Part shown: one piece after another, positions 1 to 64,000 of the stretch
Numbering within the stretch: position 1 is the first letter of the stretch
Layout: every line of letters begins with the position of its first letter
Program-made: the position numbers and the translations under genes
Notes under the pieces: model-generated
Databases searched by the model: none
The model's input: only the letters and a program-made list of their open reading frames with translations
What the model was told of the DNA's origin: nothing
Source: a virus
Length of the DNA stretch: 64,000 bases
Strand: one strand, 5' to 3'
Virus record (IMG/VR): IMGVR_UViG_3300043409_001491
Coordinates: 1-64,000 of that record

Positions 1-180
1 CCACCTGTACTTGAGCCTCCTGCAGAAGAGCCACCTGTACTTGAGCCTCCTGCAGAAGAGCCACCTGTACTTGAGCCTCCTGCAGAAGAGCCACCTGTAC
101 TTGAGCCTCCTGCAGAAGAGCCACCTGTACTTGAGCCTCCTGTACTTGAACCTCCTGCTATTGAACCTCCTGCTATTGAA
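1..180 (+). repeat. Coding tandem repeat, 30-bp unit (PPVLEPPAEE) x4 decaying into 15-bp units
   Basis: ccacctgtacttgagcctcctgcagaagag is repeated exactly four times from position 1. Confidence 0.95.
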
Positions 181-975
181 CCAGAGGCGGGATCAGAAGA
201 AGAAGTAAACAATACAGTTAATGAAGCATTATTAGACGGGCAAATAGATAGCACAGAAGTAGAAGCAATTGCAGAGTCTATGGCAGAAGATGGTGAAATT
301 GATGCAAAAGAAACTAATCAATTAATTGAAGCATTAGCAGAAGATGGAAAAGTTTCTACTGCAGATCAAGAGGCTGTACTTGAAGCACTTGCATCTGATG
401 GAGAAGTTTCAAAAGAAGATGTTGCAGCAATTGTAGCCTTAGTATCTACTGATGGGAAAATGTCTACAGCAGAAAAAGAAATTGTTGCTGATGCATTAAT
501 TCAATCAGTTGCACCAGGAGAAAGTCTTACTAAAGAGCAAGTAGCAGATGCTGGAATTAAATTAGCAGATTTACCACCAGAAACACCAGTTGAGATTCGT
601 ACAAGCGAAAGTGGTCAAGAAGTAGTTATTACAGCAGAAATAGGTGCACAAATTGAGATAGTAACTGATGTAGCAGCATTTGCAGAAGAACTATTTAGCG
701 ATCCAGGAGCAGCCATTGCTGCACTTGGAAGTATAGGTGCAGACATGACTGAAGAAGAAAGAGAAGAAGCAACCAAGATGGTTGTAGCAACAGTAGTTGC
801 AACTGGAGCAGCCCTAAATGCTGTAACAGTGGCAGGAGCAGCAGCAGGAGCAGCGACTAATGCCGCAGCCTCAGCAGCAAGAACCGCAGGTGGAACAGCC
901 CCAACACCTGGCGGAGGCTCAAGTGGTGGAGGACCTAGCGGGGGAGACCCAAGAATAAGGAGAAGGAAACCATGA
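1..975 (+). CDS. C-terminal part of a large acidic Pro/Glu-rich protein with a hydrophobic C-terminal segment (5' truncated by the window)
   Basis: Frame 1 is open from base 1 (PPVLEPPAEE repeats) into track ORF 280..975; Ala-rich hydrophobic stretch and basic tail at the end. Confidence 0.8.
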   Translation, partial: PPVLEPPAEEPPVLEPPAEEPPVLEPPAEEPPVLEPPAEEPPVLEPPVLEPPAIEPPAIEPEAGSEEEVNNTVNEALLDGQIDSTEVEAIAESMAEDGEIDAKETNQLIEALAEDGKVSTADQEAVLEALASDGEVSKEDVAAIVALVSTDGKMSTAEKEIVADALIQSVAPGESLTKEQVADAGIKLADLPPETPVEIRTSESGQEVVITAEIGAQIEIVTDVAAFAEELFSDPGAAIAALGSIGADMTEEEREEATKMVVATVVATGAALNAVTVAGAAAGAATNAAASAARTAGGTAPTPGGGSSGGGPSGGDPRIRRRKP

Positions 976-1160
976 AAATAATAAAGAAAGTAATGCAGGA
1001 TATGATTGATCAGTTATGGACTTTACTTGGTATGTTTATTGCATATGTAGTACTAGACGGATCAGCCAAGCAAATTGTTGGTGTAGCAATTATGGCAACA
1101 ATGTTTGCATGGGCTATTACTTATCCAATTAGAAATAAAGACTGGAAGGATGATGAATGA
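972..1160 (+). CDS. Small membrane protein
   Basis: Two hydrophobic segments; ATGA overlap with the upstream gene. Confidence 0.7.
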   Translation: MKIIKKVMQDMIDQLWTLLGMFIAYVVLDGSAKQIVGVAIMATMFAWAITYPIRNKDWKDDE

Positions 1161-1444
1161 TGGCAACTAAAAAAATAGTAGAACCCCCAAAAAATGAACA
1201 CCCACAGAAGGCAATAACAAATATCTTAATGAGAATTCTTGCGGTATTCGCAGCATCAGGACTATCAGTCTTGGGTGCAGGAGCAGTAGTAGGAATTGAA
1301 ACTGTACAAGCAGTCATGCTTGCAGGACTCTTAGGAGTAGCAACAGTTATTGAAAGGCTGGCTAGGGCTTTTTTGGACGATGGAAGACTATCATTGGCAG
1401 AAATCAATGATGCGTTTAAATCAGTAGACAAAAAGGCTAATTAG
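1157..1444 (+). CDS. Small membrane protein, holin-like
   Basis: Two predicted TM helices, charged C-terminus, coupled to the upstream gene. Confidence 0.6.
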   Translation: MMATKKIVEPPKNEHPQKAITNILMRILAVFAASGLSVLGAGAVVGIETVQAVMLAGLLGVATVIERLARAFLDDGRLSLAEINDAFKSVDKKAN

Positions 1445-1521
1445 TCATATTTTAGACCTTTCTTGACACCCCTTCTTGGCAATGGTATACTTAAATATAC
1501 CTAGTCTGGGAGGGGTTTGTC

Positions 1522-2046
1522 GTGACTTGTATTGCTGTAGTTCGCCATGAAGATAAAGTTTATATGGCTGGGGATCGTGGAGCATCAGATGATGGTACCA
1601 TTCTAGCACTTGAAGCGCCAAAGGTTTGGAAGATAGGCCCCTATCTTATTGGGTATGCTGGAGCAATGGACGGAGAAAGAATCCGTTATAACTTTAAACC
1701 AACTGCACCTAATATTAAAGACACAGATAGGTTTATGCAGACAAGGTTTATTAAAGAGTTAAAAGAATTCTATAATGAGTTCTGGGTAGACACATCTAAA
1801 GACGGGGATCTTGGTTTAATTATCTGTGTTCGTGGACAAATCTATGAGCATAGTTCTGCAGATATGTCTTTATCTAAATATACCCTGCCATATTTGGCTA
1901 TGGGTTCTGGAGCAGAGTATGCTTATGGAGTTCTATATGCAACAGATAAACAAAAAAATGCAAGGAATAGAGTAATGCAAGCAGTAAATGCTGCAATTAA
2001 ATTTAATCCATCATGCATGGGTCCAGTTGACATCGTAAGTCTTTAG
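1522..2046 (+). CDS. Ntn-hydrolase (proteasome beta/HslV-like) peptidase
   Basis: N-terminal MTCI with catalytic Thr, AGD, GYAG and AMGSG motifs. Confidence 0.8.
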   Translation: MTCIAVVRHEDKVYMAGDRGASDDGTILALEAPKVWKIGPYLIGYAGAMDGERIRYNFKPTAPNIKDTDRFMQTRFIKELKEFYNEFWVDTSKDGDLGLIICVRGQIYEHSSADMSLSKYTLPYLAMGSGAEYAYGVLYATDKQKNARNRVMQAVNAAIKFNPSCMGPVDIVSL

Positions 2047-2061
2047 GGGTATACTTATAAT

Positions 2062-2283
2062 ATGTCTAAAGAATGGGAAGAGATTTTAAATAATATACAA
2101 GACAAAGACGCAAACTATAAAGAGTTTGAGATTTGGCTTGAAAACGGAATTGAACGGGGATGGGTAACTGAACCGTTCTGTAATACTCATGATGGTGATC
2201 CATACATGAGCCAAGAAGAAGAACAAGAGTGGGAAGAGGGCGGAGACCCTTGCCAAGTAGTAATTAAAATCAAAGAAAACTAA
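2062..2283 (+). CDS. Hypothetical protein
   Basis: ORF with a TATACT -10 immediately upstream. Confidence 0.7.
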   Translation: MSKEWEEILNNIQDKDANYKEFEIWLENGIERGWVTEPFCNTHDGDPYMSQEEEQEWEEGGDPCQVVIKIKEN

Positions 2284-2301
2284 CAATGCCAAACCAGCAA
2301 T

Positions 2302-2375
2302 GCGGATATTGCATAGTGATAGTGCGTAACCTTGCCAAGGTTAATGTGCGGGTTTGATTCCCGCTATTCGCTCCA
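2302..2375 (+). tRNA. tRNA-Gly(GCC), somewhat non-canonical
   Basis: Cloverleaf; anticodon arm AACCT-TGCCA-AGGTT; encoded CCA; D-loop lacks GG and T-loop reads TTTG. Confidence 0.8.
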
Positions 2376-2376
2376 A

Positions 2377-2449
2377 GGCCCTATCGTCTAGTGGTTAGGA
2401 TACCAGGCTTTCATCTTGGTGGGCAGAGTTCAATTCTCTGTAGGGCTAC
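2377..2449 (+). tRNA. tRNA-Glu(TTC)
   Basis: GGCCCTA/TAGGGCT acceptor stem, TAGTGGTTAGGA D-arm, CTTTCAT anticodon loop, GTTCAATT T-loop. Confidence 0.9.
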
Positions 2450-2523
2450 AAAAAGTTTGATATAATAGACTTATACCTGCCGAATGGGGGTATATTAACT
2501 TATTCGCTTGAAAGGGGAATAAA

Positions 2524-2937
2524 ATGGTAACAACAACACTGGATCTATTCAATGATCCTTTTTTTATTGGATTTAACAGAGAGTTAGTCCGCTTAAATAC
2601 CGCACATAAAACAAACTCACAGACATATCCTCCATATGATCTTCTTAAGTTAGATGAAGATACATATAGAATTTCTTTAGCGATTGCTGGATTTTCAAAA
2701 GAAGATATTAATCTCTCAGTAGATAATGGAACACTCATCATTAAGGGAGAAATTGTAGAAGTAGTAGATGCTGAAATTGTTCACAAAGGAATTGCTGGTA
2801 GAAAGTTTACTCGTACATTTGCTCTTGGAGAATATATGGAAGTAACTGGTGCAGAAATGAAGGATGGTATGCTACACATTAAGGTAGATCGTATTATCCC
2901 TGAAGATAAAAAGCCAAAAACTATTAAAATCAAGTAG
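2524..2937 (+). CDS. Small heat-shock protein (Hsp20/IbpA family)
   Basis: YPPYD, LAIAGF, HKGIAGRKFTRTF and DGMLHI motifs. Confidence 0.95.
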   Translation: MVTTTLDLFNDPFFIGFNRELVRLNTAHKTNSQTYPPYDLLKLDEDTYRISLAIAGFSKEDINLSVDNGTLIIKGEIVEVVDAEIVHKGIAGRKFTRTFALGEYMEVTGAEMKDGMLHIKVDRIIPEDKKPKTIKIK

Positions 2938-2949
2938 TACAATATAGGT

Positions 2950-3034
2950 GTCCCACACAGGACCTTAGTGATGGATTAGTTACCCATTGGATAAAGACCG
3001 TGGCGCAAGTCAGGTGAATTGCCTGTGTGGGGCA
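2950..3034 (+). ncRNA. Putative structured small RNA
   Basis: 13-bp closing stem TGTCCCACACAGG/CCTGTGTGGGGCA enclosing a multi-stem junction; TACAAT -10 just upstream. Confidence 0.55.
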
Positions 3035-3060
3035 TAATATTTTGCGGTATAATAATACTA

Positions 3061-3336
3061 ATGACTGACAAAGAGTTGGACCATTATAAGAAGCAAGAGT
3101 TTAAAAATATGCTTGCTAAAATAAAAGAAAACTCTGGCTGTGTAGACTGTGGAATAAATAATCATATTATATTAGATTTTGACCACATTAAAGATAAAAA
3201 ATATAACATATCAAGAATGATACATGACGGATTTTCTTGGAAAGCAATTAAAAAAGAAATTGAAAAATGTCAAGTTGTCTGTGCCAACTGTCATAGAATA
3301 AGAACACATAACAGATTGACATCAAAAGCCTCATAG
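3061..3336 (+). CDS. HNH endonuclease-like protein
   Basis: CxDC, DFDH and CANCHRIRTH motifs; leaderless start after CGGTATAAT. Confidence 0.85.
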   Translation: MTDKELDHYKKQEFKNMLAKIKENSGCVDCGINNHIILDFDHIKDKKYNISRMIHDGFSWKAIKKEIEKCQVVCANCHRIRTHNRLTSKAS

Positions 3337-3372
3337 TGATATAATAGAGTGTAATACCTAAAAGGGGGAAAC

Positions 3373-4014
3373 ATGGCAGCAAAAGGAAGTTTAGAGGCAA
3401 TCATTGAGGTTGCAAAGAAAGAAATTGGAACCATTGAAGGTCCAAAGGATAACGAAACAAAGTACGGAGCATGGATTAAAGTTAACTTCCAACCATGGTG
3501 CCAGTCATTTGTTTCTTGGTGTGCAATGTCATCGGGAGTTTCAAAGTTCCCAAAGTCTGCATCAACAGTAGCAGCATCAGATCATTTTAAAAAAGAAGGT
3601 CGTTGGTCAGATGCACGTAATGATGATCCACAAGCAGGAGACTGGATTTATTTTGATTTTCCAGATGATGGTGTAAATCGTATTTCCCATGTTGGTCTTT
3701 GCATTAAAAACAATGGCGATGGAACCATACAAGTTATTGAAGGAAACACTTCGGGAACTGCAAAGGGAGATCAGCGCAATGGAGGAATGTGTGTTGAAAA
3801 GACTCGTGGTTATGTAAAAAACAACAAGAAGAAGTTGCTTAATGCTGTAGTTGGCTGGGGTCGTCCAGTTTATGCTGGTGAAGAAAATGAACCATTATTA
3901 AATAAACTAGCAGCAACTCCAGTAAAGGCAACATCTCCAGATGCTGCTAAGAAAACAGCAAAGCCAGAAATAAAGAAGTCTTCTGGTGGCAGTAAAGTGA
4001 ATCAGGTTTATTAA
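3373..4014 (+). CDS. CHAP-domain peptidoglycan hydrolase (endolysin-like)
   Basis: PWCQSFVSW, SHVG and IEGNT motifs. Confidence 0.88.
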   Translation: MAAKGSLEAIIEVAKKEIGTIEGPKDNETKYGAWIKVNFQPWCQSFVSWCAMSSGVSKFPKSASTVAASDHFKKEGRWSDARNDDPQAGDWIYFDFPDDGVNRISHVGLCIKNNGDGTIQVIEGNTSGTAKGDQRNGGMCVEKTRGYVKNNKKKLLNAVVGWGRPVYAGEENEPLLNKLAATPVKATSPDAAKKTAKPEIKKSSGGSKVNQVY

Positions 4015-4200
4015 TTGCCAGTTTACGAATACAAATGCACAGGAAAATGTCCTAAAGTTGTAATCAAACAAAGATCTATTAAAGATGCCGATCCAGGGTA
4101 TGAGTGTGAAACTTGCACTCTGCCATTGGAACGTGTATACTCTAATGTAGGAGCAGTATTCAACGGTAGTGGATTTTATTCCACTGATAATAGAAAGTAG
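4015..4200 (+). CDS. FmdB-family zinc-ribbon protein
   Basis: MPVYEYKC, CxxC and FNGSGFYSTD. Confidence 0.85.
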   Translation: MPVYEYKCTGKCPKVVIKQRSIKDADPGYECETCTLPLERVYSNVGAVFNGSGFYSTDNRK

Positions 4201-4209
4201 CAATATAAT

Positions 4210-4437
4210 ATGAATATGACAATTACAGAAGATGTTGCAGAAAAAGAATGGATATTAAAAGCAACAGATCGTTGTGATTCTTGTCCATCAGAAGCACTAG
4301 TTAAGGTAACTGGAATATCTGGAGACTTAATATTTTGTGGACACCACTATAATAAGATTATGAATGATGCAGGTGGGTATAAAAAAATGATGTCTTTTGC
4401 ATTAACTGTAATTGACGAACGAAATAAACTAGTTTAG
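4210..4437 (+). CDS. Small Zn-binding protein, paralogue of 36955..37176
   Basis: DRCDxC and LxFCGHH motifs shared by both ORFs. Confidence 0.75.
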   Translation: MNMTITEDVAEKEWILKATDRCDSCPSEALVKVTGISGDLIFCGHHYNKIMNDAGGYKKMMSFALTVIDERNKLV

Positions 4438-4450
4438 TAAATTATCTTAA

Positions 4451-5275
4451 ATGGATAAAACCTTCTATTTTCTTTCTGGGCTTCCTAGATCTGGAAACAC
4501 ATTGCTTTCTAGTATTTTAAATCAAAACCCTACCGTTCATGTTAGCAGTCTAAGCCCAGTTGTTGATTACTTGTGGTCTGCTTATAGCATATCTTTAAAT
4601 GATCAAAATGCTCTTAGACTTAGTTCACAAAACAACAATAAAACATATTTAAATAATATAATTAATAGTTATTATTTAAATGTAGAAAAAAAAATAATTA
4701 TTGATAGAAGTAAGGCTTGGACACAGAATGCTAACTTTAATTTAATTAAAGATTATATTAATAAAGATCCAAAAATAATATTTACTGCAAGGTCAATAAT
4801 TGATATTTTAGCATCTTTAATATCTGTATATGATAAAACAGAACTTATAGAACAAGATATGCTTTATTATAACTGGAACTATAAACATAACTTATCTTTA
4901 ACTGATAATAAGTGTGATTTTTTAATGAGACAAGGTGCCGCGATTGATCTTTCATTAAGTTCACTTTCAGAATTACAAAAAAATAATAGATTTTCAAATA
5001 TTCATATCATTGAGTATGAAGATTTAATAAAAAATCCAGAAACAAGTATGAAACAGGTTTATTATTTTCTTGAAATGGAAAACTATAGTCATGATTTTAA
5101 TAATATAACAGACATTGAAATTGATAGTGCTATGAGTGATTTATTAATTGGACTTCCTGAAGATTTGCACAAAGTAGAAAAATCTTTAAAGTTGTCAAAA
5201 ATTAACCCACATGATATACTATCAGAGTACGTTATAAACAAATACTCAAATTTAGAATTTTGGAGAAATAAATGA
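4451..5275 (+). CDS. Sulfotransferase family protein
   Basis: GLPRSGNTLL 5'-PSB loop, R..DILAS 3'-PB motif, YEDL. Confidence 0.9.
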   Translation: MDKTFYFLSGLPRSGNTLLSSILNQNPTVHVSSLSPVVDYLWSAYSISLNDQNALRLSSQNNNKTYLNNIINSYYLNVEKKIIIDRSKAWTQNANFNLIKDYINKDPKIIFTARSIIDILASLISVYDKTELIEQDMLYYNWNYKHNLSLTDNKCDFLMRQGAAIDLSLSSLSELQKNNRFSNIHIIEYEDLIKNPETSMKQVYYFLEMENYSHDFNNITDIEIDSAMSDLLIGLPEDLHKVEKSLKLSKINPHDILSEYVINKYSNLEFWRNK

Positions 5276-5394
5276 TTACACAAATTATGAAATTGCCAAG
5301 TTCTAGCAAAACTAAATTCAATGTTTTATCTGATTATGTAATAAATAAATATAGTTGCACACTATATTCACTAGCAGAACACTTAGAAAGGTAA
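5272..5394 (+). pseudogene. Chimeric remnant of an APS-kinase 5' end and a sulfotransferase 3' end
   Basis: Translates as MITQIMKLPSSSKTKFNVLSDYVINKYS...; compare MIIQIMGLPGSGKT (5961) and DILSEYVINKYS (end of the 4451 ORF). Confidence 0.65.
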
Positions 5395-5396
5395 AC

Positions 5397-5960
5397 ATGA
5401 GTAAAAAATCTCAAGAATTATTTCGCTACAAGTATCATAAAAATTATGATGTTCAAGCAATAAAAGATGAAGTGCTTAAACTTGAAGAAGAATGGCTTAA
5501 AGATACATCACGACAAGAGTTATTTGCGGTTCATAAAGAAACTGTAACTGTTTTTTTAACAGATTATTCTCTTGAATGGCAACTTTATAAAAGTTACGCT
5601 GGAACTATTAGAGAACCTGAATCTGTGCTTTATAAGTTAGTAGAACCAATCATTAAAGACTTAGAAAGATTGCATAATGGTAGAGTTGGGCGTGTTATTT
5701 TCCCTAAATTAAAAGCAGGTAAAAAGATTGACGAACATACAGACGGTGGAGATTATTTAAATGTTTCTAGGAGACATCATATTCCAATAGTTACAAACAA
5801 CAAAGTATTTTTTGCAATAGACCAAGGACTTCTCAATATGCATGAAGGTGAATGTTGGGAAATTAATAACATGCGTCCTCATGAAGTTACTAATGATAGC
5901 AAAGAAGATAGAGTTCATTTACTTATTGATATCATACCTAATGAATACATAGGAGAATAA
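5397..5960 (+). CDS. Aspartyl/asparaginyl beta-hydroxylase-like 2OG-Fe(II) oxygenase
   Basis: HTD, RHHIPI and HEVTN..DRVHLLID motifs. Confidence 0.85.
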   Translation: MSKKSQELFRYKYHKNYDVQAIKDEVLKLEEEWLKDTSRQELFAVHKETVTVFLTDYSLEWQLYKSYAGTIREPESVLYKLVEPIIKDLERLHNGRVGRVIFPKLKAGKKIDEHTDGGDYLNVSRRHHIPIVTNNKVFFAIDQGLLNMHEGECWEINNMRPHEVTNDSKEDRVHLLIDIIPNEYIGE

Positions 5961-6722
5961 ATGATAATACAAATTATGGGGCTACCAGGTTCTGGCAAGA
6001 CAGAATTAGCAAAAGCACTTAAAGAACGTATTAACGCTATCCACCTAAACGCAGACGAAGTTCGTGCAACTGTCAACTCTGATCTAGGATTTACCCCAGA
6101 AGATAGACTAGAGCAAGCAAGGCGCATGGGCGAAATGGCTAGACTAATTGCTAAGCAGGGTGTTGCTCCAGTAATTGTTGATTTTGTATGTCCAACAGAT
6201 TTAACTCGTGTAGCATTTGGTAAGCCAGACATATTAGTGTTCATGGATACAATTGCTGAAGGTCGCTTTGAAGATACAAATAAAATGTTTGAACGACCAA
6301 CAGATGTTGATGTATCTTTTATTAGTCACGGTCAAGATTCTGAATCAAAGGCATCTTACATTATTAATAAGTTTGGCCTACACGATTGGTCTGCACCCAC
6401 AACTCTTATGCTGGGTAGGTACCAGCCTTGGCACGAAGGCCACCACGCCCTCTATAAGGAAGCAGGAAATAGAACTGACCAAGTACTACTTGGAGTCCGT
6501 AATACCTATAACACAAGTGAGAAAGATCCACTTAAATTTGATCAGGTAAAAGAATATATTGCCAAAGATAAGTTTATGGACGGGGCATTAGTATTAAGAT
6601 TACCTAACATTACCAACATTATATATGGTAGAGATGTCGGATATAAAATTGAACAAGTAGATTTGGGGGCAGATATTCATGCTATTTCGGCTACTGAAAA
6701 ACGGAAGCAACTGGGTCTTTAA
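5961..6722 (+). CDS. Adenylylsulfate kinase-like domain fused to an HxGH nucleotidyltransferase domain
   Basis: GLPGSGKT P-loop and LNADEVR; C-terminal GRYQPWHEGH and ISAT. Confidence 0.85.
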   Translation: MIIQIMGLPGSGKTELAKALKERINAIHLNADEVRATVNSDLGFTPEDRLEQARRMGEMARLIAKQGVAPVIVDFVCPTDLTRVAFGKPDILVFMDTIAEGRFEDTNKMFERPTDVDVSFISHGQDSESKASYIINKFGLHDWSAPTTLMLGRYQPWHEGHHALYKEAGNRTDQVLLGVRNTYNTSEKDPLKFDQVKEYIAKDKFMDGALVLRLPNITNIIYGRDVGYKIEQVDLGADIHAISATEKRKQLGL

Positions 6723-6787
6723 ACAAATGGAAGAGGCAGGCAAGTTAATAAACGAAGCAGAAGAAAAACTATATCTTAAAGATAGAC

Positions 6788-6991
6788 ATGAACGTAAGTA
6801 AGCAAAGGTCTGCTTTAAAGTCTATTATATGGCGTATAATTGGAACAGCAGATACTTTTGCTATTTCATGGTTCATAACTAAAGAGCCAGTAACAGCAGG
6901 AGCAATAGCAAGTTTTGAGGTAGTTACAAAAACAATCCTTTATTACTTCCATGAGCGTGGTTGGAATAAAATAAACTGGGGGAGAGAATAA
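6788..6991 (+). CDS. DUF2061-like small membrane protein
   Basis: KSIIWRIIG...YYFHERGW pattern. Confidence 0.75.
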   Translation: MNVSKQRSALKSIIWRIIGTADTFAISWFITKEPVTAGAIASFEVVTKTILYYFHERGWNKINWGRE

Positions 6992-7398
6992 TGTATGAAT
7001 ACTATGTAAGAAAAGTAGAGAACGTAGTAGATGGAGATACCATTGACGTTCTTATTGATTTAGGGTTTGATATTTTATTTGCATCCCGTGTAAGACTGGC
7101 TGGTATTGATACCCCTGAGTCTCGCACAAAGGATCTTGCTGAGAAGGCTCTTGGTCTTGAAGCCAAAGAGTATCTAAAGAAGTCTTTAAAAGACGCCAAG
7201 TCTGTTATTATCAAGACTGAAAAAATGGACTCATCTGAAAAGTATGGTCGCATTTTAGGCTGGGTATATATTAATGGAGATACGGTGTCCCTTAATGACA
7301 TGATGATTAACGATGGGTATGCATGGGGATACCTTGGAGATACTAAGGTAAAAGATTTTGAAGCACTTAAAAAGGCTAGATTAAAATCTAAAAAATGA
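6991..7398 (+). CDS. Thermonuclease (SNase-like)
   Basis: VVDGDT, RLAGIDTPE and KYGRILG. Confidence 0.9.
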   Translation: MYEYYVRKVENVVDGDTIDVLIDLGFDILFASRVRLAGIDTPESRTKDLAEKALGLEAKEYLKKSLKDAKSVIIKTEKMDSSEKYGRILGWVYINGDTVSLNDMMINDGYAWGYLGDTKVKDFEALKKARLKSKK

Positions 7399-7673
7399 AA
7401 CACATCCTATACTTTACTGCAGACTGGTGCAATCCTTGTAAAAAAACAAGGCCAATAGTAGAAGAGTTAAACCGTGAACAAATCATGGCTAAATTTTTTA
7501 TCATTGATGTTGATGTTGAAATTGAAATGGCACAGGACTTTGAGGTTCTTTCTATTCCTACTTTTGTTTTAATCAAAGATAATATTGAAATTTACCGTGT
7601 AACTGGTGCACAGACAAGGCAGCAGTTAGAGGAGTTGATTGTTTATGAAAAAGATATTCAAAATGATATTTAA
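7395..7673 (+). CDS. Thioredoxin
   Basis: FTADWCNPCK and IPTF. Confidence 0.9.
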   Translation: MKHILYFTADWCNPCKKTRPIVEELNREQIMAKFFIIDVDVEIEMAQDFEVLSIPTFVLIKDNIEIYRVTGAQTRQQLEELIVYEKDIQNDI

Positions 7674-8019
7674 TCCTGATGGAAAAGACATGATACCAAA
7701 AGATCAAGACGCTATAACACACCTTATTCTAAAAGGCGCCCTTGAGGTTGCTGGGGTTAATAGTTTAAATGGAGAACTTCTATACACAATAACCCCTAAA
7801 ATGAAAGAAATAATGCCAAAAATTTATGAAGATCACATTAGGCAAGTAAACAAAGAATTATTAAACCTATGGGAAAAAGGTTATGTAAATATTGATTTTT
7901 TCTCAGAAGACCCCCTAGTGACCGTATCTGAAAAGGGTCTTGATAAGCAAGCCATTTCTGAGTTGACCATAGAAGAAGTCTGGGCACTAGAAGAAGTCAA
8001 AAGACTGTTAAAGAAGTAA
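7645..8019 (+). CDS. Hypothetical protein
   Basis: ORF in operon context. Confidence 0.7.
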   Translation: MKKIFKMIFNPDGKDMIPKDQDAITHLILKGALEVAGVNSLNGELLYTITPKMKEIMPKIYEDHIRQVNKELLNLWEKGYVNIDFFSEDPLVTVSEKGLDKQAISELTIEEVWALEEVKRLLKK

Positions 8020-8057
8020 AATCTGATATAATGAATGTATAGATTGAGAGGTTTATT

Positions 8058-8618
8058 TTGAACCATATTAAAGAAGGCGATTTTGTCATGGGGTCTACCT
8101 CTGAAGGCATGATCCACGGCATAGTAGAGCACATTATGATTGAAGGTGGAACACTAGGTACACCTGGATCAGAGTATGCCCTTGAATCAATGCCACCAGA
8201 AAATCCAGCAATGTCTGTTAGAATTTATAAAGAAGAAGATGGCAAGTGGGAAGCAACAGCCTATAGTATTGGAATGATGTATATGGATGCAAAGGTTGCA
8301 GATATAAACAATCATATGATGGAAGACGATAGCGAAGAAATGGATTCAGAAGTTGCAATGGCAATGTATGATTCATCAATTGGCAAAGCAAAAAAGCCTA
8401 ACTATGGAGAAATGATTCAACCACGTCGTGGTGGGTCAACACCGTCTAATCCAAAACTTTATGCAAGAGTTGTGCAGGCAGCAAAAGATAAATTTGATGT
8501 GTACCCATCTGCGGTTGCAAACTCTTGGGTAGTGCAAGAATACAAACGTCGTGGTGGAACATACAAGTCTAAAAAAGAATTGGGATCAGATAATTTTTGG
8601 AATGGATTTTTAAAATAA
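8058..8618 (+). CDS. Hypothetical protein
   Basis: TGATATAAT promoter, GAGG RBS and TTG start. Confidence 0.7.
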   Translation: MNHIKEGDFVMGSTSEGMIHGIVEHIMIEGGTLGTPGSEYALESMPPENPAMSVRIYKEEDGKWEATAYSIGMMYMDAKVADINNHMMEDDSEEMDSEVAMAMYDSSIGKAKKPNYGEMIQPRRGGSTPSNPKLYARVVQAAKDKFDVYPSAVANSWVVQEYKRRGGTYKSKKELGSDNFWNGFLK

Positions 8619-8752
8619 TGCCAAAGAAAAAAGCACAATCATTTAATGCAACACAAATTAAAGATGGAATGGTTGTTCGCATGAATAAAAACGGTACAGT
8701 TAAATCTGTTCTTGGTCCATATGAAGTAAAACATATAAAGAAGGATAAGTAA
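8618..8752 (+). CDS. Small basic hypothetical protein
   Basis: MPKKKAQSFNATQ...; TAATG overlaps on both sides. Confidence 0.65.
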   Translation: MPKKKAQSFNATQIKDGMVVRMNKNGTVKSVLGPYEVKHIKKDK

Positions 8753-9120
8753 TGGCAGAGACATACTCACCTAATGCAGGTATGAAGGCTGCAGCAAGAC
8801 GTGCCTTAAAGTATAAAGAAGATGGCAAAGCAAGAGGTGCTGGGACTCCAGTAGGTTGGGGCAGAGCAACTGACATTGTAAATGGTGCAGCCATGTCTCT
8901 TGATACTGTTAAAAGAATGTACTCTTTCTTTTCCCGTCACGAAGTAGATAAAAAAGGAAAAGATTTTGATAATGCAGAAAACCCATCTAATGGCAAGATT
9001 ATGTGGTTAGCCTGGGGTGGAGATGCAGGGTTTGCTTGGAGTCGGGCAATAGTAAACAGAGAAAAAAGTAAGACAGAAAAGATCTGGGACGGAAGTCCAT
9101 TTAGCATCAGGGGGAAATAA
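8752..9120 (+). CDS. Hypothetical phage protein
   Basis: ORF with RMYSFFSRH and WLAWGGDAG. Confidence 0.75.
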   Translation: MAETYSPNAGMKAAARRALKYKEDGKARGAGTPVGWGRATDIVNGAAMSLDTVKRMYSFFSRHEVDKKGKDFDNAENPSNGKIMWLAWGGDAGFAWSRAIVNREKSKTEKIWDGSPFSIRGK

Positions 9121-9123
9121 ATC

Positions 9124-9288
9124 ATGGAAGATTTAACAGTTGAAGAAATAAAACAATTAGTTACGTTTTATAAGCAAAGAGCAACAGAGATGGAGTTTAA
9201 CTTGTTGCAATCACAGTTAAAACTTAATAGGGCTTTGTTTACAGAACCAGTACCAGAAAAAAATAATATTAGCAAAAAAAATAACTAA
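9124..9288 (+). CDS. Small coiled-coil protein
   Basis: MEDLTVEEIKQLVTFYKQ... fills the gap between genes. Confidence 0.6.
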   Translation: MEDLTVEEIKQLVTFYKQRATEMEFNLLQSQLKLNRALFTEPVPEKNNISKKNN

Positions 9289-9304
9289 ATAGTTAGGAGA
9301 AATC

Positions 9305-9721
9305 ATGGAGATTGCCTTAATTGTTGGCTTGACATTGGCCGTGTTTTCCTCTATACTTGTAGTCATAAGTAAAAAAGAAAAAAGATCTTTTAATAAAACG
9401 TTATATCGTCAAAGCGATATGCACAATATGTTAAAAGAGTTTTTCTTTAGAGATATTTTTGATAACAAAGATGTTTCTTCTCAATCTAAAATTTGGAAAG
9501 AGAAAAAAACAACTAAGTTTCTTATAATAGATCAAAAAGCATATTGGGTATCTAATAATATGTTCTATGTTGGTGATACGGACAATGGTCAGGTTAGACC
9601 AGAAACTGGAAGACCAATAGACATATCAACGATGTCTCCAAAAGAAGTAAACAAAATGTTATTCATCCTGGATAACTTAAATGGTGGGAGAAAAAATGAT
9701 AGTGGCGGTGCAAGGAACTAA
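9305..9721 (+). CDS. Membrane-anchored hypothetical protein
   Basis: AGGAG RBS and N-terminal TM helix. Confidence 0.75.
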   Translation: MEIALIVGLTLAVFSSILVVISKKEKRSFNKTLYRQSDMHNMLKEFFFRDIFDNKDVSSQSKIWKEKKTTKFLIIDQKAYWVSNNMFYVGDTDNGQVRPETGRPIDISTMSPKEVNKMLFILDNLNGGRKNDSGGARN

Positions 9722-10046
9722 CGAGTTTGATGACTATAACTTGTTTCTTCGTGCAATGAGCGTTGCATTATCAGGAATGAAAAATGATGAAAAGGACTTT
9801 ACAATTTATTCTGTTGGTCCTGCAAAAATTAATTCTTTTGTTTCAGAATTCTCAAACCTTTCAGAACGAGGCATGAAAGCCAGGGGTCGTAAGATAAAGT
9901 TTTATAAAGTTCCAGAATCTTGGGTTCAAGAAAATATGGAGCACATAAACTATTTTGCATTCTTAAGTAAACCAAAACAGTCTGTATCAAAATTAGTCCA
10001 TTCTGCAGAATTAAAAAATGTAGAAGTTGGAATATTCCGTTATTAA
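9696..10046 (+). CDS. Hypothetical protein (possible SLOG-like fold)
   Basis: MIVAVQGT..F.DY start resembles YspA/SLOG proteins; weak. Confidence 0.6.
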   Translation: MIVAVQGTNEFDDYNLFLRAMSVALSGMKNDEKDFTIYSVGPAKINSFVSEFSNLSERGMKARGRKIKFYKVPESWVQENMEHINYFAFLSKPKQSVSKLVHSAELKNVEVGIFRY

Positions 10047-10059
10047 TAGAAAGAGTATC

Positions 10060-10269
10060 ATGATAATTAATTCATTAGCACACATGGAAAAAATTGTTTC
10101 AAAGAATAAAGAACTAGCCTGGATAGGCTGGGATGTTGTGGAGCGTAAAAGATCAGATCTTGCCAGAACATCACCAAGCGGGGTACGTGTAAAAAATGCA
10201 TGGTACCTACAAAAAACCTTTAACCTTAATCGTAATGGTTGGGATATTCCAAACAAATACGGTCAGTAA
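10060..10269 (+). CDS. Hypothetical protein
   Basis: ORF in operon. Confidence 0.7.
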   Translation: MIINSLAHMEKIVSKNKELAWIGWDVVERKRSDLARTSPSGVRVKNAWYLQKTFNLNRNGWDIPNKYGQ

Positions 10270-10554
10270 ATGAAACAACATTTGTGGAAAGATGAAGCAG
10301 CCTGCCTTGGACTTGATACTAATATATTTTTTGATAAGTATGAAGAAGTTCTTGATGTCCGTCCAATTGTAGACTCAATGTGCCAACGATGCCCAGTAGC
10401 AAATATTTGTTTTGCCAACGGTGTTTCTGGCAAAGAGTATGGTGTTTGGGGTGGTGTATTCCTTGAACTGGGAAATATATCTAGAGAGTTTAACAAACAT
10501 AAAACAAAGCAGGACTGGGCCAATACCTGGCAGTCACTGACAATGGAGAAATAA
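10270..10554 (+). CDS. whiB: WhiB-family Fe-S transcription regulator
   Basis: Four Cys (AAC...CQRCPV...C) and the GVWGG turn. Confidence 0.92.
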   Translation: MKQHLWKDEAACLGLDTNIFFDKYEEVLDVRPIVDSMCQRCPVANICFANGVSGKEYGVWGGVFLELGNISREFNKHKTKQDWANTWQSLTMEK

Positions 10555-10607
10555 TATGTGGTCATTGGTAATTATTTATGTTAAATCATTTATCTATTGG
10601 AGGAAAG

Positions 10608-11315
10608 ATGTCAATTAATGTATATTGGGCGTGTGCAGAAAAAGAATGGGCTCGTGCAGAAAAACCAGTTAGCATATCTAAAAGGTTTTATGATTTACAT
10701 AAGTTTGATCCATCAGAAAAGTCTACACCCATAAAGTGTCCAGCAGTAGTTCCAGAGTTAAATAACCTGTTTGGATTAAAGTCTTTATATACTTATGAAT
10801 TTTCAATAAAAAACGATAAAGTTGACTCTACATTATACGATCAAGAGTTTTATGATAAACATGTAATTATAAGAGATTTAGAGAAAAAATTGTTTTCTTT
10901 CACACAAAATTACATATTATTTACTGATAAAGAAAGTTTAGAAGTAACAGTGCAGATACCTCCATATTTTGAAAACAGTGATTTATCAAAAAATACATTT
11001 TCTTTGCCTGGGACTATGGATATAGGAAAGTGGTTCAGAAAGTTAGATCATAGTTTTTATTTAAAAGATAATGTTAATTCTTTTAACATTAAAGAAGGAG
11101 ATATATTTTATTATATAAAGTTTCATACAGATGAAAAAATTAACTTTAAACAGTTTATGGTAACAGATAAAATAAATACTTTTCATGATCACTTAACAAG
11201 TTCAACAGTAAACAGAAGTTTAAAGCATAGGAAGTTAAACGAGTTCTACCAAGCCTTTAGGTATAAAGACAAAGTATTAAAAGAAATTAAGGATAACCTA
11301 CTAGATGATAGATAA
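10608..11315 (+). CDS. Hypothetical protein, distant paralogue of 12951..13703
   Basis: K.CP, PG.xD and I..G motifs are shared with the 12951 ORF; GGAGG RBS. Confidence 0.7.
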   Translation: MSINVYWACAEKEWARAEKPVSISKRFYDLHKFDPSEKSTPIKCPAVVPELNNLFGLKSLYTYEFSIKNDKVDSTLYDQEFYDKHVIIRDLEKKLFSFTQNYILFTDKESLEVTVQIPPYFENSDLSKNTFSLPGTMDIGKWFRKLDHSFYLKDNVNSFNIKEGDIFYYIKFHTDEKINFKQFMVTDKINTFHDHLTSSTVNRSLKHRKLNEFYQAFRYKDKVLKEIKDNLLDDR

Positions 11316-11345
11316 ATGTTAAGATTGGCTTGGTTTTAAAATATT

Positions 11346-11576
11346 ATGTACACAGATCAAATGCGTAGAGCATTTCATTCTATTATTCCTCCAAAAGGAT
11401 TTAACATAGAGTTGATTGATAATGAACATTTTTTAACAATTAAACTAGATGAATATGTATTTGCAAGAATGGTTCATGATGATAAAATACAGGCATTGCA
11501 GTATGTGCTAAATGCAAAAAAAGCATTAGAAATGGAAGGCGCAATAGTGTTAGTTACAAGAGAGGCTATTAAATGA
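11346..11576 (+). CDS. Hypothetical protein
   Basis: ORF coupled to the downstream gene. Confidence 0.7.
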   Translation: MYTDQMRRAFHSIIPPKGFNIELIDNEHFLTIKLDEYVFARMVHDDKIQALQYVLNAKKALEMEGAIVLVTREAIK

Positions 11577-12493
11577 CAATATTTATATCTATAGCATCTT
11601 TCCGTGATCCAGAACTTCTCTACACTATTAAGAGCGCTATTGACAACGCAAGCAATCCAGAGAACCTACACTTTGGTGTTGTTTATCAGGGCCTGCCATT
11701 AGAAATGCCAAACTTTGACTCAGTTCCAAACCTATCTCTTGTAACTATGCACTCTAAAGAAGCCAGAGGTGCGGGGTATGCAAGAGCAAAGGCCATGGAA
11801 CTATACAACAACCAAGACTATTTCCTTCAAATTGACTCACATACAAGGTTTGCAAAAGACTGGGACACTATATGTATTGATCAACTAGAAAGGGCTAAGA
11901 ATATTTCTGGTCATTCTTCAGTTATTCTTTCATATTTTCCTGCTCCATATGAGCCAGAAAGTAATGGCGGTATGCATTTAATTAAAAAACATCCAAAGAT
12001 AAAGTCATACCCAACTAGACAAAAGATAGCATTAAACAGAAAAAATCAATGGACTGCAGAAAGACTTGAGTTTATAAATAGAGTAAAAGAAGATCCAGAA
12101 ATATCAGAGACTGTCCTTGGTGGTTTTATGTTTTCTTATGGAGCAATGGTTGGTGAACTTCCATACGATCCAGACTTAAGTTTCTTTGGTGAAGAGATTT
12201 GTTTTGCTATGAGGGCTTGGACTAGAGGCTGGGATATTTATTCCCCTGCCAAAAATATTGTTTATCATTTTTATTCTCGTGGTGGGTACTATAAGATCTG
12301 GGGAGATAGAAATCTAAGAGGCTTATCTTGGAAAGAGTTAGAAGAAATATCATACAAGAAACAAAGAAAAATCCTTTGTGGTGAAGAAGAGGGAATCTTC
12401 GGTGCTGGAAACGTTAGAACCCTTGCAGAGTATGAGATCTTTACTAATACTAACTTTAAAGATTTTTATAGTTTGACAAACCCACGGCATTAG
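11573..12493 (+). CDS. GT60-like (Skp1-hydroxyproline Gnt1-type) GlcNAc transferase
   Basis: IFISIASFRDPEL, ARGAGYAR, LQIDSHTRF..WD, FFGEE and RAWTRGWD motifs. Confidence 0.82.
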   Translation: MTIFISIASFRDPELLYTIKSAIDNASNPENLHFGVVYQGLPLEMPNFDSVPNLSLVTMHSKEARGAGYARAKAMELYNNQDYFLQIDSHTRFAKDWDTICIDQLERAKNISGHSSVILSYFPAPYEPESNGGMHLIKKHPKIKSYPTRQKIALNRKNQWTAERLEFINRVKEDPEISETVLGGFMFSYGAMVGELPYDPDLSFFGEEICFAMRAWTRGWDIYSPAKNIVYHFYSRGGYYKIWGDRNLRGLSWKELEEISYKKQRKILCGEEEGIFGAGNVRTLAEYEIFTNTNFKDFYSLTNPRH

Positions 12494-12507
12494 GATATAC
12501 TTAAAAC

Positions 12508-12951
12508 ATGTGGACTGGGGATATGAAAGACATTTTTATTATTGTTTTTGCAACACTGTCAATTTGCTTTGCAGTGTCATATTTGTTAGTGTTAAGACAA
12601 TCCGTTAAACTTAAAAAAGACATTGCAAGATTGTTTATTGAAAATACTTTGCTTCAAGAATATGTTGATCTAACAAAATCTATAAAAACAAAAGAAGACT
12701 CAGATGAATCAATACATAAAGAAAACTTTATTAAATTTCTTTCTGACTCACGAGACTGGGCATTTTTATATATTGAGAATGTACAAAAAGGATTAACTAA
12801 GTTTGTTAATGATGTTGATGCAGATGTATCACACTTTGATGAATATGGAGAAGCACTATCTATGTCAAGGCCTGACTATCCATCTATGAAAAATATTTCA
12901 AAAGCATATAAAGAATTAAAAACACTACTACCAGAGGATGAATTAAAATAA
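12508..12951 (+). CDS. Membrane-anchored hypothetical protein
   Basis: TTGACA/TATACT promoter and N-terminal TM helix. Confidence 0.75.
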   Translation: MWTGDMKDIFIIVFATLSICFAVSYLLVLRQSVKLKKDIARLFIENTLLQEYVDLTKSIKTKEDSDESIHKENFIKFLSDSRDWAFLYIENVQKGLTKFVNDVDADVSHFDEYGEALSMSRPDYPSMKNISKAYKELKTLLPEDELK

Positions 12952-13703
12952 TGAACAATAAACTTAAAGTAAATTTTATGTTAAATAAAAATAAAACTCC
13001 AGAGGTTAATTTTGTAACAAACATATTTGGTTTAAATTTGCTAGAAGACTGTGTTCCAAAACCAGCAAAAGAATATATTCCTCAATGGTGGAAGGATACT
13101 CCAACAATAAAAACAGAAAAACATTGGGGTGGTTCAAATCATGGCAATATGAAAGTTTGTCCATCATTTTCTGATTATTTTACAAAGGGATATATTGTGC
13201 CAATGTGGGTTGATTCTCATCTTTATTATGATTCAAGCACTGGAGAAGGCAAATGGGTAACAGCAGATGGAAATTTTATTTGGGAAAGTCATTCAAATGA
13301 GCAATATTTAGATTACGTTGATCATAAATTTTTAAATAAAGAATCATTTTTTGTTTTTAAGATAAAGTTACCTTGGTTTATTTTTACAACAAAAGGATAT
13401 TCTTTATATCAACTACCAACATTTTTTCATTTTAACGAAGACTTTTCAGTAGTTCCTGGAGTTAGAGATACAGATGTTTATCATGAAATGAATGTTCAAA
13501 TTTTAATCCATAGTGATAAAAAAGAAATTTTTATACCAAGAGGAACACCGTTGGCACAGTATATTCCTTTTAAGAGGGAAAAAACTAATTATGATGTTAG
13601 AGAAGCCACTCAAAAAGACTTATCAAAAATATCTGCACATAACCTAAATTTATCAACAAAGTTTGTAAAGTTAAGTTCTTATTTAAAAGATAGAAAAAAA
13701 TAA
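12951..13703 (+). CDS. Hypothetical protein
   Basis: PKPAK..IPQWWK, KVCP and GTPLAQYIPFKR. Confidence 0.75.
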   Translation: MNNKLKVNFMLNKNKTPEVNFVTNIFGLNLLEDCVPKPAKEYIPQWWKDTPTIKTEKHWGGSNHGNMKVCPSFSDYFTKGYIVPMWVDSHLYYDSSTGEGKWVTADGNFIWESHSNEQYLDYVDHKFLNKESFFVFKIKLPWFIFTTKGYSLYQLPTFFHFNEDFSVVPGVRDTDVYHEMNVQILIHSDKKEIFIPRGTPLAQYIPFKREKTNYDVREATQKDLSKISAHNLNLSTKFVKLSSYLKDRKK

Positions 13704-13861
13704 TGAAAGATATATTATTGTCAATACTAACAGGTTTTGGATGTGGCGTAGTCTTTGCTGCATTCAAATTGCCAGTACCAGCACCACCAGTTTTTGCGGG
13801 AGTCGCAGGAATTGTAGGGCTATGGGCTGGATATGCTATACTAATTAAGGTTCTATCCTAG
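13703..13861 (+). CDS. XapX/DUF1427-like small membrane protein
   Basis: Translates MKDILLSILTGFGCGVVFAAFKLPVPAPPVFAGVAGIVG...; not in the ORF track. Confidence 0.75.
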   Translation: MKDILLSILTGFGCGVVFAAFKLPVPAPPVFAGVAGIVGLWAGYAILIKVLS

Positions 13862-13869
13862 GAGGAAAC

Positions 13870-14145
13870 ATGAACACAGAACAACTAAAGGCACTACTTG
13901 CATCATACGGACGTTCAGTCCTTGCATCAGGCCTTGCACTATATATGGCAGGAGTGACGGATCCAAAGGATCTGTGGACTGCCCTTGTTGCAGCAATCGC
14001 ACCCGTAGCAATTAGAGCAATCAATCCTAACGACAAGGCTTTTGGTCTATTGCCAGATGCTAAGGCCGTAGAGATGGCTCTGAAGGCTGCTAAGGCACCT
14101 GCAAAGAAGAAGGCACCAGCCAAGAAAGCAGCGCCAAAGAAGTAA
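13870..14145 (+). CDS. Holin-like membrane protein with a histone-like Lys/Ala tail
   Basis: Two TM segments, RAINPND.AFG and a KKAPAKK tail; GGAGG RBS. Confidence 0.7.
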   Translation: MNTEQLKALLASYGRSVLASGLALYMAGVTDPKDLWTALVAAIAPVAIRAINPNDKAFGLLPDAKAVEMALKAAKAPAKKKAPAKKAAPKK

Positions 14146-14162
14146 TATTTACTTACAGAATT

Positions 14163-14190
14163 GCCAGTCTAGAAATAGGCTGGCTTTTTT
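14163..14190 (+). terminator. Intrinsic terminator between convergent operons
   Basis: GCCAGTCTA-GAAA-TAGGCTGGC followed by a T run. Confidence 0.85.
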
Positions 14191-14193
14191 GTT

Positions 14194-15225
14194 TTATGAG
14201 TTAATAATGTCTATATATTTTTCTTTTAATGACTCTCTTGAAAAATGTTCAAACCCTAAATTAAATGCTTTTGTTTTCATTGCTTCTTTATTACTAATAA
14301 TATAGTTATCAATAAGTTCAGCAAGCGATTTAGGATTAACTGACCAAACATTTACAGTTGCTTTTGCCTTAAACTTATCAATTAACTCAGCCTCCAGTGT
14401 CCATTCATCTGGCAATACCGTTGTGTTTGGAGAAACTCTGGGCATAAATACTGGTAGACCACTCATCAATGCCTCATTCATTGGTAAACATAAACCAGCA
14501 TATCTTCTAGGCAATACCATTGCATCATAGCCAAAGTACAGATCTTGCTTGTTTGCAACGTTATCAGTTTCTATAATAATTCTTTCATCTGTTGATTTAA
14601 TCTCTAAAGGTGTTTGTGTTTTAATAACTAACTTATAATCTTCCTTTGAATATTCAAGCATCTTAATAACGGTTTCTGTACCGTTGCGATCTTTAACGGC
14701 TGCCTTGCCAGCAACATGCAGAATCCTGTTATGGTCTTGTGCATTTATACTTCTTACATCTTTAAATAACTCTGCGTCAGTTGGTGGCGGTAGATGAATA
14801 ACCTCACATATATCACCATACAGTCTTCTAATATCATCTATATGCCAAGTACTTGGAGCCAATAATACATCTGGTAATGACCAGTCTGGATGTTGTAGGT
14901 TACCTAAAAATTCATAGTTATATTGAAGGATGGTTTTTATACCAGCCATTCTAGCCATATCAATAAACTGTTGTGAGTAAAAGGTTTCACAACTAATAAC
15001 AACGTCAAGGTTTCGTAAAAATTCTTTTATTTCCCCATGTCTAGGAAAACCTCTGTCTGTTGTAATGCAGTCATAACCTGCATACCACTCTGGATGCTGT
15101 TTGTTTTGATTAAAAAAACTTGAGTTAATTAATAAAATTTTGTCAGGGTTTAGCATGTTTACTAGTTCTCTGGTTTGATTACCCAGGCCAGTGTTGTCAG
15201 ATCTTGCTATGATTCCTAATCTCAT
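14194..15225 (-). CDS. GT-B (GT4-like) glycosyltransferase
   Basis: LPRRYAGLCLPMNEALMSGLPV motif. Confidence 0.85.
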   Translation of the reverse strand: MRLGIIARSDNTGLGNQTRELVNMLNPDKILLINSSFFNQNKQHPEWYAGYDCITTDRGFPRHGEIKEFLRNLDVVISCETFYSQQFIDMARMAGIKTILQYNYEFLGNLQHPDWSLPDVLLAPSTWHIDDIRRLYGDICEVIHLPPPTDAELFKDVRSINAQDHNRILHVAGKAAVKDRNGTETVIKMLEYSKEDYKLVIKTQTPLEIKSTDERIIIETDNVANKQDLYFGYDAMVLPRRYAGLCLPMNEALMSGLPVFMPRVSPNTTVLPDEWTLEAELIDKFKAKATVNVWSVNPKSLAELIDNYIISNKEAMKTKAFNLGFEHFSRESLKEKYIDIINS

Positions 15226-15980
15226 TCTTTATATCCCCAAAAATTATCATCTGTCGTAAATTTTTTATGACCATCACGACCATCTAAATGGTAAGATCTT
15301 TTAATGTTTATATCAGGATGATAGATCCATAACTTATGCATATTCCAGCCATCTTCGTTAAAAATATCATATGGCAAAATATCATCTTGAACCTTGCCGT
15401 GAAAAGTGTCTTCTATAAAAAAGAATTTGTCACATGATGGCAAGACAACATCTCTATAATAACTTTTGGTTGTTAGGTGTGGACGTTGGCTCCATTGAGC
15501 AGTCTTTAAAAACCCATCCTCTAAATCAAACATTAAATGTTCGTGAGGTTCTGGAATAAAGGCCTCAAAGTGAAAACGAATAGTATTTGCTTTGCCATAC
15601 TCAATCATGTCTAAACATTTTTCCCAATCAATAGGATCAGTTGTAAGAGGAGCATCTCCTTCAATATAAAGAAGCAATGATGTTTTTATTTCTGGCATTG
15701 TTAGTCGCATCATTCCTGTTTGGTGGATATGACTTTCAAAAACCATTGGCAGAACATTTTTATATTCATGTAAGCATTTCCATAAAATACGATTTTTATA
15801 TTCATCATAGCCTGACTTGCGGTGACTTTGTTCTCTTCTTAATCCATCAATCTGCATAATTATTTCATTATCTGGAAAATGAAATCTAATAGACTTAATT
15901 GTTTCATCTATGATATCTGTATTAGGATGAGATGGCAAAACAGAAGTTACCAAAACAATAGTTATATCTCTTTTATGCAT
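15222..15980 (-). CDS. GT-A-like glycosyltransferase
   Basis: N-terminal Rossmann-like strand and LLYIEGD (DxD-like); operon context. Confidence 0.6.
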   Translation of the reverse strand: MHKRDITIVLVTSVLPSHPNTDIIDETIKSIRFHFPDNEIIMQIDGLRREQSHRKSGYDEYKNRILWKCLHEYKNVLPMVFESHIHQTGMMRLTMPEIKTSLLLYIEGDAPLTTDPIDWEKCLDMIEYGKANTIRFHFEAFIPEPHEHLMFDLEDGFLKTAQWSQRPHLTTKSYYRDVVLPSCDKFFFIEDTFHGKVQDDILPYDIFNEDGWNMHKLWIYHPDINIKRSYHLDGRDGHKKFTTDDNFWGYKE

Positions 15981-16827
15981 TTAGTTGCTCCATTATCTTA
16001 ATACCCAGATCTCTTTTATATTTAATCCACCAACCAACAACCCTGTGCATGTTATTTGGATAGTTGTCTAGTAACTCTGGAAGAAGTTTTTCAATATTAT
16101 TCCAATTATCTACAGATTCAACAGGAAACTCAGGACCAAACATTTTTTTATAAAACTTTGTTTCTGTCATGCTTGGATCTAGTTTATCTGCAATCGGAAG
16201 GGTCAACAACTCTATTGATTCAAAGAATCTAAATGTATCTATCACTGCAGCACCAGATGGGCATGGAGCAATCTTTGCACTTGAGAGTTTAGCGTAGTAA
16301 TCTTTTGGTTTATCTCCCAGAGAGAACCCTCTTGTTGGCCCATAGAGTGAATTTTTTAGGATTGGCATAACCAATGCTAACTCTTTTCTTCTTGAGTGCG
16401 TTATCTGTCCACCAAAGTACACATCATATTCTTTTTCTTTATATTCTGGAGCGTTGTCCTTTAGGTGTTGTGGAACTCCAATTGGCATCTTGTTATATTG
16501 ATCATGCTTTTCATGAGGGTATTGAATCCATATCTCAATATTATTATGTCTAATTTTACTTACATCAAACCTAGCATTCTCATCTCCATTAATAAATAAA
16601 ACAACTCTAGAAAGTTTATTTAATTCATTAGATAGTTTATCTTCATTACCAGCAGTCTGTGGTCCAGGGATTACAACAAAGGCTTTATCTCCTTTTGGAA
16701 TTTCTGTAACCCTTATTTGATCTACTTCATGCTTATCAAATATTTCTTTTAATAATCCATAATCCCATTTGTCATTTGCATAATCTTGTCCATCATGAGA
16801 ATATAAGTATGCGCTATATTGATTCAT
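15973..16827 (-). CDS. Exostosin/GT47-like glycosyltransferase
   Basis: YDVYFGG, SAKIAPCPSG..DTFRFFES. Confidence 0.7.
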   Translation of the reverse strand: MNQYSAYLYSHDGQDYANDKWDYGLLKEIFDKHEVDQIRVTEIPKGDKAFVVIPGPQTAGNEDKLSNELNKLSRVVLFINGDENARFDVSKIRHNNIEIWIQYPHEKHDQYNKMPIGVPQHLKDNAPEYKEKEYDVYFGGQITHSRRKELALVMPILKNSLYGPTRGFSLGDKPKDYYAKLSSAKIAPCPSGAAVIDTFRFFESIELLTLPIADKLDPSMTETKFYKKMFGPEFPVESVDNWNNIEKLLPELLDNYPNNMHRVVGWWIKYKRDLGIKIMEQLNA

Positions 16828-17527
16828 AGTATAAATGAACCTCATGCTGATAGTCTAAAATTATTTCAGTGTATCCTAATCCTTTTATCCATTGTCTAAG
16901 ATTATATAAAGATTCATTCCATTGCTGTAGCATAAACTCAGGGTGTCCAGATAACCAAATCTTTGGTTTGTGCTCTCTAAGCACCCTCTCAGCCCCTCCT
17001 AGGACCCTCCACTCACTACCCTCTACGTCCAAGGAAATGGCGGTAGGGGCTTTAATACCATGATCATATACACAAGAGTCTATAGTAATCTGACCATAGG
17101 TTTCTCCTTCAAGGTATAGTTCTTTAAACCCGTGGGCTGCTTCAATTACATCGTTAACTTCTGGTGGCCATTCATCGTAATATATTCTTGAAAGACTGTT
17201 TATCTTATCAGATGCAAATCCAGGAATACAAACCATTGGAAGATCTAAATTATTTGCACTCCAGAGTAGTGGAAAGTGTGACCAGACTTTGGGGTTTGGC
17301 TCAAATACAACTACTTCCGCACCCCACATTTGACATAGTGCAGCAAACTCGCCCTCTTCTGCACCAACATAATACATAACATCTCCAGAAGAAATATTTT
17401 CAGACATGTGTTTTAGTCTTGGCTTTTCCCAACCATGTGGTTGATACCAATCAGGACGTGCAGCACGATGCTCTGGCAAAGTAATCTCAAACTCACCATT
17501 AATTATTACTTTTCTCATCTCTGTCAT
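16814..17527 (-). CDS. FkbM-family methyltransferase
   Basis: VGAEEG, FEPNP and LDVEGSEWRVLGG. Confidence 0.85.
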   Translation of the reverse strand: MTEMRKVIINGEFEITLPEHRAARPDWYQPHGWEKPRLKHMSENISSGDVMYYVGAEEGEFAALCQMWGAEVVVFEPNPKVWSHFPLLWSANNLDLPMVCIPGFASDKINSLSRIYYDEWPPEVNDVIEAAHGFKELYLEGETYGQITIDSCVYDHGIKAPTAISLDVEGSEWRVLGGAERVLREHKPKIWLSGHPEFMLQQWNESLYNLRQWIKGLGYTEIILDYQHEVHLYYESI

Positions 17528-18408
17528 TTCTGCAACCATTCTATTAATGATACCTTTGGTGTCCATCCAGTTAAACCTTTAAACTTTTCATTAGACGCAA
17601 GAGTTTCTTGTACTTCCCCAATTCTTGACGGGATAAACTTAACATCATTTGAAATCATATTAGCAATATCAATTATAGAATAGTTACTTCCATACCCAAT
17701 GTTATACACCTCACCAAAACCATGAGTTACTTCAGATGCAAGGATGTTTGCTTCTATTACATCAGATATATGTGTAAAGTCTCTGCGCTGAGATCCATCT
17801 CCAACAACTGTTAGCGGTTTGCCTTCATGGTATTGTTTTAAAAACAGTCCTATTACTGGTGCATACTGCCCTTTTAGTGGCTGTCTATCTCCATAAACAT
17901 TGAAGTATCTAAGTGATATAGTCTCAAGACCATAAAGATTATAATAAACTTTTGCAAGGTTTTCACCAAAGACTTTTGCAGCAGAGTATGGTGTTAGTGG
18001 GTCAGATGGTTGTGTTTCTATGTTTGGAAGTATTGCTTTCTTACCATAGGCAGATGATGTACTAGAATAAACAAACTTCTTTACTTTTGCTAAGCGAGAT
18101 AGTTCTAATACATTGGCAGTTCCCACTGCGTTAGACTCAATAGATTTTCTAGGGTTTAGTATTGCTGGTTGAATTCTTGCATCAGATGCAATATGAAATA
18201 CATAGTCAATTCCATTAAACAAATGTTCTATCTTGTTATAGTCACATATATCATATTTATAATTATTTGCTTTTGGGTTCCAGTAAAATTGCTCATGACA
18301 CTCTGCTGACTCATTATCTATACAGATAACATTATGACCAAGGTCTATAAGTTTATCAACAAGATTAGATCCAATGAAGCCTGCTCCTCCAGTTACTAAA
18401 CAATTCAT
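17524..18408 (-). CDS. NAD-dependent nucleotide-sugar epimerase/dehydratase
   Basis: TGGAGFIG, YSAAK, RYFNVYG and GDGSQRRDF. Confidence 0.93.
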   Translation of the reverse strand: MNCLVTGGAGFIGSNLVDKLIDLGHNVICIDNESAECHEQFYWNPKANNYKYDICDYNKIEHLFNGIDYVFHIASDARIQPAILNPRKSIESNAVGTANVLELSRLAKVKKFVYSSTSSAYGKKAILPNIETQPSDPLTPYSAAKVFGENLAKVYYNLYGLETISLRYFNVYGDRQPLKGQYAPVIGLFLKQYHEGKPLTVVGDGSQRRDFTHISDVIEANILASEVTHGFGEVYNIGYGSNYSIIDIANMISNDVKFIPSRIGEVQETLASNEKFKGLTGWTPKVSLIEWLQK

Positions 18409-19361
18409 TTAATACCCAACTCTTCTAAGATTGCAGTCCATCTATGGACATAGGTATGTTCTTTCTTTGTACGGTTGTGACCGTTGACTCTGATTCTTTC
18501 TCGTACCAAAGAGTTTTCAAGATACTGATCTATCTTATCTCTTAAGTCATTAAAGTTTCCATGCTTATAAAATACAACTTCATCAGGCATAAAGTATTCA
18601 TCTAATCCCTTAATTTCTGGGTAGATGGTAAAACCACCACGTCCAGTAGACTCAAACAATCTATCACTAGTGTAGTAAGGATAATCAAATCCTATGTTAA
18701 GACTATCTCCAACTGCAATCTTGCTCTTAGCATAGATGCGATTTAGTGCATCACCACGAATAGTTCCAGTGTCGCCATCTCCACCAACGTGAAGGAATCG
18801 TTTGCCGTATGTCTTTCTTAAGAAGTCAATTAGTTCTGGGCGATACTTATGTTCATGGTGATATCTTCTACTGCCAACAAAAATAACATCGTACTCAAAG
18901 TTTTGTGTGTCATAGTCTGGGTGGATGTAACATTCTTTATCATATACCCCTGCAGGCATGAAGTGGCCTTTTACGGCGGTATTGTGATCAAACCAATCAG
19001 CCATAAGTTTATCTACAGTAAAGAAATGACCAATAGTTCTATAGAAACTGTCATGCTTAAGATCATTTTGTCTATCAAGGCCAAACCATAAATCTAAATG
19101 ATATGTCATAGTAGGAACACCAGCAGATTTAAGTTTATTAAGAACGTCATCCATTGAGATGTTTCCACCAGTTTCCCAGCCATGTGTGTGCACCCAGATA
19201 AACAGATCAGACTCTAATGCTTTTTCTAGGATAGTTTGGGTCTTGGCCTTACGCTCCTGCAATTTTGTGACGGTATTGCCTAAAGACTCTAGACTACTAG
19301 CATGATGATTCTCACTGCTATAAGACACTTCAAAATTGCCAAGAAAAACTATATTAGCCAA
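18405..19361 (-). CDS. CgeB-like (Glyco_trans_1_2) glycosyltransferase
   Basis: YDVIFVG, YAKSKI and SDRLFE..GRGG. Confidence 0.8.
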   Translation of the reverse strand: MANIVFLGNFEVSYSSENHHASSLESLGNTVTKLQERKAKTQTILEKALESDLFIWVHTHGWETGGNISMDDVLNKLKSAGVPTMTYHLDLWFGLDRQNDLKHDSFYRTIGHFFTVDKLMADWFDHNTAVKGHFMPAGVYDKECYIHPDYDTQNFEYDVIFVGSRRYHHEHKYRPELIDFLRKTYGKRFLHVGGDGDTGTIRGDALNRIYAKSKIAVGDSLNIGFDYPYYTSDRLFESTGRGGFTIYPEIKGLDEYFMPDEVVFYKHGNFNDLRDKIDQYLENSLVRERIRVNGHNRTKKEHTYVHRWTAILEELGIK

Positions 19362-19389
19362 GACTACCCCTTTTGTTTTATCTATTATA

Positions 19390-19463
19390 GCACCTCTGGC
19401 AAGAATTGAACTTGCGACACCAGGCTTAGAAGTCCTGTGTTCTATCCACTGAACTACAGAGGT
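19390..19463 (-). tRNA. tRNA-Arg(TCT)
   Basis: Reverse complement ACCTCTGTAGTTCAGTGGATAGAAC...CTTCTAA...GTTCAATTC. Confidence 0.9.
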
Positions 19464-19464
19464 T

Positions 19465-19540
19465 TGGCTGGGGATGCAGGCATCGATCCTGCGACATCCG
19501 AATTAACAGTTCGGCACTCTACCATCTGAGTTAATCCCCA
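19465..19540 (-). tRNA. tRNA-Asn(GTT)
   Basis: TGGGGAT/ATCCCCA acceptor stem, CTGTTAA loop, encoded CCA. Confidence 0.9.
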
Positions 19541-19543
19541 TTA

Positions 19544-19618
19544 GTACACCAGGTAGGACTTGAACCTACGATAGCCGAATTATGAGTTCGGTGCCTTAAC
19601 CAACTTGGCTACTGGTGC
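19544..19618 (-). tRNA. tRNA with CAT anticodon (elongator Met or Ile2)
   Basis: Cloverleaf with CTCATAA loop; lacks initiator features. Confidence 0.88.
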
Positions 19619-19967
19619 TTAAGTAGTTAATTGCTCTTTCTAATCTATCAATATTATCTTGAAATACACCAAGGCCACGGTTACAGTTGTGGCAGATATG
19701 TCCTCTAAAACTATTTGTTATGTGGTCATGATCTACTACCCAGATGCTGGCATTTCCTCCAGTACCTTTTAATTCTTCCTCATTCTTTAAACAAATAGGG
19801 CAGATGTGATCTTCTTCTGGATATCCCCAGACCTTTCTTAACTCTAGCCGCTGCTTTGCCAATTTGGAAGCACAAGACCTACACTCTGGCCTTAAATATT
19901 TTCCACCAGAAGATGGAGAAAACTGGGACTTATCTAAATCAAGCCCACATTTGCTACAAACCTTAAT
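19596..19967 (-). CDS. Endonuclease VII-like (recombination/homing) nuclease
   Basis: CPIC, VDHDH and RGHICHNCNRGLG; the frame extends upstream to an ATT, adding a CxxC...CxxC Zn finger. Confidence 0.85.
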   Translation of the reverse strand: MKVCSKCGLDLDKSQFSPSSGGKYLRPECRSCASKLAKQRLELRKVWGYPEEDHICPICLKNEEELKGTGGNASIWVVDHDHITNSFRGHICHNCNRGLGVFQDNIDRLERAINYLSTSSQVG

Positions 19968-20200
19968 TTACTTTACCTTATAGGTCATAACAAAATAACA
20001 TGCTACATACCCAGCAATAAATGCAGGGATCAAAAATAAAATGTTAATCATCTTCTTCCTCAAATTCTCTAAGGGCATTGTTATTATCATTACAATAATT
20101 ACAATCACCGTGTTCTAATCTGTTACCACAATAATTACAAAACATACTTCTCCTAACATATCTATTCTATCAGGTTTGAATGTTTATTGCAACAAAGTAA

Positions 20201-20407
20201 TTAGTATCCACCTGTGCATTCATTCCTGCTATGGTATAGCCTAATTTTTGTCATAATTTTGCGGGATGGAGCAGACATATTATCCTTACAGGCAAGACAC
20301 CTATAAGACCATTCTCCAGTAAAGAAATCATGTACATACCCTTTAGCCTTAGAATACTTTTTGGCTACAAAGGTTTGAAATGGATCTGGAATTTCTAGAT
20401 TAATCAT
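20201..20407 (-). CDS. Small Zn-finger hypothetical protein
   Basis: ORF with CxxC and His/Cys. Confidence 0.6.
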   Translation of the reverse strand: MINLEIPDPFQTFVAKKYSKAKGYVHDFFTGEWSYRCLACKDNMSAPSRKIMTKIRLYHSRNECTGGY

Positions 20408-20496
20408 GTTCTTTCATATGTCTAGATAAAGATTCATTAGCCATAATACCCCAACGAAGGTCCCATTGTTTTTTACACGTAGGGCAGGTCAAGGTT

Positions 20497-20823
20497 CTAC
20501 TCATCTTTGTCCCAATATGCTTTACCAAAAGCATCATAATCATCCCAACCTTCATCTGCCATATCAATTCTCATTTGATTTAACTCTGTTTTCCAGCCGT
20601 CCAAGTCTATAGTGTAGTATGTTCCCCATCGCTCATAAGGTTTATTAAGATACTTCCACATTTTTGCGTGGTATTTAAAGCGTAGCCCTAACTGACTATC
20701 TAAAGACTCATCCAAATCAATAGCCTTAACTAAATGATTACCAGCATAACCACCAAGAAAGTTTCCTATCCATCGTAATGGCCAGATCCTAGTTTTCTGT
20801 ATCTTTGTTGAATGCTTCAGCAT
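20497..20823 (-). CDS. Hypothetical protein
   Basis: Track ORF; start adjusted to MLKH. Confidence 0.6.
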   Translation of the reverse strand: MLKHSTKIQKTRIWPLRWIGNFLGGYAGNHLVKAIDLDESLDSQLGLRFKYHAKMWKYLNKPYERWGTYYTIDLDGWKTELNQMRIDMADEGWDDYDAFGKAYWDKDE

Positions 20824-21750
20824 CTTTAGGTACCCACACTTTCTTTCCATCTTTCCATACTGGCCAATAGCCAAGGCTACGCCAATCCATTTGAGTTATC
20901 TTAGGCTCTTTCATCCATACCCCTATCCCAAATTACCAAACACTTACTACATTGTATCCCATCTTGCCTCATATACCAAGTATGGCTACACTCTTTTGCC
21001 ATATGCACACCAAATTCTTCCATCTGTCATGGTTTGATGTAGATCCCAAAACAATGGATCTTTCTGTAACATTGCACATTTTCTACAGTCTTGAGGTTTC
21101 ATAGTTTAGCAACTAACTTAGCAGCCATCTTGAGTCCTTTTACTAATCCGTCATGGTAGTCTTGATTCTTAATGACCTTAGTAGTATCCCAAATGCGATA
21201 GGATTCTTGGTCTAATAGTTTAGATATCTCTTCATTACTCAAAGTCAACCTGACTTTCAAACATGTTAGTCATGTAGTTATCTTTTCCTCTTGCAACCTT
21301 TGCTGCAAGCATACGCATACCCAATGCATTAGTAGTTGAATCCTTAATCTCAATGGCTTCAATAGCACTGGCAATCTCTTCTCGTAATGTCATTTCGTCT
21401 ATGCTCATGTACTAAGCATATCAGATTTTCAACGGTATGTCAAGAATGTTCCTTACACACAGGCATAAGATTATTGTGAACAGATAAGGCAGATAAAAGG
21501 TTTATCATTAGATTTAATAAATATCTGTAAACATTTACTACAGGCTACTTTATAACCCATAAACCTACTACAGGATGATTCTAACTTGTTCATATGCTCC
21601 ACCATGATGGGTTTTGATTAAACAGGCCATACTTTTCTATATGTGCTTGTCTTAGTGCTTCTTGATGTTGTGAGTTATTTTCATGAGTATCTTTACCGCA
21701 GTATGGACATAGGTCAGAGCCAACTAATTCATAGACATGGCTGCAGTGCT

Positions 21751-21942
21751 TCATTTACAAGCCATGCAGTAAAAAGGTGATCTAAGATTATCTTTGTGAG
21801 TTACTATGTTTTGAGCACACTCAAAGCACTTGGCTCCAACTAAATCATGTTTTTCTAAATCATAGATTGAGATTTTTAGAGTCCTGGTGTAATATAATTT
21901 AGTTAGATACCACGTTAATAATATGAGAGTTAATGTTAGCAT
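21751..21942 (-). CDS. Small membrane Zn-finger protein
   Basis: Leaderless after TGATAGAAT; TM segment plus two CxxC. Confidence 0.6.
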   Translation of the reverse strand: MLTLTLILLTWYLTKLYYTRTLKISIYDLEKHDLVGAKCFECAQNIVTHKDNLRSPFYCMACK

Positions 21943-22061
21943 AACTCTATTCTATCACATTAGGGTTTGTCATGTCATCATCCATAGCCCCGCAATTAGA
22001 GCAGGTTACTTGACCATCAAGGTCTAGTTGATAGTCGCATCCATATTTGTTACATAAGGCA

Positions 22062-22253
22062 TCAGTCATTTTTTAATCCCCTAATAAATTCTACCAATTG
22101 ATCACAATCACAACGATCTAATCCATGGTGGTTTGACCACTCTTTATTAAAATCTGATCCATCATCATGTCTTTTTTGTACGGCTAGGGCAATTCTTTCT
22201 CGCTCTTCTATGGCAGAATTACCACAAGTCCAACAGGTATCTATGCTGCTCAT
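22062..22253 (-). CDS. Hypothetical protein
   Basis: ORF in a run of small genes. Confidence 0.55.
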   Translation of the reverse strand: MSSIDTCWTCGNSAIEERERIALAVQKRHDDGSDFNKEWSNHHGLDRCDCDQLVEFIRGLKND

Positions 22254-22603
22254 TTTAGATCCTTAGATACTAAATACTTGTCCATAAGTTCATTAAATAC
22301 TTTTTTGCATTTCTCATCATTCCAGCCATTTTCCATGCCAGTAGTTGATACCGCTTCTCTTAATTTACGGCTGTACCAGAATAAGTCGTTCATATATTTT
22401 TTTCAAGTTTATCAAGACGGTCTTTTAAAGGTTTTAGCATATGTAAAACCATAATAAAATCTAAGCCTAAGCCTAGAAATAAACCAAATAAAAACCATAG
22501 TAATGAGTTCATATATACATCATACCATTCGGCGAAAAAATTGTCAAGTCTTTAAAGTTCGGCGGAAATAGAGTAACAAACCTTCTCATGCCCTACACGG
22601 GCA

Positions 22604-22810
22604 CTATTGGTTAGTATCCCCAATATGCGATACTTCTACAGGAAAGACATACTTAGTCTTGTTTACAATTGCAGCAGAGACCTTACGGCCACCCACTCTG
22701 ATTACAGGTTTAGACTTCATAGGCTTGCGCTTACCTTTGATCCTAGGGCCTTGCCTATGCATGTTCCTAGTAGTAGGCAAAGATGTCACAAATAGGTTAG
22801 GCTCTGACAT
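22604..22810 (-). CDS. Small basic hypothetical protein
   Basis: Track ORF; start adjusted to MSEP. Confidence 0.5.
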   Translation of the reverse strand: MSEPNLFVTSLPTTRNMHRQGPRIKGKRKPMKSKPVIRVGGRKVSAAIVNKTKYVFPVEVSHIGDTNQ

Positions 22811-22969
22811 TATCTTTCTTTGCATTTCTTTTTGCCCAAGCCAGTTTATGTTGTTTTTCAAGAGCACGGTATTCATCTGAAGGTGGGCACTCATTACACC
22901 AATGATAACTGGTAAAGTAAGGCTCCCCACGCTTATGGGCACACATTGAACTTTTCATAATATCTCCTT

Positions 22970-23185
22970 TTAATAGTTTCTATATTTCCAATTTAGCAGG
23001 GTATAGACAAACTCTCCATACCAAGTCTTACTACAACGCTTAATGCCATCTTCCCCATAATGATCATACATAAATAGGATTAGTTTGGCTTTATCCCTGG
23101 TTCTAGTCACCTTACCGCAAGAGATGCATGATTCAAAGATATACTTGGGCAAAGGTTTGTCAAAGTCTACATCGTTTTTCTTCAT
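22970..23185 (-). CDS. Hypothetical protein
   Basis: Coupled to the upstream ORF by TAATG. Confidence 0.6.
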   Translation of the reverse strand: MKKNDVDFDKPLPKYIFESCISCGKVTRTRDKAKLILFMYDHYGEDGIKRCSKTWYGEFVYTLLNWKYRNY

Positions 23186-23418
23186 TATATTTGTTCCTTA
23201 GCATACATGATTTTAAACTCTAACTCATCCCTATTTTCTGCAACTGTTCTGGCTGTCCAGTTAATCAGAGATATGGTTCTAGTTATATCATTATGAGATA
23301 CATGCTCAGACTGAGCAGCCTCAAGGTATCTGGATATGTCATTTTTGAGGTTTTCTAAAACAAATGCGAAATCCTCTTCGTATTGATGAATTTGCTTTTT
23401 ATTTTTTTTAGTAATCAT
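23185..23418 (-). CDS. Hypothetical protein
   Basis: Leaderless; TTGACT/TATGAT promoter. Confidence 0.65.
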   Translation of the reverse strand: MITKKNKKQIHQYEEDFAFVLENLKNDISRYLEAAQSEHVSHNDITRTISLINWTARTVAENRDELEFKIMYAKEQI

Positions 23419-23692
23419 AACTCAATCATATCAAAAAATTCGGGGAAAGTCAAGAAAGACCCCATTATCCCTAGTATAAACACATCATGGTATACATAGC
23501 GTACAAAAACAGTTTACTTCGTGATAGTGTGCTGGATTACATCTAGGACATTTGCTTGTTGGTTGCTCAATATAGTAGGCAACCTTAAACATTAAACCAC
23601 AGTTAAAGCATAGGATATTTGCCATGTATCCAGCATATCACAGATAGCCAGAGAGATCAATACCGTTTGAAATATGGGATGGTTTGACATAG

Positions 23693-23755
23693 TTATCCAC
23701 AGGTGGGAGGCGTGGTTTGATAGAGTTATCCACAGATTTACTATAGTTATCCACA
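23693..23755 (+). promoter_or_regulatory. Three perfect DnaA boxes
   Basis: TTATCCACA at 23693, 23726 and 23747. Confidence 0.85.
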
Positions 23756-23790
23756 GGTTAAATGTTACTGATATTTTTTAGATTTATCTT

Positions 23791-23820
23791 AAAGTGGAGC
23801 AAAGTGGAGGATAGTGGGTT
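23791..23820 (+). promoter_or_regulatory. MraZ-like 10-bp-periodic direct repeats
   Basis: AAAGTGGAGC AAAGTGGAGG ATAGTGGGTT. Confidence 0.6.
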
Positions 23821-24310
23821 ATTGGGCGTTTATACAGATGGCGTCGTAATGTCTAACAGCGGCCAAACCTCCTATCATAAAACCTTCACATTGTCAAACC
23901 TTACAAACCTTGGCATTATACCCCCAAACCTCCCATTTGTCAACTCTAAAACCCTACACAAAATGGCAGAAAATGTCCAATAAAATCATATAAAGGTTTG
24001 ATAATATTGATAATATCTAGAAAACCAGGGAAAAATATATAGTCTTCGTAATGTCTTTTAACCTATAGGGTTTGGTATATCTTCTGATCCCCGCCTGCAA
24101 ATGTGTAACAGGATTAGGACTTATGCTGGCGCCGCAGGACCGCCAAAATGCGGCGGTATAAAGAAGGATACGATTTACTCCTAGTATAACTACGAGAGTT
24201 ACCAAACCTTGCAAAGTATCTTTTAGGCATACAATAATTATACACTGGTTTGAAGGTTTGTCCATGAATCTGGAAAAATTATAAAAAGATCGTAATGTTT
24301 TTTTAAGGTT

Positions 24311-24592
24311 TTACTGCTGCTCGGATGATGCGATCTCAAGCAGTTCATCAAGGGTCATGCCCTCCATGATGTCATCAGGATCTACTTTAAGGGATCCAAT
24401 GAACATATCAAAGGTATCTATAACATACCTGCGTCCATCATCTGATAACTCTACTATCAAACCTTCACTTGTCAAAAAAGCCAGGGGAAGGCCAAGATCA
24501 TTAAACTCTACAAAATCTCTAAACTCTTTACTATCACCATAGTTAGCATGTAGTTCACCTAATATTCCACATACCGTTTCAAAATTAACCAT
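24311..24592 (-). CDS. Hypothetical acidic protein
   Basis: Leaderless after TGCTATACT. Confidence 0.75.
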   Translation of the reverse strand: MVNFETVCGILGELHANYGDSKEFRDFVEFNDLGLPLAFLTSEGLIVELSDDGRRYVIDTFDMFIGSLKVDPDDIMEGMTLDELLEIASSEQQ

Positions 24593-24740
24593 AGTTCAAG
24601 TATAGCAGATTCCCTGGTTCTGGGAAAAATAAGGTTTGATCGTAATAAGGTTTGAAGGTTTGGCTCGGGCCTCGGGCCCTGCCATTTCTGGCAGCCCCCA
24701 TTCCTAATGGATTGCTCAGCCCCCGCAGGGGCATTGCGTT

Positions 24741-24974
24741 TTATAAAATCTTATCGCTATAATAACCTAGCCTGTTATATTCCACAACTTCTTTATTATA
24801 TTCTGCTGCCTCTAATACTTCAAGTGCTCTACGATAAATTAAATATGGTTGAGCAACTGCAAGATATTTTCCTACTGCTTCAAGGTCTAGCGAATAATCT
24901 GATAACTGCTTGCCAATAGCAATAGCAACTTTTTCCTCTTTGCTTATACCTAGTTTAAGACCTCTCATCCTCAT
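24741..24974 (-). CDS. Hypothetical protein
   Basis: After TGATACAAT. Confidence 0.7.
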   Translation of the reverse strand: MRMRGLKLGISKEEKVAIAIGKQLSDYSLDLEAVGKYLAVAQPYLIYRRALEVLEAAEYNKEVVEYNRLGYYSDKIL

Positions 24975-25050
24975 CCCTCCATTGTATCAAAAAAAGAGGT
25001 GGAGGGCAACCCACCACAGTTCGCCCCCCACCATAAGTGCGAGAGTGACC

Positions 25051-25413
25051 CTACTCCCCCACTAGCGCAACGACAGGTTTATAAGCCTGTACAAATAGGT
25101 CCCAGTCAGCCTTAACGTTTCCGTCAATAACAACTTCCTGAATAATGTCAACTATAACGGTTTGATCACCTAGGTCAGATGATGTATCATTAATAGCATA
25201 AATTCCAAAGCCTGTCTCACTTAGGACGGAGTCTTGAATAAGATAACTAATAATCATACGTGTTACATAAGACTCATCGCTCCAACGTGGACGTGCATGG
25301 TCCAGCGCCATTGCTAGGTCTCTCTGCCATTCATCCTGACCCCAGTGACTGTAGAGCACTACTGCAGGTTTGTCTTCTCTGTCTTTAAATACAAAGTGAA
25401 TCCGTGCTCCCAT
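25051..25413 (-). CDS. Hypothetical phage protein
   Basis: AAGGA RBS; MGAR...LYSHWG. Confidence 0.75.
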   Translation of the reverse strand: MGARIHFVFKDREDKPAVVLYSHWGQDEWQRDLAMALDHARPRWSDESYVTRMIISYLIQDSVLSETGFGIYAINDTSSDLGDQTVIVDIIQEVVIDGNVKADWDLFVQAYKPVVALVGE

Positions 25414-25423
25414 TTTTATATCC

Positions 25424-25603
25424 TTACTTTGGTAGGCACTTAGTGATTCGCCAGTACTTCCAGCAATCCATGCCCTTATGCTCAAAGTACTTAGATATTG
25501 CAGGCATGTTTAAACGTGTAGGAACAACAGGGTCTGCAGCAAACGTTGGTGTTGCAGTCAGTGTAAGTCCTACTGTAATTAATACCGCTACTACTTTTTT
25601 CAT
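25424..25603 (-). CDS. Small protein with a signal-peptide-like N-terminus
   Basis: MKKVVAVLITVGLTLTATPTFA. Confidence 0.5.
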   Translation of the reverse strand: MKKVVAVLITVGLTLTATPTFAADPVVPTRLNMPAISKYFEHKGMDCWKYWRITKCLPK

Positions 25604-25638
25604 TATATTCCATTCTCTAGTTTGTGTGTTGTTTAACA

Positions 25639-25821
25639 TTACTCTGCTTCTTCCTCTTCTATGTCTGTTACTTCTAGTGGATACCAATCATATGCATAGT
25701 CCTCAACATTTTCACTTAACTCTATGCGGTTCATCTCATCAAGTGCTTCTTGCTCTGATTCTGCCTCAATTTCAAACTCATAGTGAATTTCTCTAGTGGC
25801 AGTTATTCTGTATAGTGACAT
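25639..25821 (-). CDS. Small acidic hypothetical protein
   Basis: EIEAESEQEA motif; RBS. Confidence 0.7.
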   Translation of the reverse strand: MSLYRITATREIHYEFEIEAESEQEALDEMNRIELSENVEDYAYDWYPLEVTDIEEEEAE

Positions 25822-26256
25822 TTACTTCTCCAATCCTACTAAGGTCATTTCTTCAATGGTAGCACAGTTAGGGCATTTTTCCAAATCGTGCTCTTGGAAG
25901 GCATCTCTGATAAGATTATCAGGGTCTTCTAATTCTGAATCACAGTTCTCGCAGTAATACCACGGTATACCAACTTGAATCTGTATAGTAGTATTATCAG
26001 GGAAAGGAACCTCAGTGACAAAGTATCCTATTCGATTAACAAATCCCCAGCCAGACCAGATGTACAGGCCACCGTCGTCTCCGTCACCAAGCATCCAGAT
26101 ACGGTTTTCATCCTGCGTCTTGACAAACTCTACCTCAGAGCCATAGGTCTCAAACATGTGGCCATCAAATGAAGAGGTAACGTCAATGTGATTCTTGATA
26201 GGCTTATAAGTGTTAAACCATTCATCTTCTGTAAGTTCAATAAAGTTATCAGTCAT
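25822..26256 (-). CDS. Hypothetical protein with a C-terminal Zn ribbon
   Basis: FETYG; two CxxC. Confidence 0.75.
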   Translation of the reverse strand: MTDNFIELTEDEWFNTYKPIKNHIDVTSSFDGHMFETYGSEVEFVKTQDENRIWMLGDGDDGGLYIWSGWGFVNRIGYFVTEVPFPDNTTIQIQVGIPWYYCENCDSELEDPDNLIRDAFQEHDLEKCPNCATIEEMTLVGLEK

Positions 26257-26467
26257 TGTCTTCTGCTAACTCTACCGTGCAGATATAGTATTTGCCTAAG
26301 AAAATATTATATGCTGCTTCAAGGCCATCTACAAACCCTCTGGCCTCTGTACGTTCCATGGATAGCATTGCGTCCCCATAGTCGCCGTCTTCTTCTTCCT
26401 TGGCTATCTCTAAGAAATCTAAAGTAGCCTTGTCAATCATCTGTTCTAACATTTCTTGCGGGGTCAT
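26249..26467 (-). CDS. Small acidic hypothetical protein
   Basis: GGAG RBS; coupled gene. Confidence 0.7.
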   Translation of the reverse strand: MTPQEMLEQMIDKATLDFLEIAKEEEDGDYGDAMLSMERTEARGFVDGLEAAYNIFLGKYYICTVELAEDND

Positions 26468-26706
26468 CGCTTCTCCTCTATGTTTTTGCGGTCTATAGAT
26501 AAATTATAGGTCATGCAGTATACATTTGTCAAGGCCTCTAGATACCCTTCCAAAAACCTATCGTCATTGTCTCCGTCCATAACTTCTTCTGTCTCCAGCA
26601 TTTCAACCTTTAGGTAGCCGTGGATAACATCAATTAATGGGATAGTTATATCTTCAAGGGACTTAACTAAATATTCAGGGATAAAAGGATACTTATCACT
26701 CATCAA
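26464..26706 (-). CDS. Small acidic hypothetical protein
   Basis: GGAGG RBS; coupled gene. Confidence 0.7.
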   Translation of the reverse strand: MMSDKYPFIPEYLVKSLEDITIPLIDVIHGYLKVEMLETEEVMDGDNDDRFLEGYLEALTNVYCMTYNLSIDRKNIEEKR

Positions 26707-27536
26707 TAACCTCCAGTATATGGTCTAGACAAACGATTGCTCCAGTTAAATAGTTATAGGTTGCGTCCTTGCTTGGTAGGTCTTCAAGGCTATCCCTATC
26801 CTGTACTATGGATATGCGGTGTATCTTGATATATTCTCGTAGTGTTTTTATGTTCATATATTAATTATAGTGGTTTGGGCTGACAGGGTCAAGTTCTACA
26901 GGTGTGATGTTGGTCACTTCCCTGGACAGTTCATGTGAAAGTATACTATTAGCATATGCTCAGGATCTGTTGTGGTTGCTCCACATGTGTTACAGGACCA
27001 AGATTGTTTAGCCATTAGCAGTCCTCACATAGTACATCGCCATAAGGAATAGATTTGCCACACTCACAACACCAAGACTCATCTTTCATCCCCATTAATC
27101 AAAGTACCCTTCTGCCCATAGCCCCTGGAGAAACTCTCTAGTAGTAACTAGGTAGTTATAGATAGCAGGGTGCTCATCAGAGTTGATTAATAGTATAGCG
27201 TTATCAACACCATATGTCATGTTGTTTAAGTCTTCTAATTCATAGCCTAACATTAGCCTACCCCCAGTATTCTAAGATAGTTTGCATGGTAGTATGTATT
27301 ACGCAGTCACAGTCTCCACCCATGTTATCCATGAATTCAAGATGTGAGTAGTTGTCGTTGTAGATTTCATCTACGAGTTCGCTTATTGTGTATGGTTTGA
27401 ATGTTGTTTGAGTCATGTATTAATTATCGCATGAAACTGGGAAAATGTCAACTCTTCCGTAATGAAGATTTGAGAAAAATAACACTGTTACGTAATAAGA
27501 GTTGTAACAAAATGTTATAAAACCCGAGCCAACCTT

Positions 27537-27611
27537 GCGATTCCAACGGGACTTGAACCCGTAGCCTCTACCGTGACAGGGTAGCGATCTAACCAATTGA
27601 TCTATGGAATC
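27537..27611 (-). tRNA. tRNA-Asp(GTC)
   Basis: GATTCCA/TGGAATC acceptor stem, CTGTCAC loop, GTTCAAGTC. Confidence 0.92.
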
Positions 27612-27615
27612 TTGC

Positions 27616-27643
27616 GAGCAGTTTTAAATCTTGCTCAGGATTT
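27616..27643 (-). ncRNA. H-type pseudoknot motif, copy 1 (others at 28829, 29513, 30113, 32915)
   Basis: AAAUC-CUGAGCAA-GAUUU-AAAAC-UGCUC; P1 covaries across five copies. Confidence 0.65.
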
Positions 27644-27647
27644 TTTA

Positions 27648-28664
27648 CTATGCGAGTTGCATTACATTCTGTACAACTTTTAGCAAACGATTTTTTTCTG
27701 CATTGATAGCAGGGTCAAATCCGCTTGCACTTGCTAGGATTGATTCATTAGAACCACCACGAGCAGAACGATACCAATCAAGACGCTCAGTTAGCGCATT
27801 GAAAGCACCCCACGCATTACCAGCAATCATGCCGTTATATTCGCCAGTGTAAATGTCATTGATAACATCTATTTTGTTTTCCCACTTCTTTACAGCACCC
27901 TTAGAATCTTTTTCAGGTTTTGCATAAGCAGCAAGAATAATATCGTTGAATTGCTTGGCAGAAACTTCTTTTTCAATCATAGCCTTAGCCATGATATCAA
28001 ATGCGTCCATGTACTTGTTAGCCATGCCAAGGGTCTCACGAGCAACTTGCACCTTACCGCTTGCAGTTTGTGTGTGACGAATCTTGAATGATTGCTTTAC
28101 GCCACCCTTGACTTTTTTCTGATTAAGTGCAAGATTGAGAGTGTTAGCGCATACTACACGAACAGGTGTGATACTTGCTTGAATAGCGATAGAACCATCG
28201 TGTGATGTATTGATAAGCAAATAAGTCTTTACCTTATCTGCAACACCGCTAGGGTCTAGAATTGTCTCACGCTCTAGTGCAAGAGAACCAAATACAACAC
28301 GTCCACCCTTGATTGCGCCAGCAGTTTCCCAACGTCCACCACCATCTAGAATGTTATCACCAAATGAGAATAAATCTTCATTCTGCATTACATGGTAACG
28401 CTCACCAACAACACCAAGAATGTCTGTCTGTGAATTATCTGTAGGGTTAGTACGCAATACATATTGATATTGTTTATCACTTGTTAAGTGTGATGGAGTA
28501 ATCATATCCTCTAGACGAACATTCCAGCCATTAAGATTTGCTGCTTCCAGCATTTCGATAGTAGATTTTTCTTCTGTGAATACGGTACCCAATCCATGCC
28601 AAGCAGGCTCACGGAAAGAGGCGAAAGATTCTTTTCCGTTTTGTGTTTCTATGTCATGTGCCAT
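27648..28664 (-). CDS. DUF932-family phage/plasmid protein
   Basis: PAWHGLG, ETAGAIKGG, NTSHDGS, RVVCANTL and IRHT. Confidence 0.9.
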   Translation of the reverse strand: MAHDIETQNGKESFASFREPAWHGLGTVFTEEKSTIEMLEAANLNGWNVRLEDMITPSHLTSDKQYQYVLRTNPTDNSQTDILGVVGERYHVMQNEDLFSFGDNILDGGGRWETAGAIKGGRVVFGSLALERETILDPSGVADKVKTYLLINTSHDGSIAIQASITPVRVVCANTLNLALNQKKVKGGVKQSFKIRHTQTASGKVQVARETLGMANKYMDAFDIMAKAMIEKEVSAKQFNDIILAAYAKPEKDSKGAVKKWENKIDVINDIYTGEYNGMIAGNAWGAFNALTERLDWYRSARGGSNESILASASGFDPAINAEKNRLLKVVQNVMQLA

Positions 28665-28903
28665 GAGTTTTTTCCTTTTCTGTTGATTGTTTATACTAAG
28701 TTTAGCAGACAGGGCTGACAAAGTCAAATCGTCCTAGCAGACAGGGGACAATCTGGACATTTCTTAAAGTGTCGTAAATCACATGTGATCTTGGTCACAC
28801 CCCCCGAGTTTTTTATGGCAAAAAAATTAAGCAGTTTACATGGCCATGCTCAGGGCCCTTGCCTAGTTTAAAGACATTCGGCATGTCTATTAGTAGCCCC
28901 CTA

Positions 28904-29329
28904 CTAAATATCTATTCTGTCAACACTGGCTGACAACCAAGAAATATTATCTGAGTTATATTGAACGGTATCAAAATCAATATCGTGAATTGTATTCTGT
29001 GCAGACTCCTCATCACGAGCATTAACTGTAACTGAATAAAGAACTGTAACTTCTAGTTCAAATTCTTTAGTTAGTTCAAAGCCCATAATTTCAGCAATTT
29101 GTTCTGCTTGAGATTCAGAGATATCTTCATTCTCTAATTCTTTAAGGGTCCAGTCTTGCATTCCCTCAACCATACGGTTACGGTCTGCAGAATCTGTATA
29201 TGAACGTTGTGTTACTTTTTGGATGTGCTCTTCAAGATTAGCAATGCGCTCATCCTTGATTTGAATCTGAGACTTAAGAAAGTCTTCTGTAGCATTTATG
29301 ATTGTTACTGATGTTTCTGCTTGGTCCAT
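28904..29329 (-). CDS. Hypothetical protein
   Basis: AGAGG RBS after a TGTCAG promoter. Confidence 0.75.
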   Translation of the reverse strand: MDQAETSVTIINATEDFLKSQIQIKDERIANLEEHIQKVTQRSYTDSADRNRMVEGMQDWTLKELENEDISESQAEQIAEIMGFELTKEFELEVTVLYSVTVNARDEESAQNTIHDIDFDTVQYNSDNISWLSASVDRIDI

Positions 29330-29417
29330 GAGGGGCCTCTTTCTGTAGTTGGTTAGTTTAATTATACCGCTGGCCACTGACATTTGTCAAGGGCCCTGGA
29401 TCCTGGGAAAAGGGGTA

Positions 29418-29500
29418 GATGGCGGTGTGCCGTTATGACTCAATACCCTTTGGTTAAAGGGTCACACTCTTACCTATGCCGTCGGAACGGACAGACCATC
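29418..29500 (-). ncRNA. Putative structured RNA
   Basis: Nested stems GAUGG/CCAUC, CCGUU/AACGG, GUGAC/GUCAU and CCUUU/AAAGG in an ORF-free gap. Confidence 0.4.
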
Positions 29501-29645
29501 ATTTAATTGTATGAGCAGTTTTGATACTTACTCAGGTAATTGCACTTCTTGCAGTTGGTGCGAACTGGCTCTATAGTATTTCTATTATCGCCCTAATCAG
29601 CCTGGCGAAAGTTGAGGGAGGTTTTTACGCCTCCCCCAATTTCAT

Positions 29646-30068
29646 TTATAGGTATTGTGCGATTGCGTTGTAAGTTGAGGTATTTACTGTTTCCTCATCT
29701 GTCATCTTTAACAGACGAATTGCATTTGAGATTTCTTTCTTTGACTCACGATAAGAGTGTTGATGGATTACTTCGTATTCCTTCTCAGGCTCTTGTGGCA
29801 AATCTTTTTCTGCAACTGTCAAATCAAAGTCAATGTTTAGATTGTTTGAGTATGAGCGATAGTTAGTGCGGAAGTTTTCTGCCTTCTCTATGTTTGCTAC
29901 GGCATAAGAAATAAGTTCTTTCTTATACACATCATAAGCCATCTGATACTTTGCTTCTTTTGCGTTTTGTGTTGCGTAGTCTGCTTCTAGTGTAGCAAGT
30001 GCTTGCTCTAGTCCTGCGATTACACGAACTGTTGGGATTTTTACATTTATTGCTTTTGCTCTAGCCAT
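29646..30068 (-). CDS. Hypothetical protein
   Basis: ORF followed by a hairpin terminator. Confidence 0.75.
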   Translation of the reverse strand: MARAKAINVKIPTVRVIAGLEQALATLEADYATQNAKEAKYQMAYDVYKKELISYAVANIEKAENFRTNYRSYSNNLNIDFDLTVAEKDLPQEPEKEYEVIHQHSYRESKKEISNAIRLLKMTDEETVNTSTYNAIAQYL

Positions 30069-30153
30069 CTGTTTATCTCTTTTCTTTGGTGGTTTGTTAG
30101 TGGGGGTGGTGTGAGCAGTTTTGCACAGACATACTCAGGTCTTTTGTTTTAGA

Positions 30154-30318
30154 TTACTTTGCTGTCCAAGTTGTGTAGCGAGTGTTACCTTCTACATTTA
30201 ACTTAACACGAACATTTCCGTTAGCAAGAGTTGTGATTTCCTCAATGACTCCTGTTACCTTTGACTTTTGAGTTGTGTAGGTATCTCCTACGCGATAGGT
30301 TGCGGTTGCTACTGACAT
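30154..30318 (-). CDS. Small SH3/KOW-like beta protein
   Basis: AAGGA RBS; YRVGD..TGVIEEI. Confidence 0.65.
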   Translation of the reverse strand: MSVATATYRVGDTYTTQKSKVTGVIEEITTLANGNVRVKLNVEGNTRYTTWTAK

Positions 30319-30506
30319 GATTTCCTTCTTTCTGTTTGGTTGATATTTAAGTATAACATTTCCTACTGACATTTTGCAAATCCTACCCTAACATTTCTCA
30401 CTATGTGAGATGACTAGGGGTGTGATTTGGGTCACTTTTTATGCCCCATGCCTGCGAATAGAATAATGATAAATAATACAGTTAAGATTAAGATTTCCAC
30501 TTAGCC

Positions 30507-31229
30507 TCATTTCTTAGTTGCAGAAAAAACTATGTCTGCTTTAGAGTATACACACAATGAGCAAGAAACGCAAGCGGAGCCTTTTGTACTGATTAGAGGT
30601 ATCTGCCTATTATTCTCAGGACACTTCGCGGCAGGGCGATTAGTAAGTGCCTTCATGTCTGCTTGTCCTATTAGAAAGTTTTTAGCAAGGTATGCAAGAC
30701 GAATGCCATGATCATTTTTCAGGGTAACGCCAATAGACTTATTCTCACTATCTGTGGAATAATATAAAGATAGATTAGCAATGTCCTTAAGCATAACAGC
30801 GGCAGACTTAACTCTAGTGTATACCCAGAATTGTATATTAGTATTGTTAAGGATGATATTCTTCCATGCTTGTGTATAAGTATCATTGAAGAAATCTCCG
30901 TCCCAGTGGATACGGAATAGTTTTGGGGCATTGCGTTTATCACAGTCAATAATAAACTCATCTATCATTTGAGTTAATAACACCTGCATGGTGTCAAGGT
31001 CTGCGTCTTTGAGTAATTCCCAGTTATGCAATAAGTTTTTCTTTACCGCTGGGAAGACCTTTTCCAATTTGCCTGCATAGCAAACAGTCTCACAGACAGT
31101 AGTTGCGCCAGGACATGAATAGGCCTTTCCTGCTGGTAATCCGAAAGTGTTGGCGATACTTGCTTGTTTTCCATTTGGTGTGACGGCATTGGCTACTTTC
31201 CTATCTTTGCTTCTAAGTAATTTAGTCAT
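30507..31229 (-). CDS. Gp88-like (radical-SAM-like Cys-rich) phage protein
   Basis: CPGATTVCETVCYA, RIHWDGDF, WVYTR and C-terminal CxxCxxC. Confidence 0.8.
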   Translation of the reverse strand: MTKLLRSKDRKVANAVTPNGKQASIANTFGLPAGKAYSCPGATTVCETVCYAGKLEKVFPAVKKNLLHNWELLKDADLDTMQVLLTQMIDEFIIDCDKRNAPKLFRIHWDGDFFNDTYTQAWKNIILNNTNIQFWVYTRVKSAAVMLKDIANLSLYYSTDSENKSIGVTLKNDHGIRLAYLAKNFLIGQADMKALTNRPAAKCPENNRQIPLISTKGSACVSCSLCVYSKADIVFSATKK

Positions 31230-31485
31230 GGTGGGTTACTCGCTTTCTTGTTCTAATTCTACTACAGGGGACTGACAAATATTCTTTCTAGAATAAGTTT
31301 TCTTTGAAGGCACAGCCGTAGCAGCGTTAGACCTACGTAATTCCATAAGTCTACGTAATTCTTCAGGTGTTTTCTTCATACTTAATTTTAGCAGAAATGG
31401 GAAAAAATGTCAACTTACGTAAACGACACGCCCAGTGCGCCCGAGGTTTTTTATGCGGGGAAGTGCATAAAAACTTTAGTAATTA

Positions 31486-31716
31486 TTATTCTTCAAAAAA
31501 TACATACCACTCAATAGTTTCATCATCAAATAAATAAACATGACCCTCTTCATTAAAATCATTTCTAGTGTAAATATTAAATCCATCTGCATTTTCTGTA
31601 ATGGTTTCAATAGTTACACATTCATCATCAACCTTAATTAGATCGCCTTCCATAAGTTGAGAGGGCAATAAGTTATCAGCAAATCTAAGTTCCATGCTGT
31701 TTATTGTATCAGACAT
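31486..31716 (-). CDS. Small acidic hypothetical protein
   Basis: GAGG RBS. Confidence 0.65.
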   Translation of the reverse strand: MSDTINSMELRFADNLLPSQLMEGDLIKVDDECVTIETITENADGFNIYTRNDFNEEGHVYLFDDETIEWYVFFEE

Positions 31717-31717
31717 T

Positions 31718-31993
31718 TCAATCCTCATCTACTGGGTCAATGAACCAATTAAGGTGGTGTTGGTCTACAATCGCTCTTGCTGGTGCGTGACTCATACCCT
31801 TATAGAATACGCCTTCAGGCATAGCAATAAATCTTTCATAGTCCTCATCATAGTAAGCGTCAATAGCCTCAATACAAGGCTGAACCATAGAAAGTGGTAC
31901 TGGTGGATAGTGATTACCCCGTAAGTGATACGCTAATTGCGTTTCTAAATCTAATACTGTATCTTTGATACCTAGTGCTGTTACGCTTCCCAT
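31718..31993 (-). CDS. Hypothetical phage protein
   Basis: HLRGNHYPPVP motif. Confidence 0.75.
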   Translation of the reverse strand: MGSVTALGIKDTVLDLETQLAYHLRGNHYPPVPLSMVQPCIEAIDAYYDEDYERFIAMPEGVFYKGMSHAPARAIVDQHHLNWFIDPVDED

Positions 31994-32211
31994 TATTTAC
32001 TTACGACCTTTCGTCCTTCACGATAGAAAGTGGTGGTGTGCATTTTTCCATTAGGCTCTGATAGATTAACTGTTGCGTATTCATCAGCCATTCCCCAATC
32101 AGTAAACGATAGATAAGACTTTACTGCATCAAGTGCGTTGTCATAGCGACCAATCCAATGAGGCGACCTATCTCCGTCATAGGTGTTTGTTACTGAATAT
32201 AGATATTCCAT
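31993..32211 (-). CDS. Hypothetical protein
   Basis: Coupled ORF; AAGGAG RBS. Confidence 0.7.
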   Translation of the reverse strand: MEYLYSVTNTYDGDRSPHWIGRYDNALDAVKSYLSFTDWGMADEYATVNLSEPNGKMHTTTFYREGRKVVSK

Positions 32212-32393
32212 TATGCATTCTCCTTAGTGTATTCATTCATTTCATTCTCAGCATACCATAGGGTGTATTCAATCGCAATCGCTGTACCCTTTTCACAATC
32301 GTTGCAAAAATCTGTAATAAACTCATTCTTCATTATGAGTCCTTCATCATAGCAAGTGTAGCAAGTGCCAATCTCATCAAATAAGTTTCCCAT
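32211..32393 (-). CDS. Small Zn-finger protein
   Basis: Two CxxC; AAGGAG RBS. Confidence 0.65.
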   Translation of the reverse strand: MGNLFDEIGTCYTCYDEGLIMKNEFITDFCNDCEKGTAIAIEYTLWYAENEMNEYTKENA

Positions 32394-32504
32394 TATTTAT
32401 ACTCCTTAACGCAATTAGTGCAAATAGAATAGTTAGTGCAATAGCATGATTTCGCATTAGGGCGAAGCATATCTGTTTCATAGTAGTCATCATAGAAATC
32501 CATA

Positions 32505-32735
32505 TTAGTCCCCTACCTTTACTGCAATCGTAGCATAAAAATCTTCCTTGGGCAAATCAGGGAACCCACGATAGGTAGGGCGTACTGTTACAAGATAGGC
32601 TTCAGCATTATGAAAATAAATATTTTCACGCTTTTCTGCATACTGTATAATTCCTTCCAAGCCTCTACGCTTTAGAGAGTGTGAGCGATAATACTTACCT
32701 TCAAGTAAATCTGTTATTGTGTATTCTGTAGCCAT
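32505..32735 (-). CDS. Hypothetical protein
   Basis: First gene after a TGTCAG promoter. Confidence 0.7.
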   Translation of the reverse strand: MATEYTITDLLEGKYYRSHSLKRRGLEGIIQYAEKRENIYFHNAEAYLVTVRPTYRGFPDLPKEDFYATIAVKVGD

Positions 32736-33092
32736 AGGGGCGACCTCTTTCTTTAGTTAATTTATTATTACTCTGTAATCCTACCATGGCAGGCTGACAA
32801 AAATCTAATTACTAGCCAGTAGTCTTAAATAATGAGACGCTCAAGGATTGTGAGAAAAATCACATCGTACGTAAAGTTATCCACAGCCTGTGGAAAACCC
32901 CCCGAGAAAATATTGAGCAGTTTTATATCTTGCTCAGGATTTTATTTTATTTGTTGCGTTCATCTCGCAATTTAAGTTGCAGCCTGCGAATTTCTTTCTG
33001 TTGTTCAATGTTGTGTTTCCAAAATACAAGCATCATTGAAAGAGATCCAGCAAGTGCAATTACAATTGCAATAAGTGTTCCAGTGTCAAGAA

Positions 33093-33275
33093 TCATACTG
33101 TTTCCATCTCCTTAACGCAAGCATCCCAAAATCTTGTTTCATCAAATCTTGGATTGTCTGCACTAAACCACTCGCTGAATTCAAAAACTAAATCTTGAAA
33201 TACGTGTGAGTCAATAGTATCTGCAAACTGGTTTAGAATTTTTGCAGTTTCTACATAGTCTTTGCGTGTCATCAT
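33093..33275 (-). CDS. Hypothetical phage protein
   Basis: MTRKDY...DNPRFD..RF. Confidence 0.7.
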   Translation of the reverse strand: MMTRKDYVETAKILNQFADTIDSHVFQDLVFEFSEWFSADNPRFDETRFWDACVKEMETV

Positions 33276-33481
33276 TAGTTGGCCACCTTTAGAATTGCAT
33301 AAGAGCCATTTTCATTTATTTCATCAAGGGCTGGCTGAATTCTTGGCGCAAGTAAATCTTTTAGCATTGACTCTAGCATTTGAATTTGCATTGACTCTGA
33401 AAGTCTAAGCAGTTGCATTCCTACTGGGTGAGTTTCGTCAACCTCTGTTACGAAGTGAAGTGAGTGAGGTATTTTTACCAT
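33275..33481 (-). CDS. Hypothetical protein
   Basis: Coupled ORF. Confidence 0.65.
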   Translation of the reverse strand: MVKIPHSLHFVTEVDETHPVGMQLLRLSESMQIQMLESMLKDLLAPRIQPALDEINENGSYAILKVAN

Positions 33482-33656
33482 GTTTTTTATTTCCTATTCT
33501 TTTAGTTGGATTCAGGGGTATTGAATAAATTAAGGTCTTGCTCTAGTGAAAAATCACATTCGCAAGTTTCTACATCAAAATCATTAGCGTTACCAAAAAA
33601 TAGTAACCCTGTTGAATTGCATTCCTCGCAAGGAATTGTTAGGACTGAGTTTATCA

Positions 33657-33842
33657 TTATACTAAGGCCTTCCCTCTAAGTGTTCCACGAATACCAAGCA
33701 AGTCGCATGATACTTTTACAGATACGCCAACAGGTAGCGCATTAGGATAGTTAGAGATAAAATCTGCAACCTGTCCTCTAGTTGATAGGGGAATTGTTTT
33801 TACTGAACCTGAATAGGTTTCTAGTTTTATAGTGTAAGTCAT
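33657..33842 (-). CDS. Hypothetical protein
   Basis: GAAAGGA RBS after a TGTCAG promoter. Confidence 0.7.
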   Translation of the reverse strand: MTYTIKLETYSGSVKTIPLSTRGQVADFISNYPNALPVGVSVKVSCDLLGIRGTLRGKALV

Positions 33843-33901
33843 TTGGTGACTTCCTTTCGTTTTAGTGATAAGACTATCTTACCATTAGGGGCTGACATTT
33901 T

Positions 33902-33979
33902 AGGGCATTTATTCGCTAGGCTCATTGTGATACTGGTCACACTTATTTGCTAGGCTCATGCCCTTATTTAATTGTTATA
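33902..33979 (-). ncRNA. Putative small RNA with a symmetric GAGCCUAGCRAAUAA internal loop
   Basis: Own TTGCTT-17-TATACT promoter, no ORF, AGGGCAU/AUGCCCU outer stem. Confidence 0.5.
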
Positions 33980-35251
33980 AGGCAAGTATAGCAAAAAAAT
34001 ATCAAGAAAGCAAATCGACACGCCGTAAATCAGGGGAATAGTAGTGTGATCTTAACCACATAAGTTATACACAGGCTGTGGAAAACCCCGAGCAAAAATT
34101 GCAGAGTTTTTATTTCTGCAATCTTTTTTATTTATGCTCCGTTATGAAACCAAACTACAAGAGCAGTGCAAGTCATAGCAATAAGAATAACTATCATTTA
34201 TTTATTCTCAATCTCATCTAATAGTTCCCAAAGTATTGGCTCTAATTCTTTAGCAGCCAAATCTAATTTATCTTGTAAGGTTTTCATTTATTTAACTCCC
34301 TTGTATAGAAAATCCCAAGCCTTACGGCAGATTAAAATTGAACGGCAGTTATCACAACAGATAACACCATGGGGGTTAAGGTCTAAGTCATAGACATCAA
34401 CAGAGGCAGAAGACTTACCACATACAGAAGCAAGGTTTAGAAATGTACTCATTTAGTTAAATACCAATCTGTCCACATAGGTAGACGCTCAGGGTCATGG
34501 TCGCCATAGTAGCGCTCAATATTTTGTTCACAATCTTGGCAGAAAGTAAATTGCTCATCTCCTACTGAGGAGATAGCGGAAAGCATAGGATTATGCTCTT
34601 TACATATTGTTGAGATAGTCATTACTTGACCCCCTCAAACAATTCTTTACACTTGTTAGGATTTTCCCACCAAGTGAAACCTGCGTGATACTTAGCAGGG
34701 GCGAGGACAACCTGTCCACAAGGGCAGAGGTTCATTACACCTCTAGGGTAATCGCTAACAGTAGCGAACTTTTCAAACAATGAATTCATTTTGAATTCCT
34801 TTCTTTAGAGGATTTCTTTACCTCTTGTTTTTCTTTATACTGTAATTGTAGCAGGGGGGACTGACAAATTGGGGGGTTACTGGCCAGTATTTTAAAACTA
34901 TTTTTGTGATACTCGTCACATTTACCCGAGCAAAAAATCGTAGGTTTTATTCTACGATCTTTTTTTTATTTAGAATAACTTCCAGATTTTATTAGCAAGT
35001 CTAACTTTTTTGCTAGTGGGTCAATGTATTCATCTTCCCAAAAGTTTTCTATTTCTAGTTTTTCTACATAGTCTCTCATTTAGTTCTCCTCTCTTTCTAG
35101 TAGGAATAAATTGTTTAGTGTTTGATTAGCACGATTAAGAGTGTTGAGCAATTCACGATTAGCGAACGCTTGGCGTTCCTCAGCATACTTAGCCTGTTGG
35201 GCTAGTCGCAATTCCTCTAAGCGAGGGGATAGTTTAGGGTTAGTCATTTAC

Positions 35252-35476
35252 TTATTCCCAACTTCTACTAGTAGCGTACACCTTGCGATTGCTAGGTGTG
35301 TAGTTAGGTAACTCAGTTAGAGCAACCTCTAGGATAGTACCTTGTAAGGCTACTATGTCTAAGTATTCGTTAGCGTAGACTTCGCTAGGTACTACTAGAG
35401 TAGTTGTACTAAACTCTCTTGAGAGAGGATAGTTTGGGTTAGAGTTATACTCTACCTTGTATTTTAGTGAAAACAT
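35252..35476 (-). CDS. Hypothetical protein
   Basis: GAAAGGA RBS after a TGTCAG promoter. Confidence 0.7.
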   Translation of the reverse strand: MFSLKYKVEYNSNPNYPLSREFSTTTLVVPSEVYANEYLDIVALQGTILEVALTELPNYTPSNRKVYATSRSWE

Positions 35477-35527
35477 TTTGTTTTCCTTTCTTTATCAAGA
35501 ACCTTTCTTGATTTTCTTTATACTAGT

Positions 35528-35735
35528 ATTATAACACCTACCACTGACATTTAGGGGTGTACAAAACGGACATATGGTACATATGCCACTGTGACATACA
35601 TCATGTGGATAACTTGAGCGTGTTTTAAGGGTGTGATGTGCGTCATGTGGATAACTACCCGAGCCAAAATGTGAGGTAGATCACATGCAGGATACGGCGT
35701 GTCGCCTTGACTTTTAGGGGTATCTATGTTATACT
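35528..35735. promoter_or_regulatory. Divergent promoter region with CRP, DnaA and GACAC sites
   Basis: TGTGGATAA at 35604 and 35646, TGTGA-N6-TCACA at 35670, GGCGTGTCG at 35696 abutting TTGACT-17-TATACT. Confidence 0.8.
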
Positions 35736-35780
35736 TCTAGTATTAGATAGTTAAAGTATAACTATAAAGAAAGGTTCAAA

Positions 35781-35891
35781 ATGAACACTATAGAAAAAAA
35801 TGAGGCTCTCGCTCAGACACCTGAGCAGACCCTAGCAGACTATGCTAGATTAGACGCACTTATCGCTAAGGGTACCTACTCAGATAAGTGA
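35781..35891 (+). CDS. Small hypothetical protein
   Basis: GAAAGG RBS; MNTIEKNEALAQTPEQ... Confidence 0.55.
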   Translation: MNTIEKNEALAQTPEQTLADYARLDALIAKGTYSDK

Positions 35892-36072
35892 CCTATATCA
35901 CACCACGCCAACGGCGTGTCGCCTTGACTTTTCAGGGGATATAGGATACCCTTACAGGTATAACAATTAAATAGTAACACAAATCCTAGTGAGCCCTACA
36001 TAGTAGGCAAATAACTTAGGTCAGCAAAAAGGTTAGCAAATCGCTAACAGTTAAAAACGAAAGGTGTTCACA

Positions 36073-36246
36073 ATGAATACACTAAACAGAATAAAAGCAG
36101 AGCAAGACCTTGCTCGCTCAATCGCTCATGAGAAAGCAATCGCTAAGTCTCCATGGATACGTGAAAGCGTAGAAGCCTATCGCTCAGCAGATGAGGCACA
36201 GATAGCCACAGTAGAGGCTATACGCAAGCAATGGTATGGTTTCTAA
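36073..36246 (+). CDS. Hypothetical protein
   Basis: GAAAGGT RBS. Confidence 0.7.
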   Translation: MNTLNRIKAEQDLARSIAHEKAIAKSPWIRESVEAYRSADEAQIATVEAIRKQWYGF

Positions 36247-36333
36247 CATGACTATACTACTCATCATCTCTCTAGTATCTTTTATCTTTATCCCTATTGG
36301 AATCTACCTAACTAACGAAGGACACATCTAAAA

Positions 36334-36501
36334 ATGACTATCACATACTCAATTTGGCAAGGCTCAAAACTTATCTCTATCGACAACGTTGCACATGAGG
36401 TTAAAGCAATAGACCACCTCATTGCATCACTCAACGCCAGTGAATTAGGCAAGGTAAAAAAGTTTACTGCTAACGTTATGCACATCAAGGCAGGTGAATA
36501 A
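36334..36501 (+). CDS. Small hypothetical protein
   Basis: GAAGGA RBS; MTITYSIWQGSKLIS... Confidence 0.6.
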   Translation: MTITYSIWQGSKLISIDNVAHEVKAIDHLIASLNASELGKVKKFTANVMHIKAGE

Positions 36502-36777
36502 ATGTTATCAGCGATGTATGCACACACATGCGAGACCTGTGGAGATACAGGTATTATTATATTTGATGAAAGCAATACACATATAGACCCTTGCAGGTGT
36601 GTATAAAAAATATTTGTCAATAGTATAAGATCTTTAGCGGGTACCGTGTGCTCACTGTTTTATCTATATTTATTTTATTTATCTATGTATCATACACGTA
36701 TAGAAAATATTCAGATTTTGGTCAAACCTCAAATACAAAATTTTTCAGATTTTCACGGGATATGATAGAATAATACT

Positions 36778-36915
36778 ATGGCTATATTAAACAACCTAGA
36801 TAACGACAAACCACTATTTGAAACAGAATCATCTTCTCTGGCTATAAAGGTTTTTTCAGAAACCTGTTGCAATGGATGTTCTTGCAAATCTGAATCAGAT
36901 CACAAACCAGTATAA
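36778..36915 (+). CDS. Small Cys-rich protein
   Basis: Leaderless after TGATAGAAT; CCNGCSC. Confidence 0.55.
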   Translation: MAILNNLDNDKPLFETESSSLAIKVFSETCCNGCSCKSESDHKPV

Positions 36916-36954
36916 CTATTTGTTACATTCAAATAAATAACATATAATTAAACT

Positions 36955-37176
36955 ATGAATTCTGAAACGGTATTGGTTCAAGACAAATCTAGACCTATCC
37001 TGGCTATTAACAGATGTGATTACTGTGATGCTCCAGCAATGGTCAGAGCAACTCTTATAAACGGAGAACTATATTTTTGTGGTCATCATGCTAGAAAAAC
37101 AGGGAATAAACTCGTTATACAATCAATAAATGTTTTTGATCCTGAAGGCGTATTTAATTTCGGTAAACAAGGATAA
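36955..37176 (+). CDS. Small Zn-binding protein, paralogue of 4210..4437
   Basis: RCDYC and LYFCGHH. Confidence 0.75.
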   Translation: MNSETVLVQDKSRPILAINRCDYCDAPAMVRATLINGELYFCGHHARKTGNKLVIQSINVFDPEGVFNFGKQG

Positions 37177-37177
37177 A

Positions 37178-37384
37178 TCACCATTTCCCAACGGGACACT
37201 TAGCATTTTGTAACATAGACTTAGCAGCCATAAAGCAACCACACTTCTGACATGTTTGTGTTCTTGGTCTAAAAAATTCACAGGTTTTACAAATTTCTAG
37301 TCTTGCTGCTGCTACTTCCTCTGGTGATCTGGGGGAACCATTAAATAAGTCCCAAGGCCTAACATCTTTTTCTTTATCACTCAT
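37178..37384 (-). CDS. Cys-rich protein, paralogue of 42267..42494
   Basis: RPW, RL.ICKTC, CxKCGCFMAAK and CPxGKW. Confidence 0.8.
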   Translation of the reverse strand: MSDKEKDVRPWDLFNGSPRSPEEVAAARLEICKTCEFFRPRTQTCQKCGCFMAAKSMLQNAKCPVGKW

Positions 37385-37537
37385 ATATCTATTATAGCCC
37401 ATACGGAGATATCATTCCAGTACTTGACACTAGTAGAGTATATTACTCTTATGTTGTCAGGTGGAGGTTTGTACTCTATTTTCGGCTTAATTCGTATCCC
37501 GCCGAATTTGAAATAAAAATAATGTATAATGGGATAC

Positions 37538-37804
37538 ATGACGATTCAAGACTGGGCTGCGCTAATTCTTTCGATTCTTTCAATTATCGCAGTACTCGCG
37601 GGTGGCATCAAATGGTTAGTAAAACATTATTTGAGCGAACTTAAACCAAATTCTGGATCATCGATGAAAGATCAAATTTCAAGATTAGAAACCGCTTTAG
37701 AAGATCAAAGAGTTGACTCTATAAATTCTAGAAATCGACAAGAGAAAAAACTTGATGAGATGTATAAAATTCTACTTGATCATATTGCTAAATTAACTAA
37801 ATAG
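37538..37804 (+). CDS. Membrane-anchored coiled-coil protein
   Basis: N-terminal TM helix; ELKPNSGSSMKD. Confidence 0.75.
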   Translation: MTIQDWAALILSILSIIAVLAGGIKWLVKHYLSELKPNSGSSMKDQISRLETALEDQRVDSINSRNRQEKKLDEMYKILLDHIAKLTK

Positions 37805-38124
37805 TATTTACTATATATAAACTATCTTTAAAAACCTTAACTACAGTATTCTCTCTTCTTATATATATTTAGTATACACTATTCAATACCTGGCATATTG
37901 GACTTATAGTTACAAAACGGACATAGGTAATTATAACGATTTGATAACTCTTTTTATATACCTGGTGTTATATGCTTAATTATGGCTTATATAACCTTTT
38001 GTTATAAACTTTTATATACTGGCATAAAATAATGTTATAATGTTTTTGCTGGCACTCTAGGTTGCTACCCCCACCCTACGGCGCCTAGGGTGTCCAGTTA
38101 TGAAATTATGGTATAATCAATATT

Positions 38125-38541
38125 ATGTGTACTCCTACAACCGAAAAACTTGGTGCCACACCTGCCAACATTCAATGGAACGTTGTTCGTGGAGATACGG
38201 CAACGCTTAAGGTAGAGTTTTTTGAAGATGACGAAGTTACCCCATATGAGACTACGGCTTGGACATTTATAGCAACTTCTTATGATCCAGTAGCCGATGC
38301 TTTAGATTTATTAACGGTAGAGTCCTATGAAGACGGTGTTATTTATATTATTGCAAAAGCAAACATTACAGCAAACTGGGGACTTGGAAAATACAAGCCA
38401 GTAGTTTCAGAGTTAAGGTTTGACCTTCAAGCCACACTTCCTGGAGATGGAGTATCTGGCGGTGGCGGAGATGAAGTTACTAAGTGGACTCCAGTTATTG
38501 GAACAATTTGCGTAATGGGTGATGTGAGCGGTACGCTATGA
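38125..38541 (+). CDS. Putative virion (baseplate/BppU-like) protein
   Basis: RGDT...FDLQ...G.I pattern shared with the 39405 and 48752 ORFs. Confidence 0.65.
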   Translation: MCTPTTEKLGATPANIQWNVVRGDTATLKVEFFEDDEVTPYETTAWTFIATSYDPVADALDLLTVESYEDGVIYIIAKANITANWGLGKYKPVVSELRFDLQATLPGDGVSGGGGDEVTKWTPVIGTICVMGDVSGTL

Positions 38542-38635
38542 TAGTTGTAGTAACTCCAGCCCAAGTAAATATTCCTCCAGTAATTAAAGTTGGAACTAAG
38601 GTTTATAGAACACAGTCTAAGTGATAAAATAGTCT

Positions 38636-39379
38636 ATGGCAAAAAGCATGGACTCTCCACAACCCCTTAAAAGAAAAGGGTATTCTCAAGCAATTCAAGA
38701 ATCCTCTGTTCAGCAAACTACAGATTTAAAAGAATATATAGCCGTCCCTGGACTAACAGGAATTCAAGGCGAAAGAGGACACAAAGGGGACAAGGGAGAA
38801 AAGGGTGACCAAGGGCTTGAAGGATTAAAAGGTGATATAGGTAAGACAGGACCGCAAGGGCCCCGTGGAGAACCTGGAAAGGGTGCTGAGGGCTATGATT
38901 CAGTTTCTGGACAATACCCAGGATGGGTTTATTATAAAAATGGATCAGATAGGTCAGTTAATTTAGGTGCTGGTAGAGGAGATGATGGCTGGGTGACTCT
39001 TAATTTCATCCCAGATAAAGAAAAAAGCAATAGGGAATATATGCCAAGAGGATCAGAAGACCTGTGGCTTCCAGAACAAAACTTATTTAATTTTAAATCT
39101 TTAAAGATTGGGACAAAGGTAGACATAAGATATGATTTTTCTATAGCCACAGAGTCAATGAACACGGACCTTTGGATTAGAACATTTAATGAAAAATATT
39201 TAAAATCTCCAATCTCACATGTTGCAAATCTTAAATACCAGTATTCCTACGATATGTCGTTTTCTCAAACCTTATACATAGACGAGTCAAAAATTAAGAG
39301 TCATGGAGCAAGGCCACAAGCCAGAACCGACACACAGGCTTCCTTGTTTTTAAATGGTCTCTACATATCGGTTTCTTAA
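38636..39379 (+). CDS. Collagen-repeat virion protein
   Basis: (Gly-X-Y)n stretch GERGHKGDKGEKGDQG... Confidence 0.85.
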   Translation: MAKSMDSPQPLKRKGYSQAIQESSVQQTTDLKEYIAVPGLTGIQGERGHKGDKGEKGDQGLEGLKGDIGKTGPQGPRGEPGKGAEGYDSVSGQYPGWVYYKNGSDRSVNLGAGRGDDGWVTLNFIPDKEKSNREYMPRGSEDLWLPEQNLFNFKSLKIGTKVDIRYDFSIATESMNTDLWIRTFNEKYLKSPISHVANLKYQYSYDMSFSQTLYIDESKIKSHGARPQARTDTQASLFLNGLYISVS

Positions 39380-39404
39380 TGGTATAATAAACTTAGGAGG
39401 AATA

Positions 39405-39767
39405 ATGGCATTTCCAGGTACATATAATTTTAGTTACTACCGTGGTGACACGTATCAATTTATCATCCGTCCAAAAAATGCAAATGGGACAACTTTTTCA
39501 TTAGATGCCTATGATGGCAATGCCTTATTTACAATAGCCAATCGGCGTGGTAGCACGGGTACACAGGTCGCAGCAACAGCAACAATAGATACTTCAACCG
39601 ATATTGTTACATGCACAATTACTCCTGAACAAGGAAGAGAACTTGCTGCTGGAACCACATATGTTTATGACGTTCAAATTACAAATACAACCCCAACACC
39701 AGATGTGATCTTTACGCTACTTACTGGATCGATTACTGTAACTGATGATATTACTGGTGCCGCTTAA
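39405..39767 (+). CDS. Putative virion (BppU-like) protein
   Basis: YRGDT, YVYDVQ and LLTGSITV. Confidence 0.7.
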   Translation: MAFPGTYNFSYYRGDTYQFIIRPKNANGTTFSLDAYDGNALFTIANRRGSTGTQVAATATIDTSTDIVTCTITPEQGRELAAGTTYVYDVQITNTTPTPDVIFTLLTGSITVTDDITGAA

Positions 39768-40330
39768 TGACAGATGTAGTATTATCCACAGATGACTTAA
39801 CTGTTTTATCTGGACCAGAGACAATTGAACTTCTTGTTGACATTGGCCCAACAGGAACACGTGGTAGTAAATTTTTTGTCGGTATTGGAAACCCAAACTC
39901 AGATGACACTTTAGACCCACTATTAAATGACCTATATGTTAACTCAGCACCTGGATCAGATTACGGATACTTGTATCAATATGTTTCAGAGCCTGGTGGA
40001 GATACTTGGGTAGAGGTTTTAAATATTACCCCTGCAATTTATTCAAAAATACATACTGTGACTTTTGCATCAGGAACAGATGCTGATTATGGAAGCGGAA
40101 CAATTGTAGTTCCAATAACAGACATAACCTCAGTTACTGGTTTAGAGGCAGATAATTTTAGTGTTCAATATTCTATTGTTAATGCAAAACCATTAGCAAC
40201 ATCTCTTTCTTTAGTTTCAGTGTCTGGAACAAACCTTGTTCTAAACCTTCAAGCCTCAGAGTATGATGGAACTTGGGCAGCCCTTGAAACAGAGGCTTCT
40301 GTTCATCTATTTGTTTCGGTTGTGCTATAA
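39767..40330 (+). CDS. Putative tail/baseplate protein
   Basis: GPTGTRGS..G.GNP and NDLYVN. Confidence 0.65.
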   Translation: MTDVVLSTDDLTVLSGPETIELLVDIGPTGTRGSKFFVGIGNPNSDDTLDPLLNDLYVNSAPGSDYGYLYQYVSEPGGDTWVEVLNITPAIYSKIHTVTFASGTDADYGSGTIVVPITDITSVTGLEADNFSVQYSIVNAKPLATSLSLVSVSGTNLVLNLQASEYDGTWAALETEASVHLFVSVVL

Positions 40331-40348
40331 TGAATGAGGTGAAATGAC

Positions 40349-40933
40349 ATGGCATCTGAATCTATAGGCTCAATTTATCCCACAGAAATACCTGGGTATG
40401 CAGACAATGCTGACATTCAAGCGGCATTTAGACTCTACCACTATGGTTCTACAACATATAGCACTGCAAATTCAAATACCGCAAACCTTGAACCCACATC
40501 AATTGCCTTTCACCTAAATGCGTTACAAGAACAGATAACAACACTAACATCTCCAAGAGAAACTGCAGCAATATCAGCAACTGCTGCTACTGGAACTGTA
40601 CACCTTAATATAAGTACAGCATCCGTTCATATTTACACATCAAACTCAACTGCAAACTATACTTTAAATATTCGTGGAAATTCATCAACTACCCTAAACT
40701 CATTAATGGAAATTGGTGAATCTATTACAGTTACTTTTGAACATCCAAACGGTTCTACGCCATATTATGCCACTGCATATACTATTGATGGTAATGCCGT
40801 TACTCCTAAATGGCTGGGTGGAACAGCCCCTACAGCAGGAAACGCTAGTGCGACAGATGTGTATATGATCCAGATTAGAAAAACTGCTTCTGCTACCTTC
40901 ACATGTCTGGCATCTCAATCTAAGTTTGCTTAG
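40349..40933 (+). CDS. Putative tail fibre protein
   Basis: Thr/Ser-rich; [13 protein letters not shown]-terminal domain. Confidence 0.65.
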
Positions 40934-40941
40934 GGGTTAAC

Positions 40942-41775
40942 GTGCCACTATTTCGTAATCCCAGCGCAATTGGTATATTTTTAAAGTTAGCACCAACACC
41001 AACTCCAACACCAACTCCAACGCCAACACCTACTCCAACTCCGACGCCAACGCCAACACCTACTCCAACACCTACTCCTACTCCAACGCCTACTCCTACA
41101 CCTACTCCTACACCTACACCTACTCCAACGCCAGAGCCAACTCCAACACCAACCCCGACCCCAACTCCGACACCAACCCCGACCCCAACTCCGACACCAA
41201 CTCCGACACCAACTCCGACACCTACACCAACACCTACACCAACTCCAACTCCTACACCGACCCCTACTCCTGCACCTACAGAAGGAATAGTCTATCTTTC
41301 ATACTGCTATAATGGAACACCAACACAAGATGGATTCTTTGTTGATGCTAATAATGCGGTTGTACAAAATATTAACCAAGCCTGTGCTGCCTACACCTCA
41401 CTTCTTCAAGGTCTTACTCCACCAGCCACAAGTATTGTTTGTTCAATAGTATCGATGCCTGATTTGCCAGCAAGTTGTCCTCCTCCACCAACCCCTACTC
41501 CAACACCTACTCCAACACCTACTCCAACCCCTACTCCAACACCTACTCCAACTCCTACTCCAACGCCAACTCCAACACCTACACCAACGCCTACTCCAAC
41601 GCCAGAGCCAACTCCAACACCAACCCCGACCCCAACTCCGACACCAACTCCGACACCAACTCCGACACCTACACCAACACCTACACCAAGTCCAGTACCA
41701 CCAGGCAACTTCTGTGGCTTTGATTGCTTTGGAGAAGAAGTCGAGTCTTCATGTGCAAATCCATGTCCGTTCTAG
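40942..41775 (+). CDS. (Pro-Thr)n mucin/extensin-like protein with Cys-rich domains
   Basis: Two long PT dipeptide tracts flanking a Cys-containing domain, plus a four-Cys C-terminus. Confidence 0.85.
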
Positions 41776-41823
41776 TAGTCATGATAAGATATATGCTAAA
41801 CTTAGATATCAAAAGGAGAAATA

Positions 41824-42249
41824 ATGTACGCCTGTGTAGTAAAAAATAGCGAAGGAACTTGGGATGTGTTTGGATTTCTTGCATATCCAGCAAACCAGGA
41901 AAAGCAAGATAGGCTACAGGCTGCAGTGGCAAGCGGTCTTCCAATTACTGGAATGATCTTGACTCCTTATAAGTGGTCAGCAACAAATGGTGCAACTTTT
42001 AACGGTACAGAATTTACTGGAGGAAGCCAATCTCCTGTTCCACAAGACAATGATTGGTCATCAGTTAATACATTTGGGTATATTTGTGATAATGTGATTA
42101 TTGGTGCATTTATAACAAGCACTGGCACTGTAATGTGTAATCAATATAATGCAATATTTGATGATGAAACAACAATAATTAAAGTTCCAGAAAGCCAGAC
42201 AGCCAACATTGGCGATATCTGGGATGGCGAAAACATAATTAATAGATAG
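41824..42249 (+). CDS. Hypothetical protein (tail-fibre assembly-like)
   Basis: AAGGAG RBS; IGDIWDG motif. Confidence 0.7.
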   Translation: MYACVVKNSEGTWDVFGFLAYPANQEKQDRLQAAVASGLPITGMILTPYKWSATNGATFNGTEFTGGSQSPVPQDNDWSSVNTFGYICDNVIIGAFITSTGTVMCNQYNAIFDDETTIIKVPESQTANIGDIWDGENIINR

Positions 42250-42266
42250 TAAAAGTGGGGGTAGAT

Positions 42267-42494
42267 ATGTCAAAGTGGGAAGAATGGAAAGAAAGTCTTG
42301 GGGAAACAAGACCTTGGCATTTATTAGATCATAGCAAGTTGGTAGACGACAAGTCTATATCTGATGCTAGACTAAACATATGTAAAACATGTCCAGAGTT
42401 AATTAAACTTACAACAACATGTAAAAAATGTGGATGCTTTATGGCAGCAAAAACAAAACTACAAGGGGCAGCATGTCCAATAGGGAAATGGTAA
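42267..42494 (+). CDS. Cys-rich protein, paralogue of 37178..37384
   Basis: CKTC, CKKCGCF and CPIGKW. Confidence 0.8.
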   Translation: MSKWEEWKESLGETRPWHLLDHSKLVDDKSISDARLNICKTCPELIKLTTTCKKCGCFMAAKTKLQGAACPIGKW

Positions 42495-42504
42495 AGGGGC
42501 CAAA

Positions 42505-43104
42505 ATGATAAAAGAAGAAATAGCACCAGGAATAGCCGTATATAGCGATGTAATTCCAAATAGTAATACACTATATCAAGACATTGAAGAAGGAATGGCT
42601 TCTGCGGGACTAAAATGGAATGAAGCAAGTGTTAAAGAATCAACAGATCCAATGGTAAACAAAAATACAAGAGACACAAGTACTTTTGGAGTTCAATATG
42701 CAGGACAAATAAAAGATCTAACAACAACAGATCCAAGAGAAGTTTTTGGCTTAAGCCTAAATAATATCTTCTTTGAGCATTTTGACCCAGTAGAAAAAGA
42801 CTACATGGCAACATATGGAATAGGCTCAGACTGGCATGATGTTTACGGAATTTTAAAATATGGAGCAGGCCAGCAATTTACTAACCACATTGATGACCAT
42901 CCAAGTTATCACAGACGAGTATCTACTGTCTACTATTTAAATGATAACTACACGGGTGGAGAAATTAACTTTCCTCGTTTTGGAATTACCTTTAAACCAA
43001 AGGCTAATCAAATGATTGTGTTTCCTTCAACATATGTTTATAATCACTCAGTGTCTCCAGTTATTGAAGGTGAAAGATATGCCGTAGTTAGTTGGTTACG
43101 ATGA
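42505..43104 (+). CDS. Prolyl-4-hydroxylase-like 2OG-Fe(II) oxygenase
   Basis: LKY..GQ.F..HID, YLNDNYTGGE and HSVSPV..GERY. Confidence 0.88.
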   Translation: MIKEEIAPGIAVYSDVIPNSNTLYQDIEEGMASAGLKWNEASVKESTDPMVNKNTRDTSTFGVQYAGQIKDLTTTDPREVFGLSLNNIFFEHFDPVEKDYMATYGIGSDWHDVYGILKYGAGQQFTNHIDDHPSYHRRVSTVYYLNDNYTGGEINFPRFGITFKPKANQMIVFPSTYVYNHSVSPVIEGERYAVVSWLR

Positions 43105-43661
43105 AAGAGCCATTGCTAGTTAATGATGTTTTAAGTCCAGAAGACTATGCAATTCTTACTAGTGCCGTTTCAAATCCAAAATCTTTTGAATATCAAGAAG
43201 GTTTTTCAAGATATGTTGTTGCAGATAATAATCTTGCAATACTGGCAGAACTTGCAAATAAATTAATTCCTACCGCAAGAGAAGCATTTGGAAGCGATAC
43301 TTTACTTCCAACATATACATTATTTGCACACTATGAAGGACAGAACCCTGCTCCAAGTCTTTATAAGCACAAGGATGATAATGCTTGCACATACACTTTA
43401 GACATGTGTGTTTATCAGAATGAGTCTTGGGATCTGTTTGTTGAAGATAAGGCTTACACGCTTTATCCTAATCAAGCCCTTGCATACTATGGTAATGATC
43501 AGATGCACTGGAGAGAAGAATTTCCTAATCCAGAAACAAATCATGTTGCAATGGTCTTTTTTCATTTTGCAGAACCAGACCACTGGTACTTTACAGAAGG
43601 TCCAGAGTATCTTCACACTCATATTCGTGCAAATAAAGATTCTATGGCTAAAGTCATGTAA
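43101..43661 (+). CDS. 2OG-Fe(II) oxygenase-like protein
   Basis: L.KHKD..AC and HWRE...VFFH. Confidence 0.75.
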   Translation: MKEPLLVNDVLSPEDYAILTSAVSNPKSFEYQEGFSRYVVADNNLAILAELANKLIPTAREAFGSDTLLPTYTLFAHYEGQNPAPSLYKHKDDNACTYTLDMCVYQNESWDLFVEDKAYTLYPNQALAYYGNDQMHWREEFPNPETNHVAMVFFHFAEPDHWYFTEGPEYLHTHIRANKDSMAKVM

Positions 43662-44680
43662 TGAAACCTATCTTTTTTAAACTTTGGAATGCTGGATTGT
43701 TTAACCAAGTGCTAAGTTTAGAGTTAGCAGCAGGGCTTGCTCACGAAACTAAAAAACCAATAATAGTTCATTTTTTTTGTCATGATCCAAATAGAAAAAT
43801 ATATATCTCTACACCAAGTATACATTTTAATGATCAAAGAAATAATTTTACAGATCGCTCTTTTAAAAATAACCCTCACCTTTTAGACTTGTTTGATGTT
43901 AGTGCAGATCTAATTATTGTTAATGAAAAAATAGATTCATTTAAACAAGAAGAATTTGTTATAGATGAATTAGCAACTAAATATTATTATAGCAAAGAAA
44001 AAGAAATATCTGATGATGAATTATTGTTTGCAGAAGGCAGAGAAAGACTTACTTTTAATAAAAATATACATTTAAAAGGTACTTTAGGAGTCTATTCAAG
44101 ATTTTTTTATAATAGAAGTCCTGAGTTAAATGAAGTTTTGTCTTCAGTTAAGCCTAAGCAGATCTATCGGGATTTGGCTAAAAAAATATCAGAATCTCTT
44201 GGTAATTTCCAAGGAATGCATTTAAGGTTGTCAGATCATCTTGTAAGCACAGACTATCACAAAGAAGAAATAGTCAATGAATGGATAACAAAATATGAAA
44301 ATAATGGTATTCCTATTGTTTTATCTACAGATGAACCAAGTCACCGATTAGTAAATAAAAATAAGCATAGGTTTATTTTATTGGATGAATACATAGTCAA
44401 TAATTTTAAAGATGATTTTATGTCTTTGCCGTTTCAGGATGAGGTAGTTTTTGGCCTTATTTGTAATTTAGTTTTACATGACTCAGTAAATTTTGTAGGA
44501 AAATCAGGAACTACTTACACATCATATATTCACAGAAACAGGAATCAAAAAAATATTGAAACTTGGGATTTCTTTGATAATCCACCAAAAGCAGAAGGTC
44601 TTCCATATTCTTGGAATAATTATCCTAGACCAAATGATCAAAAAATGTGGTGGAGAGAGTGGCCAGAATCAAAATGCTAA
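43661..44680 (+). CDS. Protein O-fucosyltransferase-like (GT-B) glycosyltransferase
   Basis: AGLFNQ, GMHLRLSD, LSTDE and FVG..GTTYT. Confidence 0.75.
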   Translation: MKPIFFKLWNAGLFNQVLSLELAAGLAHETKKPIIVHFFCHDPNRKIYISTPSIHFNDQRNNFTDRSFKNNPHLLDLFDVSADLIIVNEKIDSFKQEEFVIDELATKYYYSKEKEISDDELLFAEGRERLTFNKNIHLKGTLGVYSRFFYNRSPELNEVLSSVKPKQIYRDLAKKISESLGNFQGMHLRLSDHLVSTDYHKEEIVNEWITKYENNGIPIVLSTDEPSHRLVNKNKHRFILLDEYIVNNFKDDFMSLPFQDEVVFGLICNLVLHDSVNFVGKSGTTYTSYIHRNRNQKNIETWDFFDNPPKAEGLPYSWNNYPRPNDQKMWWREWPESKC

Positions 44681-45618
44681 GAAACAAAGTAATTATAAAT
44701 GCCTGGACAGGAATGTTTGGAATTAGAATGCACGAATATGCATTTGCTAAAACTTATGCACACAAAAACAATATGGACCTTGAATTATTGTCAAACTGGG
44801 AAGGTTCTGTTATGTTTAAAAATGCAACAGAGTCCTTGATAGAGTTTCCAGAGTTACAAGAATATTTAAAAAATGGCGGAAGACCATTAGAAGAAAGAAA
44901 TAATGAAACATTAAAGTATTATCCAGGATCAATATACTGGAACGGTAATTGGCATCCAGAAGATCCGTATAAAAATAATAACTGCTCGATTGTTACTAAT
45001 GACACCAACGCATATCAGGAGTCTATATTTGACCAAATGGAACTTTCCTATATAAAACATATTTTTGAGTTAAGCGATTTAATAAAAGAATCAGAAGTTT
45101 ACAAGCATTGGGAATCAAAAGCAGGAACATACGATGTTGCTCATCTTCGTAGAGGAGATATTGCAGATATTAATTATAATCTTAATAATGAACAAGGCTA
45201 TTCTGTGGTATCAAAAGATTCTTATTTTTCTGCTTTTGAAAAGTTTGGGTATGACAAAGATAAAATTGAATGGATATCAAATGATCATACTAAGAAGTGG
45301 CATCAAGATAGACCAGACATGATCTTTTTGCCATGGTCTTATCCACAGGGTGCTCAGTTTGATGAAAAACTAGGCTTTGATTTTCTTGATGATTGGTTAA
45401 AGATGTATTTTGCTAGAACAATATTTAGAGGAAATAGCAGTTTTTCTTTCTGGGCAGGACTACTGTCTCCAACAGCAAAGGTTTATTCTCCAGTAGTTGA
45501 TAAACAACTAATCTATGGCCGTGATGGTTTAACAGAAGAATTATTCTTAGATTTTACTGAGGGCAATGAAAATCATTGGATGTATTCTGGCACAGATAGA
45601 AAGATAAGGATAAGATAA
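44674..45618 (+). CDS. GT11-like (fucosyltransferase-fold) glycosyltransferase
   Basis: AHLRRGD and NSSFSFWAGLL. Confidence 0.78.
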   Translation: MLRNKVIINAWTGMFGIRMHEYAFAKTYAHKNNMDLELLSNWEGSVMFKNATESLIEFPELQEYLKNGGRPLEERNNETLKYYPGSIYWNGNWHPEDPYKNNNCSIVTNDTNAYQESIFDQMELSYIKHIFELSDLIKESEVYKHWESKAGTYDVAHLRRGDIADINYNLNNEQGYSVVSKDSYFSAFEKFGYDKDKIEWISNDHTKKWHQDRPDMIFLPWSYPQGAQFDEKLGFDFLDDWLKMYFARTIFRGNSSFSFWAGLLSPTAKVYSPVVDKQLIYGRDGLTEELFLDFTEGNENHWMYSGTDRKIRIR

Positions 45619-45619
45619 A

Positions 45620-46642
45620 ATGAAAACAGCACTAGTTTTAGGAGCAGGAGGCTTCATAGGAAGCCATATGGTAAATAGGCTTAAGTCAGAAGGATATTGG
45701 GTTAGAGGTGTTGACTTAAAACATCCTGATTTTTCTAATACACAGGCAGACGAATTTATTGAGAGAGATCTATCTGTATATGAAAATGTTGAAAAAGTTA
45801 TTAAGTTTAAAGGATATCAAGGAAACTTTTACCACGAGATTCCATATCGTTCCATAGATTCATTTGATGAAATATATCAGTTCGCTGCAGATATGGGTGG
45901 AGCAGGATATATTTTTACTGGTTTAAATGATTCTCAGATTATGGAAAACTCTGCTCTAATAAACCTTAATCTTTTAAGAGCACAGTCAAGACTTAATGAA
46001 AAATATGATATAAACAAAACCAAAATATTCTATTCAAGTTCTGCCTGCATGTATCCTGACTATAAGCAGTTAGATGTTAACAATCCTGGATTGAAAGAGT
46101 CTGATGCATACCCTGCAGATCCTGACAGCGAGTATGGCTGGGAAAAACTCTTTAGCGAAAGAATGTTCTTAGCATTTAACAGAAACAATAAGATTCCTGT
46201 AGCAATTGCCAGATACCATAATATTTATGGACCAGAAGGAACTTGGGACGGTGGAAAAGAAAAGGCTCCTGCTGCAATGTGTAGAAAAGTTATACAAGCA
46301 GATGGTTTTATAGAAATTTGGGGGGACGGAGAACAAACCCGCTCATTCCTATATATAGACGAATGCATAGAAGCAACAAGAAGACTTATGGAGTCAGACT
46401 TTACTGGACCTGTTAATATTGGATCTGAGGAAATGGTTACTATCAATCAGTTGGTAGACATTGCTTGTAGTATTGAAGGCAAGGTTTTAAGCAAGATGCC
46501 TATTCCTGGACCTTTAGGAGTTAGAGGCAGAAACTCTAATAACGATTTGGTTAGAGAAAAGTTAGACTGGGACTATTCAATGTCTCTTAAGGATGGAATT
46601 CAAAAAACTTATGATTGGATTAAAAATCAAATAAATGAATAA
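45620..46642 (+). CDS. GDP-mannose 3,5-epimerase-like enzyme
   Basis: GAGGFIG, FAADMGGAG, SSSACMYP, YGWEK, EKAPAAMCRK and GVRGRNS. Confidence 0.88.
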   Translation: MKTALVLGAGGFIGSHMVNRLKSEGYWVRGVDLKHPDFSNTQADEFIERDLSVYENVEKVIKFKGYQGNFYHEIPYRSIDSFDEIYQFAADMGGAGYIFTGLNDSQIMENSALINLNLLRAQSRLNEKYDINKTKIFYSSSACMYPDYKQLDVNNPGLKESDAYPADPDSEYGWEKLFSERMFLAFNRNNKIPVAIARYHNIYGPEGTWDGGKEKAPAAMCRKVIQADGFIEIWGDGEQTRSFLYIDECIEATRRLMESDFTGPVNIGSEEMVTINQLVDIACSIEGKVLSKMPIPGPLGVRGRNSNNDLVREKLDWDYSMSLKDGIQKTYDWIKNQINE

Positions 46643-47471
46643 AACTGAAGTTGTAAAAGAATGTTTTATGCCAGATGGAATTGGCGCACAACTTTGGAGA
46701 AAAATTTATGTAATGTCATATGCAAAATATTATAATCTATTGTTTGAAGACACACCAATTACAGATTTTTTAATTCATGAATCTGATAAAGTTTACAGCG
46801 AAGAGGAAAAAATTAAATTTATTGACAAGTTTAATACAATATTAAAAAATCCTTGGAAAGGTATAGATTTTTCTAATAAGGATCATTTTTTTCTTTCTGA
46901 AAAGGTAGGCTTGGGCTATTCTAACCTATATGGACACGCAGGGCTAATAAACCCCCCACATCCATTTTTAGAAGTTGCAAAAGAGTTTAGCACTATAGAA
47001 AAAACTGAAAATAATGTAATTATTCATATACGAAGAGGAAACGTGATTCCAGAAAACCCCAGGTGGGTAGAAGAATCTGTCTATATTGATATGTTACAAC
47101 TTTTGCCACATTTTTTAAACAAGTTAAAAATTGTACCAGACAGAGTAATAATTTTTACAGATGCTTCAGATACAAATAAAAGATATAAACCCATAAATCA
47201 AACCCAATTAGATAAATGGCAACAGGGGCATTTGTATAAAGACGAAAACGATTCTTTTGAAACTACTTCTATAAATTTTGAATTATTTAGAAATTCGTAT
47301 CCAGGTATTGAGATTTTAAATAATTTAGATACTTATACGGCTTTTAATATGATGGTTATGGCAAAAGTGCTAATAACATCAAAATCTGCATTTAGCCAGG
47401 CTGCTGGATTGCTATCAAAAAACACTGTTGTGCCAATTGATAACTATGACAGTTGTTTTAAAAATATATAA
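46635..47471 (+). CDS. GT11-like (fucosyltransferase-fold) glycosyltransferase
   Basis: DGIGAQ, IHIRRGN and SKSAFS..AGLL. Confidence 0.72.
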   Translation: MNKTEVVKECFMPDGIGAQLWRKIYVMSYAKYYNLLFEDTPITDFLIHESDKVYSEEEKIKFIDKFNTILKNPWKGIDFSNKDHFFLSEKVGLGYSNLYGHAGLINPPHPFLEVAKEFSTIEKTENNVIIHIRRGNVIPENPRWVEESVYIDMLQLLPHFLNKLKIVPDRVIIFTDASDTNKRYKPINQTQLDKWQQGHLYKDENDSFETTSINFELFRNSYPGIEILNNLDTYTAFNMMVMAKVLITSKSAFSQAAGLLSKNTVVPIDNYDSCFKNI

Positions 47472-47507
47472 AAAATACCCCCAAGGATTTCTCCAAAGGG
47501 GTATTTT
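47471..47507. terminator. Bidirectional intrinsic terminator
   Basis: AAAATACCCC...GGGGTATTTT between convergent genes. Confidence 0.75.
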
Positions 47508-47518
47508 ATTACCTAAAA

Positions 47519-48064
47519 TTACTTAGGAAATTTGCTCATCCACATTCTGGTCTTAGGCGTAATGCCTTTCCAAGAAGACCAGTCGTTTCCACCATTGGAC
47601 ATGTAGTATGCAATCTCCGCATTTTTGACGGGATTGAATAGTTCAGCGTTAGAGTCAAGATCAAACTTATCTCGTCTATCTGGACCCAGTGTATCAATCA
47701 TATTAATTTGGAACATCCCGTAGGAGGAGTCCCCAGTCTTATGGTTTCCGTTAAATGCTAAGGGACGACCATTAGATTCTTTCTTAGCAATAGCCCATGC
47801 TACTACTAAGTCGTTGCCTTTGAATCCCACCAAAGAAAGCAACTTCTTTAATTCAATATCTGTAAGATTTGTTTTGTTTTCATAACGTTCTAACATTTTT
47901 GCTTTAGAAACAACAAAAGCCACCTTGTGGGTGGCAGCAGAGTTTTCAGCGTGTTTAGTTAGTAAGTTGTTTTCCGTAGTTGATGCATTGGCAAAGTTGC
48001 TAAAGGGTGCTACAACTCCGACCATTGCGAGGATTCCAATCCAAGCCTTCTTGTCTCTTCTCAT
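47519..48064 (-). CDS. Secreted lysozyme-like/lytic transglycosylase
   Basis: Signal peptide; AIAKKES, YGMFQIN, NPVKN and WSSW. Confidence 0.85.
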   Translation of the reverse strand: MRRDKKAWIGILAMVGVVAPFSNFANASTTENNLLTKHAENSAATHKVAFVVSKAKMLERYENKTNLTDIELKKLLSLVGFKGNDLVVAWAIAKKESNGRPLAFNGNHKTGDSSYGMFQINMIDTLGPDRRDKFDLDSNAELFNPVKNAEIAYYMSNGGNDWSSWKGITPKTRMWMSKFPK

Positions 48065-48208
48065 AATAGTAACCTCCTAGAGAACAAATGCTACCTGTTG
48101 GTAGCATGTATTAATTATAACACGAATTTGCCATCAAAGTCAAACTTTAGATAACATTTTGGTAAACTTTTAGTTTTTACGGGGGAAAGTGGTATAATAA
48201 TAAGTACT

Positions 48209-48736
48209 ATGGCTACTGGTGCAACTACAACTTATGATCTTCCTTATCCCGTTTTAAGTGACCCTGTAAATGTCCACGAGGATATTCAATCACTTGCAGA
48301 ACGCATAGAAGATGTTATTTCAAACATTGGACTTCCTTTTATTTCACTAGAAGTTAGAAATATAACTGTATCAACAATTGCAAAAGGAACACCAGTTTAT
48401 ATTTCAGGGTATACATCAAAACCAACAGTTGCAAAATGTGATTCAAATGACCTAACAACATTTCCAGTAGTTGGAATAACACAAGCAGCAATGACAAGTA
48501 ATTCTGATGGTGTAATAATTATCTCTGGCGTATTTGAAAATATAAATACTGCATCCTACACTGCTGGAGATATACTTTATGTTGCTGATGGTGGAGGTTT
48601 GACAGATACAGTTCCTACTGATGGATCAGGTGCTGTAGCAGTGGTTGCTAAATCAAATGCCTCAACTGGTGTTATTATTGTTGGACAGCCAAAAGGTAAT
48701 GGATCTTGGGGGGCATTGAAAAATGGACTTGCTTAA
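48209..48736 (+). CDS. Putative virion structural protein
   Basis: LPYP..DPVNV..DI.LAE N-terminal module; IAKGTPVY. Confidence 0.7.
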   Translation: MATGATTTYDLPYPVLSDPVNVHEDIQSLAERIEDVISNIGLPFISLEVRNITVSTIAKGTPVYISGYTSKPTVAKCDSNDLTTFPVVGITQAAMTSNSDGVIIISGVFENINTASYTAGDILYVADGGGLTDTVPTDGSGAVAVVAKSNASTGVIIVGQPKGNGSWGALKNGLA

Positions 48737-48751
48737 TGGTATAATTTAACA

Positions 48752-49210
48752 ATGGCCGTATATAGAAACCCTAATGAAACCCCCCTAGAAGGAGTAACTG
48801 CTCCATCTACCTATAACATTGGAAATAAACCTCCACTTGTTAACTGGACCGTTGTAATTGGAGATAGTGCTTCTTTTAGAATTTATGTTGAAGATGATCT
48901 TGGAAATGAATTAGATTATACATTCCCTGTTAGTGGTGACGATGCTGGTTGGGATATTTCTGGAGAGTTTAGACGATACTCTGATAATACTGGAGATGAT
49001 CTGTTGTTTACGATTTATCCAAATCAAGTACCAGGGCTTGATGAGCCTGGAGAGTTTACAGTTACAGTATCACCTGCACAGTCTAAGATTTTAAGAACAG
49101 GCGATGTCTTTGATATTCAATTAAGAGATGGTGCCACTCGTGTTTGGACTGTTTGTCAGGGTGAGATGACTATGATTGGCGAAGTCACAGAGCAAGATAC
49201 AGTAAGTTAA
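48752..49210 (+). CDS. Putative virion (BppU-like) protein
   Basis: GDSA...FDIQL; leaderless. Confidence 0.65.
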   Translation: MAVYRNPNETPLEGVTAPSTYNIGNKPPLVNWTVVIGDSASFRIYVEDDLGNELDYTFPVSGDDAGWDISGEFRRYSDNTGDDLLFTIYPNQVPGLDEPGEFTVTVSPAQSKILRTGDVFDIQLRDGATRVWTVCQGEMTMIGEVTEQDTVS

Positions 49211-49212
49211 TT

Positions 49213-49548
49213 ATGGCAACAACCAATATAACCAATATTGGCAGAAGCCAAACCATCTCTGATATAAAACCAACAATAACAGCAGAAAATATATCTACCC
49301 ACTCTTCAATAATTTCAAGCATTGCTTTTTTAGTTACAGCAGCAACAATTGCAATCTCTCCAACAATTGAAGACATATCAGGCTCTGTCGGATCTTTGGT
49401 AACTGCAGACTATCCTAAAATAACAACGGTAACAGAGATACTACCATTTAGACTAACCATAACTAATATTGGCATTGAGGGGTACAGTCCTTCAAATCCC
49501 CCAGGAATTGGAATTCAAATGATTGGTTTTTCTAACTATATACTTTAA
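49213..49548 (+). CDS. Putative virion protein
   Basis: Thr/Ile-rich; PPGIG C-terminus. Confidence 0.6.
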   Translation: MATTNITNIGRSQTISDIKPTITAENISTHSSIISSIAFLVTAATIAISPTIEDISGSVGSLVTADYPKITTVTEILPFRLTITNIGIEGYSPSNPPGIGIQMIGFSNYIL

Positions 49549-49568
49549 CAATATGATATAATTCAAAC

Positions 49569-50021
49569 ATGGCGAAAATATCATTATCAAGCGTAAAAGC
49601 CCTGTTTCAGACAGGCGACAGACCAACTCAAGAAAACTATGTTGATTTAATTGATACGGCGTCTGCTCAGGCAACAGATTTGGGTAGTGCAGGTAGCAAC
49701 GAAGACACAAATGAAATAACCGTAACAGGTATTGAGAACAGCACACTCTTTGATAGTTTTTCAGCCACAGAGTGGAGATCCATTAAGTATGTGGTCTCAT
49801 TAAAAAAGAATAGTGGAGATAAGTTCTTTACAACAGAATTGACCATAGTCCCTGACGGTACAAATGATAATGTTAGTGAATATGGAACAGTAGACAATAA
49901 TGGGAATATTGGCACCATTAACGTCTCTAGAACAGGAAGCACAGTCTCACTAACTGTAGTTCCTGTGTCAGGTCAGACCCCCATCACCTTACGCTATATG
50001 CGTACAGGCTTGAAGGCTTAA
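49569..50021 (+). CDS. Putative virion protein
   Basis: FQTGDRPT...DLID; C-terminal domain shared with the 50037 ORF. Confidence 0.7.
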   Translation: MAKISLSSVKALFQTGDRPTQENYVDLIDTASAQATDLGSAGSNEDTNEITVTGIENSTLFDSFSATEWRSIKYVVSLKKNSGDKFFTTELTIVPDGTNDNVSEYGTVDNNGNIGTINVSRTGSTVSLTVVPVSGQTPITLRYMRTGLKA

Positions 50022-50036
50022 CCAAGGAGATAACAA

Positions 50037-52157
50037 ATGGCAACAATAACAAAAGATTTTAGAGTAAAGGCAGGACTGGTAGTTGAAGGATCAACTGCGA
50101 CTGTCAACACACATGATATAGTTACAAAAGAAATTTTTGATGCAAAAGGTGATTTGCTGGTTGGAACAGGTTCTAATGCTGGAACAAGAGTTGCCGTTGG
50201 AACAAACGGACATATTCTCATGGCAGATTCCAATGAAACAAATGGACTTAAATGGACATCACCACCTGCAGTCGGTGTATTCGATACACAGATTAGTTTT
50301 GAAGGTTCTACAGTAGATACTGCTGAGACAACACTTACAATAGTAGACCCAACAGAAGACCGCACAATTACACTTCCTAATGCAACTGGAACAGTTGTTC
50401 TTAAAGATTCAACTGATACACTAACAAATAAATCAATTTCACTAACAACAAATACTATTACTGGCACAAAAGCAGAGTTTAACTCAGCAATGTCAGATGC
50501 AGATTTTGCATCACTTGCTGGTAGCGAAACACTAACTAACAAAACAATTAACTTATCAGATAATAGCCTAAGTGGAACGGTTGCACAATTTAATACTGCT
50601 CTTAGTGATGACAACTTTGCTACCCTCACAGGTTCAGAGACTCTTACAAATAAGACACTTACATCACCAACAATGACTTCTCCAGCACTTGGTACTCCAG
50701 CATCAGGAACTTTAACTAACGCAACAGGTCTTCCAGTTAGTGGAATCGTTGACTCAACATCTGAGGCTCTTGGCGTTGGAAGTATTGAATTAGGCCATGC
50801 ATCTGATACAACTATTGCTAGATCTGGCGCTGGTGTTGTAACTATTGAAGGTGTTGAGGTTACTACAAATACCGCAACTCAAACCTTAACAAACAAAACT
50901 TTAACAAGTCCAACAATGACTACTCCAGCACTTGGAACCCCCGCTTCTGGTGTTTTAACCAACGTAACAGGTCTTCCAATCTCAACTGGTGTAGACGGAC
51001 TTGGATCAGGGGTTGCAACTTTCTTAGCAACACCTTCTTCAGCAAACCTTGCAGCAGCATTAACCGATGAGGCAGGATCTGGAACAGTAGCATTTACTAC
51101 TAGCCCAACTTTTGTTACACCAGTTCTTGGTGTGGCTACTGCTACATCTGTTAATGGTACAACTATCCCGTCATCAAAAACACTTGTTGTAACAACAGAT
51201 ACCTTAGCAGTTCACGCTGCTACAACTTCTGCTGAATTAGCAGGAGTTATCTCAGACGAGACTGGTACTGGAGCACTTGTTTTTGCTAATACCCCAACAC
51301 TTGTAACACCAAACATTGGTGCAGCAACTGGAACATCTTTGGTTCTTTCAGGGGACCTAACAGTTAACGGTACAACAACTACAATTAACTCAACAGAAAT
51401 TACAATTGATGACAAGAACCTTGTTCTTGGTGCAGTAACATCTCCAACAGATGCAGGCGCAGACGGTGGTGGTATTACTCTTAAGGGTGATTCAGACAAG
51501 ACTTTCTCATGGATAGATGCAACTGATGCATGGACTTCTTCAGAACACCTTAATCTTGCTTCTGCCAAGGTATTAAAGATTGCTGGAACTGAAGTTCTAT
51601 CAGCAACACAGTACACTGGAAATGCTGCAACAGTAACAAATGGTGTTTATACAACAAGCAAGATTTCAGCACTCGCTGCAACATCTTCTGCAGAACTTGC
51701 AGGAGTTATCTCAGATGAGACGGGAACTGGTGCTCTAGTATTTGCTAACACACCAACTCTTGTTACTCCAGTAATCGGAGCAGCAACTGGTACATCTTTA
51801 GTTCTTTCAGGCGTACTAACTGCAACAGCAATCACACTAAATGATTCATCAGTAGGTTCTGCAACAGCAACTGCTGGAACATCAGCAACTACAATTGACT
51901 CATTCCCATCAGCAACATATTCTTCTGCTAAATACATTGTTCAGATGAAAAAGGGAACTGACATTGAAGTAATTGAAGTTCTTGTTACAGTTAACTCAGC
52001 AAATGACGTATATCTAACAGAGTATGCTAACGTACAAAGCAATGTACAACTTGGAACAACAAATGCTGTCCATGACGGAACAAACGTTCTTCTTCAGGTA
52101 ACTGCTGCAGCAGCAGATACTGCTGTTAAGATACACAGAACTTATATTGAAGCATAA
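50037..52157 (+). CDS. Tail fibre protein
   Basis: Repeated ETLTNKT and [12 protein letters not shown] modules. Confidence 0.8.
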
Positions 52158-52178
52158 CTAATAGAATAGAGTCTGGGA

Positions 52179-52820
52179 ATGGCAACTGTAAATAAAGACT
52201 TCAGAGTAAAGCATGGGCTCGCCGTAGCCGAAGGCGCTACTTTTGGAGGAACTGTTACAGTTGCCGCCCCTACTGAAAACCTACATGCTGCTACTAAAGC
52301 ATATGTAGATAGCCAATCAAATGCATTGGAAGTTTCAGCAACTGCTCCAGTATCTCCAAGCAATGGAGATTTATGGTTTGACACAGTAACAACTAGAGTC
52401 TATGTTTATTATAGTTCTGAGTGGATTGCTTTGGCTACCCTTGCAGATGCAGAGGTTTTACAAGAGCATATTCACGATACTACTCCTGGCGGAACAGGCA
52501 AAATTGCAACTATATTTGTAGATGCAGAATATTATTATAGTGCAGGAAATCTTGTAAGTGCTGGATTTTATAATACAGCAAGTTGGGATTCCACCTTTAA
52601 TGATGAAGATTGGTACATACTAGAACTGCAATCTGAAACTGTTGAGATTGCTCAACACATCCACAATACATCAATTGATGGAACTGGGCTTATTGTAACT
52701 ACGTTTGTTGATGCTGGATATTATTATGAGATCAGCCCATTAGAAGACGCGGGTTCTTATAGTACAGAAAGTTGGAGTTCAACGTATAACGGTGGGCTTT
52801 CATATGACCTGTATAATTAA
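52179..52820 (+). CDS. Tail fibre-associated protein
   Basis: KDFRVK N-terminus shared with 50037; AATKAYVD and GDLWFD. Confidence 0.75.
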   Translation: MATVNKDFRVKHGLAVAEGATFGGTVTVAAPTENLHAATKAYVDSQSNALEVSATAPVSPSNGDLWFDTVTTRVYVYYSSEWIALATLADAEVLQEHIHDTTPGGTGKIATIFVDAEYYYSAGNLVSAGFYNTASWDSTFNDEDWYILELQSETVEIAQHIHNTSIDGTGLIVTTFVDAGYYYEISPLEDAGSYSTESWSSTYNGGLSYDLYN

Positions 52821-52863
52821 AGATATGATATAATTTGTTTATAATGCTACCGAAGGAGCAAAA

Positions 52864-55800
52864 ATGGCAACAAGAATGCAACAGCGTAGAGGCACTGCAG
52901 CGCAGTGGACCTCTACAAATAGCGGCGCTGGTCCAATCCTAAATGCTGGAGAAATCGGCTGGGAATCAGACACCAATAAATTTAAAATAGGTGATGGAAC
53001 AAACACTTGGGCTGCCCTTGACTACTTTATAGACGCCGACTCAACTGTAAGTCCATCCTTTGGAACAAGTATTACCTTTGAAGGTAGCACTAACGACGGT
53101 AATGAAACAACGCTAATTGTTGTTGATCCAACAGCCGATAGAACAATCTATCTTCCAAACGCATCAGGTACAGTTATTACAACTGGTAATCTTTCAGATA
53201 TTACAGACATTGGAGTGTTTACTTCAACAATCGTAATGGAAGGCTCTAGCGCAGACGCCTCTGAACTTACGCTATCAGCAGGAAACCCAACAGCAGACCG
53301 CACAATTACATTCCCTGACGTAACAGGAACTGTTGCTTTAGCAGAAACAGTAGCCTCTTCTCTTTCAACGGCTTTAGAATCTTATGTTTTAACATCAAAG
53401 GTTGGTGCGTCAACAGATGGCGTTGCAGGTCTAAATTCAGACTCTAACTTGCTTGTTCCAGGAACAAAGATTATTTTTGAAGGTACTGTAGATGGATTTG
53501 AAACTGAATTTTCAGTAACAAACCCTACAGCAGATGTAACTTTAAGTTTTCCAAATGCTACAGATACAATAGTTGGAAGAATAACAACCGACACACTTAC
53601 AAACAAAACTCTAACATCGCCAAAAATTAATGAAGATGTTATTATGTCGGCAACCGCCACAGAACTTAATATTCTTGATGGAGCAACACTATCAACAACA
53701 GAACTTAACTATGTTGATGGAGTAACTTCTGCAATTCAAACTCAAATAGATTTAAAATCTCCTCTTGCATCACCTACTTTTACAGGAACAGTAAATGCAG
53801 CAGCAATTACTACTTCTGGAGATGTAGTAGTTGGAGACCAAGCATTTGTAGGTACAGGGGCTTCAACATTCTCAGGTGCTGGAGATGGAAATTTAACAAA
53901 TCCAGCAATGGTAGTTAGATTTGCTAATGGAGCAAGTGAAGCCTCATTTGCCCAAATGGCATTTCAAAACAATGACCCAACATCTTCTACTGACATAATT
54001 GCTTATGCAGATAATGGAAATGACACTTCTGGTTGGACCGATATGGGTATGACTGGAAGTACTTTTAGTTCTGCAGACTATACAATTACAGCCGCAAACG
54101 ATGGATACATGTTTGTTCAAGCACCACTTGGAAACTTAAGGTCTATTAATAACAAAGTACTTGCTAGCAACGTAGCAACACTTACAACATCTGCTGCTCA
54201 CGGATATGCTATTGGAGATGAAGTTGTTGTAAGTGAAGTAGATGCTACATTTAACGGTACCTTCATAATTACAGCAGTAACTTCAACTACTTTTAGTTAT
54301 GCAAAATCAGCAGGAAACGTTGCTTCAGCAGCAGTTTCTCCAGTTGGATCAGCAAAGGTTGCAACAGGTAATGGAAACCTTGTTTTAGCAACAGGTGAGA
54401 ATGGTACAAGAAATAAGATTGTATTTGCTGCTGGAGGTCTTTCTACTAGCAACACGCAAATGGAAATTACACCAGATGAAAGTGTGCACATTGAAATAGC
54501 AACACCATCAACATCACCCACAACAGGAGCACTAACAGTAGTTGGTGGAGTTGGTATTACTGGAGATATGAATCTTCAAGGAGACCTAGATGTAAACGGA
54601 ACTGTAGACTTCTCTGGAGTTACAACTCTTCCAATTGGTACAAATGCTAATACATTCTTAGCAACCCTTACTAACCCAGTCGTAGTTGTTGATACAACAG
54701 CAAACGACTTTGCACAAATTGCTTTCCAGAACCGTAGCGCACACGCAGATGCCTCTACAGACATCATTGCTTATTCAAATACTGGAAGTGATACCGCTGG
54801 TTATATTGACATGGGTATTACATCTTCAGCATTTTCTGATGTGGACTTTACAATCACTGGACCTGGTGACGGATATATATTCGTAACTGGTGCAACTGGT
54901 GGATCAGATGGAGGTAACTTAGTCTTAGCAACAGGTGATACAGGTTCAACAAATAAAATCATCTTTGCTGCAGGTGGATTAGCATCTAATAATGAACAGA
55001 TGACAATTACTCCAGATGACAACGTTAAGATTTCTATTGCTACTCCATCAACTTCTGCTACTACTGGTGCTTTACAAGTAGTCGGCGGCGTAGGTATTCA
55101 AGGAGACATGAACGTTGATGGTAATGTTAATATTGAAGGAACAATCACATTTGGTGGAGCAGGAACTACTGTAGAAACCGCAAACCTTAATGTTACAGAT
55201 CCTGCAGTCTTTGTTGGAACTAACAACCAATCAGATATTGTTGACCTTGCTTTTATCGGAGAGTATGCAACAACAATTGGTACAATTACAAAGACTGTTT
55301 CAAATAAGGCTCTTACATCAAATGTTGCAACACTTACAACATCAACAACACATACTTATCTTGCTGGAGACGTTGTAGTTGTTTCTGGTGTAGACGCTAC
55401 ATTTAACGGTACTTATAACATTATTGCAGTACCAACTACAACAACATTTACATATGCTAAGACAGCAACAAATGTATCCTCAGCAGCAGCCTCTGGCTCT
55501 GCAGCGGTATCAGCCAGACGTAAATTTGCTGGTATTGCAAGAGATGCATCAGATGGGGTAATCAAAGCATTCAAGGATGCAACAACTAAGCCAACTAGCA
55601 CAGTTAACTTCTCTGAGGCTGGATTAGCATACTCTGATCTACAGGTTGCTGGAATTACAGCATCATCAATTACTGTTGGAGATGTAACTAATACAGAGTT
55701 TGGATACTTAGATGGAGTAACTTCATCAATCCAGACTCAAATTGGTACAAAGTTAGACTCAACAACTGCTGCTACTACATATGCTCCTATTGCAAGCCCA

Positions 55801-56535
55801 GTCTTTACTGGAATTGTGTCTGTTGCAACTTCAATTGAATTTGAAGGCTCAACAGCAGATTCTTTTGAGACAACGTTAACTCTAACAGATCCAACTGCTG
55901 ATCGTACAATAACTTTGCCAAATGCTACTGGAACAGTATCTTTGGTTTCAAATGCCGAAACTCTTACTAACAAGACTATGGCATTTTCTTCAAACACAAT
56001 TACTGGAACAATCTCAGACTTTAATACAGCGCTAACAGATCAAGATTTTGCAACATTAGCAGGTACAGAAACTCTTACAAACAAGACTCTTACACTTGGA
56101 AATAATACTATAAGCGGTACTATTGCACAATTTAATACCGCAGTAACAGATCAAGATCTTGCAACTCTTGCAGGCACTGAAACATTAACTAACAAAACCA
56201 TAACAGCACCAGTAGTCAATTTGGCTATTAATGCTCAGACTGGAACAACATATACATTTGTCCTAACAGATAACGGAAAGTTTGTTACTGCATCTAATGC
56301 ATCGTCTCAGACTTACACTATACCGCCTGCTGCCTCAGTTGCCTATGCTATTGGTGCACAGATCAACTTAGTCCGTAAGGGTGCAGGAGCGGTTGCTTTT
56401 GCTGCAGGCGCAGGTGTAACTATTCGTTCTACTGGTGCAACGCCTGCCGCACCAACATTGCGTGTACAATATTCAACTGCTACTTGTATCTATGAAGGTT
56501 CAGATATTTGGTATGTAGTAGGAGATATTTCATAA
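52864..56535 (+). CDS. Long tail fibre protein with an Mtd-like N-terminal domain
   Basis: MQQRRGTAAQW..GEIGWESDT..KIGDG; internal duplications. Confidence 0.8.
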   Translation: MATRMQQRRGTAAQWTSTNSGAGPILNAGEIGWESDTNKFKIGDGTNTWAALDYFIDADSTVSPSFGTSITFEGSTNDGNETTLIVVDPTADRTIYLPNASGTVITTGNLSDITDIGVFTSTIVMEGSSADASELTLSAGNPTADRTITFPDVTGTVALAETVASSLSTALESYVLTSKVGASTDGVAGLNSDSNLLVPGTKIIFEGTVDGFETEFSVTNPTADVTLSFPNATDTIVGRITTDTLTNKTLTSPKINEDVIMSATATELNILDGATLSTTELNYVDGVTSAIQTQIDLKSPLASPTFTGTVNAAAITTSGDVVVGDQAFVGTGASTFSGAGDGNLTNPAMVVRFANGASEASFAQMAFQNNDPTSSTDIIAYADNGNDTSGWTDMGMTGSTFSSADYTITAANDGYMFVQAPLGNLRSINNKVLASNVATLTTSAAHGYAIGDEVVVSEVDATFNGTFIITAVTSTTFSYAKSAGNVASAAVSPVGSAKVATGNGNLVLATGENGTRNKIVFAAGGLSTSNTQMEITPDESVHIEIATPSTSPTTGALTVVGGVGITGDMNLQGDLDVNGTVDFSGVTTLPIGTNANTFLATLTNPVVVVDTTANDFAQIAFQNRSAHADASTDIIAYSNTGSDTAGYIDMGITSSAFSDVDFTITGPGDGYIFVTGATGGSDGGNLVLATGDTGSTNKIIFAAGGLASNNEQMTITPDDNVKISIATPSTSATTGALQVVGGVGIQGDMNVDGNVNIEGTITFGGAGTTVETANLNVTDPAVFVGTNNQSDIVDLAFIGEYATTIGTITKTVSNKALTSNVATLTTSTTHTYLAGDVVVVSGVDATFNGTYNIIAVPTTTTFTYAKTATNVSSAAASGSAAVSARRKFAGIARDASDGVIKAFKDATTKPTSTVNFSEAGLAYSDLQVAGITASSITVGDVTNTEFGYLDGVTSSIQTQIGTKLDSTTAATTYAPIASPVFTGIVSVATSIEFEGSTADSFETTLTLTDPTADRTITLPNATGTVSLVSNAETLTNKTMAFSSNTITGTISDFNTALTDQDFATLAGTETLTNKTLTLGNNTISGTIAQFNTAVTDQDLATLAGTETLTNKTITAPVVNLAINAQTGTTYTFVLTDNGKFVTASNASSQTYTIPPAASVAYAIGAQINLVRKGAGAVAFAAGAGVTIRSTGATPAAPTLRVQYSTATCIYEGSDIWYVVGDIS

Positions 56536-56584
56536 ATATAGCGTTTTAACACATGCTATAATTATATAAGAAAAGGAGTCTTAG

Positions 56585-57895
56585 ATGCCAGTACTTGGAA
56601 TTGTTTCATCATCAGCCAAAGGTGCACCTGGAACACCAATATCTGTATCTGCTACAAATGTCGGTTCTGGTCGTGCTTTCAATGATGGCAGAGCAGATGT
56701 TTCCTTTACTACAGGCCCAGGCGGATTGGCCACTTCCTTTACTGTTACTTCTAGTCCAGGCGGATACACTGGCACTGGTTCTTCATCTCCAATAACCGTT
56801 ACAGGCCTACAAAGTGCCACTGCTTATACATTTACAGTTGTGGCAACTAACGCTGCTGGATCATCGGCTGCATCTTCAGCATCTGCCGCTATTACAGCAA
56901 CAACCGTTCCAAATGCGCCTACTGTTGGAACATTTAGTAGATCAAGCAACACCGTAGGTTCACTTACATTTACTGCACCTTCTACGGGCGGTACTGCAAT
57001 TACTTCTTACGTAGCATCAACAAATCCATCTATTGCTATAACTACAGCCAATTCATCTAGCCCAGTGACCCTTACTGGTTCGTATGTTCAAGGCACGACA
57101 TATACAGCACGTCTCCTTGCGGTCAATGCAAATGGTTCATCTGCAAACTCTTCTTATTCTAACGGAGTTATTATAAGTCCTACTCCTGTTACCGTATCAT
57201 ATGTAATAGTTGGCAGCGGCGGCGGCGGCGGCACTGGCGGCGGCGGAGCAGGCGGACGAGTTGCATCATCATTCACAGCATCTGGAAGTTATGCAATTAG
57301 CATCGGCGGCGGTGGCGGTGGCGGCACTGGCGGCACTGGAGGTGCAAACGGTGGCACAGGAAGCGCAGCCAGTATTGCAGGAATTAACACTGGCAACGGC
57401 GGAGGCGGAGGCGCCTCTGGCGGATCAGGCGTAGGTGGAGGTTGCGGCGGCGGCGGAGGTTACACTTATCCAGGCTCCACATCAGGAGGCGCAGGTAATC
57501 AAGGCGGCAACGGCGGCACTGGTACTGGAAATGATGGCCGAGGAGGCGGTGGTGGTGGTGTTGGCGGAAACGGAACAAACGCTGGTGGATCAAATGCTGG
57601 CAACGGCGGTGCTGGCATAAGCGGTGTTGGCGGCGGTGGCGCTGGAGGCGCTGTTTGGAATCCTGGTAGCCCTGGCCCAGGCGGAGGCAGTGGAGGCAGC
57701 AGAAACATTGGCGGAGGCGGCGCTGGCTCTGGCGGAACTGGCGGCGGCGGCGGTGGCGGCGGCGAGAACGGCGGCGGTTCAGGAGGAAGTGGAATAATTA
57801 TTTTAACGGCATCGGCTGCAGCAACAAGTTCAAGCGGTGCATCGGTATCAGGAACAACTTACACATTCACAGGAAGCGGGAGTATAACTTTCTAA
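56585..57895 (+). CDS. Fn3-domain glycine-rich virion protein
   Basis: Two Fn3 repeats (YTFTVVATN) followed by a Gly-rich region. Confidence 0.8.
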   Translation: MPVLGIVSSSAKGAPGTPISVSATNVGSGRAFNDGRADVSFTTGPGGLATSFTVTSSPGGYTGTGSSSPITVTGLQSATAYTFTVVATNAAGSSAASSASAAITATTVPNAPTVGTFSRSSNTVGSLTFTAPSTGGTAITSYVASTNPSIAITTANSSSPVTLTGSYVQGTTYTARLLAVNANGSSANSSYSNGVIISPTPVTVSYVIVGSGGGGGTGGGGAGGRVASSFTASGSYAISIGGGGGGGTGGTGGANGGTGSAASIAGINTGNGGGGGASGGSGVGGGCGGGGGYTYPGSTSGGAGNQGGNGGTGTGNDGRGGGGGGVGGNGTNAGGSNAGNGGAGISGVGGGGAGGAVWNPGSPGPGGGSGGSRNIGGGGAGSGGTGGGGGGGGENGGGSGGSGIIILTASAAATSSSGASVSGTTYTFTGSGSITF

Positions 57896-58263
57896 TGGCA
57901 CACTTTGCACAACTAGATGAAAACAACAATGTACTTCAAGTGCTTGTTGTTAGAAACGAAGATATTGATTCTTCAAACGAAGAAGCCTCTGGTATCGCAT
58001 ATCTGACCGATATATTTGGTGGTATTTGGAAACAAACCTCTTATAATAATAACATTCGTAAAAACTATGCAAACATTGGATCTACATATAATCAAGATCT
58101 TGATGCATTTATTTCTCCACAACCCTATCCTTCTTGGATATTAAATGAAATTACTTGTAAATGGGAAGCCCCCATCCCTATGCCAACAATTGAATATGAT
58201 GATAGATTTACCTATGTGTGGAAAGAAGAAACTGTTTCTTGGTTTAAAGTTAATTTTGAATAA
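57895..58263 (+). CDS. Tail-associated hypothetical protein
   Basis: MAHFAQLD, WKQTSYN and PYPSW. Confidence 0.75.
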   Translation: MAHFAQLDENNNVLQVLVVRNEDIDSSNEEASGIAYLTDIFGGIWKQTSYNNNIRKNYANIGSTYNQDLDAFISPQPYPSWILNEITCKWEAPIPMPTIEYDDRFTYVWKEETVSWFKVNFE

Positions 58264-58415
58264 ATACAGTAGACTAAACAAAAAACAAAGCACTTAACCA
58301 TAAACCTAACGGTTAGTGTACGTTTTATGCGTATTTATATTTTATAAAGTTGTGATACACTAGTACTACTTCCGATTTTCTGAAGTACTCACTTAATTTT
58401 ATGAAAGGTAAATAA

Positions 58416-60446
58416 ATGTCAGATGTTTTTTCGTTTCGCTTGCTAGAAGATTTTGTAAATAAATATAACAATGTTCCAGCACCCTTTGGTTTCTCAGATG
58501 CTGGATCTAACTCTTTGGGAGAGGTTACATTTATACGCACATACTCACGCATGAAGGAAGACGGTACAAAAGAACGTTGGCACGAAGTTTGTCGTCGTGT
58601 AATTGAGGGTATGTATTCAGTACAAAAAAACCATGCTAAAGATAATCGTCTACCATGGAATGATAACAAGGCTCAGAAATCTGCACAAGAGGCATTCCAA
58701 AGAATGTTTGAATTAAAGTGGACACCACCAGGCCGTGGTCTATGGGCATTTGGAACTCCTATGACTATGGAGAAACGTAATTCTGCTTCCCTTCAAAATT
58801 GTGCAATGGTTTCAACTCGTGACATTGATCGCAATGATCCAGGTGCTTTATTTGCTTGGGTAATGGATGCATTAATGCTGGGTATTGGGGTTGGATTTGA
58901 TACCCTTGGAAAAGACAAGCAGATGTCAATTTATGCACCTACAGAGCCAGCAATAGTTTATGAGATACCAGATACTCGTGAGGGTTGGGTTGAATCTGTT
59001 AGACTTTTAATAAATTCATACCTTCGTCAAAACCAGCCTATTCAAGAGTTTAACTATGACCTTATCCGTCCTCTAGGAGCACCCATTAAAGGCTTTGGAG
59101 GGGTTGCCAGCGGTCCAGCACCATTAATTGAACTACATATACGTATTAGAAATGTAATTGGCTCTAGAGCAGGGCAAGAATTTGATTCTCGTGCAATAGT
59201 AGACATTGTTAATCTTATTGGTACCTGTGTTGTTTCTGGAAATGTTCGTCGTTCTGCTACCCTTGCACTTGGGGCACCAGAAGATGAAGGTTTTATTAAT
59301 TTAAAAAATCCAGAAGTATTCCCAGAACGTAACTCCTATGATCCAGAAAAACCAGGATGGGCTTGGATGTCTAATAATTCTATTTCAGCAACAGTTGGAA
59401 CAAAATATGAAGACTATGTAGATTTAATTGCAGACAATGGAGAGCCAGGATTTATTTGGTTAGATGTTGCAAGAGAATACGGAAGATTAAAAGATGCACC
59501 AGATTATAAAGATTCAAGAATTATGGGATTTAATCCATGCGCTGAGCAACCCTTAGAGTCTTATGAATTATGCACACTAGTAGAAGTTCATTTAAACCGT
59601 CACGAATCTAAAGAAGATTTTTTGCGTACACTTAAGTTTGCATATCTTTACGGAAAAACCGTTACTCTTATGCCTACACACTGGCCACAAACAAATGGCA
59701 TTATGCAACGTAATCGTCGCATTGGCACATCTCTTACTGGTATTGCATCTTTTGCAGATACTAGCGGTCTTCCAGCATTGCGTGAGTGGATGGATGAGGG
59801 ATATACTAAAATTCGTCACTATGATCATAAATATTCAGAGTGGCTTTGTGTTCGTGAATCAGTTCGTGTAACTACCGTCAAACCTTCAGGATCTGTTTCT
59901 CTTCTATCAGGTGCAACTCCTGGAGTTCACTGGGGACCTGGTGGAGAATTTTATCTTCGTGCTATTCGTTTCGGTAATACCGATCCAATGATGTATTTAT
60001 TTAAAGCAGCGGGATATAAAATTGAAGACGATGTTGTATCAGCAAATACCTCAGTGGTTTATTTCCCAGTTGCATCAGGACACAAACGTTCTGAAAAGCA
60101 GGTTAGTTTATTTGAAAAAATTGGTTTGGCAGCAACAGCCCAAAAGTATTGGTCTGATAATGGCGTTTCCGTTACTCTTTCATTTGATAAAGAAGAAGAG
60201 ACAAAGTTTATTGCTCCAGCCCTAAACATGTATGAGGGTCAACTAAAGGCAGTCTCATTTCTCCCAATGGGTAACAAGACTTATCTTCAACAGCCATATA
60301 CAGAGATTACAAGAGAAGAGTACAACTCTTACGTTGGGACAATTGGCAAGATTGACTGGTCTGCAATTTATGATGGCAAAGATAATTTAGATGCAGAATC
60401 TGAGAAGTACTGCTCAACAGATGCTTGTGAGATTAAATTATATTAG
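58416..60446 (+). CDS. nrdJ: Class II (adenosylcobalamin-dependent) ribonucleotide reductase
   Basis: PPGRGLW, GNVRRSA, NPCAEQ, TTVKPSG and a C-terminal Cys pair. Confidence 0.92.
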   Translation: MSDVFSFRLLEDFVNKYNNVPAPFGFSDAGSNSLGEVTFIRTYSRMKEDGTKERWHEVCRRVIEGMYSVQKNHAKDNRLPWNDNKAQKSAQEAFQRMFELKWTPPGRGLWAFGTPMTMEKRNSASLQNCAMVSTRDIDRNDPGALFAWVMDALMLGIGVGFDTLGKDKQMSIYAPTEPAIVYEIPDTREGWVESVRLLINSYLRQNQPIQEFNYDLIRPLGAPIKGFGGVASGPAPLIELHIRIRNVIGSRAGQEFDSRAIVDIVNLIGTCVVSGNVRRSATLALGAPEDEGFINLKNPEVFPERNSYDPEKPGWAWMSNNSISATVGTKYEDYVDLIADNGEPGFIWLDVAREYGRLKDAPDYKDSRIMGFNPCAEQPLESYELCTLVEVHLNRHESKEDFLRTLKFAYLYGKTVTLMPTHWPQTNGIMQRNRRIGTSLTGIASFADTSGLPALREWMDEGYTKIRHYDHKYSEWLCVRESVRVTTVKPSGSVSLLSGATPGVHWGPGGEFYLRAIRFGNTDPMMYLFKAAGYKIEDDVVSANTSVVYFPVASGHKRSEKQVSLFEKIGLAATAQKYWSDNGVSVTLSFDKEEETKFIAPALNMYEGQLKAVSFLPMGNKTYLQQPYTEITREEYNSYVGTIGKIDWSAIYDGKDNLDAESEKYCSTDACEIKLY

Positions 60447-60481
60447 GCCGTATCCTGCTATAATAAGGGGATAGGAGAACC

Positions 60482-63400
60482 ATGTCTAACCCATCCAATT
60501 TGTATGCAGAGAAGATCTTTAGTGAACACCCTCTGGTTCTTTGGGCACTAGACGATAAACTTGATTATATAAGTTTAATCTCAGAGGCACAAAGAAATAT
60601 TCTTGGTCTTTGGTCTGCAACAAATTGCACCGCTTACTCTGGCACCTCTTTTGCAGGGGAGCCATTTCCAGCCAGTTATAATACAAAGATTAGATGTACC
60701 GTACCAGTAGGACTAACAAATGAGGCAACATTAATAAGTCCTGACATTATAAATTTTCAAGATCTAGATTCAAGCCTTAAAACATTTTCTATAGGTACTC
60801 ATTTTTATTCAAATAGTCCATACCTTGAATCAGTCTCTATTGGATACGAATACACAGATACAACAACTTCTCAAATAATTCAAAATTTAAAAACATTTCA
60901 AACATCTATATTCCAGCAATGGGGTTTTGTGTCAGAAACATTTCAAATTCCAGATGAAAGTACAGGTTTAAGAATAATCATAAAACTTGTAACAACTGAT
61001 GGAGGGGCTGTTGCAGCAGACTACGAATTTTATTTAAATGGAATAACCCTTGGTCAGTGGTCTGAAGAGTTTAATGTTTCATCTTTAGGTGTTGACTCAC
61101 AGCCTTTCCCAGATGATATCACTTTAGAAACAACAAGCAGAGTTGTTCCTGCATCAGCCTATGGAATTTCATCAGACACTGGCTACTACCTTGTAAACAA
61201 TAAATCCTTGGTTGCAAAAAATACTGGCATCCCACTAGTCTTTGGTGCATCTGGAATTACAAAACTTACACCAAATAATGGTAGTCCGTCAGTTATTTTT
61301 CCTGGAAAAGGATTCTTGCATGAAGTTGGAAGATACAATAACTACACTGTTGAGTTTTGGACAAGAATAAGTTCAGAGTCCACTACGGCTAAAAAAATAT
61401 TTGGTCCAATTGGAAGTAGCGATGGCTTGTATGTAGAAGATGGATTCTTGACACTTTTAATTGGTGAAAGTTTTAATTCTCATTTTGTTTCTGAGTGGTT
61501 TAGGCCAATGTTGATACACATTGCAGTAGTAAATAACAGTGCAGTTGTTATGATAAATGGAGAGCAGGTTATTTCTTTAGATTTTAGCACTGCTTCTATG
61601 AGCCTTCCAGATGGAGTTGATGAAGATTGGGTTGGGTTCTATTCTTATGAAGATGTTACACCAATTGAGATTGATTGTTTTGCCATTTACTCTTATCGCG
61701 TTCCAGATGTTGTTGCAAAAAGAAGATGGGTATATGGTCAGGGAGTCGGATCATCAGAATCAATTGACTCTGCATATTCAGGAACCTCTGCTGCAATTGA
61801 CTATACATTTGCAGACTATACAGCCAACTATACTTATCCAAGTTTTGCACAATGGCAACAGGGAAGTTTTGATAATTTAGCAACTACAGAAAAATACTTA
61901 AAAACCCCAGACTACTCCTTGCCAACAATTTTTACTGGAACAAAAACATTACAAGACATGTACGACGAATCAGAAACACTGTTTGATAACCTTACTAGTG
62001 GAAACATAGGAACTGATTATAGGTTTATATCTTTAAATCCTAATTCGACTTGGGATAATGAAGGAGCCTATATATATTTTACAAACTTTAATGTTTTAAA
62101 TGATCAAGTCGCATCTCTCTATGGAGTTTTTGAAATAGGAAATGAAGGAAGCGGAACAGATCAAGAAGAAAAAATATTATTTAAGGTTTACAGTCAAAGT
62201 ACTGGAAACTATTTTATAGTTAAAGTTGATGGACTTGAGATTGTATACTCTTTAAATTATGGAGGAACCGAAGAAGAAATTTATCGTGTAGAGAATATTT
62301 CTTTAAATGAACCATTTCCAGCAGGGTTTAATATTGAAACACTTGTAGGAGCGTTTGGAGGAAATCTTTCAACATTCTTTGGTAATCAAAACTCTTTAAG
62401 CCTTTATGTTGGAGGCGACAATAATGGAGATAAGACATTTAATGGATACATATATTCAGTTGGATTTTCAACAAAGTCAAATTTAAATTTAATATCAGGT
62501 GTCTTTAATTCTTCTGGCGTTATAGTTAATGAAAATGATACAACATTAAGTGATATAGTAACAGCAGGGCTTTATAATCAAGATGGGGACCTAGTTGATG
62601 CTGAATTTTATAACACTGAATTTTGGGCTTACCTCTACGATGGCGGAACAGTAAAATCAAATTCTACAATTCTACTGGAGCATATGGCAAGTTATACACT
62701 CCTGCCAACATTTTCATATAACAAACTATTCTTAGATATTGGTATTGCTGGTCATTGGGAAGATTATCTGCCGTTGTCTTATTTTGGACAATATGTTGAA
62801 AATGAGGCTGGAAATTCTTTTTATGATTTAGATTTTTTACAGTTTAACTTGGGATATCCATCACCAGATACATTGCTAGAATCAACGGCACAAGGAACAA
62901 TAACTTATGAAGACTTAATGAATAGTTATAAAACACCAGTCAGTAAAACGTATGCTCAACTGCAAAATATAATCCTTACTGGATGGAATAACTATGTAGA
63001 TATGCTAGAAAATTCTTTAAAATATTATGAATACAATACCGAAAATGAATCTATTAGAAGTTATGTAACTTTCCAGTATGTGGATGAAGGTGCAAATGCT
63101 TTGTCAAGTTATTTCACAGAGACTGTTTCTCCACAAGAAAGTTCTGTTATTGATGTGTCCGATTACCCCTCTTGGCAAAGTACAAAGTTTGAAATTATTG
63201 ATAATACATTAGTTTATCCAAGAAAAGATATAGATTTCAATAAACTGGCAGTTGTTTATAGCATTGATTTTAATGTTAGTGGAATAATTAAAAAACCAGT
63301 CATTCTAAAAAAGTTAGAGATTGCCTCTCAATCACTTAATGATAACTCCTTTAATCCAATTGGAACAAGATTCGGTTCTGACCTTTTCCCATACAAGAGG

Positions 63401-64000
63401 TCTGGACTTTACTATGATTATAAATCAAAGAATCCATTTAGCATTTATAAAGGAAGCACACCTTACTTATATACAAACCGTACATCTGGAATCCAGGTTC
63501 GTGGAGATTTTGATTTAAACGAAGATCGTGGTATCTCTATGCCAGTAAATCAGTCTGTTGCAGATAACTATAGAGTAAGCGCCTTTCAATCATGGGTCAA
63601 GTATGAGCAAAGGGTTTTTCCACTAACCCCAATAGCATTATTTGAGGTTGAAAATAAAAATAATACAATTGTATTTTATGTTGTTGCAAATGACAAATTT
63701 GGTAAAAGAGGGGTTGTTTATGCAAAAAACAAAAATGATAACTCTGATTTCAATGAAATTGCATATTTTATAAATGGAAAGGCTGTTCGTGAACCAGTAT
63801 TAACAGTTAAAGAGTGGTCTGTCTTGGGAATTAATTTTACAACAGATTTAAACTTTGACTTGTTCTTAGGCTCTATAAATTTAAAGGGGCCAGCAATCTT
63901 TAATAATATCTCATATTATCAAGCAAATAATCTTCAACAGTTACAATCAAAGATTAATAGACCATGGAACAAGGTTAAGCAAGATGGTGCTATAGATTAT
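60482..64000 (+). CDS. Very large putative virion structural protein (3' truncated)
   Basis: AGGAG RBS; MSNPSNLYAEKIFSEHP... frame appears open to the window end (absent from the track because it has no stop); YTVEFW LamG-like segment. Confidence 0.8.
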   Translation, partial: MSNPSNLYAEKIFSEHPLVLWALDDKLDYISLISEAQRNILGLWSATNCTAYSGTSFAGEPFPASYNTKIRCTVPVGLTNEATLISPDIINFQDLDSSLKTFSIGTHFYSNSPYLESVSIGYEYTDTTTSQIIQNLKTFQTSIFQQWGFVSETFQIPDESTGLRIIIKLVTTDGGAVAADYEFYLNGITLGQWSEEFNVSSLGVDSQPFPDDITLETTSRVVPASAYGISSDTGYYLVNNKSLVAKNTGIPLVFGASGITKLTPNNGSPSVIFPGKGFLHEVGRYNNYTVEFWTRISSESTTAKKIFGPIGSSDGLYVEDGFLTLLIGESFNSHFVSEWFRPMLIHIAVVNNSAVVMINGEQVISLDFSTASMSLPDGVDEDWVGFYSYEDVTPIEIDCFAIYSYRVPDVVAKRRWVYGQGVGSSESIDSAYSGTSAAIDYTFADYTANYTYPSFAQWQQGSFDNLATTEKYLKTPDYSLPTIFTGTKTLQDMYDESETLFDNLTSGNIGTDYRFISLNPNSTWDNEGAYIYFTNFNVLNDQVASLYGVFEIGNEGSGTDQEEKILFKVYSQSTGNYFIVKVDGLEIVYSLNYGGTEEEIYRVENISLNEPFPAGFNIETLVGAFGGNLSTFFGNQNSLSLYVGGDNNGDKTFNGYIYSVGFSTKSNLNLISGVFNSSGVIVNENDTTLSDIVTAGLYNQDGDLVDAEFYNTEFWAYLYDGGTVKSNSTILLEHMASYTLLPTFSYNKLFLDIGIAGHWEDYLPLSYFGQYVENEAGNSFYDLDFLQFNLGYPSPDTLLESTAQGTITYEDLMNSYKTPVSKTYAQLQNIILTGWNNYVDMLENSLKYYEYNTENESIRSYVTFQYVDEGANALSSYFTETVSPQESSVIDVSDYPSWQSTKFEIIDNTLVYPRKDIDFNKLAVVYSIDFNVSGIIKKPVILKKLEIASQSLNDNSFNPIGTRFGSDLFPYKRSGLYYDYKSKNPFSIYKGSTPYLYTNRTSGIQVRGDFDLNEDRGISMPVNQSVADNYRVSAFQSWVKYEQRVFPLTPIALFEVENKNNTIVFYVVANDKFGKRGVVYAKNKNDNSDFNEIAYFINGKAVREPVLTVKEWSVLGINFTTDLNFDLFLGSINLKGPAIFNNISYYQANNLQQLQSKINRPWNKVKQDGAIDY

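Follow-up and report, generated by a model that had tools for sequence, protein, structure and literature searches.

The 23.4-36.1 kb block of an uncultured phage genome (105.9 kb, 93% coding) is made up of small-gene cassettes, each with its own terminator and promoter, and raises the question of what controls their expression. Analyzing a window of 64,000 nucleotides (positions 1 to 64,000 of IMG/VR record IMGVR_UViG_3300043409_001491), we found that the spacers between the small genes carry exact, conserved sites of five host master regulators at fixed promoter positions. Judged from sequence, it is fairly likely that the cassette promoters were put together from predicted recognition sites of host (actinobacterial) regulators and that their control depends on host factors. 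Because the sites are exact, conserved and fixed in position within promoters, and because the matching regulators are not encoded by the phage, the small genes are probably timed according to host-cell state. Only two grounds, a WhiB gene and distant kinship to Streptomyces phages, lead us to infer that the host is an actinobacterium.

Regulator sites are intergenic, enriched and conserved

Across the whole genome, all five exact CRP-type palindromes (TGTGA-N6-TCACA), all four GGCGTGTCG matches and six of nine matches to the DnaA box TTATCCACA are intergenic and located within 23.6-36 kb. When the 4,099 intergenic bases of the region were dinucleotide-shuffled, 0 of 300 shuffles reached the observed count of any motif. 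Conservation was assessed, with the reversed motif as control, in 80 related IMG/VR loci (lake-phage contigs) and in 106 low-GC lake-phage loci chosen via a different motif. The first set held 393 palindromes (4 in the control), 226 copies of GGCGTGTCG (2) and 434 of TTATCCACA (17); the second held 342 palindromes (1) and 252 copies of TTATCCACA (5). The original prediction had described a mostly intergenic array of host-regulator sites; its placement of the sites between genes was borne out, the sites are enriched over shuffled intergenic DNA and conserved in relatives, and every motif that it listed was found where it had been put. The motif identities that it gave appear better supported than could be known from the letters, as seen in the WhiA consensus and the MraZ operator form, with the proviso that apparent agreement is inflated when repeats are compared post hoc with a large collection of known motifs. 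Equally abundant intergenic words match no named regulator, i.e. a CCTGAGCA..AAACTGCTCA hairpin, AGGTTTG, TCGTAATG and ATGTCC repeats.

Table 1. Promoters and associated elements, in window coordinates; the rightmost column gives their components and, for palindromes, the position of the centre.
Feature	Position	Strand	Components
WhiB-like (Wbl) gene of the phage	10270..10554	+	PF02467, 44 bits
Three same-orientation exact DnaA boxes	23693..23755	+	23693, 23726, 23747; each within a longer repeat ending aGTTATCCACAG
AT-rich tract	23756..23793	.	Conserved TTACTGATA (23765-23773); between DnaA boxes and GTGG repeats
MraZ-type triple repeat	23794..23819	+	GTGGAG-N4-GTGGAG-N4-GTGGGT, 10-bp period
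Consensus promoter	23915..23943	-	TTGACA-17-TATAAT; reads leftward across CAAACCT/AGGTTTG repeats, MraZ-type repeats and DnaA boxes
PafBC-type promoter	26864..26918	-	TGTCAG 26885-26880, -10 26869-26864; CRP-type 26903-26918, centre ~-53.5
PafBC-type promoter of DUF932 gene	28699..28799	-	TGTCAG 28720-28715; abutting CRP-type 28768-28783 (two mismatches) and 28784-28799 (exact)
PafBC-type promoter	29361..29382	-	TGTCAGTGGC-N6-TATAAT; TTGACA also precedes; CRP-type site not found nearby
PafBC-type promoter	30350..30436	-	TGTCAG 30371-30366; CRP-type 30421-30436, centre ~-85.5
PafBC-type promoter upstream of GP88-family gene	31256..31277	-	Without CRP-type site
WhiA-type promoter	31385..31432	-	GGCGTGTCG 31432-31424, 10 nt upstream of TTGACA-17-TAAAAT with TG extension
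PafBC-type promoter	32778..32897	-	TGTCAG 32799-32794; CRP-type 32849-32864, centre ~-85.5; head-to-head DnaA boxes 32877-32885 / 32889-32897
PafBC-type promoter	33876..34085	-	TGTCAG 33897-33892; CRP-type 33926-33941, centre ~-64.5
Elements farther upstream in the same interval	33876..34085	-	WhiA-type promoter (motif 34024-34016, then TTGCTT-17-TATACT); CRP-type 34045-34060; degenerate head-to-head DnaA boxes 34065 / 34077
PafBC-type promoter	34845..34920	-	TGTCAG 34866-34861; CRP-type 34905-34920, centre ~-74.5
PafBC-type promoter	35528..35654	-	TGTCAGTGG-N7-TATAAT 35549-35528; upstream, two composites of a CRP-type half-palindrome overlapping an exact DnaA box, 35590-35612 and 35632-35654
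Rightward WhiA-type promoter	35670..35735	+	CRP-type 35670-35685 (centre ~-64.5), WhiA-type motif 35696-35704, -35 TTGACT 35707-35712, -10 TATACT 35730-35735
Second rightward promoter, built likewise	35887..35952	+	CRP-type 35887-35902 (centre ~-64.5), WhiA-type motif 35913-35921, -35 TTGACT 35924-35929, -10 TACCCT 35947-35952

Cassette promoters have the PafBC form

Nine leftward promoters read AwwTGTCAG-N10-TAnnnT; most add a TG extension, and a -35 element is lacking (Table 1), as it is from the logo of 444 distinct contexts. Both the spacing and the word TGTCAG are highly specific, N10 giving 592 sense versus 50 antisense matches and other spacings 30 or fewer. The published PafBC motif reads tGTCgg(N10)tA(N3)T; its 5' part spans -23 to -28, and it has no -35 (PMC8635444). 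The cassette promoters have this 'sigma adaptation' form, characteristic of the DNA-damage activator PafBC (RecA-NDp), and their dependence on PafBC is predicted. The activating ligand of PafBC is single-stranded DNA (PMC11804915); host PafBC activated by it would fire the cassettes after infection. These promoters, the main element of the region, had been overlooked in the original prediction. At the orthologous DUF932 spacer of relatives the distal module alternates among a palindrome, DnaA boxes and the WhiA motif. Such exchange of regulator-site modules among relatives at orthologous spacers indicates that the input set of each cassette evolves fast.

CRP-type palindromes occupy discrete registers

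The five exact palindromes lie at 28784, 32849, 33926, 34905 and 35670, and four intergenic sites at 26903, 30421, 34045 and 35887 have one mismatch. Five intergenic matches have two mismatches; three of them (28768, 35590 and 35632) stand in motif context, while those at 27469 and 30110 look like chance. By these counts the earlier figure of 'about 11' palindromes is fair. A further one-mismatch match, at 36889, is in coding DNA. CRP/GlxR-type palindromes are found upstream of about half of the PafBC-type and of the WhiA-type promoters, with centres in discrete registers, mainly -64.5, -74.5 and -85.5. Measured from the palindrome, the commonest gaps are 28, 38 and 49 to TGTCAG and 10 and 20 to the WhiA motif; both measures give the same -64.5 and -74.5 registers in the two promoter classes. 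Orthologous spacers change between registers. Host Crp would tune individual cassettes by cAMP. Two observations count against control by host regulators: minor gap classes (33/34 and 65/66) are out of phase, and a palindrome within 75 bp is missing from ~45% of the PafBC-type promoters. The registers are also 3 bp off the class I CRP positions of E. coli.

WhiA-type promoters and a phage WhiB-like protein

The four GACAC sites of the original prediction correspond to exact copies of GGCGTGTCG at 31424 (-), 34016 (-), 35696 (+) and 35913 (+). The motif extends to CGACACGCCG(T), with ACGGCGTGTCG as its fuller form. In sequence, CGACACGCCG is the M. tuberculosis WhiA ChIP/IDAP consensus; the WhiA motif of this species, GACACGCC / CGACACGCCGn, equals ACGGCGTGTCG when reverse-complemented (PMC13473873). 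A second promoter class carries CGACACGCCG ahead of a TTGACw -35, at a distance of 2 or 10 nt; in 59 of 181 contexts the motif precedes a -35 by 2 nt. Through WhiB bound to sigma region 4, WhiA works directly upstream of the -35 (PMC10243135). The Wbl protein of the phage matches WhiB3/WhiB1 structures and retains the Cys residues and GVWGG, and it is possibly the partner of host WhiA at these promoters; host WhiA together with this protein would drive the second class.

A composite DnaA/MraZ locus at 23.7 kb may be an origin

DnaA boxes occur in pairs in spacers and as a same-strand array at 23.7 kb. Exact boxes were found at all five single positions predicted, i.e. 23693, 23726, 23747 (+), 35604 and 35646 (-), and at 32877 (+); the predicted inverted pairs are present, with one mismatch in each of the partners at 32889, 34065 and 34077. 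High-GC actinobacteria prefer TTGTCCACA as DnaA box, which counts against control by host regulators. Relatives have 2-5 boxes at the place of the array, with start-to-start distances of 11-12, 21, 33-34, 42 and 55 bp. In the adjoining AT-rich tract TTACTGATA is nearly invariant among ~30 distinct relatives, and the lower strand shows six NAN triplets, putatively DnaA-trio-like by the rules of the basal unwinding system (BUS; PMC8287927). The MraZ-like GTGG repeats noted near 23791 proved to be a triple repeat (Table 1) that occurs once in 53 of the 80 loci (reversed control 0, period-11 control 0, period-9 control 1), 36-38 bp past the last DnaA box in 47 of these 53. Its form is that of the MraZ operator of B. 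subtilis, in which three GTGG[A/T]G units are separated by 4 nt. The boxes, AT-rich tract and repeat (23.69-23.82 kb) form a single composite locus, conserved in relatives and possibly an origin; as a single locus it had escaped the original prediction. DnaA and MraZ would act here either at an origin or as a block on read-through transcription.

That this locus is the phage replication origin is a tentative proposal with somewhat less than even chances; it concerns 23.69-23.82 kb only and is compatible with host-regulator control elsewhere. The phage encodes Pol III alpha, DnaB, DnaG and RecA but no replication initiator was found in it, and host DnaA would open the locus for the DnaB, DnaG and Pol III alpha of the phage, possibly with the AGGTTTG repeats as iterons. 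The boxes lie on one strand at multiples of ~11 bp, and the array of most relatives closes with two tandem boxes separated by 2-3 bp, but the last two boxes here are 21 bp apart and not tandem. They are followed by the conserved TTACTGATA and a T-rich tract, an arrangement resembling the tandem boxes, spacer and NAN triplets of the oriC unwinding system (PMC8287927), although a NAN pattern is weak evidence within AT-rich DNA. A consensus promoter reads through the locus. Against an origin stand its distance of 65 kb from the replication genes, a GC skew that tracks transcription and gives no origin signal, and an MraZ-type repeat without an explained role.

Alternatives to control by host regulators

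The sites could instead be operators for phage-encoded regulators among the small proteins, with specificities converged on or copied from those of the host; control would then run as a cascade internal to the phage instead of reporting on host state. Phages often control early genes by repeated operators in spacers, many intergenic words here match no named regulator, and the ~60 small ORFs of no assigned function could include DNA-binding proteins missed by Pfam and PHROGs. Streptomyces phage NootNoot shares the cassette layout with a private vocabulary (CCCGGACA, CGGACA repeats) matching no host regulator, and a related ATGTCC..GTCC repeat lies upstream of the DUF932 gene here. However, the five unrelated motifs equal published host consensus sequences with 9-18 specified bases each, five separate mimics would be needed in one phage, and searches of the phage found no CRP HTH, cNMP-binding, DnaA-C, WhiA HTH, MraZ, WYL or sigma region 4 domain and no HTH family among the 45 small ORFs searched. 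We regard this explanation as unlikely.

The original prediction had offered two uses of the sites, gating of individual cassettes by host state and a decoy sponge. Since the sites hold fixed promoter positions, gating is favored, while the sponge, in which they mainly titrate scarce host DnaA, MraZ, WhiA and Crp while the phage genome is being amplified and so arrest the host replication and division programme, gained no specific support and is quite improbable, although some titration may occur once the genome has replicated. In B. subtilis, DnaA-box clusters outside oriC do titrate DnaA, with an effect on initiation (PMC3245932), and ~10 boxes per genome, multiplied by the copy number at burst, would make a large sink; but a sponge needs neither fixed registers nor strands, there are only one MraZ operator and four WhiA sites per genome, and the other 90 kb are without sites. 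Finally, stereotyped spacers and a 5-bp palindrome able to fold as an RNA hairpin could suggest that the motifs are passengers of a single duplicated spacer, or hairpins acting at the RNA level, and bind no protein, a reading that is hardly credible and already disfavored by fixed cores with uninformative flanks, independent module swaps at orthologous positions and asymmetric motifs (DnaA, WhiA, GTGG) that cannot form hairpins, along with retention of the same motifs in relatives at only 30-50% protein identity and no Rfam family match.

Comparison with known systems

Among the closest isolates is NootNoot (Stanwilliamsviridae, NC_042009.1), with ~50% identity in the DUF932 gene. Its left arm likewise consists of leftward micro-genes, each with terminator, repeat-bearing spacer and promoter, but its vocabulary differs (CCCGGACA, CGGACA repeats, a TAGACT -10) and CRP, DnaA, WhiA, MraZ and PafBC words were not found in its spacers. 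PafBC promoters of Mycobacterium and other Actinobacteria (PMC8635444) share with those of the phage the form tGTC(R)g-N10-tAnnnT, the position of its upstream part (-28 to -23), a strictly conserved GTC and the lack of a -35; unlike them, the phage copies number nine in 9 kb, precede tiny genes without known function and not repair genes, continue after TGTCAG with yCC more often than gtg, and in many cases have a CRP-type site upstream. The second promoter class resembles the S. venezuelae sepX WhiA/WhiB promoter (PMC10243135) and the WhiA/WhiB2 motif of M. tuberculosis, GACACGCC (PMC13473873): an identical word of 8-10 nt directly precedes the -35, at the place where a Wbl protein on sigma region 4 holds WhiA. 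A Wbl is present in both, but here it is phage-encoded and placed in the family only, with no subclass; the host would supply WhiA and the targets are phage genes.

Like the B. subtilis mra (dcw) promoter (bioRxiv 10.1101/2022.02.09.479790), the phage has three GTGG[A/T]G-type units with 4-nt spacers, although its third unit, GTGGGT, departs from this form; each genome has exactly one such triple repeat, but that of the phage is not upstream of mraZ and lies 36-38 bp from a DnaA-box array in a transcribed leader. The locus and the oriC basal unwinding system (PMC8287927) have in common same-strand consensus boxes, often including two in tandem with 2-3 bp between them, and beyond these a spacer, NAN triplets and AT-rich DNA, whereas here they are on a phage without a dnaA gene, the DnaA-trio is putative, and further boxes are paired in promoter spacers, where DnaA would be a transcription factor (PMC8203912).

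Sites of host master regulators in the promoters of a lytic phage, as found here, have precedents. Spo0A boxes occur in phi29 and NtcA sites in cyanophages. CtrA-binding sites lie in promoters of Alphaproteobacteria phages ('lytic deferment', PMC9437464), and LexA boxes are known in phage GIL01 (PMC4551915). In these cases phage expression follows host state through such sites; each involves one regulator, whereas five are apparently combined here, in modules shuffled among relatives.

The phage genome and its small-gene region

The IMG/VR phage genome is 105.9 kb long with direct terminal repeats, and the window, at ~37% GC, is its first 64 kb. The phage carries its own replication set (Pol III alpha, DnaB, DnaG and RecA), six tRNAs, a DUF932 protein, a GP88-family protein and a WhiB-like (Wbl) gene that matched WhiB3 and WhiB1 in a structure-sequence search. 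Its closest isolates by protein are Streptomyces phages of ~130 kb (~50% identity), and given these isolates and the WhiB-like protein, among other facts of the setting, we take the phage to be an actinophage. The sole match of the phage WhiB in cellular genomes (69% identity) lies on contig CAYZIG010000046.1 (L090; 4054 bp), which belongs to a MAG labelled Candidatus Saccharibacteria and is probably a phage fragment mis-binned into it. Genes between 14.2 and 35.5 kb point leftward. In the 24-35.5 kb part, most have 50-90 codons, and they form short cassettes with spacers of 100-450 bp between them. Megablast of the region against the isolated-phage collection returned no match.

Several other genes were noted along the window. 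A weak Pfam match below threshold (E 6e-4) links the first large ORF to the sigma-binding region of RsdA, an anti-sigma-D factor, so that this ORF may encode a phage anti-sigma factor. Host-like auxiliary genes are listed in the table, and DUF7455 was matched in two batches of ORFs, drawn from 1-14 kb and from the small-gene region respectively. A tRNA-Asp gene stands alone within the small-gene block, with a hairpin element and a TTGACA promoter as neighbours.

Sites are enriched in the spacers and conserved among relatives

All the sites named in the original prediction, which described this region as a dense array for host regulators, were located in the sequence. The genome is 93% coding, and genome-wide the exact TGTGA-N6-TCACA sites (5 of 5), the GGCGTGTCG copies (4 of 4) and the TTATCCACA copies (6 of 9) are intergenic, within 23.6-36 kb. 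The enrichment held against shuffled intergenic DNA (4,099 bases): for no motif was the observed count reached in any of 300 dinucleotide shuffles, and the 4.1 kb of spacers carry five exact CRP-type sites and four with one mismatch where 0.13 were expected. Conservation was likewise borne out, since the motifs are 25- to 100-fold above reversed controls in 80 related contigs gathered through the DUF932 gene, counts that are inflated by shared descent and for which distinct sequence contexts were used where possible. Another 106 low-GC loci, gathered through a different motif and with protein identity of only 30-70%, showed the same motif excess. An unbiased count of intergenic 9-mers in the 80 relatives placed TTATCCACA first and CGACACGCC twelfth. 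Several abundant spacer words lie outside the vocabulary of the named regulators, and as repeats were compared with catalogued motifs after the fact, the matches may be over-read.

Coordinates of sites, elements and genes (positions in the window, except where stated)
Feature	Position	Strand	Context
Host-like auxiliary genes	1-14145		GlcNAc-family glycosyltransferase, APS kinase, sulfotransferase, Hsp20, thioredoxin, Asp/Asn beta-hydroxylase
First large ORF	280-975		RsdA-like match
WhiB-like (Wbl) gene	10270-10554
Host-like auxiliary genes	14194-19361		GDP-mannose-dehydratase-like epimerase, FkbM methyltransferase, glycosyltransferases
Promoter TTGACA-17-TATGAT	22519-22570		CGCCGAACTT 5' of it
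AGGTTTG / CAAACCT, many copies	23680-24662 (e.g. 23866, 23897, 23926, 24247-24260, 24649-24662)
Three DnaA boxes TTATCCACA	23693-23755	one strand	followed by AT-rich tract with word TTACTGATA
MraZ-type GTGGAG-N4-GTGGAG-N4-GTGGGT	23794-23819		followed by CAAACCT repeats
Consensus promoter TTGACA-17-TATAAT	23943		reads back through CAAACCT, GTGG repeats and boxes
ATTACG(A)/TTTTCCC module	24023-24059, 24267-24303, 24622-24646, 27440-27470, 31395-31420	minus
TGTCAG-N10-TAnnnT, nine copies	26.8-35.6 kb	minus
tRNA-Asp gene	27537-27611
Hairpin-like CCTGAGCA-(8-14 nt)-AAAACTGCTCA	27616-27647, 28838-28870, 29511-29540, 30108-30140, 32908-32940		cassette 3' ends
ATGTCC..GTCC repeat	28728-28765; L210 2428-2622		directly 5' of DUF932 promoter
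Putative 47-codon ORF	31379-31236	minus	starts just past WhiA-type promoter; overlaps PafBC-type promoter 31277-31256
Head-to-head DnaA-box pairs	32877/32889, 34065/34077
DnaA boxes fused with palindrome half-site	35590-35612, 35632-35654
Two rightward promoters	35670, 35887	rightward
HTH_17, weak match	88511-89053 (genome position)

Cassette promoters resemble PafBC-dependent promoters

The minus-strand spacers share a repeated promoter, AwwTGTCAGyCC-N4-TGnTAtAAT, that has no -35 element. In the relatives its TGTCAG-N10-TAnnnT core occurs 592 times in sense and 50 times in antisense orientation; other spacings reach at most 30, and the enrichment is confined to N10. A logo of 444 contexts shows a -10 with TG extension and, 5' of TGTCAG, almost no information except an A/T-rich triplet. 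In the published PafBC motif, tGTCgg(N10)tA(N3)T, the 5' part spans -23 to -28, the GTC is kept strictly and a -35 is absent; the motif is read by RNAP-SigA through PafBC, a mode termed 'sigma adaptation' (PMC8635444). The cassette promoters agree with PafBC-dependent (RecA-NDp) promoters in the invariant GTC, the N10 spacing, the position of the upstream element and the missing -35, and by this geometry together with the published motif they are of PafBC (RecA-NDp) form. The ligand of PafBC is reported to be ssDNA (PMC11804915). One PafBC-type promoter is overlapped by a putative 47-codon ORF.

A second promoter class carries WhiA-type motifs

In the window, each of the four GGCGTGTCG copies precedes a -35-like hexamer by 2 or 10 nt, and an extended -10 follows after another 17 nt; in relatives the 2-nt arrangement is found in 59 of 181 distinct contexts. 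The logo of these 181 contexts widens the motif to ACGGCGTGTCG, the reverse complement of CGACACGCCG. WhiA sites have a GACAC core with a mycobacterial extension, (C)GACACGCC(G). For WhiA of M. tuberculosis, PMC13473873 gives the ChIP/IDAP motif GACACGCC and cites the consensus CGACACGCCGn from previous data; CGACACGCCGT, which is ACGGCGTGTCG read on the opposite strand, equals both. WhiA binds just upstream of the -35, tethered by WhiB on sigma region 4 (PMC10243135), and the phage matches published WhiA promoters, as far as sequence can tell, both in the placement of its sites 5' of the -35 and in having a Wbl in its genome. In a scan of IMG/VR for CGGCGTGTCG-NN-TTGAC, nearly all matches were low-GC relatives, and the few unrelated higher-GC matches are at chance level for 15 specified bases.

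CRP-type palindromes are added to both promoter classes

The CRP-type palindromes have the logo aTGTGAt.ta.ATCACA, in agreement with the 16-bp TGTGA-N6-TCACA form. Their distances to TGTCAG peak at 28, 38 and 47-50 nt, so that with the -10 at -12 to -7 the palindrome centres fall at -64.5, -74.5 and -85.5, registers which, like all others here, are counted from predicted transcription starts. Distances to the WhiA motif peak at 10 and 20 nt and yield the same -64.5 and -74.5 registers, and at both rightward promoters of the window the centre is at -64.5. The registers are 3 bp off the E. coli class I CRP positions. Strict helical phasing holds in part, gaps of 33/34 and 65/66 forming off-phase minor classes. 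Orthologous spacers switch between registers, and ~45% of TGTCAG promoters lack a palindrome in the nearest 75 bp; this share and the non-strict gaps argue that the palindrome is an optional add-on module.

A DnaA/MraZ-type locus at 23.7 kb

At 23.7 kb, same-strand DnaA boxes, an AT-rich tract and a GTGG triple repeat follow one another in an order that is kept in ~30 distinct relatives. Box start-to-start spacings in distinct sequences are 11-12, 21, 33-34, 42 and 55 bp, and the boxes share same-strand orientation and helical spacing with arrays suited to DnaA oligomers. Three GTGG-N6 units occur in 53 of the 80 relatives, exactly once in each, usually 38 bp past the last DnaA box, and take the strict GTGG[A/T]G form in 34 of the 80; controls gave 0 (reversed), 0 (period 11) and 1 (period 9). 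Three GTGG[A/T]G units with 4-nt spacers form the B. subtilis MraZ operator, which occurs once in that genome (bioRxiv 10.1101/2022.02.09.479790), and the phage repeat matches this form, with GTGGGT as the third unit in the window. In the basal unwinding system of oriC, tandem boxes separated by at most 3 bp and a short spacer lead to three or more NAN trios and then AT-rich DNA (PMC8287927); in most relatives TTACTGATA and a T-rich tract come after a tandem box pair, and the pair of the window is 21 bp apart. Other DnaA boxes of the region form head-to-head pairs or are fused with a palindrome half-site. GC skew was uninformative as an origin signal, as it tracks gene orientation.

The AGGTTTG / CAAACCT repeat is kept next to this locus in relatives, and some copies are fused to DnaA boxes (tGGTTTGAyAgAGTTATCCACAG); the copies could be iterons or could bind a factor that has no name yet.

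Other spacer elements

Among intergenic 9-mers of the 80 relatives, the hairpin arms CCTGAGCA and AAAACTGCTCA rank second in over-representation, and they are strongly conserved in orthologous alignment. An Rfam search at E up to 0.1 returned tRNAs only, with no match for the hairpin, which may function in termination or as a processing site. The ATGTCC..GTCC repeat is near-invariant in relatives and resembles the CGGACA..GGACA repeats 5' of the DUF932 homologue of Streptomyces phage NootNoot; it may be the operator of a phage-encoded regulator common to distant phages. A third promoter-like module has ATTACG(A) a few nt 5' of the -35 and TTTTCCC in the spacer. AAGTTCGGCG is strongly intergenic in relatives (62 contexts vs 7 coding) and could point to an additional class of promoters within the 20-23 kb block.

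Candidate readers of the sites

Domain searches of the phage found no CRP HTH, cNMP-binding, DnaA domain IV, MraZ, WhiA HTH, WYL or sigma region 4 domain, and neither PF13545 nor PF00027; the Wbl is present. HTH families were absent from the 45 small ORFs by Pfam and PHROGs, and HTH_17 gave a weak match elsewhere in the genome. Each of five unrelated motifs equals the consensus published for a regulator that is conserved in bacteria or actinobacteria, and appears to be placed in the geometry expected for it. Given the five consensus matches, their geometry and the absence of such domains from the phage by these searches, host factors would be the simplest readers, with phage proteins of an undescribed kind as a less likely alternative. 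NootNoot and similar Streptomyces phages have the same cassette layout with a private vocabulary, the CRP, DnaA, WhiA, MraZ and PafBC words being absent from NootNoot spacers. As the spacers of these nearest isolates are without the words, the borrowing appears specific to the low-GC lake clade.

Proposed mechanism and comparison with known systems

With host factors as readers, infection would expose ssDNA and host PafBC would fire the TGTCAG cassettes, Crp would tune individual cassettes from class-I-like positions, and WhiA with the phage Wbl would drive the WhiA-type promoters, among them the rightward pair in the divergent region at 35.7-35.95 kb. DnaA and MraZ would act at the 23.7-kb locus, either at an origin of chromosome-like type, serving a phage with a replisome and no initiator, in which case the locus would resemble the basal unwinding system of PMC8287927, or by blocking transcripts that start at the 23943 promoter. 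The original prediction left a choice between reading of host state and a decoy sponge that titrates host regulators. The analysis covers the sponge through site counts, and the idea is superfluous for explaining the fixed strands and registers; DnaA titration by replicated phage genomes could occur as a side effect, by analogy with titration by DnaA-box clusters (PMC3245932).

Exchange of modules can be followed in the orthologous spacer upstream of DUF932, where the distal module is a CRP palindrome, a DnaA-box pair or a WhiA motif with a divergent TTGACA. These distal modules differ between relatives while the proximal elements stay fixed, a pattern that favours cis-modules which are exchangeable and under selection over the plain inheritance of a single duplicated spacer.

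We tentatively propose, as a scheme that is possible though somewhat less than even in likelihood, that in a widespread lake-actinophage family the small-gene programme is driven by five host master regulators in combination, with swapped modules and a coupling DnaA/MraZ locus. The panel would comprise PafBC (DNA damage or ssDNA), Crp (cAMP), WhiA with phage WhiB (division), DnaA (replication) and MraZ (division). Swapping of input modules among the cassettes of relatives would let each cassette compute its own function of host state, and through the DnaA/MraZ locus phage replication would be tied to the cell cycle of the host.

If true, a takeover of the PafBC sigma-adaptation route by a phage would be known here for the first time, and no other case of a virus that senses host physiology by borrowed cis-elements would be as rich; a lytic-type 106-kb phage with cassette promoters made from sites of up to five host master regulators would be coupled to that physiology more densely than any described. 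For uncultured, streamlined actinobacteria of fresh water, in which PafBC, WhiA/WhiB, Crp, DnaA and MraZ are beyond genetic study, it would also give a natural promoter panel for these regulators. Within the limited coverage of the literature searched, we found no phage with PafBC-type promoters or with five host regulators combined. Phages with sites for a single host regulator include phi29 with Spo0A and cyanophages with NtcA. Further cases of this single-regulator kind are the phage sites for CtrA (PMC9437464) and those for LexA in GIL01 (PMC4551915).

Follow-up and report, generated by a model that had tools for sequence, protein, structure and literature searches.

Among gene-end terminators and 3′ stabilisers are the REP hairpins between cistrons and the weak phiX174 terminators, and an ordinary hairpin is able to cap a 3′ end. 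In preQ1-I (RF00522), the junction contains a C that pairs with the ligand. Coremin (xrRNA-C), with the sequence GUC-CGAA-GAC-GUUAAAC-UAC, and a variant with a Watson-Crick pseudoknot (xrRNA-WCC) are found in plant, fungal and insect RNA viruses (PMC10520033, PMC10321173); moving the loop G abolishes coremin resistance (PMC10520033), and S2 of the WCC variant is 3 bp (PMC10321173). In the small luteovirus pseudoknots, a triplex locks the two helices together.

We analysed a window of 64,000 nt (positions 1 to 64,000 of IMG/VR record IMGVR_UViG_3300043409_001491) from a 105.9 kb phage genome. Its minus strand carries a tiny, strictly conserved RNA pseudoknot that lies just after gene ends in very many unrelated phages and is absent from Rfam.

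Five copies in one phage

A sequence-only reading had placed five pseudoknots on the minus strand, and all five were found there: pattern and covariance-model searches agree on exactly five copies in the whole genome, all on that strand, with covariance-model E-values of 5e–12 to 3e–6, and the pattern CTGAGYAW..AAACTGCTY gave 5 matches vs. 0.00 expected from 100 shuffles. They are, as that reading also held, intergenic and in the same sense as the flanking minus-strand ORFs. Copies (coordinates including P1 and the +1 base, with covariance-model scores) and related features are:

27537–27611, minus strand: tRNA-Asp(GTC), directly downstream of copy 1
27615–27643, minus strand: copy 1, AAAUC-CUGAGCAA-GAUUU-AAAAC-UGCUC(G), 46.5 bits
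28828–28857, minus strand: copy 2, GGCC-CUGAGCAU-GGCC-AUGUAAAC-UGCUU(A), 27.9 bits
29512–29538, minus strand: copy 3, UAC-CUGAGUAA-GUA-UCAAAAC-UGCUC(A), 40.3 bits
30112–30142, minus strand: copy 4, AGAC-CUGAGUAU-GUCU-GUGCAAAAC-UGCUC(A), 30.3 bits
32914–32940, minus strand: copy 5, AUC-CUGAGCAA-GAU-AUAAAAC-UGCUC(A), 47.4 bits
34086–34122, minus strand: classical terminator hairpin, 8-bp stem, loop AAUAAAAAC, UUUUUG, then CTCGGGG
34925–34958, minus strand: second classical terminator hairpin, 7-bp stem, loop AAUAAAAC, UUUUUUG, then CTCGGG

Copy 1 stands 8 nt past the stop codon of a DUF932 gene (TAG, 27648–27650) and, as had been noticed from the letters alone, 4 nt ahead of tRNA-Asp; the order DUF932 gene, pseudoknot, tRNA-Asp is kept in related phages. 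Copy 5 likewise follows its stop codon (32947–32949) by 8 nt, and copy 2 lies 46 nt past the stop at 28904–28906. These two are the only copies in the window with a U-tract: copy 2 is followed by AAUUUUUUUGCC, then CTCGGGGGG (28800–28808), a TGTGA-N6-TCACA site and the DUF932 gene promoter, and copy 5 by AAUAUUUU, then CTCGGGGGG (32898–32906) and the next promoter. They share with sister spacers a slot of the form ‘stop – X – U-run – CTCGGGG – promoter’, where X is copy 2, copy 5 or, at 34.1 and 34.95 kb, a classical hairpin; a terminator scan found classical terminators nearly absent from the minus strand of this region. Copy 3 is about 107 nt past its stop (29646–29648), with an ordinary hairpin and a conserved element of 47 nt in between and a 12/12 sigma-70-type promoter (29361–29390) downstream. 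Copies 2, 3 and 5 are all upstream of the next gene's promoter, and hence absent from that gene's main transcript. Copy 4 lies 14 nt past the stop at 30154–30156 and 43 nt upstream of an ATG at 30068, and is operon-internal, since there is no promoter between it and this ATG.

Fold and conservation of the motif

The motif spans 27–31 nt and runs from P1 through the loop CUGAGYAW and a linker ending in AAAC to UGCUY(A), which pairs back onto the P1 loop. P1 has 3–5 bp and an invariant C-G closing pair. P2 (UGAGYA/UGCUYA) has 5–6 bp, the possible sixth joining the loop U to the base 3′ of UGCUY, which is A in four of the five copies here. Only about 8 bases are unpaired, and some of them hardly vary: the single nucleotide of L1 is C in 204 of 204 copies, and the linker has AAA in 202 and AAAC in 194 of them. 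The junction between the helices is one variable base (T 103, A 90, C 9, G 2; n = 204). G is nearly absent at positions +2 to +5 (1, 4, 8 and 9 of 148 copies), as expected if P2 must not grow into L1 and the closing pair. Single helices are predicted to be weak (–5 to –7 kcal/mol, z-scores –3.4 to +0.6); most likely the 1-nt L1 (C), the 1-nt junction W and the A-rich L3 ending in AAAC lock both helices into a triplex.

P1 changes sequence and always pairs, as the five copies had suggested (AAAUC/GAUUU, GGCC/GGCC, UAC/GUA, AGAC/GUCU, AUC/GAU). Among the 148 unique viral copies found with a pattern that made no demand on P1, all have at least 3 bp there, and the two inner pairs are 100% Watson-Crick with 3–4 pair types. 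A lack of P1 covariation in a larger alignment had been named as what would speak against the fold; the covariation score was instead 0.375, vs. 0.147 for shuffled and 0.04–0.11 for slid partners. The sequence-only reading's compensatory changes hold in this window for P1 but not for P2, which shows only wobbles here (C-G to U·G, G-C to G·U); true P2 compensation is seen in other genomes only. Substitutions in P2 there are all compatible with pairing, including 8 double changes, the alternative pairs being U-A (4/4 with U6), A-U (3/3 with U31) and one G-C, and no disruptive C·A or A·C occurs at changed P2 pairs among these copies. The U·G and G·U wobbles are compatible with the sense-strand RNA only. 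With two helices, a loop that pairs downstream and covariation for both P1 and P2, assignment to the H-type pseudoknots, as the sequence-only reading had proposed, is well supported.

In shape the motif comes close to coremin, which is also very small and has a C-G-closed hairpin, a loop of the form C...A-(A/U/G) and an AAAC-U spacer that pairs back to make an H-type pseudoknot; both occur in untranslated or intergenic RNA, are sometimes repeated, and act without protein (only presumed for the phage motif). They differ in the loop, CUGAGYAW with G at position 3 against YGAD or YGNNAD with G at position 2, and in S2, which has 5–6 Watson-Crick pairs in the phage motif and 0–3 bp in coremin. Of the coremin spacer ..UUAAAC-UAC the phages share AAAC-U, while the rest, UGCUY, makes a 5–6 bp Watson-Crick helix and so comes closer to the WCC variant. 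The hairpin hp2 of coremin is not associated with the phage motif: a hairpin starting within 5 nt with ΔG ≤ –4 follows 23 of 253 copies vs. 34 of 253 control windows. The frameshift pseudoknots of luteoviruses (BWYV, PLRV; PMC10321173 and general knowledge) are similar in their short S1, an L1 of 1–2 nt beginning with C, one junction base, an A-rich L3 expected in the S1 minor groove, and a spacing to the decoding site of about 5–8 nt.

Spread among phages and placement at gene ends

The motif is present in more than 119 IMG/VR contigs and in cultured phages of Firmicutes, Cyanobacteria, Actinobacteria, Alphaproteobacteria, Bacteroidota and Moraxella; its invariant bases recur in tailed phages of at least six phyla and in one 5-kb Microviridae genome. 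Mycobacterium phage Labelle, Cyanophage S-RIM4, Lactobacillus phage KC5a and S. aureus phage phiJB are among the cultured carriers. Prophage-like DNA of many phyla carries it as well, up to Saccharibacteria and Methanobrevibacter. The cultured carriers found mostly infect lineages with RNase J and include no phage of enterobacteria or Pseudomonas. Other carriers are the Moraxella phages and contigs binned with genomes of Polynucleobacter and Methylococcaceae that gave no RNase J (TIGR00649) hit. Flanking genes are unrelated (DUF932, GP88, Hsp20, RNR, SSB, anti-restriction, scaffold, tRNAs), and no co-occurring gene was found in the motif neighbourhoods examined. A match to a characterised family would have removed the novelty seen by the sequence-only reading; no Rfam family matches the motif, and its sequence was not found in the searchable literature.

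Placement is keyed to the upstream stop codon. Between stop codon and CCUGAG, 0 of the 244 copies have 0–7 nt, 35 have 8 nt and 19 have 9 nt; the distance is within 20 nt in 50% of these copies and above 100 nt in some. Measured to the start of P1, the mode is 5–6 nt, and values below 4 almost never occur (one copy at 3). The edge of the ribosome's mRNA channel lies 5–6 nt past the stop codon. Distances from the motif to the next start codon are far broader, with some copies just ahead of a ribosome-binding site. A same-strand ORF contains the motif in only 7 of 176 copies. Near tRNAs, it is found only before the first tRNA that follows an ORF, 4–8 nt ahead. A U-tract (at least 6 U in 9) comes after 15–17% of copies vs. 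0.4–3.6% in control windows. Siphophages of Staphylococcus, Lactobacillus and Streptococcus, and likewise the Microviridae genome, carry the motif just upstream of scaffold/capsid genes.

Possible roles of the pseudoknot

Our preferred but tentative reading is that of a roadblock: a cis-acting RNA that would need no dedicated protein and would cap the 3′ ends of mRNA; we infer both the nuclease block and its direction. Sited at a gene end just outside the reach of the terminating ribosome, the pseudoknot would never be melted by translation and could form a mechanical stop against exoribonucleases. In this phage it would mainly cap the 3′ end of the upstream message: at copies 2 and 5 once transcription has terminated at the U-run, at copy 1 once RNase P has cut at the tRNA that lies 4 nt downstream, and at copies 3 and 4 once an endonuclease has cut in the spacer. 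Such capping would set the stability of each early-gene segment. Gene-end placement, the U-tracts, the first-tRNA context, the shared terminator slot, the position of copies 2, 3 and 5 upstream of the next promoter and the spread across phyla beside unrelated genes all argue for a 3′ cap, and among the functions that the sequence-only reading had listed, a stability element or nuclease block fits the contexts best (gene ends, the terminator slot, before a tRNA), whereas its aptamer and antitermination site are not supported. Roughly one third of the copies are operon-internal, and a crude neighbour count is similar for convergent ends (19) and after divergent neighbours (15), both of which argue against a 3′ cap. 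An ordinary hairpin suffices for capping, so that this role alone would leave the near-invariant loop and linker bases unexplained; and because each helix alone is weak, the nuclease block would depend on the presumed tertiary fold.

The block might instead shield what lies downstream (the next cistron, a tRNA, or the scaffold/capsid message), the motif being a prokaryotic counterpart of the coremin-type xrRNA; we regard this as possible but unlikely. Bacteria, to our knowledge, have no Xrn1, and the processes blocked would be 5′-to-3′ decay by RNase J or 5′-end-dependent scanning by RNase E. The resemblance to coremin speaks for it (a short C-G-closed hairpin, a loop starting with C and ending in A-(A/U), the AAAC-U spacer), with an Xrn1-resistant coremin heptaloop, CGAGUAA, only one base away from the phage loop CUGAGUAA and a Watson-Crick variant in existence, but the phage loop has CUG where coremin needs YG, and the hp2 that coremin requires is not enriched. 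Where several phage lineages place the motif ahead of scaffold/capsid genes, shielding of the message that follows would be at least as good an explanation as a 3′ cap; three copies in the window, however, precede the next gene's own promoter, and it is the upstream stop codon, rather than the downstream start, to which the motif is tightly coupled. On the host side, the cultured carriers, found mostly on RNase J lineages and not on enterobacteria or Pseudomonas, speak for such a block, and the Moraxella phages and the Polynucleobacter and Methylococcaceae bins against it. We think it improbable that the motif supplies the structural part of an atypical intrinsic terminator or pause signal, in which P2 would form in the exit channel, stacked on P1, and RNA polymerase would be released at the U-run. 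U-tracts are enriched at least 5-fold directly 3′ of the motif, and copies 2 and 5 occupy the exact slot of the hairpin-plus-U terminators of sister spacers in a region with almost no classical minus-strand terminator; yet a U-tract is lacking from more than 80% of copies, 1, 3 and 4 among them, its presence does not affect the distance to the next gene, and many copies lie 4–40 nt ahead of a tRNA or ribosome-binding site that needs co-transcription. A 5–6 bp stem with a loop of 11–14 nt also makes a poor terminator hairpin, and on this ground and that of the minority of copies with U-tracts the motif does not qualify as an ordinary intrinsic terminator. The motif is like gene-end terminators and stabilisers in standing directly after genes, in having some U-runs, and in being interchangeable with classical hairpins in this phage, but it is a pseudoknot with loop and linker invariant across phyla, not an arbitrary GC-rich hairpin.

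About equally doubtful is a ribosome barrier, with the pseudoknot standing against the mRNA entrance of a ribosome that has the stop codon in its A site, where it would stop post-termination sliding or re-initiation, insulating neighbouring cistrons, or would modulate termination or recoding. Coremin is able to stall ribosomes and to promote –1 frameshifting (PMC10321173, PMC10520033), the architecture is like that of the small luteovirus frameshift pseudoknots, and the modal stop-to-P1 spacing is that of frameshift and read-through pseudoknots, but half of the copies, among them copies 2 and 3 here, are more than 20 nt from the stop codon. The phage motif also differs from the luteovirus ones in following stop codons in intergenic RNA with no slippery site or overlapping frame in the copies read by eye. 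No conserved open frame was seen to pass through it (its own UGA is in frame at 10- or 13-nt spacing, and copy 5 meets UAA after 8 codons), and this, with the few copies inside same-strand ORFs, speaks against a –1 frameshift or read-through stimulator even though the stop spacing fits. The chance seems slimmer still that some universal factor or nuclease recognises or processes the motif, or that it is a very small self-cleaving RNA cutting polycistronic transcripts at gene boundaries. Near-invariant unpaired bases would suit this, and the cross-phylum spread and sites beside tRNAs and between cistrons recall phage-borne small ribozymes, but no Rfam ribozyme family matches, the unpaired bases are few for an active site, the neighbourhoods examined hold no gene that goes with the motif, and the Microviridae genome has no room for a partner protein. 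A small ligand-binding aptamer switching the fold on and off, which the sequence-only reading had likened to preQ1-I, is very improbable: the ~30-nt H-type topology and A-rich third loop agree, but RF00522 did not match at its gathering score, nor at E ≤ 10 on 27400–33100. The junction is one variable base, not a conserved C, P2 does not hide a ribosome-binding site, and the at most 5 copies per genome stand at the ends of unrelated genes and not in 5′ leaders across a regulon, with no queuosine genes as neighbours. An antitermination site, also proposed from the sequence, is unlikely given 5 copies per genome at gene ends, U-tracts at 16% of copies, and hosts from cyanobacteria to Firmicutes. 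We also rejected a TYMV-type tRNA-like acceptor (the 3′ strand of P2, then N-CCA), ACC following about 18% of viral copies, mostly at related DUF932–tRNA loci, and about 5% of bacterial-genome copies.

Five pseudoknot copies and their fold

Over 27500–33100 the minus strand carries five elements exactly as the sequence-only reading had described them: an outer helix (P1) that pairs in every copy although its sequence differs, with an invariant closing C-G; an 8-nt loop, CUGAGYAW; a linker (L3) ending in AAAC; and UGCUY, which pairs with GAGYA of the loop to form P2. P2 can be extended to 6 bp by the loop U and the base after UGCUY, which is A in four copies.

27615–27643, minus strand: copy 1, P1 AAAUC/GAUUU, adjoining tRNA-Asp
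28828–28857, minus strand: copy 2, P1 GGCC/GGCC
29512–29538, minus strand: copy 3, P1 UAC/GUA, upstream of a perfect sigma-70-type promoter
30112–30142, minus strand: copy 4, P1 AGAC/GUCU, operon-internal
32914–32940, minus strand: copy 5, P1 AUC/GAU

The pattern CTGAGYAW-N(3-14)-AAACTGCTY matched the window five times, always on the minus strand, vs. 0.00 expected from 100 dinucleotide-preserving shuffles, and a looser pattern recovered the same five copies. The source genome is complete (105.9 kb, with direct terminal repeats); pattern and covariance-model searches of its whole length both found only these five, confined to a 5.3-kb part of the early, minus-strand region. Their intergenic position, their sense orientation relative to the adjoining minus-strand ORFs and the 4 nt between the end of copy 1 and tRNA-Asp were likewise as first described.

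The IMG/VR pattern CCTGAGYAWG-N(2-13)-AAACTGCTY imposes no P1 requirement; among the matches listed were more than 119 contigs and 148 unique copies, and P1 had at least three pairs in all 148 of these (3 bp in 30, 4 bp in 78, 5 bp in 30, longer in 10). In an ungapped alignment of 112 copies the two P1 pairs adjoining the closing C-G were 100% Watson–Crick, with 3–4 pair types and zero wobble, and their covariation was 0.375 vs. 0.147 when shuffled and 0.04–0.11 for slid partners. Relaxed scanning of the fetched loci (1.9 Mb) gave 204 unique copies, with 0 in the reversed control. One P2 pair was C-G in 150, U.G in 50, U-A in 4 and C.A in none of these; another was G-C in 186, G.U in 15, A-U in 3 and A.C in none. 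With a single change of A-U to G-C, every P2 change among the 204 keeps pairing, and Moraxella phage Mcat1 has an additional copy with A-U compensation in P2. Because the wobble pairs become A.C on the opposite strand, the structure is a property of the sense RNA.

The single C of L1 was invariant (204/204) and AAA was kept in 202/204, the sole recurrent odd variant of the relaxed scan being a tail change of C-U to A-G (7 copies). A recurrent sub-class, in loci L010, L037, L056, L065, L077 and L097, has the tail AAAAGGCUC in place of AAACUGCUC; its two changes always co-occur, always with the loop GAGCA, and the A7-U27 pair is lost. L3 carries long insertions in a few copies, with covariance-model matches reaching 67 nt.

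In nested folding P1 alone or P2 alone gives only –5 to –7 kcal/mol, and therefore any unusual stability would have to come from tertiary contacts. We infer that the strictly Watson–Crick inner P1, 1-nt L1, 1-nt junction and A-rich L3 match the requirements of a luteovirus-type triplex. G is nearly missing at +2 to +5 past the motif, which fits selection against extension of P2 into L1 and the closing pair.

Spread among phages and novelty

The motif is present in Cyanophage S-RIM4, Mycobacterium phage Labelle, Arthrobacter phage Molivia, one Christensenellales phage and one Microviridae genome; in many phages of Lactobacillus, Streptococcus, Staphylococcus, Anoxybacillus, Geobacillus, Bacillus and Moorella; in cyanophages of Synechococcus, Cylindrospermopsis, Microcystis and Nostoc; and in Paracoccus, Lentibacter, crAss-like and Moraxella phages. 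Of 122 matches in a GTDB genome scan, 80 had a proper P1, with the modal length of 24 nt in 63 of these; the remaining 42, of random lengths, look like chance background. The 80 copies came from Saccharibacteria, Aminicenantes, Clostridia, Bacteroidota, Cyanobacteria, Desulfobacterota, a few Proteobacteria and one Methanobrevibacter bin, and wherever inspected their neighbours were phage genes. Comparison of neighbours across loci (DUF932, Hsp20, scaffold protein, ribonucleotide reductase, SSB, anti-restriction protein and many unknowns) gave no partner gene co-travelling with the motif. That a 5-kb ssDNA phage carries it is an argument for action alone or via universal host machinery. A copy with the loop CCGAGCAU, present in 27 near-identical Vibrio phages (phage D456, OZ195695; 701–727 of locus L252), is antisense to annotated genes, reflecting either mis-annotation or a look-alike, and for that reason was excluded from the host argument. 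Some contigs (loci L024, L048, L064, L066, L077 and L123) have tandem pseudoknots, 57–100 nt apart in a single spacer, reminiscent of tandem xrRNAs.

Rfam 15 gave no match to the motif; with the gathering score or E ≤10 as the cut-off, only tRNAs and noise were returned. Megablast of the region against GenBank phages gave zero matches, and BLAST matches to Acinetobacter were rejected as 16-nt chance identities within a virion protein gene. Neither the motif sequence nor any phage exonuclease-resistant pseudoknot is described in the searchable literature, with the possible exception of one 2026 preprint (10.64898/2026.09.22.753630), in which a genome language model is used to mine non-coding elements and pseudoknots and phages are mentioned.

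Placement at gene ends and candidate roles

Distances from the preceding stop codon were compiled for 244 copies.

Distance of the motif from the stop codon (n = 244)
CCUGAG 0–7 nt past the stop codon: 0 copies
CCUGAG 8 nt past the stop codon: 35 copies
CCUGAG 9 nt past the stop codon: 19 copies
No more than 20 nt from the stop codon: half of the copies
First P1 base: mode 5–6 nt past the stop codon

A spacing of 5–6 nt puts the knot just beyond the mRNA channel of a ribosome whose A site holds the stop codon. Distances to the next start codon were broad, and only 7 of 176 copies lay inside a same-strand ORF. Placement associates the element with the end of the gene that precedes it; classification by gene neighbours was crude, too noisy to split a 3′ from a 5′ role, and miscalled copy 5. 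A U-tract followed the motif in 15–17% of copies vs. 0.4–3.6% of control windows, and U-tract copies were no farther from the next gene than others, giving no discrimination. In tRNA contexts the motif stood 4–8 nt ahead of the first post-ORF tRNA only (Asp or Arg) and, where tRNAs follow, never before the internal tRNAs of the cluster. A tRNA-like ACCA end was rejected, its enrichment being limited to related DUF932–tRNA loci.

Downstream of copies 5 and 2 come a U-run, CTCGGGGGG, a TGTGA-N6-TCACA site and then the next promoter. Two sister spacers, at 34.1 and 34.95 kb, have classical hairpin-plus-U terminators in the exact slot of these two copies. The motif is interchangeable with terminator hairpins in this phage, and is at all times out of the reach of terminating ribosomes. 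Termination at the U-run, or an RNase P cut 4–8 nt downstream, would make the pseudoknot the final structure of the upstream message, with a 3′ tail too short for a 3′-exonuclease to grip, as the known behaviour of PNPase, RNase II and RNase R suggests. On placement, ribosome clearance, terminator interchangeability and this last-structure position, we therefore favour, tentatively and with real doubt, a putative protein-independent 3′-end cap and segment-stability boundary.

The main rival works in the opposite direction: the motif would protect the RNA downstream of it from 5′–3′ decay, like coremin, the xrRNA-C of plant, fungal and insect RNA viruses. The likeness to coremin is real, extending to the closing C-G, the C...A-W loop and the AAAC-U of the spacer; coremin also has a Watson–Crick pseudoknot variant, and one resistant natural loop is CGAGUAA, as compared with CUGAGUAA in the phage. 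However, the second hairpin (hp2) that defines coremin is missing from the phage motif, after which downstream hairpins were not enriched relative to control windows, and the phage loop does not have G at position 2. Downstream protection suits the copies ahead of scaffold and capsid genes in Firmicutes siphophages and a Microviridae genome, but three of the five window copies lie upstream of the next promoter. Similarly, the carriers found infect mostly RNase J-bearing lineages, yet they include Moraxella phages and Polynucleobacter and Methylococcaceae bins, in which bins RNase J was not found. A roadblock could also act in both directions. Identification as a terminator, ribosome barrier, processing site or ribozyme, or aptamer accounts in each case for part of the data and fails elsewhere.

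Among the copies ahead of scaffold genes, 85 Staphylococcus phage records have a variant with loop CUUAGCAU and tail UGCUU plus a U-run, 57 nt upstream of the gene; in S. aureus phages phiJB (KT344895, 21444–21484; 1190–1230 of locus L251), B236 and B166 the annotation of the element reads 'putative promoter P5R'. We rejected a promoter or protein site acting at the DNA level: P1 covaries, the U.G and G.U pairs of P2 would become A.C on the opposite strand, and a –35/–10 pattern is lacking. Genome annotation would benefit from recognizing the element.

We regard the motif as a candidate gene-end RNA stability structure, a known kind of element, here in the form of an H-type pseudoknot. With slightly less assurance than for the 3′-end cap, we suggest that it may be the first xrRNA-like roadblock of a prokaryotic virus, a 27–30 nt protein-independent triplex pseudoknot stalling RNA-degrading enzymes, perhaps ribosomes, at gene boundaries. 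Such a roadblock would be common to phages of most bacterial phyla, the tiny Microviridae included, would have converged on, or share a design with, coremin of eukaryotic RNA viruses, and would serve as a portable module setting the lifetime of each mRNA segment. Few cis-acting RNA structures of phages would be as widespread as this motif. If it does block nucleases or ribosomes unaided, it would give a simple account of how mRNA stability is partitioned between neighbouring genes in phages nearly devoid of classical terminators. DNA phages would then join eukaryotic RNA viruses under the xrRNA concept, and synthetic biology would gain a portable 30-nt insulator or stabiliser.

Other elements of the early-region spacers

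Early-region spacers are stereotyped, running from a gene-end structure through a U-run, CTCGGG(G/C)G and a CRP-like TGTGA-N6-TCACA palindrome to a promoter of the form TTGACA..TGTCAG..TATAAT.

28784–28808 and 32898–32906, minus strand: stereotyped spacer sites
34086–34092, 34925–34930 and about 31440: further stereotyped spacer sites
29398–29500, minus strand: stretch of ~100 nt from copy 3 to the next promoter
29562–29608, minus strand: conserved 47-nt element, TCGCCAGGCTGATTAGGGCGAT(A/C)ATAGAAATACTATAGAGC..
34086–34122 and 34925–34958, minus strand: classical terminator hairpins, loops AAUAAAAAC and AAUAAAAC

Pairing in the stretch past copy 3 includes a 7-bp hairpin (ACCCUUU/AAAGGGU) as well as long-range base pairs; 29398–29500 could be assigned to no tRNA, Rfam family or ORF, and the 115 nt past copy 3 folded no better than shuffles (z –1.1). 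The 47-nt element, a possible promoter or small-RNA start, stands behind a plain hairpin here and behind a pseudoknot copy in the related contig L077 (about 4570–4620), and in both genomes another pseudoknot comes after it. The loops of the two terminator hairpins resemble L3 (AUAAAAC) plus the 3′ strand of P2 of the pseudoknot, a likeness that could be due to chance in AT-rich sequence or to common descent of gene-end modules.

Follow-up and report, generated by a model that had tools for sequence, protein, structure and literature searches.

A cassette of modifying enzymes beside a Pro-Thr repeat protein

Why would a phage encode oxygenase-like proteins, an epimerase of nucleotide sugars and putative glycosyltransferases (GTs) directly behind a protein that consists mostly of proline and threonine? 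The question is raised by an uncultured 106-kb phage that probably infects freshwater actinobacteria (IMG/VR record IMGVR_UViG_3300043409_001491); it encodes WhiB, and an assignment to marine phages or cyanophages is without support. Its genome is complete at 105.9 kb, and the stretch analyzed here comprises positions 1 to 64,000 (hereafter the window). Because related phages keep the pairing of repeat protein and enzymes, we think that the phage probably decorates its own fibre with sugars. Judged from sequence comparisons, the cassette would be a phage-encoded tailoring system for this fibre protein, a reading to which we assign a probability of roughly 55%. An extensin- or mucin-like brush with a role in adhesion, shielding or grazing resistance, as envisaged in an initial annotation, is speculation. 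In the literature that we searched, we found no description of a hydroxylation/glycosylation cassette of such make-up.

Organization of the locus

All previously named ORFs were confirmed in position and on the plus strand (Table 1). They form one tightly packed operon, from the fibre genes through GTc, in which intergenic gaps are at most 94 nt and stops and starts overlap in most cases. The gene order is PT protein, 141-aa protein, DUF6171, OX1, OX2, GTa, GTb, GME and GTc, followed by a hairpin terminator that is the only one within the operon. This terminator, likewise noted before, was borne out by folding as a 10-bp G+C-rich stem (47472-47507) followed by UUUUAUU (-19.9 kcal/mol, z=-3.2) and was not picked up by a consensus scan. 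The cassette had been placed inside the structural module, which holds for a fibre-like gene block at 38-58 kb but not for the head-tail module (64.6-87.5 kb), since RNR and a large ORF stand between the two.

Table 1. Features of the cassette and its surroundings (positions in the window).
Feature	Position	Strand	Basis
Small protein, 91 aa	37529..37804	+	no informative family match
g40349, 194-aa fibre-block protein	40349..40933	+	phrog_5906, no function assigned
(Pro-Thr)n repeat protein (PT protein), 277 aa	40942..41775	+	tandem repeats, ORF translation
Small protein, 141 aa	41824..42249	+	weak phrog_14370 match only
DUF6171 Cys-rich small protein, 79 aa	42255..42494	+	PF19668 E=2.9e-7, above cut-off; phrog_13558 E=1.4e-17
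OX1, 2OG-Fe(II) oxygenase, prolyl-4-hydroxylase (P4H) family	42505..43104	+	PF13640
OX2, 189-aa conserved HxD...H protein	43092..43661	+	PHROG 2954; motif conservation
GTa, GT-B glycosyltransferase, fucosyltransferase superfamily (NodZ/POFUT/FUT8-like)	43661..44680	+	predicted fold
GTb, putative fucosyltransferase-superfamily GT	44647..45618 (likelier start: ATG 44674)	+	motifs, language-model neighbours only
GME, GDP-mannose 3,5-epimerase	45620..46642	+	sequence, catalytic residues
GTc, GT-B glycosyltransferase, fucosyltransferase superfamily	46635..47471	+	predicted fold
Intrinsic terminator, hairpin and U-tract	47472..47513	+	RNA folding
SLT_3 lysozyme-like gene, convergent	47519-48064	-	family match

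Predicted enzymes for hydroxylation and sugar transfer

The epimerase had been annotated as a GDP-mannose 3,5-epimerase and, by its sequence, is a true member of this family with all catalytic residues intact. It matches Arabidopsis GME with E=3e-89 compared to 5e-22 for the next SDR, a gap of 67 orders of magnitude, and its residues C143, Y172, K176 and K215 align with Cys145, Tyr174, Lys178 and Lys217 of the plant enzyme. No genes for GDP-fucose synthesis lie within the cassette. An intact GME, this lack of GDP-fucose genes and transferases with a predicted fucosyltransferase fold are together consistent with the proposed use of GDP-L-sugar donors. Calling the cassette self-contained was too strong, given that GDP-mannose must be supplied by the host and that a second glycosylation gene set, to which a Skp1-type GT60 gene (11573-12493) belongs, is present in the window, far from any repeat protein.

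OX1 is the P4H-like oxygenase that it had been taken for: it matches PF13640 with E=1.9e-18 (69 bits, above the curated cut-off), its best solved relative is the Bacillus anthracis P4H (E=7e-6), and H128, D130, H181 and R191 are invariant across 14 homologues. It is the sole PF13640 gene of this genome, and roughly half of the loci have a cassette without it; in the GTa tree it occurs in clades that also have GTc or GTb. Relatives carry 4-10 further PF13640 genes outside the cassette, and cassette content therefore does not define their capacity for hydroxylation.

OX2, previously listed as a second 2OG-like oxygenase, is harder to place. Its near-invariant H93-x-D95 ... H139 and R141, with HxD...H kept in at least 90% of 57 diverse homologues, lend this assignment some weak support, but no Pfam family could be assigned: PHROG 2954 is its only family match, alignment to OX1 with hhalign gave a probability below 2%, and we could place it in no oxygenase family. 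Remote homologues are fused N-terminally to PF13640 or PhyH dioxygenase domains. Every locus that covers the region upstream of GTa contains OX2, always next to GTa, and in this phage the OX2 stop codon overlaps the GTa start. Its sequence suggests a probable divergent oxygenase-like domain.

Among the transferases, GTa has no Pfam match, though five of its relatives carry PF10250. The top Foldseek matches of its AF2 model (pLDDT 76, pTM 0.79) are NodZ, POFUT1, FUT8, POFUT2 and AtFUT1, all of them GDP-fucose transferases, in agreement with its annotation as O-fucosyltransferase-like. NodZ, FUT8 and O-FucT are also its Atlas neighbours, and H187-L-R189 is invariant. For GTc (pLDDT 88, pTM 0.88), Foldseek returned POFUT1, NodZ and FUT8 on top and VIA-align gave Z=10.6 for POFUT1 and Z=9.3 for POFUT2; H131-I-R-R-G135 is invariant and 6 of 16 members match NodZ weakly. 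As modelled, GTa and GTc are thus GT-B enzymes of the fucosyltransferase superfamily, and GTa is the likely initiating transferase of the cassette. GTb occurs only in the closest relatives (L001-L007) and is by sequence a putative member of the same superfamily. Its motifs AHLRRGD and SSFSFWA are invariant in 26 homologues, it aligns to GTc over 138 columns in hhalign (probability 33%, E=4.6e-4), and 26 of its 30 Atlas neighbours fall into a cluster set in which 22-31% of members carry PF01531. The earlier description of two enzymes as GT11-like stands only at the level of the superfamily.

The repeat protein and its anchor

With 97 Pro and 83 Thr in 277 aa (65% Pro+Thr), the PT protein comprises a 13-residue N-terminal peptide, two near-pure (PT)n tracts (residues 18-113 and 180-250, TRF scores 219 and 210; 39% Thr), a middle module with four Cys and a Cys-rich C-terminal tip. 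Thirteen loci in which the protein is encoded separately from its upstream neighbour share the N-terminal peptide. Across 51 distinct versions, the protein in this slot shares a common architecture and is hypervariable apart from its N-terminal anchor, (PX)n tracts and Cys-rich tip, the last of which ends nearly every version seen. Globular parts such as fn3, PASTA or Listeria-Bacteroides repeats are freely swapped or missing altogether, even between cassettes with 96% identical GTa.

In related loci the repeat protein is immediately preceded by a homologue of g40349, which is fused to it in one polypeptide in many of them (e.g., L045, L057 and L064) and sits after the tail genes in a separate lineage, the group-B phages. 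We therefore regard g40349 as the likely anchor of the repeat protein, and gene position as well as the fusion with a fibre-block protein suggest that both would be part of the virion. A second, shorter PT-tract protein is encoded in the tail module (genome 85489-86337).

Co-occurrence across related phages

It had been proposed to check whether the enzyme set co-occurs with PT-type repeat genes. We evaluated 62 loci, i.e., 61 related loci and this window, for at least 40 aa with at least 40% Pro directly upstream of the enzymes. A protein with a long Pro-rich (PX)n tract was found just upstream in 60 of them, spread over two otherwise unlike phage lineages, though all loci were collected via GTa and most come from one phage family. 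The remaining two have (IIATP)n repeats instead. Conversely, 59 of 69 ORFs with P-tracts in all loci are the slot protein. Group-B phages share only the cassette module with this phage (BLASTP 1e-5) and carry it between tail genes and endolysin, the usual position of fibres. The conserved synteny could reflect descent rather than function, with the group-B context as the only quasi-independent one.

The invariant enzyme core is OX2-GTa-GME, while OX1, GTb and GTc are accessory and relatives may add SGNH-like or carbamoyltransferase genes (the latter in group-B phages). The enzyme block starts with DUF6171 in nearly all loci that cover the region, and the 141-aa protein has homologues in a minority of loci. 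In group-B phages (L009, L012 and L039) the gene right after the epimerase is a homologue of the 91-aa protein, which may therefore also belong to the cassette. Many relatives have (PA)n, (PV)n or (PS)n tracts that are almost free of Thr, and Thr can therefore not be the universal acceptor; in L008, L010, L015 and L027 the T+S fraction of the tracts is just 0.01-0.04 and GTa is kept.

How the cassette might work and what else it could do

From the observed gene identities, synteny and co-occurrence, we infer an acceptor, modified residue, sugar and virion location as follows. The acceptor would be the PT protein as a fibre-like molecule, joined N-terminally to a g40349-type protein and made of polyproline-type (PX)n stalks with a small Cys-rich tip. 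Expressed late in the host cytoplasm, GME would turn host GDP-D-mannose into GDP-L-galactose and/or GDP-L-gulose, while an oxygenase (OX2 as the invariant partner of GTa or OX1 as the P4H-family enzyme) would hydroxylate stalk residues. GTa could then add a first L-sugar to a stalk hydroxyl, either of hydroxyproline (Hyp) or of Thr where present, and GTb and GTc might extend the glycan. Around a fixed core of OX2-GTa-GME and DUF6171, the genes for OX1, GTb and GTc, or SGNH-like proteins and carbamoyltransferase in relatives, would serve as exchangeable tailoring parts. We count four observations for this hydroxylate-then-glycosylate logic: the near-Thr/Ser-free tracts with GTa kept, the constant adjacency of OX2 and GTa, the OX2-like/P4H-type fusions, and an oxygenase - O-FucT - oxygenase triad in an unrelated cyanomyovirus. 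Counting against fibre tailoring, (PX)n linkers are common and many proteins use them unmodified.

Alternatively, the enzymes may act on host envelope glycans (for receptor masking or superinfection exclusion) or on capsid or tail-tube proteins, with adjacency to fibre genes merely resulting from the build-up of accessory genes in a hypervariable region. We consider this unlikely, even though in cyanomyoviruses S-SCSM1 and SynMITS9220M01 the genes for GME and for FucT-type or other GTs lie in non-structural regions, where no ORF within 29 kb is Pro-rich, and the authors read the S-SCSM1 genes as cell-wall synthesis and modification (PMC9602691). Known glycosylation in mycobacteriophages also concerns the C-termini of capsid and tail-tube proteins, not fibres (PMC12619734), and both the remote second glycosylation gene set of the window and the shorter PT-tract protein of the tail module would fit other targets. 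However, the (PX)n pairing is seen in 60 of 62 loci and has been kept after transfer to a phage type whose flanking genes are unrelated. The enzyme genes also share their orientation with the late fibre genes and are translationally coupled to them, and POFUT-type and P4H-type families act mostly on proteins.

Similarly doubtful to us is that the repeat protein is glycosylated solely on Thr/Ser or on its Cys-rich modules, with no proline hydroxylated and with oxygenases that serve another residue, a sugar or an unrelated target. The tracts of this phage are 39% Thr, and O-glycosylation would therefore not need hydroxylation. Protein O-fucosyltransferases are the best structural matches of GTc and, with POFUT1 and POFUT2, follow NodZ for GTa; POFUT1 and POFUT2 modify Ser/Thr of folded Cys-rich modules (EGF and TSR), and the versions of the slot protein almost all end in a Cys-rich tip. 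Moreover, OX2 has no demonstrable oxygenase family, the substrate of OX1 is unassigned, and chlorovirus virions yielded no detectable Hyp although the viral P4H is active (PMC7019647). Against this stand the relatives with nearly Ser/Thr-free (PA)n, (PV)n and (PI)n tracts that retain OX2-GTa-GME, the invariant oxygenase-GT adjacency that recurs in a cyanomyovirus, and the intact P4H-type triad of OX1. Hypermodification of phage DNA by TET/JBP-like base oxidation and subsequent glycosylation appears highly improbable here, although DNA hypermodification systems that combine phage oxygenases with GTs are known (Pyle 2024, as cited in PMC12619734). OX1 scores 16 bits as Tet_JBP, below the cut-off of 34.9, against 69 bits as PF13640, and the complete 105.9-kb genome contains no homologue of C5-cytosine methyltransferase or thymidylate synthase/dNMP hydroxymethylase. 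The carbamoyltransferase of group-B relatives would suit DNA modification, whereas GTs with the predicted fold of GDP-L-sugar fucosyltransferases and the location in a late fibre operon would not.

Comparison with known systems

Tailoring of its own fibre would place this phage beside mycobacteriophages such as Che8, Corndog and Myrna, whose capsid and tail proteins are glycosylated by phage-encoded GTs (Freeman et al. 2023, Cell Host Microbe, as cited in PMC12619734 and PMC11256854). There, too, the GTs are encoded beside structural genes of an actinobacteriophage and modify virion proteins of the same phage in the cytoplasm, with shielding or surface change as proposed roles. Their sugars are attached to extensions at the C-termini of capsid and tail-tube subunits rather than to a separate Pro-rich candidate fibre protein, the GT families differ, and neither an oxygenase step nor GDP-L-sugar donor synthesis is known there; the activity of our cassette is a prediction from its genes. 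Chlorovirus PBCV-1 also combines a P4H-family enzyme, which acts on Pro-containing peptides, with virus-encoded Pro-rich repeats, a pathway from GDP-mannose to an L-sugar donor and glycosylation machinery of its own (Eriksson 1999; Tonetti 2003; PMC7019647). Unlike our phage, it is a eukaryotic giant virus in which P4H, repeat and sugar genes do not form one cassette, the donor is GDP-L-fucose made via GMD/GMER instead of GME, capsid glycans are N-linked, and the P4H, with no Hyp found in virions, has no assigned role (PMC7019647).

The cyanomyovirus clusters of the S-SCSM1 type (ORF112-134; PMC9602691) resemble the cassette in a GME that is 60-68% identical and in O-FucT, alpha-1,2-FucT and NodZ-type GTs, a carbamoyltransferase and a 2OG oxygenase - O-FucT - 2OG oxygenase triad. 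They differ in that they lie in a region of auxiliary genes and have no Pro-rich protein next to them, and in that the phage also encodes GMD and GDP-fucose synthase. A tblastn search of these clusters with the cassette proteins gave no match beyond GME and a weak one for OX1.

Secreted proteins of actinobacteria, the likely host phylum, have Pro/Thr- and Ala/Pro-rich linkers that are O-glycosylated (cellulase PT boxes and mycobacterial Apa), so similar tracts serve as glycosylation sites there. This modification is a periplasmic or secretion-coupled O-mannosylation for which a membrane Pmt enzyme uses a lipid-linked donor and which, to our knowledge, involves neither hydroxylation nor GDP-L-sugars. 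The same logic as proposed here, with Pro hydroxylated in a Pro-rich or defined site and the new hydroxyl O-glycosylated and extended, is found in plant and algal extensins and AGPs and in the Skp1 pathway of Dictyostelium and Toxoplasma. The latter is cytoplasmic and uses P4H, then a Hyp-specific GT such as the GT60 enzyme Gnt1, and fucose and galactose transferases. These systems employ GT60, GT95 and GT77 enzymes, whereas the cassette transferases are predicted members of the fucosyltransferase superfamily. A gene of PF11397, the Skp1 GlcNAc-transferase family (GT60), is present at 11573-12493, ca. 30 kb from the cassette, and this GT60-like gene was found in only one of five complete relatives.

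A putative glycosylation cassette within a block of fibre-like genes

The full record is a complete phage genome of 105,901 bp with 127-bp direct terminal repeats and a G+C content of 37.5%, and the window comprises its first 64 kb. In a megablast comparison with 50,697 genomes of isolated phages, nothing closely related was found, and matches to isolated phages at the DNA level (blastn) were confined to the epimerase gene of the cassette (65-70%, in cyanomyoviruses). The host is likely actinobacterial because the genome encodes a WhiB-family protein (44 bits, above the Pfam cut-off; among 14 control genomes, Corynebacterium alone matched) and a ribonucleotide reductase that is 60-61% identical to actinobacteriophage enzymes. 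The title of one relative contig contains "ME2012-09-07", which we take to be a freshwater-lake sample label. Two GTDB contigs of the same phage family (L084 and L085) are binned in metagenome-assembled genomes labelled Beijerinckiaceae and Chitinophagaceae; these are phage contigs, probably mis-binned, and we dropped them as bacterial sequence and as evidence on the host.

All open reading frames named in the initial annotation were found, on the plus strand (see table). The cassette had been placed inside the structural module, and it does lie among fibre-like genes, but these form a block separate from the portal, capsid and tail genes. Gaps between genes across 38125-47471 measure at most 94 nt, and mostly the genes overlap. 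The terminator proposed to follow GTc, the last glycosyltransferase gene, was recovered by direct folding as a G+C-rich hairpin with a 10-bp stem and a trailing UUUUAUU (-19.9 kcal/mol, z=-3.2), while a consensus terminator scan downstream of GTc reported no site. A lysozyme-like gene on the opposite strand converges on this end of the cassette. Judged by sequence, an epimerase, three GDP-L-sugar-type transferases, an oxygenase of the prolyl 4-hydroxylase (P4H) family and a metal-triad neighbour are thus predicted to be co-transcribed with a Pro-rich, fibre-like protein.

Positions of the genes and gene blocks discussed in the text (own genome unless a locus is named)
Feature	Position	Strand	Remark
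WhiB-family gene	10285-10458	+	
PF11397 protein	11573-12493	+	306 aa
Second glycan-building operon	14194-19361	-	GT4-like, two unknowns, FkbM methyltransferase, NDP-sugar epimerase/dehydratase SDR, CgeB-like GT (PF13524)
Fibre-like gene block	~38-58 kb		holds the cassette
Collagen-like tail-fibre protein	38636-39379		fibre block
g40349	40349-40933		directly upstream of PT protein
PT protein	40942-41775	+	(Pro-Thr)n repeats
DUF6171 protein	42255-42494		start of enzyme block
OX1	42505-43104	+	P4H-like oxygenase
OX2	43092-43661	+	metal-triad protein
GTa	43661-44680	+	O-fucosyltransferase-like
GTb	44647/44674-45618	+	likely start 44674
GME	45620-46642	+	epimerase
GTc	46635-47471	+	fucosyltransferase-like
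Tail-fibre or virion-structural PHROG matches	49569, 50037, 52864		fibre block
Gly-rich protein	56585-57895	+	436 aa
Portal, protease, capsid-like, tape-measure and minor-tail genes	64.6-87.5 kb		
Second Pro-rich protein	85489-86337		beyond the window; L095:1489-2337
SGNH-like protein, relatives	L009:11091-12023; L018:11103-12059; L028:9292-10251; L072:11103-12041		~315 aa
Carbamoyltransferase, L009	12879-14321		480 aa

The epimerase and three fucosyltransferase-like enzymes

The identification of a GDP-mannose 3,5-epimerase (GME) is solid. The protein matches Arabidopsis GME (2c59) with E=2.9e-89 over residues 6-339, and the next SDR that is not a GME follows at 5.4e-22. Its C143, Y172, K176 and K215 align with the catalytic Cys145, Tyr174, Lys178 and Lys217 of the Arabidopsis enzyme, in which Tyr174 and Lys178 make up the Tyr-x3-Lys motif and Cys145 and Lys217 reportedly act as the acid-base pair, and the NAD-binding GxxGxxG is present as GAGGFIG (residues 8-14). 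This member of the extended SDRs is predicted to form GDP-L-galactose/L-gulose from GDP-D-mannose.

For GTa, annotated as O-fucosyltransferase-like, an alignment-based AlphaFold model (pLDDT 76, pTM 0.79) returned NodZ, POFUT1, FUT8, POFUT2 or AtFUT1 as all of its top 17 Foldseek matches (E up to 1e-3). The window protein has no Pfam match, while five relatives carry PF10250, and H187-L-R189 is invariant. Cellular homologues reach only 22-25% identity and come from Acidobacteriota in unrelated contexts; tblastn against isolated phages gave no match. The GTc model (pLDDT 88) aligns with POFUT1 (Z=10.6 over 209 residues), POFUT2 (9.3), FUT8 (8.2) and NodZ (7.5), so that both modelled proteins appear to adopt a GT-B fold closest to that of GDP-fucose transferases.

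By its motifs and language-model neighbours, GTb can be placed putatively in the fucosyltransferase superfamily of GT-B enzymes, which includes GT23 (NodZ, FUT8), GT65 (POFUT1), GT68 (POFUT2), GT37 and GT11. The AHLRRGD (H157-L-R-R) and SSFSFWA of GTb are invariant, as are H131-I-R-R-G and SAFSQAAG in GTc; motif I, HxR(R)xD, is said to hold a GDP-binding Arg and to be accompanied by a C-terminal S-x-F-S-x-x-A motif. Profile-profile comparison (hhalign) aligned GTb with GTc over 138 columns (probability 33%, E=4.6e-4) and found no relationship between GTb and GTa. The earlier description of GTb and GTc as GT11-like is supported at the level of the superfamily; a closer tie to CAZy GT11 itself (alpha-1,2-fucosyltransferase) would be tentative, and neither window protein matches PF01531. 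For GTb, 26 of 30 Atlas neighbours fall into a cluster set in which just 22-31% of members carry PF01531, and in the GTc family none of 16 members match it while six match NodZ weakly. Sequence searches of the PDB with the three transferases, OX2 and the GT60-like PF11397 protein encoded elsewhere in the window gave no usable match.

Two oxygenase-like proteins

OX1 is P4H-like as annotated, matching PF13640 with 67.6 bits against a cut-off of 27. Its iron triad and basic 2OG-binding residue (H128-x-D130, H181, R191) are invariant in 14 homologues, and its closest solved relatives are bacterial prolyl 4-hydroxylases (E=7e-6). PF13640 also includes lysyl and other hydroxylases as well as enzymes without an assigned substrate. 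OX1 is the only PF13640 gene of this genome; the five complete related genomes (G001-G005, 101-120 kb) have 4-10 each, often arrayed (e.g., at 53-61 kb in G002 and 9-15 kb in G001).

The second 2OG-like oxygenase of the initial annotation, OX2, retains an HxD...H metal triad but has no Pfam match, and profile searches of the PDB found no relative. Across 57 homologues sharing 19-59% identity with OX2, conservation of H93-x-D95, H139 and R141 is 90% or more; two of 21 relatives match 2OG-FeII_Oxy_2, weakly (0.005). Comparison of OX2 with OX1 by hhalign detected no relationship (probability <2%), though the sole alignment obtained sets both HxD motifs in register. Searching a large database with an OX2-alignment profile retrieved only unannotated close relatives. 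The family has 1,490 members in a representative search, and five remote homologues (P0264, P0326, P0331, P0366 and P0267) are fusions with an OX2-like domain N-terminal to a PF13640 (P4H-type) or PhyH dioxygenase domain. Because of the conserved triad, the size of the family and these fusions, we consider OX2 a probable divergent oxygenase-like domain. Separately, we observed that PHROG 3531 matches both proteins, with its N-terminal part (72-165) corresponding to OX2 and its C-terminal part (276-360) to OX1.

A hypervariable Pro-rich protein accompanies the enzymes

The two long PT tracts are as originally described: the 277-aa product contains 97 Pro and 83 Thr, with near-pure (PT)n at residues 18-113 and 180-250, a 4-Cys module between the tracts and a Cys-rich C-terminus. 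Its counterparts in related loci, hereafter slot proteins, share a constant architecture of an N-terminal anchor, (PX)n tracts alternating with small modules, and a Cys-rich C-terminal tip. The anchor is either the peptide SPLFRxPSxIGI, encoded behind a separate gene of the g40349 type, or a fused g40349-type domain. The small modules (fn3, PASTA, Listeria-Bacteroides repeat) are swapped freely even where the cassette GTa is 96% identical, and in other loci Ala, Val, Ser or Ile takes the place of the Thr that near relatives have as the partner residue in (PX)n, with Ser/Thr nearly absent from several versions. We considered joining of g40349 and the PT protein by programmed frameshift or readthrough and rejected it because a dedicated Shine-Dalgarno sequence and start are present at every split locus and the frame offset is not constant among these loci (0, +1, +2). 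Complex prediction for g40349 and the N-terminal 40 residues of the PT protein gave a score of 0.02, which counts neither for nor against binding.

Scanning IMG/VR with a GTa alignment yielded 80 loci, onto which all window proteins were mapped, and a scan of GTDB genomes added one further phage contig (GTa 41% identical). Throughout the 80 loci, g40349, the DUF6171 protein, OX2, GTa, GME and the lysozyme recur; OX1 and GTc are present in about half, and GTb is confined to the seven closest. Co-occurrence of the enzyme set with a Pro-rich repeat protein, a test proposed in the initial annotation, was borne out: among the 62 loci with enough upstream DNA (this window included), 60 encode, between the homologue of g40349 and DUF6171, a protein with a tract of 40 or more residues that is at least 40% Pro, counts that are not phylogenetically independent except for the group-B phages described below. 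The remaining two have (IIATP)n repeats in the same position. Slot proteins occur in 51 distinct versions, and they account for 59 of the 69 open reading frames with Pro tracts anywhere in the loci.

Thr makes up 6% or more in every cassette without OX1 and 2% or less in several with OX1. We dropped this apparent tracking of Thr-poor tracts by OX1 and GTc as evidence because it is essentially a single split in the GTa tree and the relatives have 4-10 further PF13640 genes elsewhere.

Three other genes deserve mention. Most relatives have, in the position of GTb, a conserved protein with an SGNH-hydrolase-like 'ALGCSITLGQGL' block (GCS motif) and no Pfam match, possibly an O-acyl esterase or transferase of sugars. 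A second Pro-rich protein of this genome, encoded between a minor tail protein of 1438 aa and another tail protein, carries a (TP)8 tract, shorter than those of the PT protein, as well as another Pro-rich segment, and could be a second acceptor. The Gly-rich protein has Ser/Thr-rich N-terminal repeats and a tract of ~200 residues that is almost all Gly, which causes a local G+C peak of 48.8%; relatives carry (FP)n-repeat proteins at this position.

The module has moved between phage types

Eleven loci (L008, L009, L010, L012, L015, L025, L039, L042, L043, L061 and L073) constitute a second phage type, group B, without matches to the lysozyme and the downstream fibre genes. In the three that we examined in detail (L009, L012 and L039), nothing outside the module has a protein match to this genome (BLASTP, 1e-5). 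What they share is a g40349-like gene, a (PX)n protein, DUF6171, the oxygenases, GTa and a GME-like epimerase; they also have a homologue of the small gene at 37529, and GTc is found in L009 only. There, two major-tail-protein genes and two large proteins precede the module and an endolysin follows it. Between tail genes and endolysin is the usual place for fibres in siphovirus-type genomes. Since group-B loci are interleaved in the GTa tree with loci of this phage's family, the module, including the repeat protein, has moved between phage types. Group B therefore offers a quasi-independent context for the link between cassette and repeat protein. Inside the L009 module lies a NodU/CmcH-type carbamoyltransferase (PF16861, 3e-54; PF02543, 9e-39), with an open reading frame of the same size at this position in L012, which points to O-carbamoylation of the glycans.

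What the cassette may modify

In the mechanism that we propose, the fibre stalk would be the acceptor, OX2 (which always adjoins GTa) and/or OX1 would hydroxylate it, and GTa would start a glycan that GTb and GTc could extend. That OX2, GTa and GME are kept in phages whose tracts lack Ser/Thr is the strongest reason to think that a hydroxylated residue, with hydroxyproline (Hyp) as the simplest case, might be an acceptor. For this phage, Thr is equally available, and glycosylation of the repeat protein without any Pro hydroxylation would fit its Thr-rich tracts as well as the preference of POFUT-like enzymes for Cys-rich modules, but is hard to square with the Thr-free relatives. Independent support for coupling of oxygenase and O-fucosyltransferase comes from cyanomyovirus S-SCSM1, whose annotated gene order is 2OG oxygenase, GDP-fucose protein O-fucosyltransferase and 2OG oxygenase, with a 60% identical GME nearby.

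It is also possible that the acceptor lies elsewhere, in the host envelope or in capsid and tail, given that cyanophage GME/FucT clusters lack a Pro-rich neighbour and have been interpreted as cell-wall genes, and that most cassette loci share descent. Hypermodification of phage DNA by the cassette is unlikely, since the genome encodes neither a C5-methyltransferase nor a thymidylate-synthase-type hydroxymethylase and OX1 scores far better as PF13640 than as Tet/JBP.

A bolder reading, to which we give roughly one chance in three, is that Hyp/Thr O-glycosylation of a eukaryotic style is carried out in the bacterial cytoplasm by tailed phages that infect freshwater bacteria. A fixed core of OX2-type hydroxylase, POFUT/NodZ-type initiator and GDP-L-galactose-supplying GME would, together with swappable tailoring enzymes, decorate a hypervariable tail fibre with L-sugar glycans along its polyproline stalks. 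The tip of this fibre and its glycan chemistry would co-diversify as determinants of host range or shielding. To our knowledge, 2OG-Fe(II) oxygenase genes of phages are very common in aquatic viromes, with substrates unknown; the abundant, unexplained viral P4H-like genes would thereby gain a substrate. The conserved gene-level tie to a Pro-rich fibre protein and a glycosylation core makes this oxygenase-substrate question directly testable.

For capsid and tail-tube proteins of mycobacteriophages, virion glycosylation by phage-encoded enzymes is established, according to the accounts that cite Freeman 2023 (PMC12619734, PMC11256854). The glycosyltransferases here also adjoin the gene of a putative structural protein; the candidate acceptor is of another type, and the cassette is a putative case of virion glycosylation. 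If the bolder reading is true, the known chemistry of phage particles would gain an O-glycosylation that is coupled to hydroxylation and uses the rare sugar L-galactose, and virion glycosylation, so far shown solely for those mycobacteriophage proteins, would reach receptor-binding fibres. Fibre glycans might then be a variable layer in phage-host recognition or a protection from proteases and grazers, and the enzymes would be candidates for use in the bacterial production of L-sugar glycopeptides linked through Hyp or Thr. In chlorovirus PBCV-1, a viral P4H acts on Pro-containing peptides and the same virus has a GDP-L-fucose pathway, although the role of this P4H is still open and Hyp was not found in virions (PMC7019647); GME and FucT genes are also listed for cyanophages (PMC9602691). 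The full-text literature that we searched on phage prolyl 4-hydroxylase and glycosylation contained no description of such a cassette.

Other glycosylation genes of the genome

Known Hyp O-glycosylation (plant HRGP; Skp1) pairs a P4H with GT60 Gnt1, GT95 HPAT or GT77; the cassette has a P4H-family gene and contains no GT60 or GT95 gene. At a distance of 30 kb from the P4H-family gene, the window encodes a protein matching PF11397 ("GlcNAc", E=5e-56), the family to which the Skp1 hydroxyproline GlcNAc-transferase of the cytoplasm belongs (CAZy GT60), and one of the five complete relatives has such a gene. The window also contains a second glycan-building operon on the minus strand.
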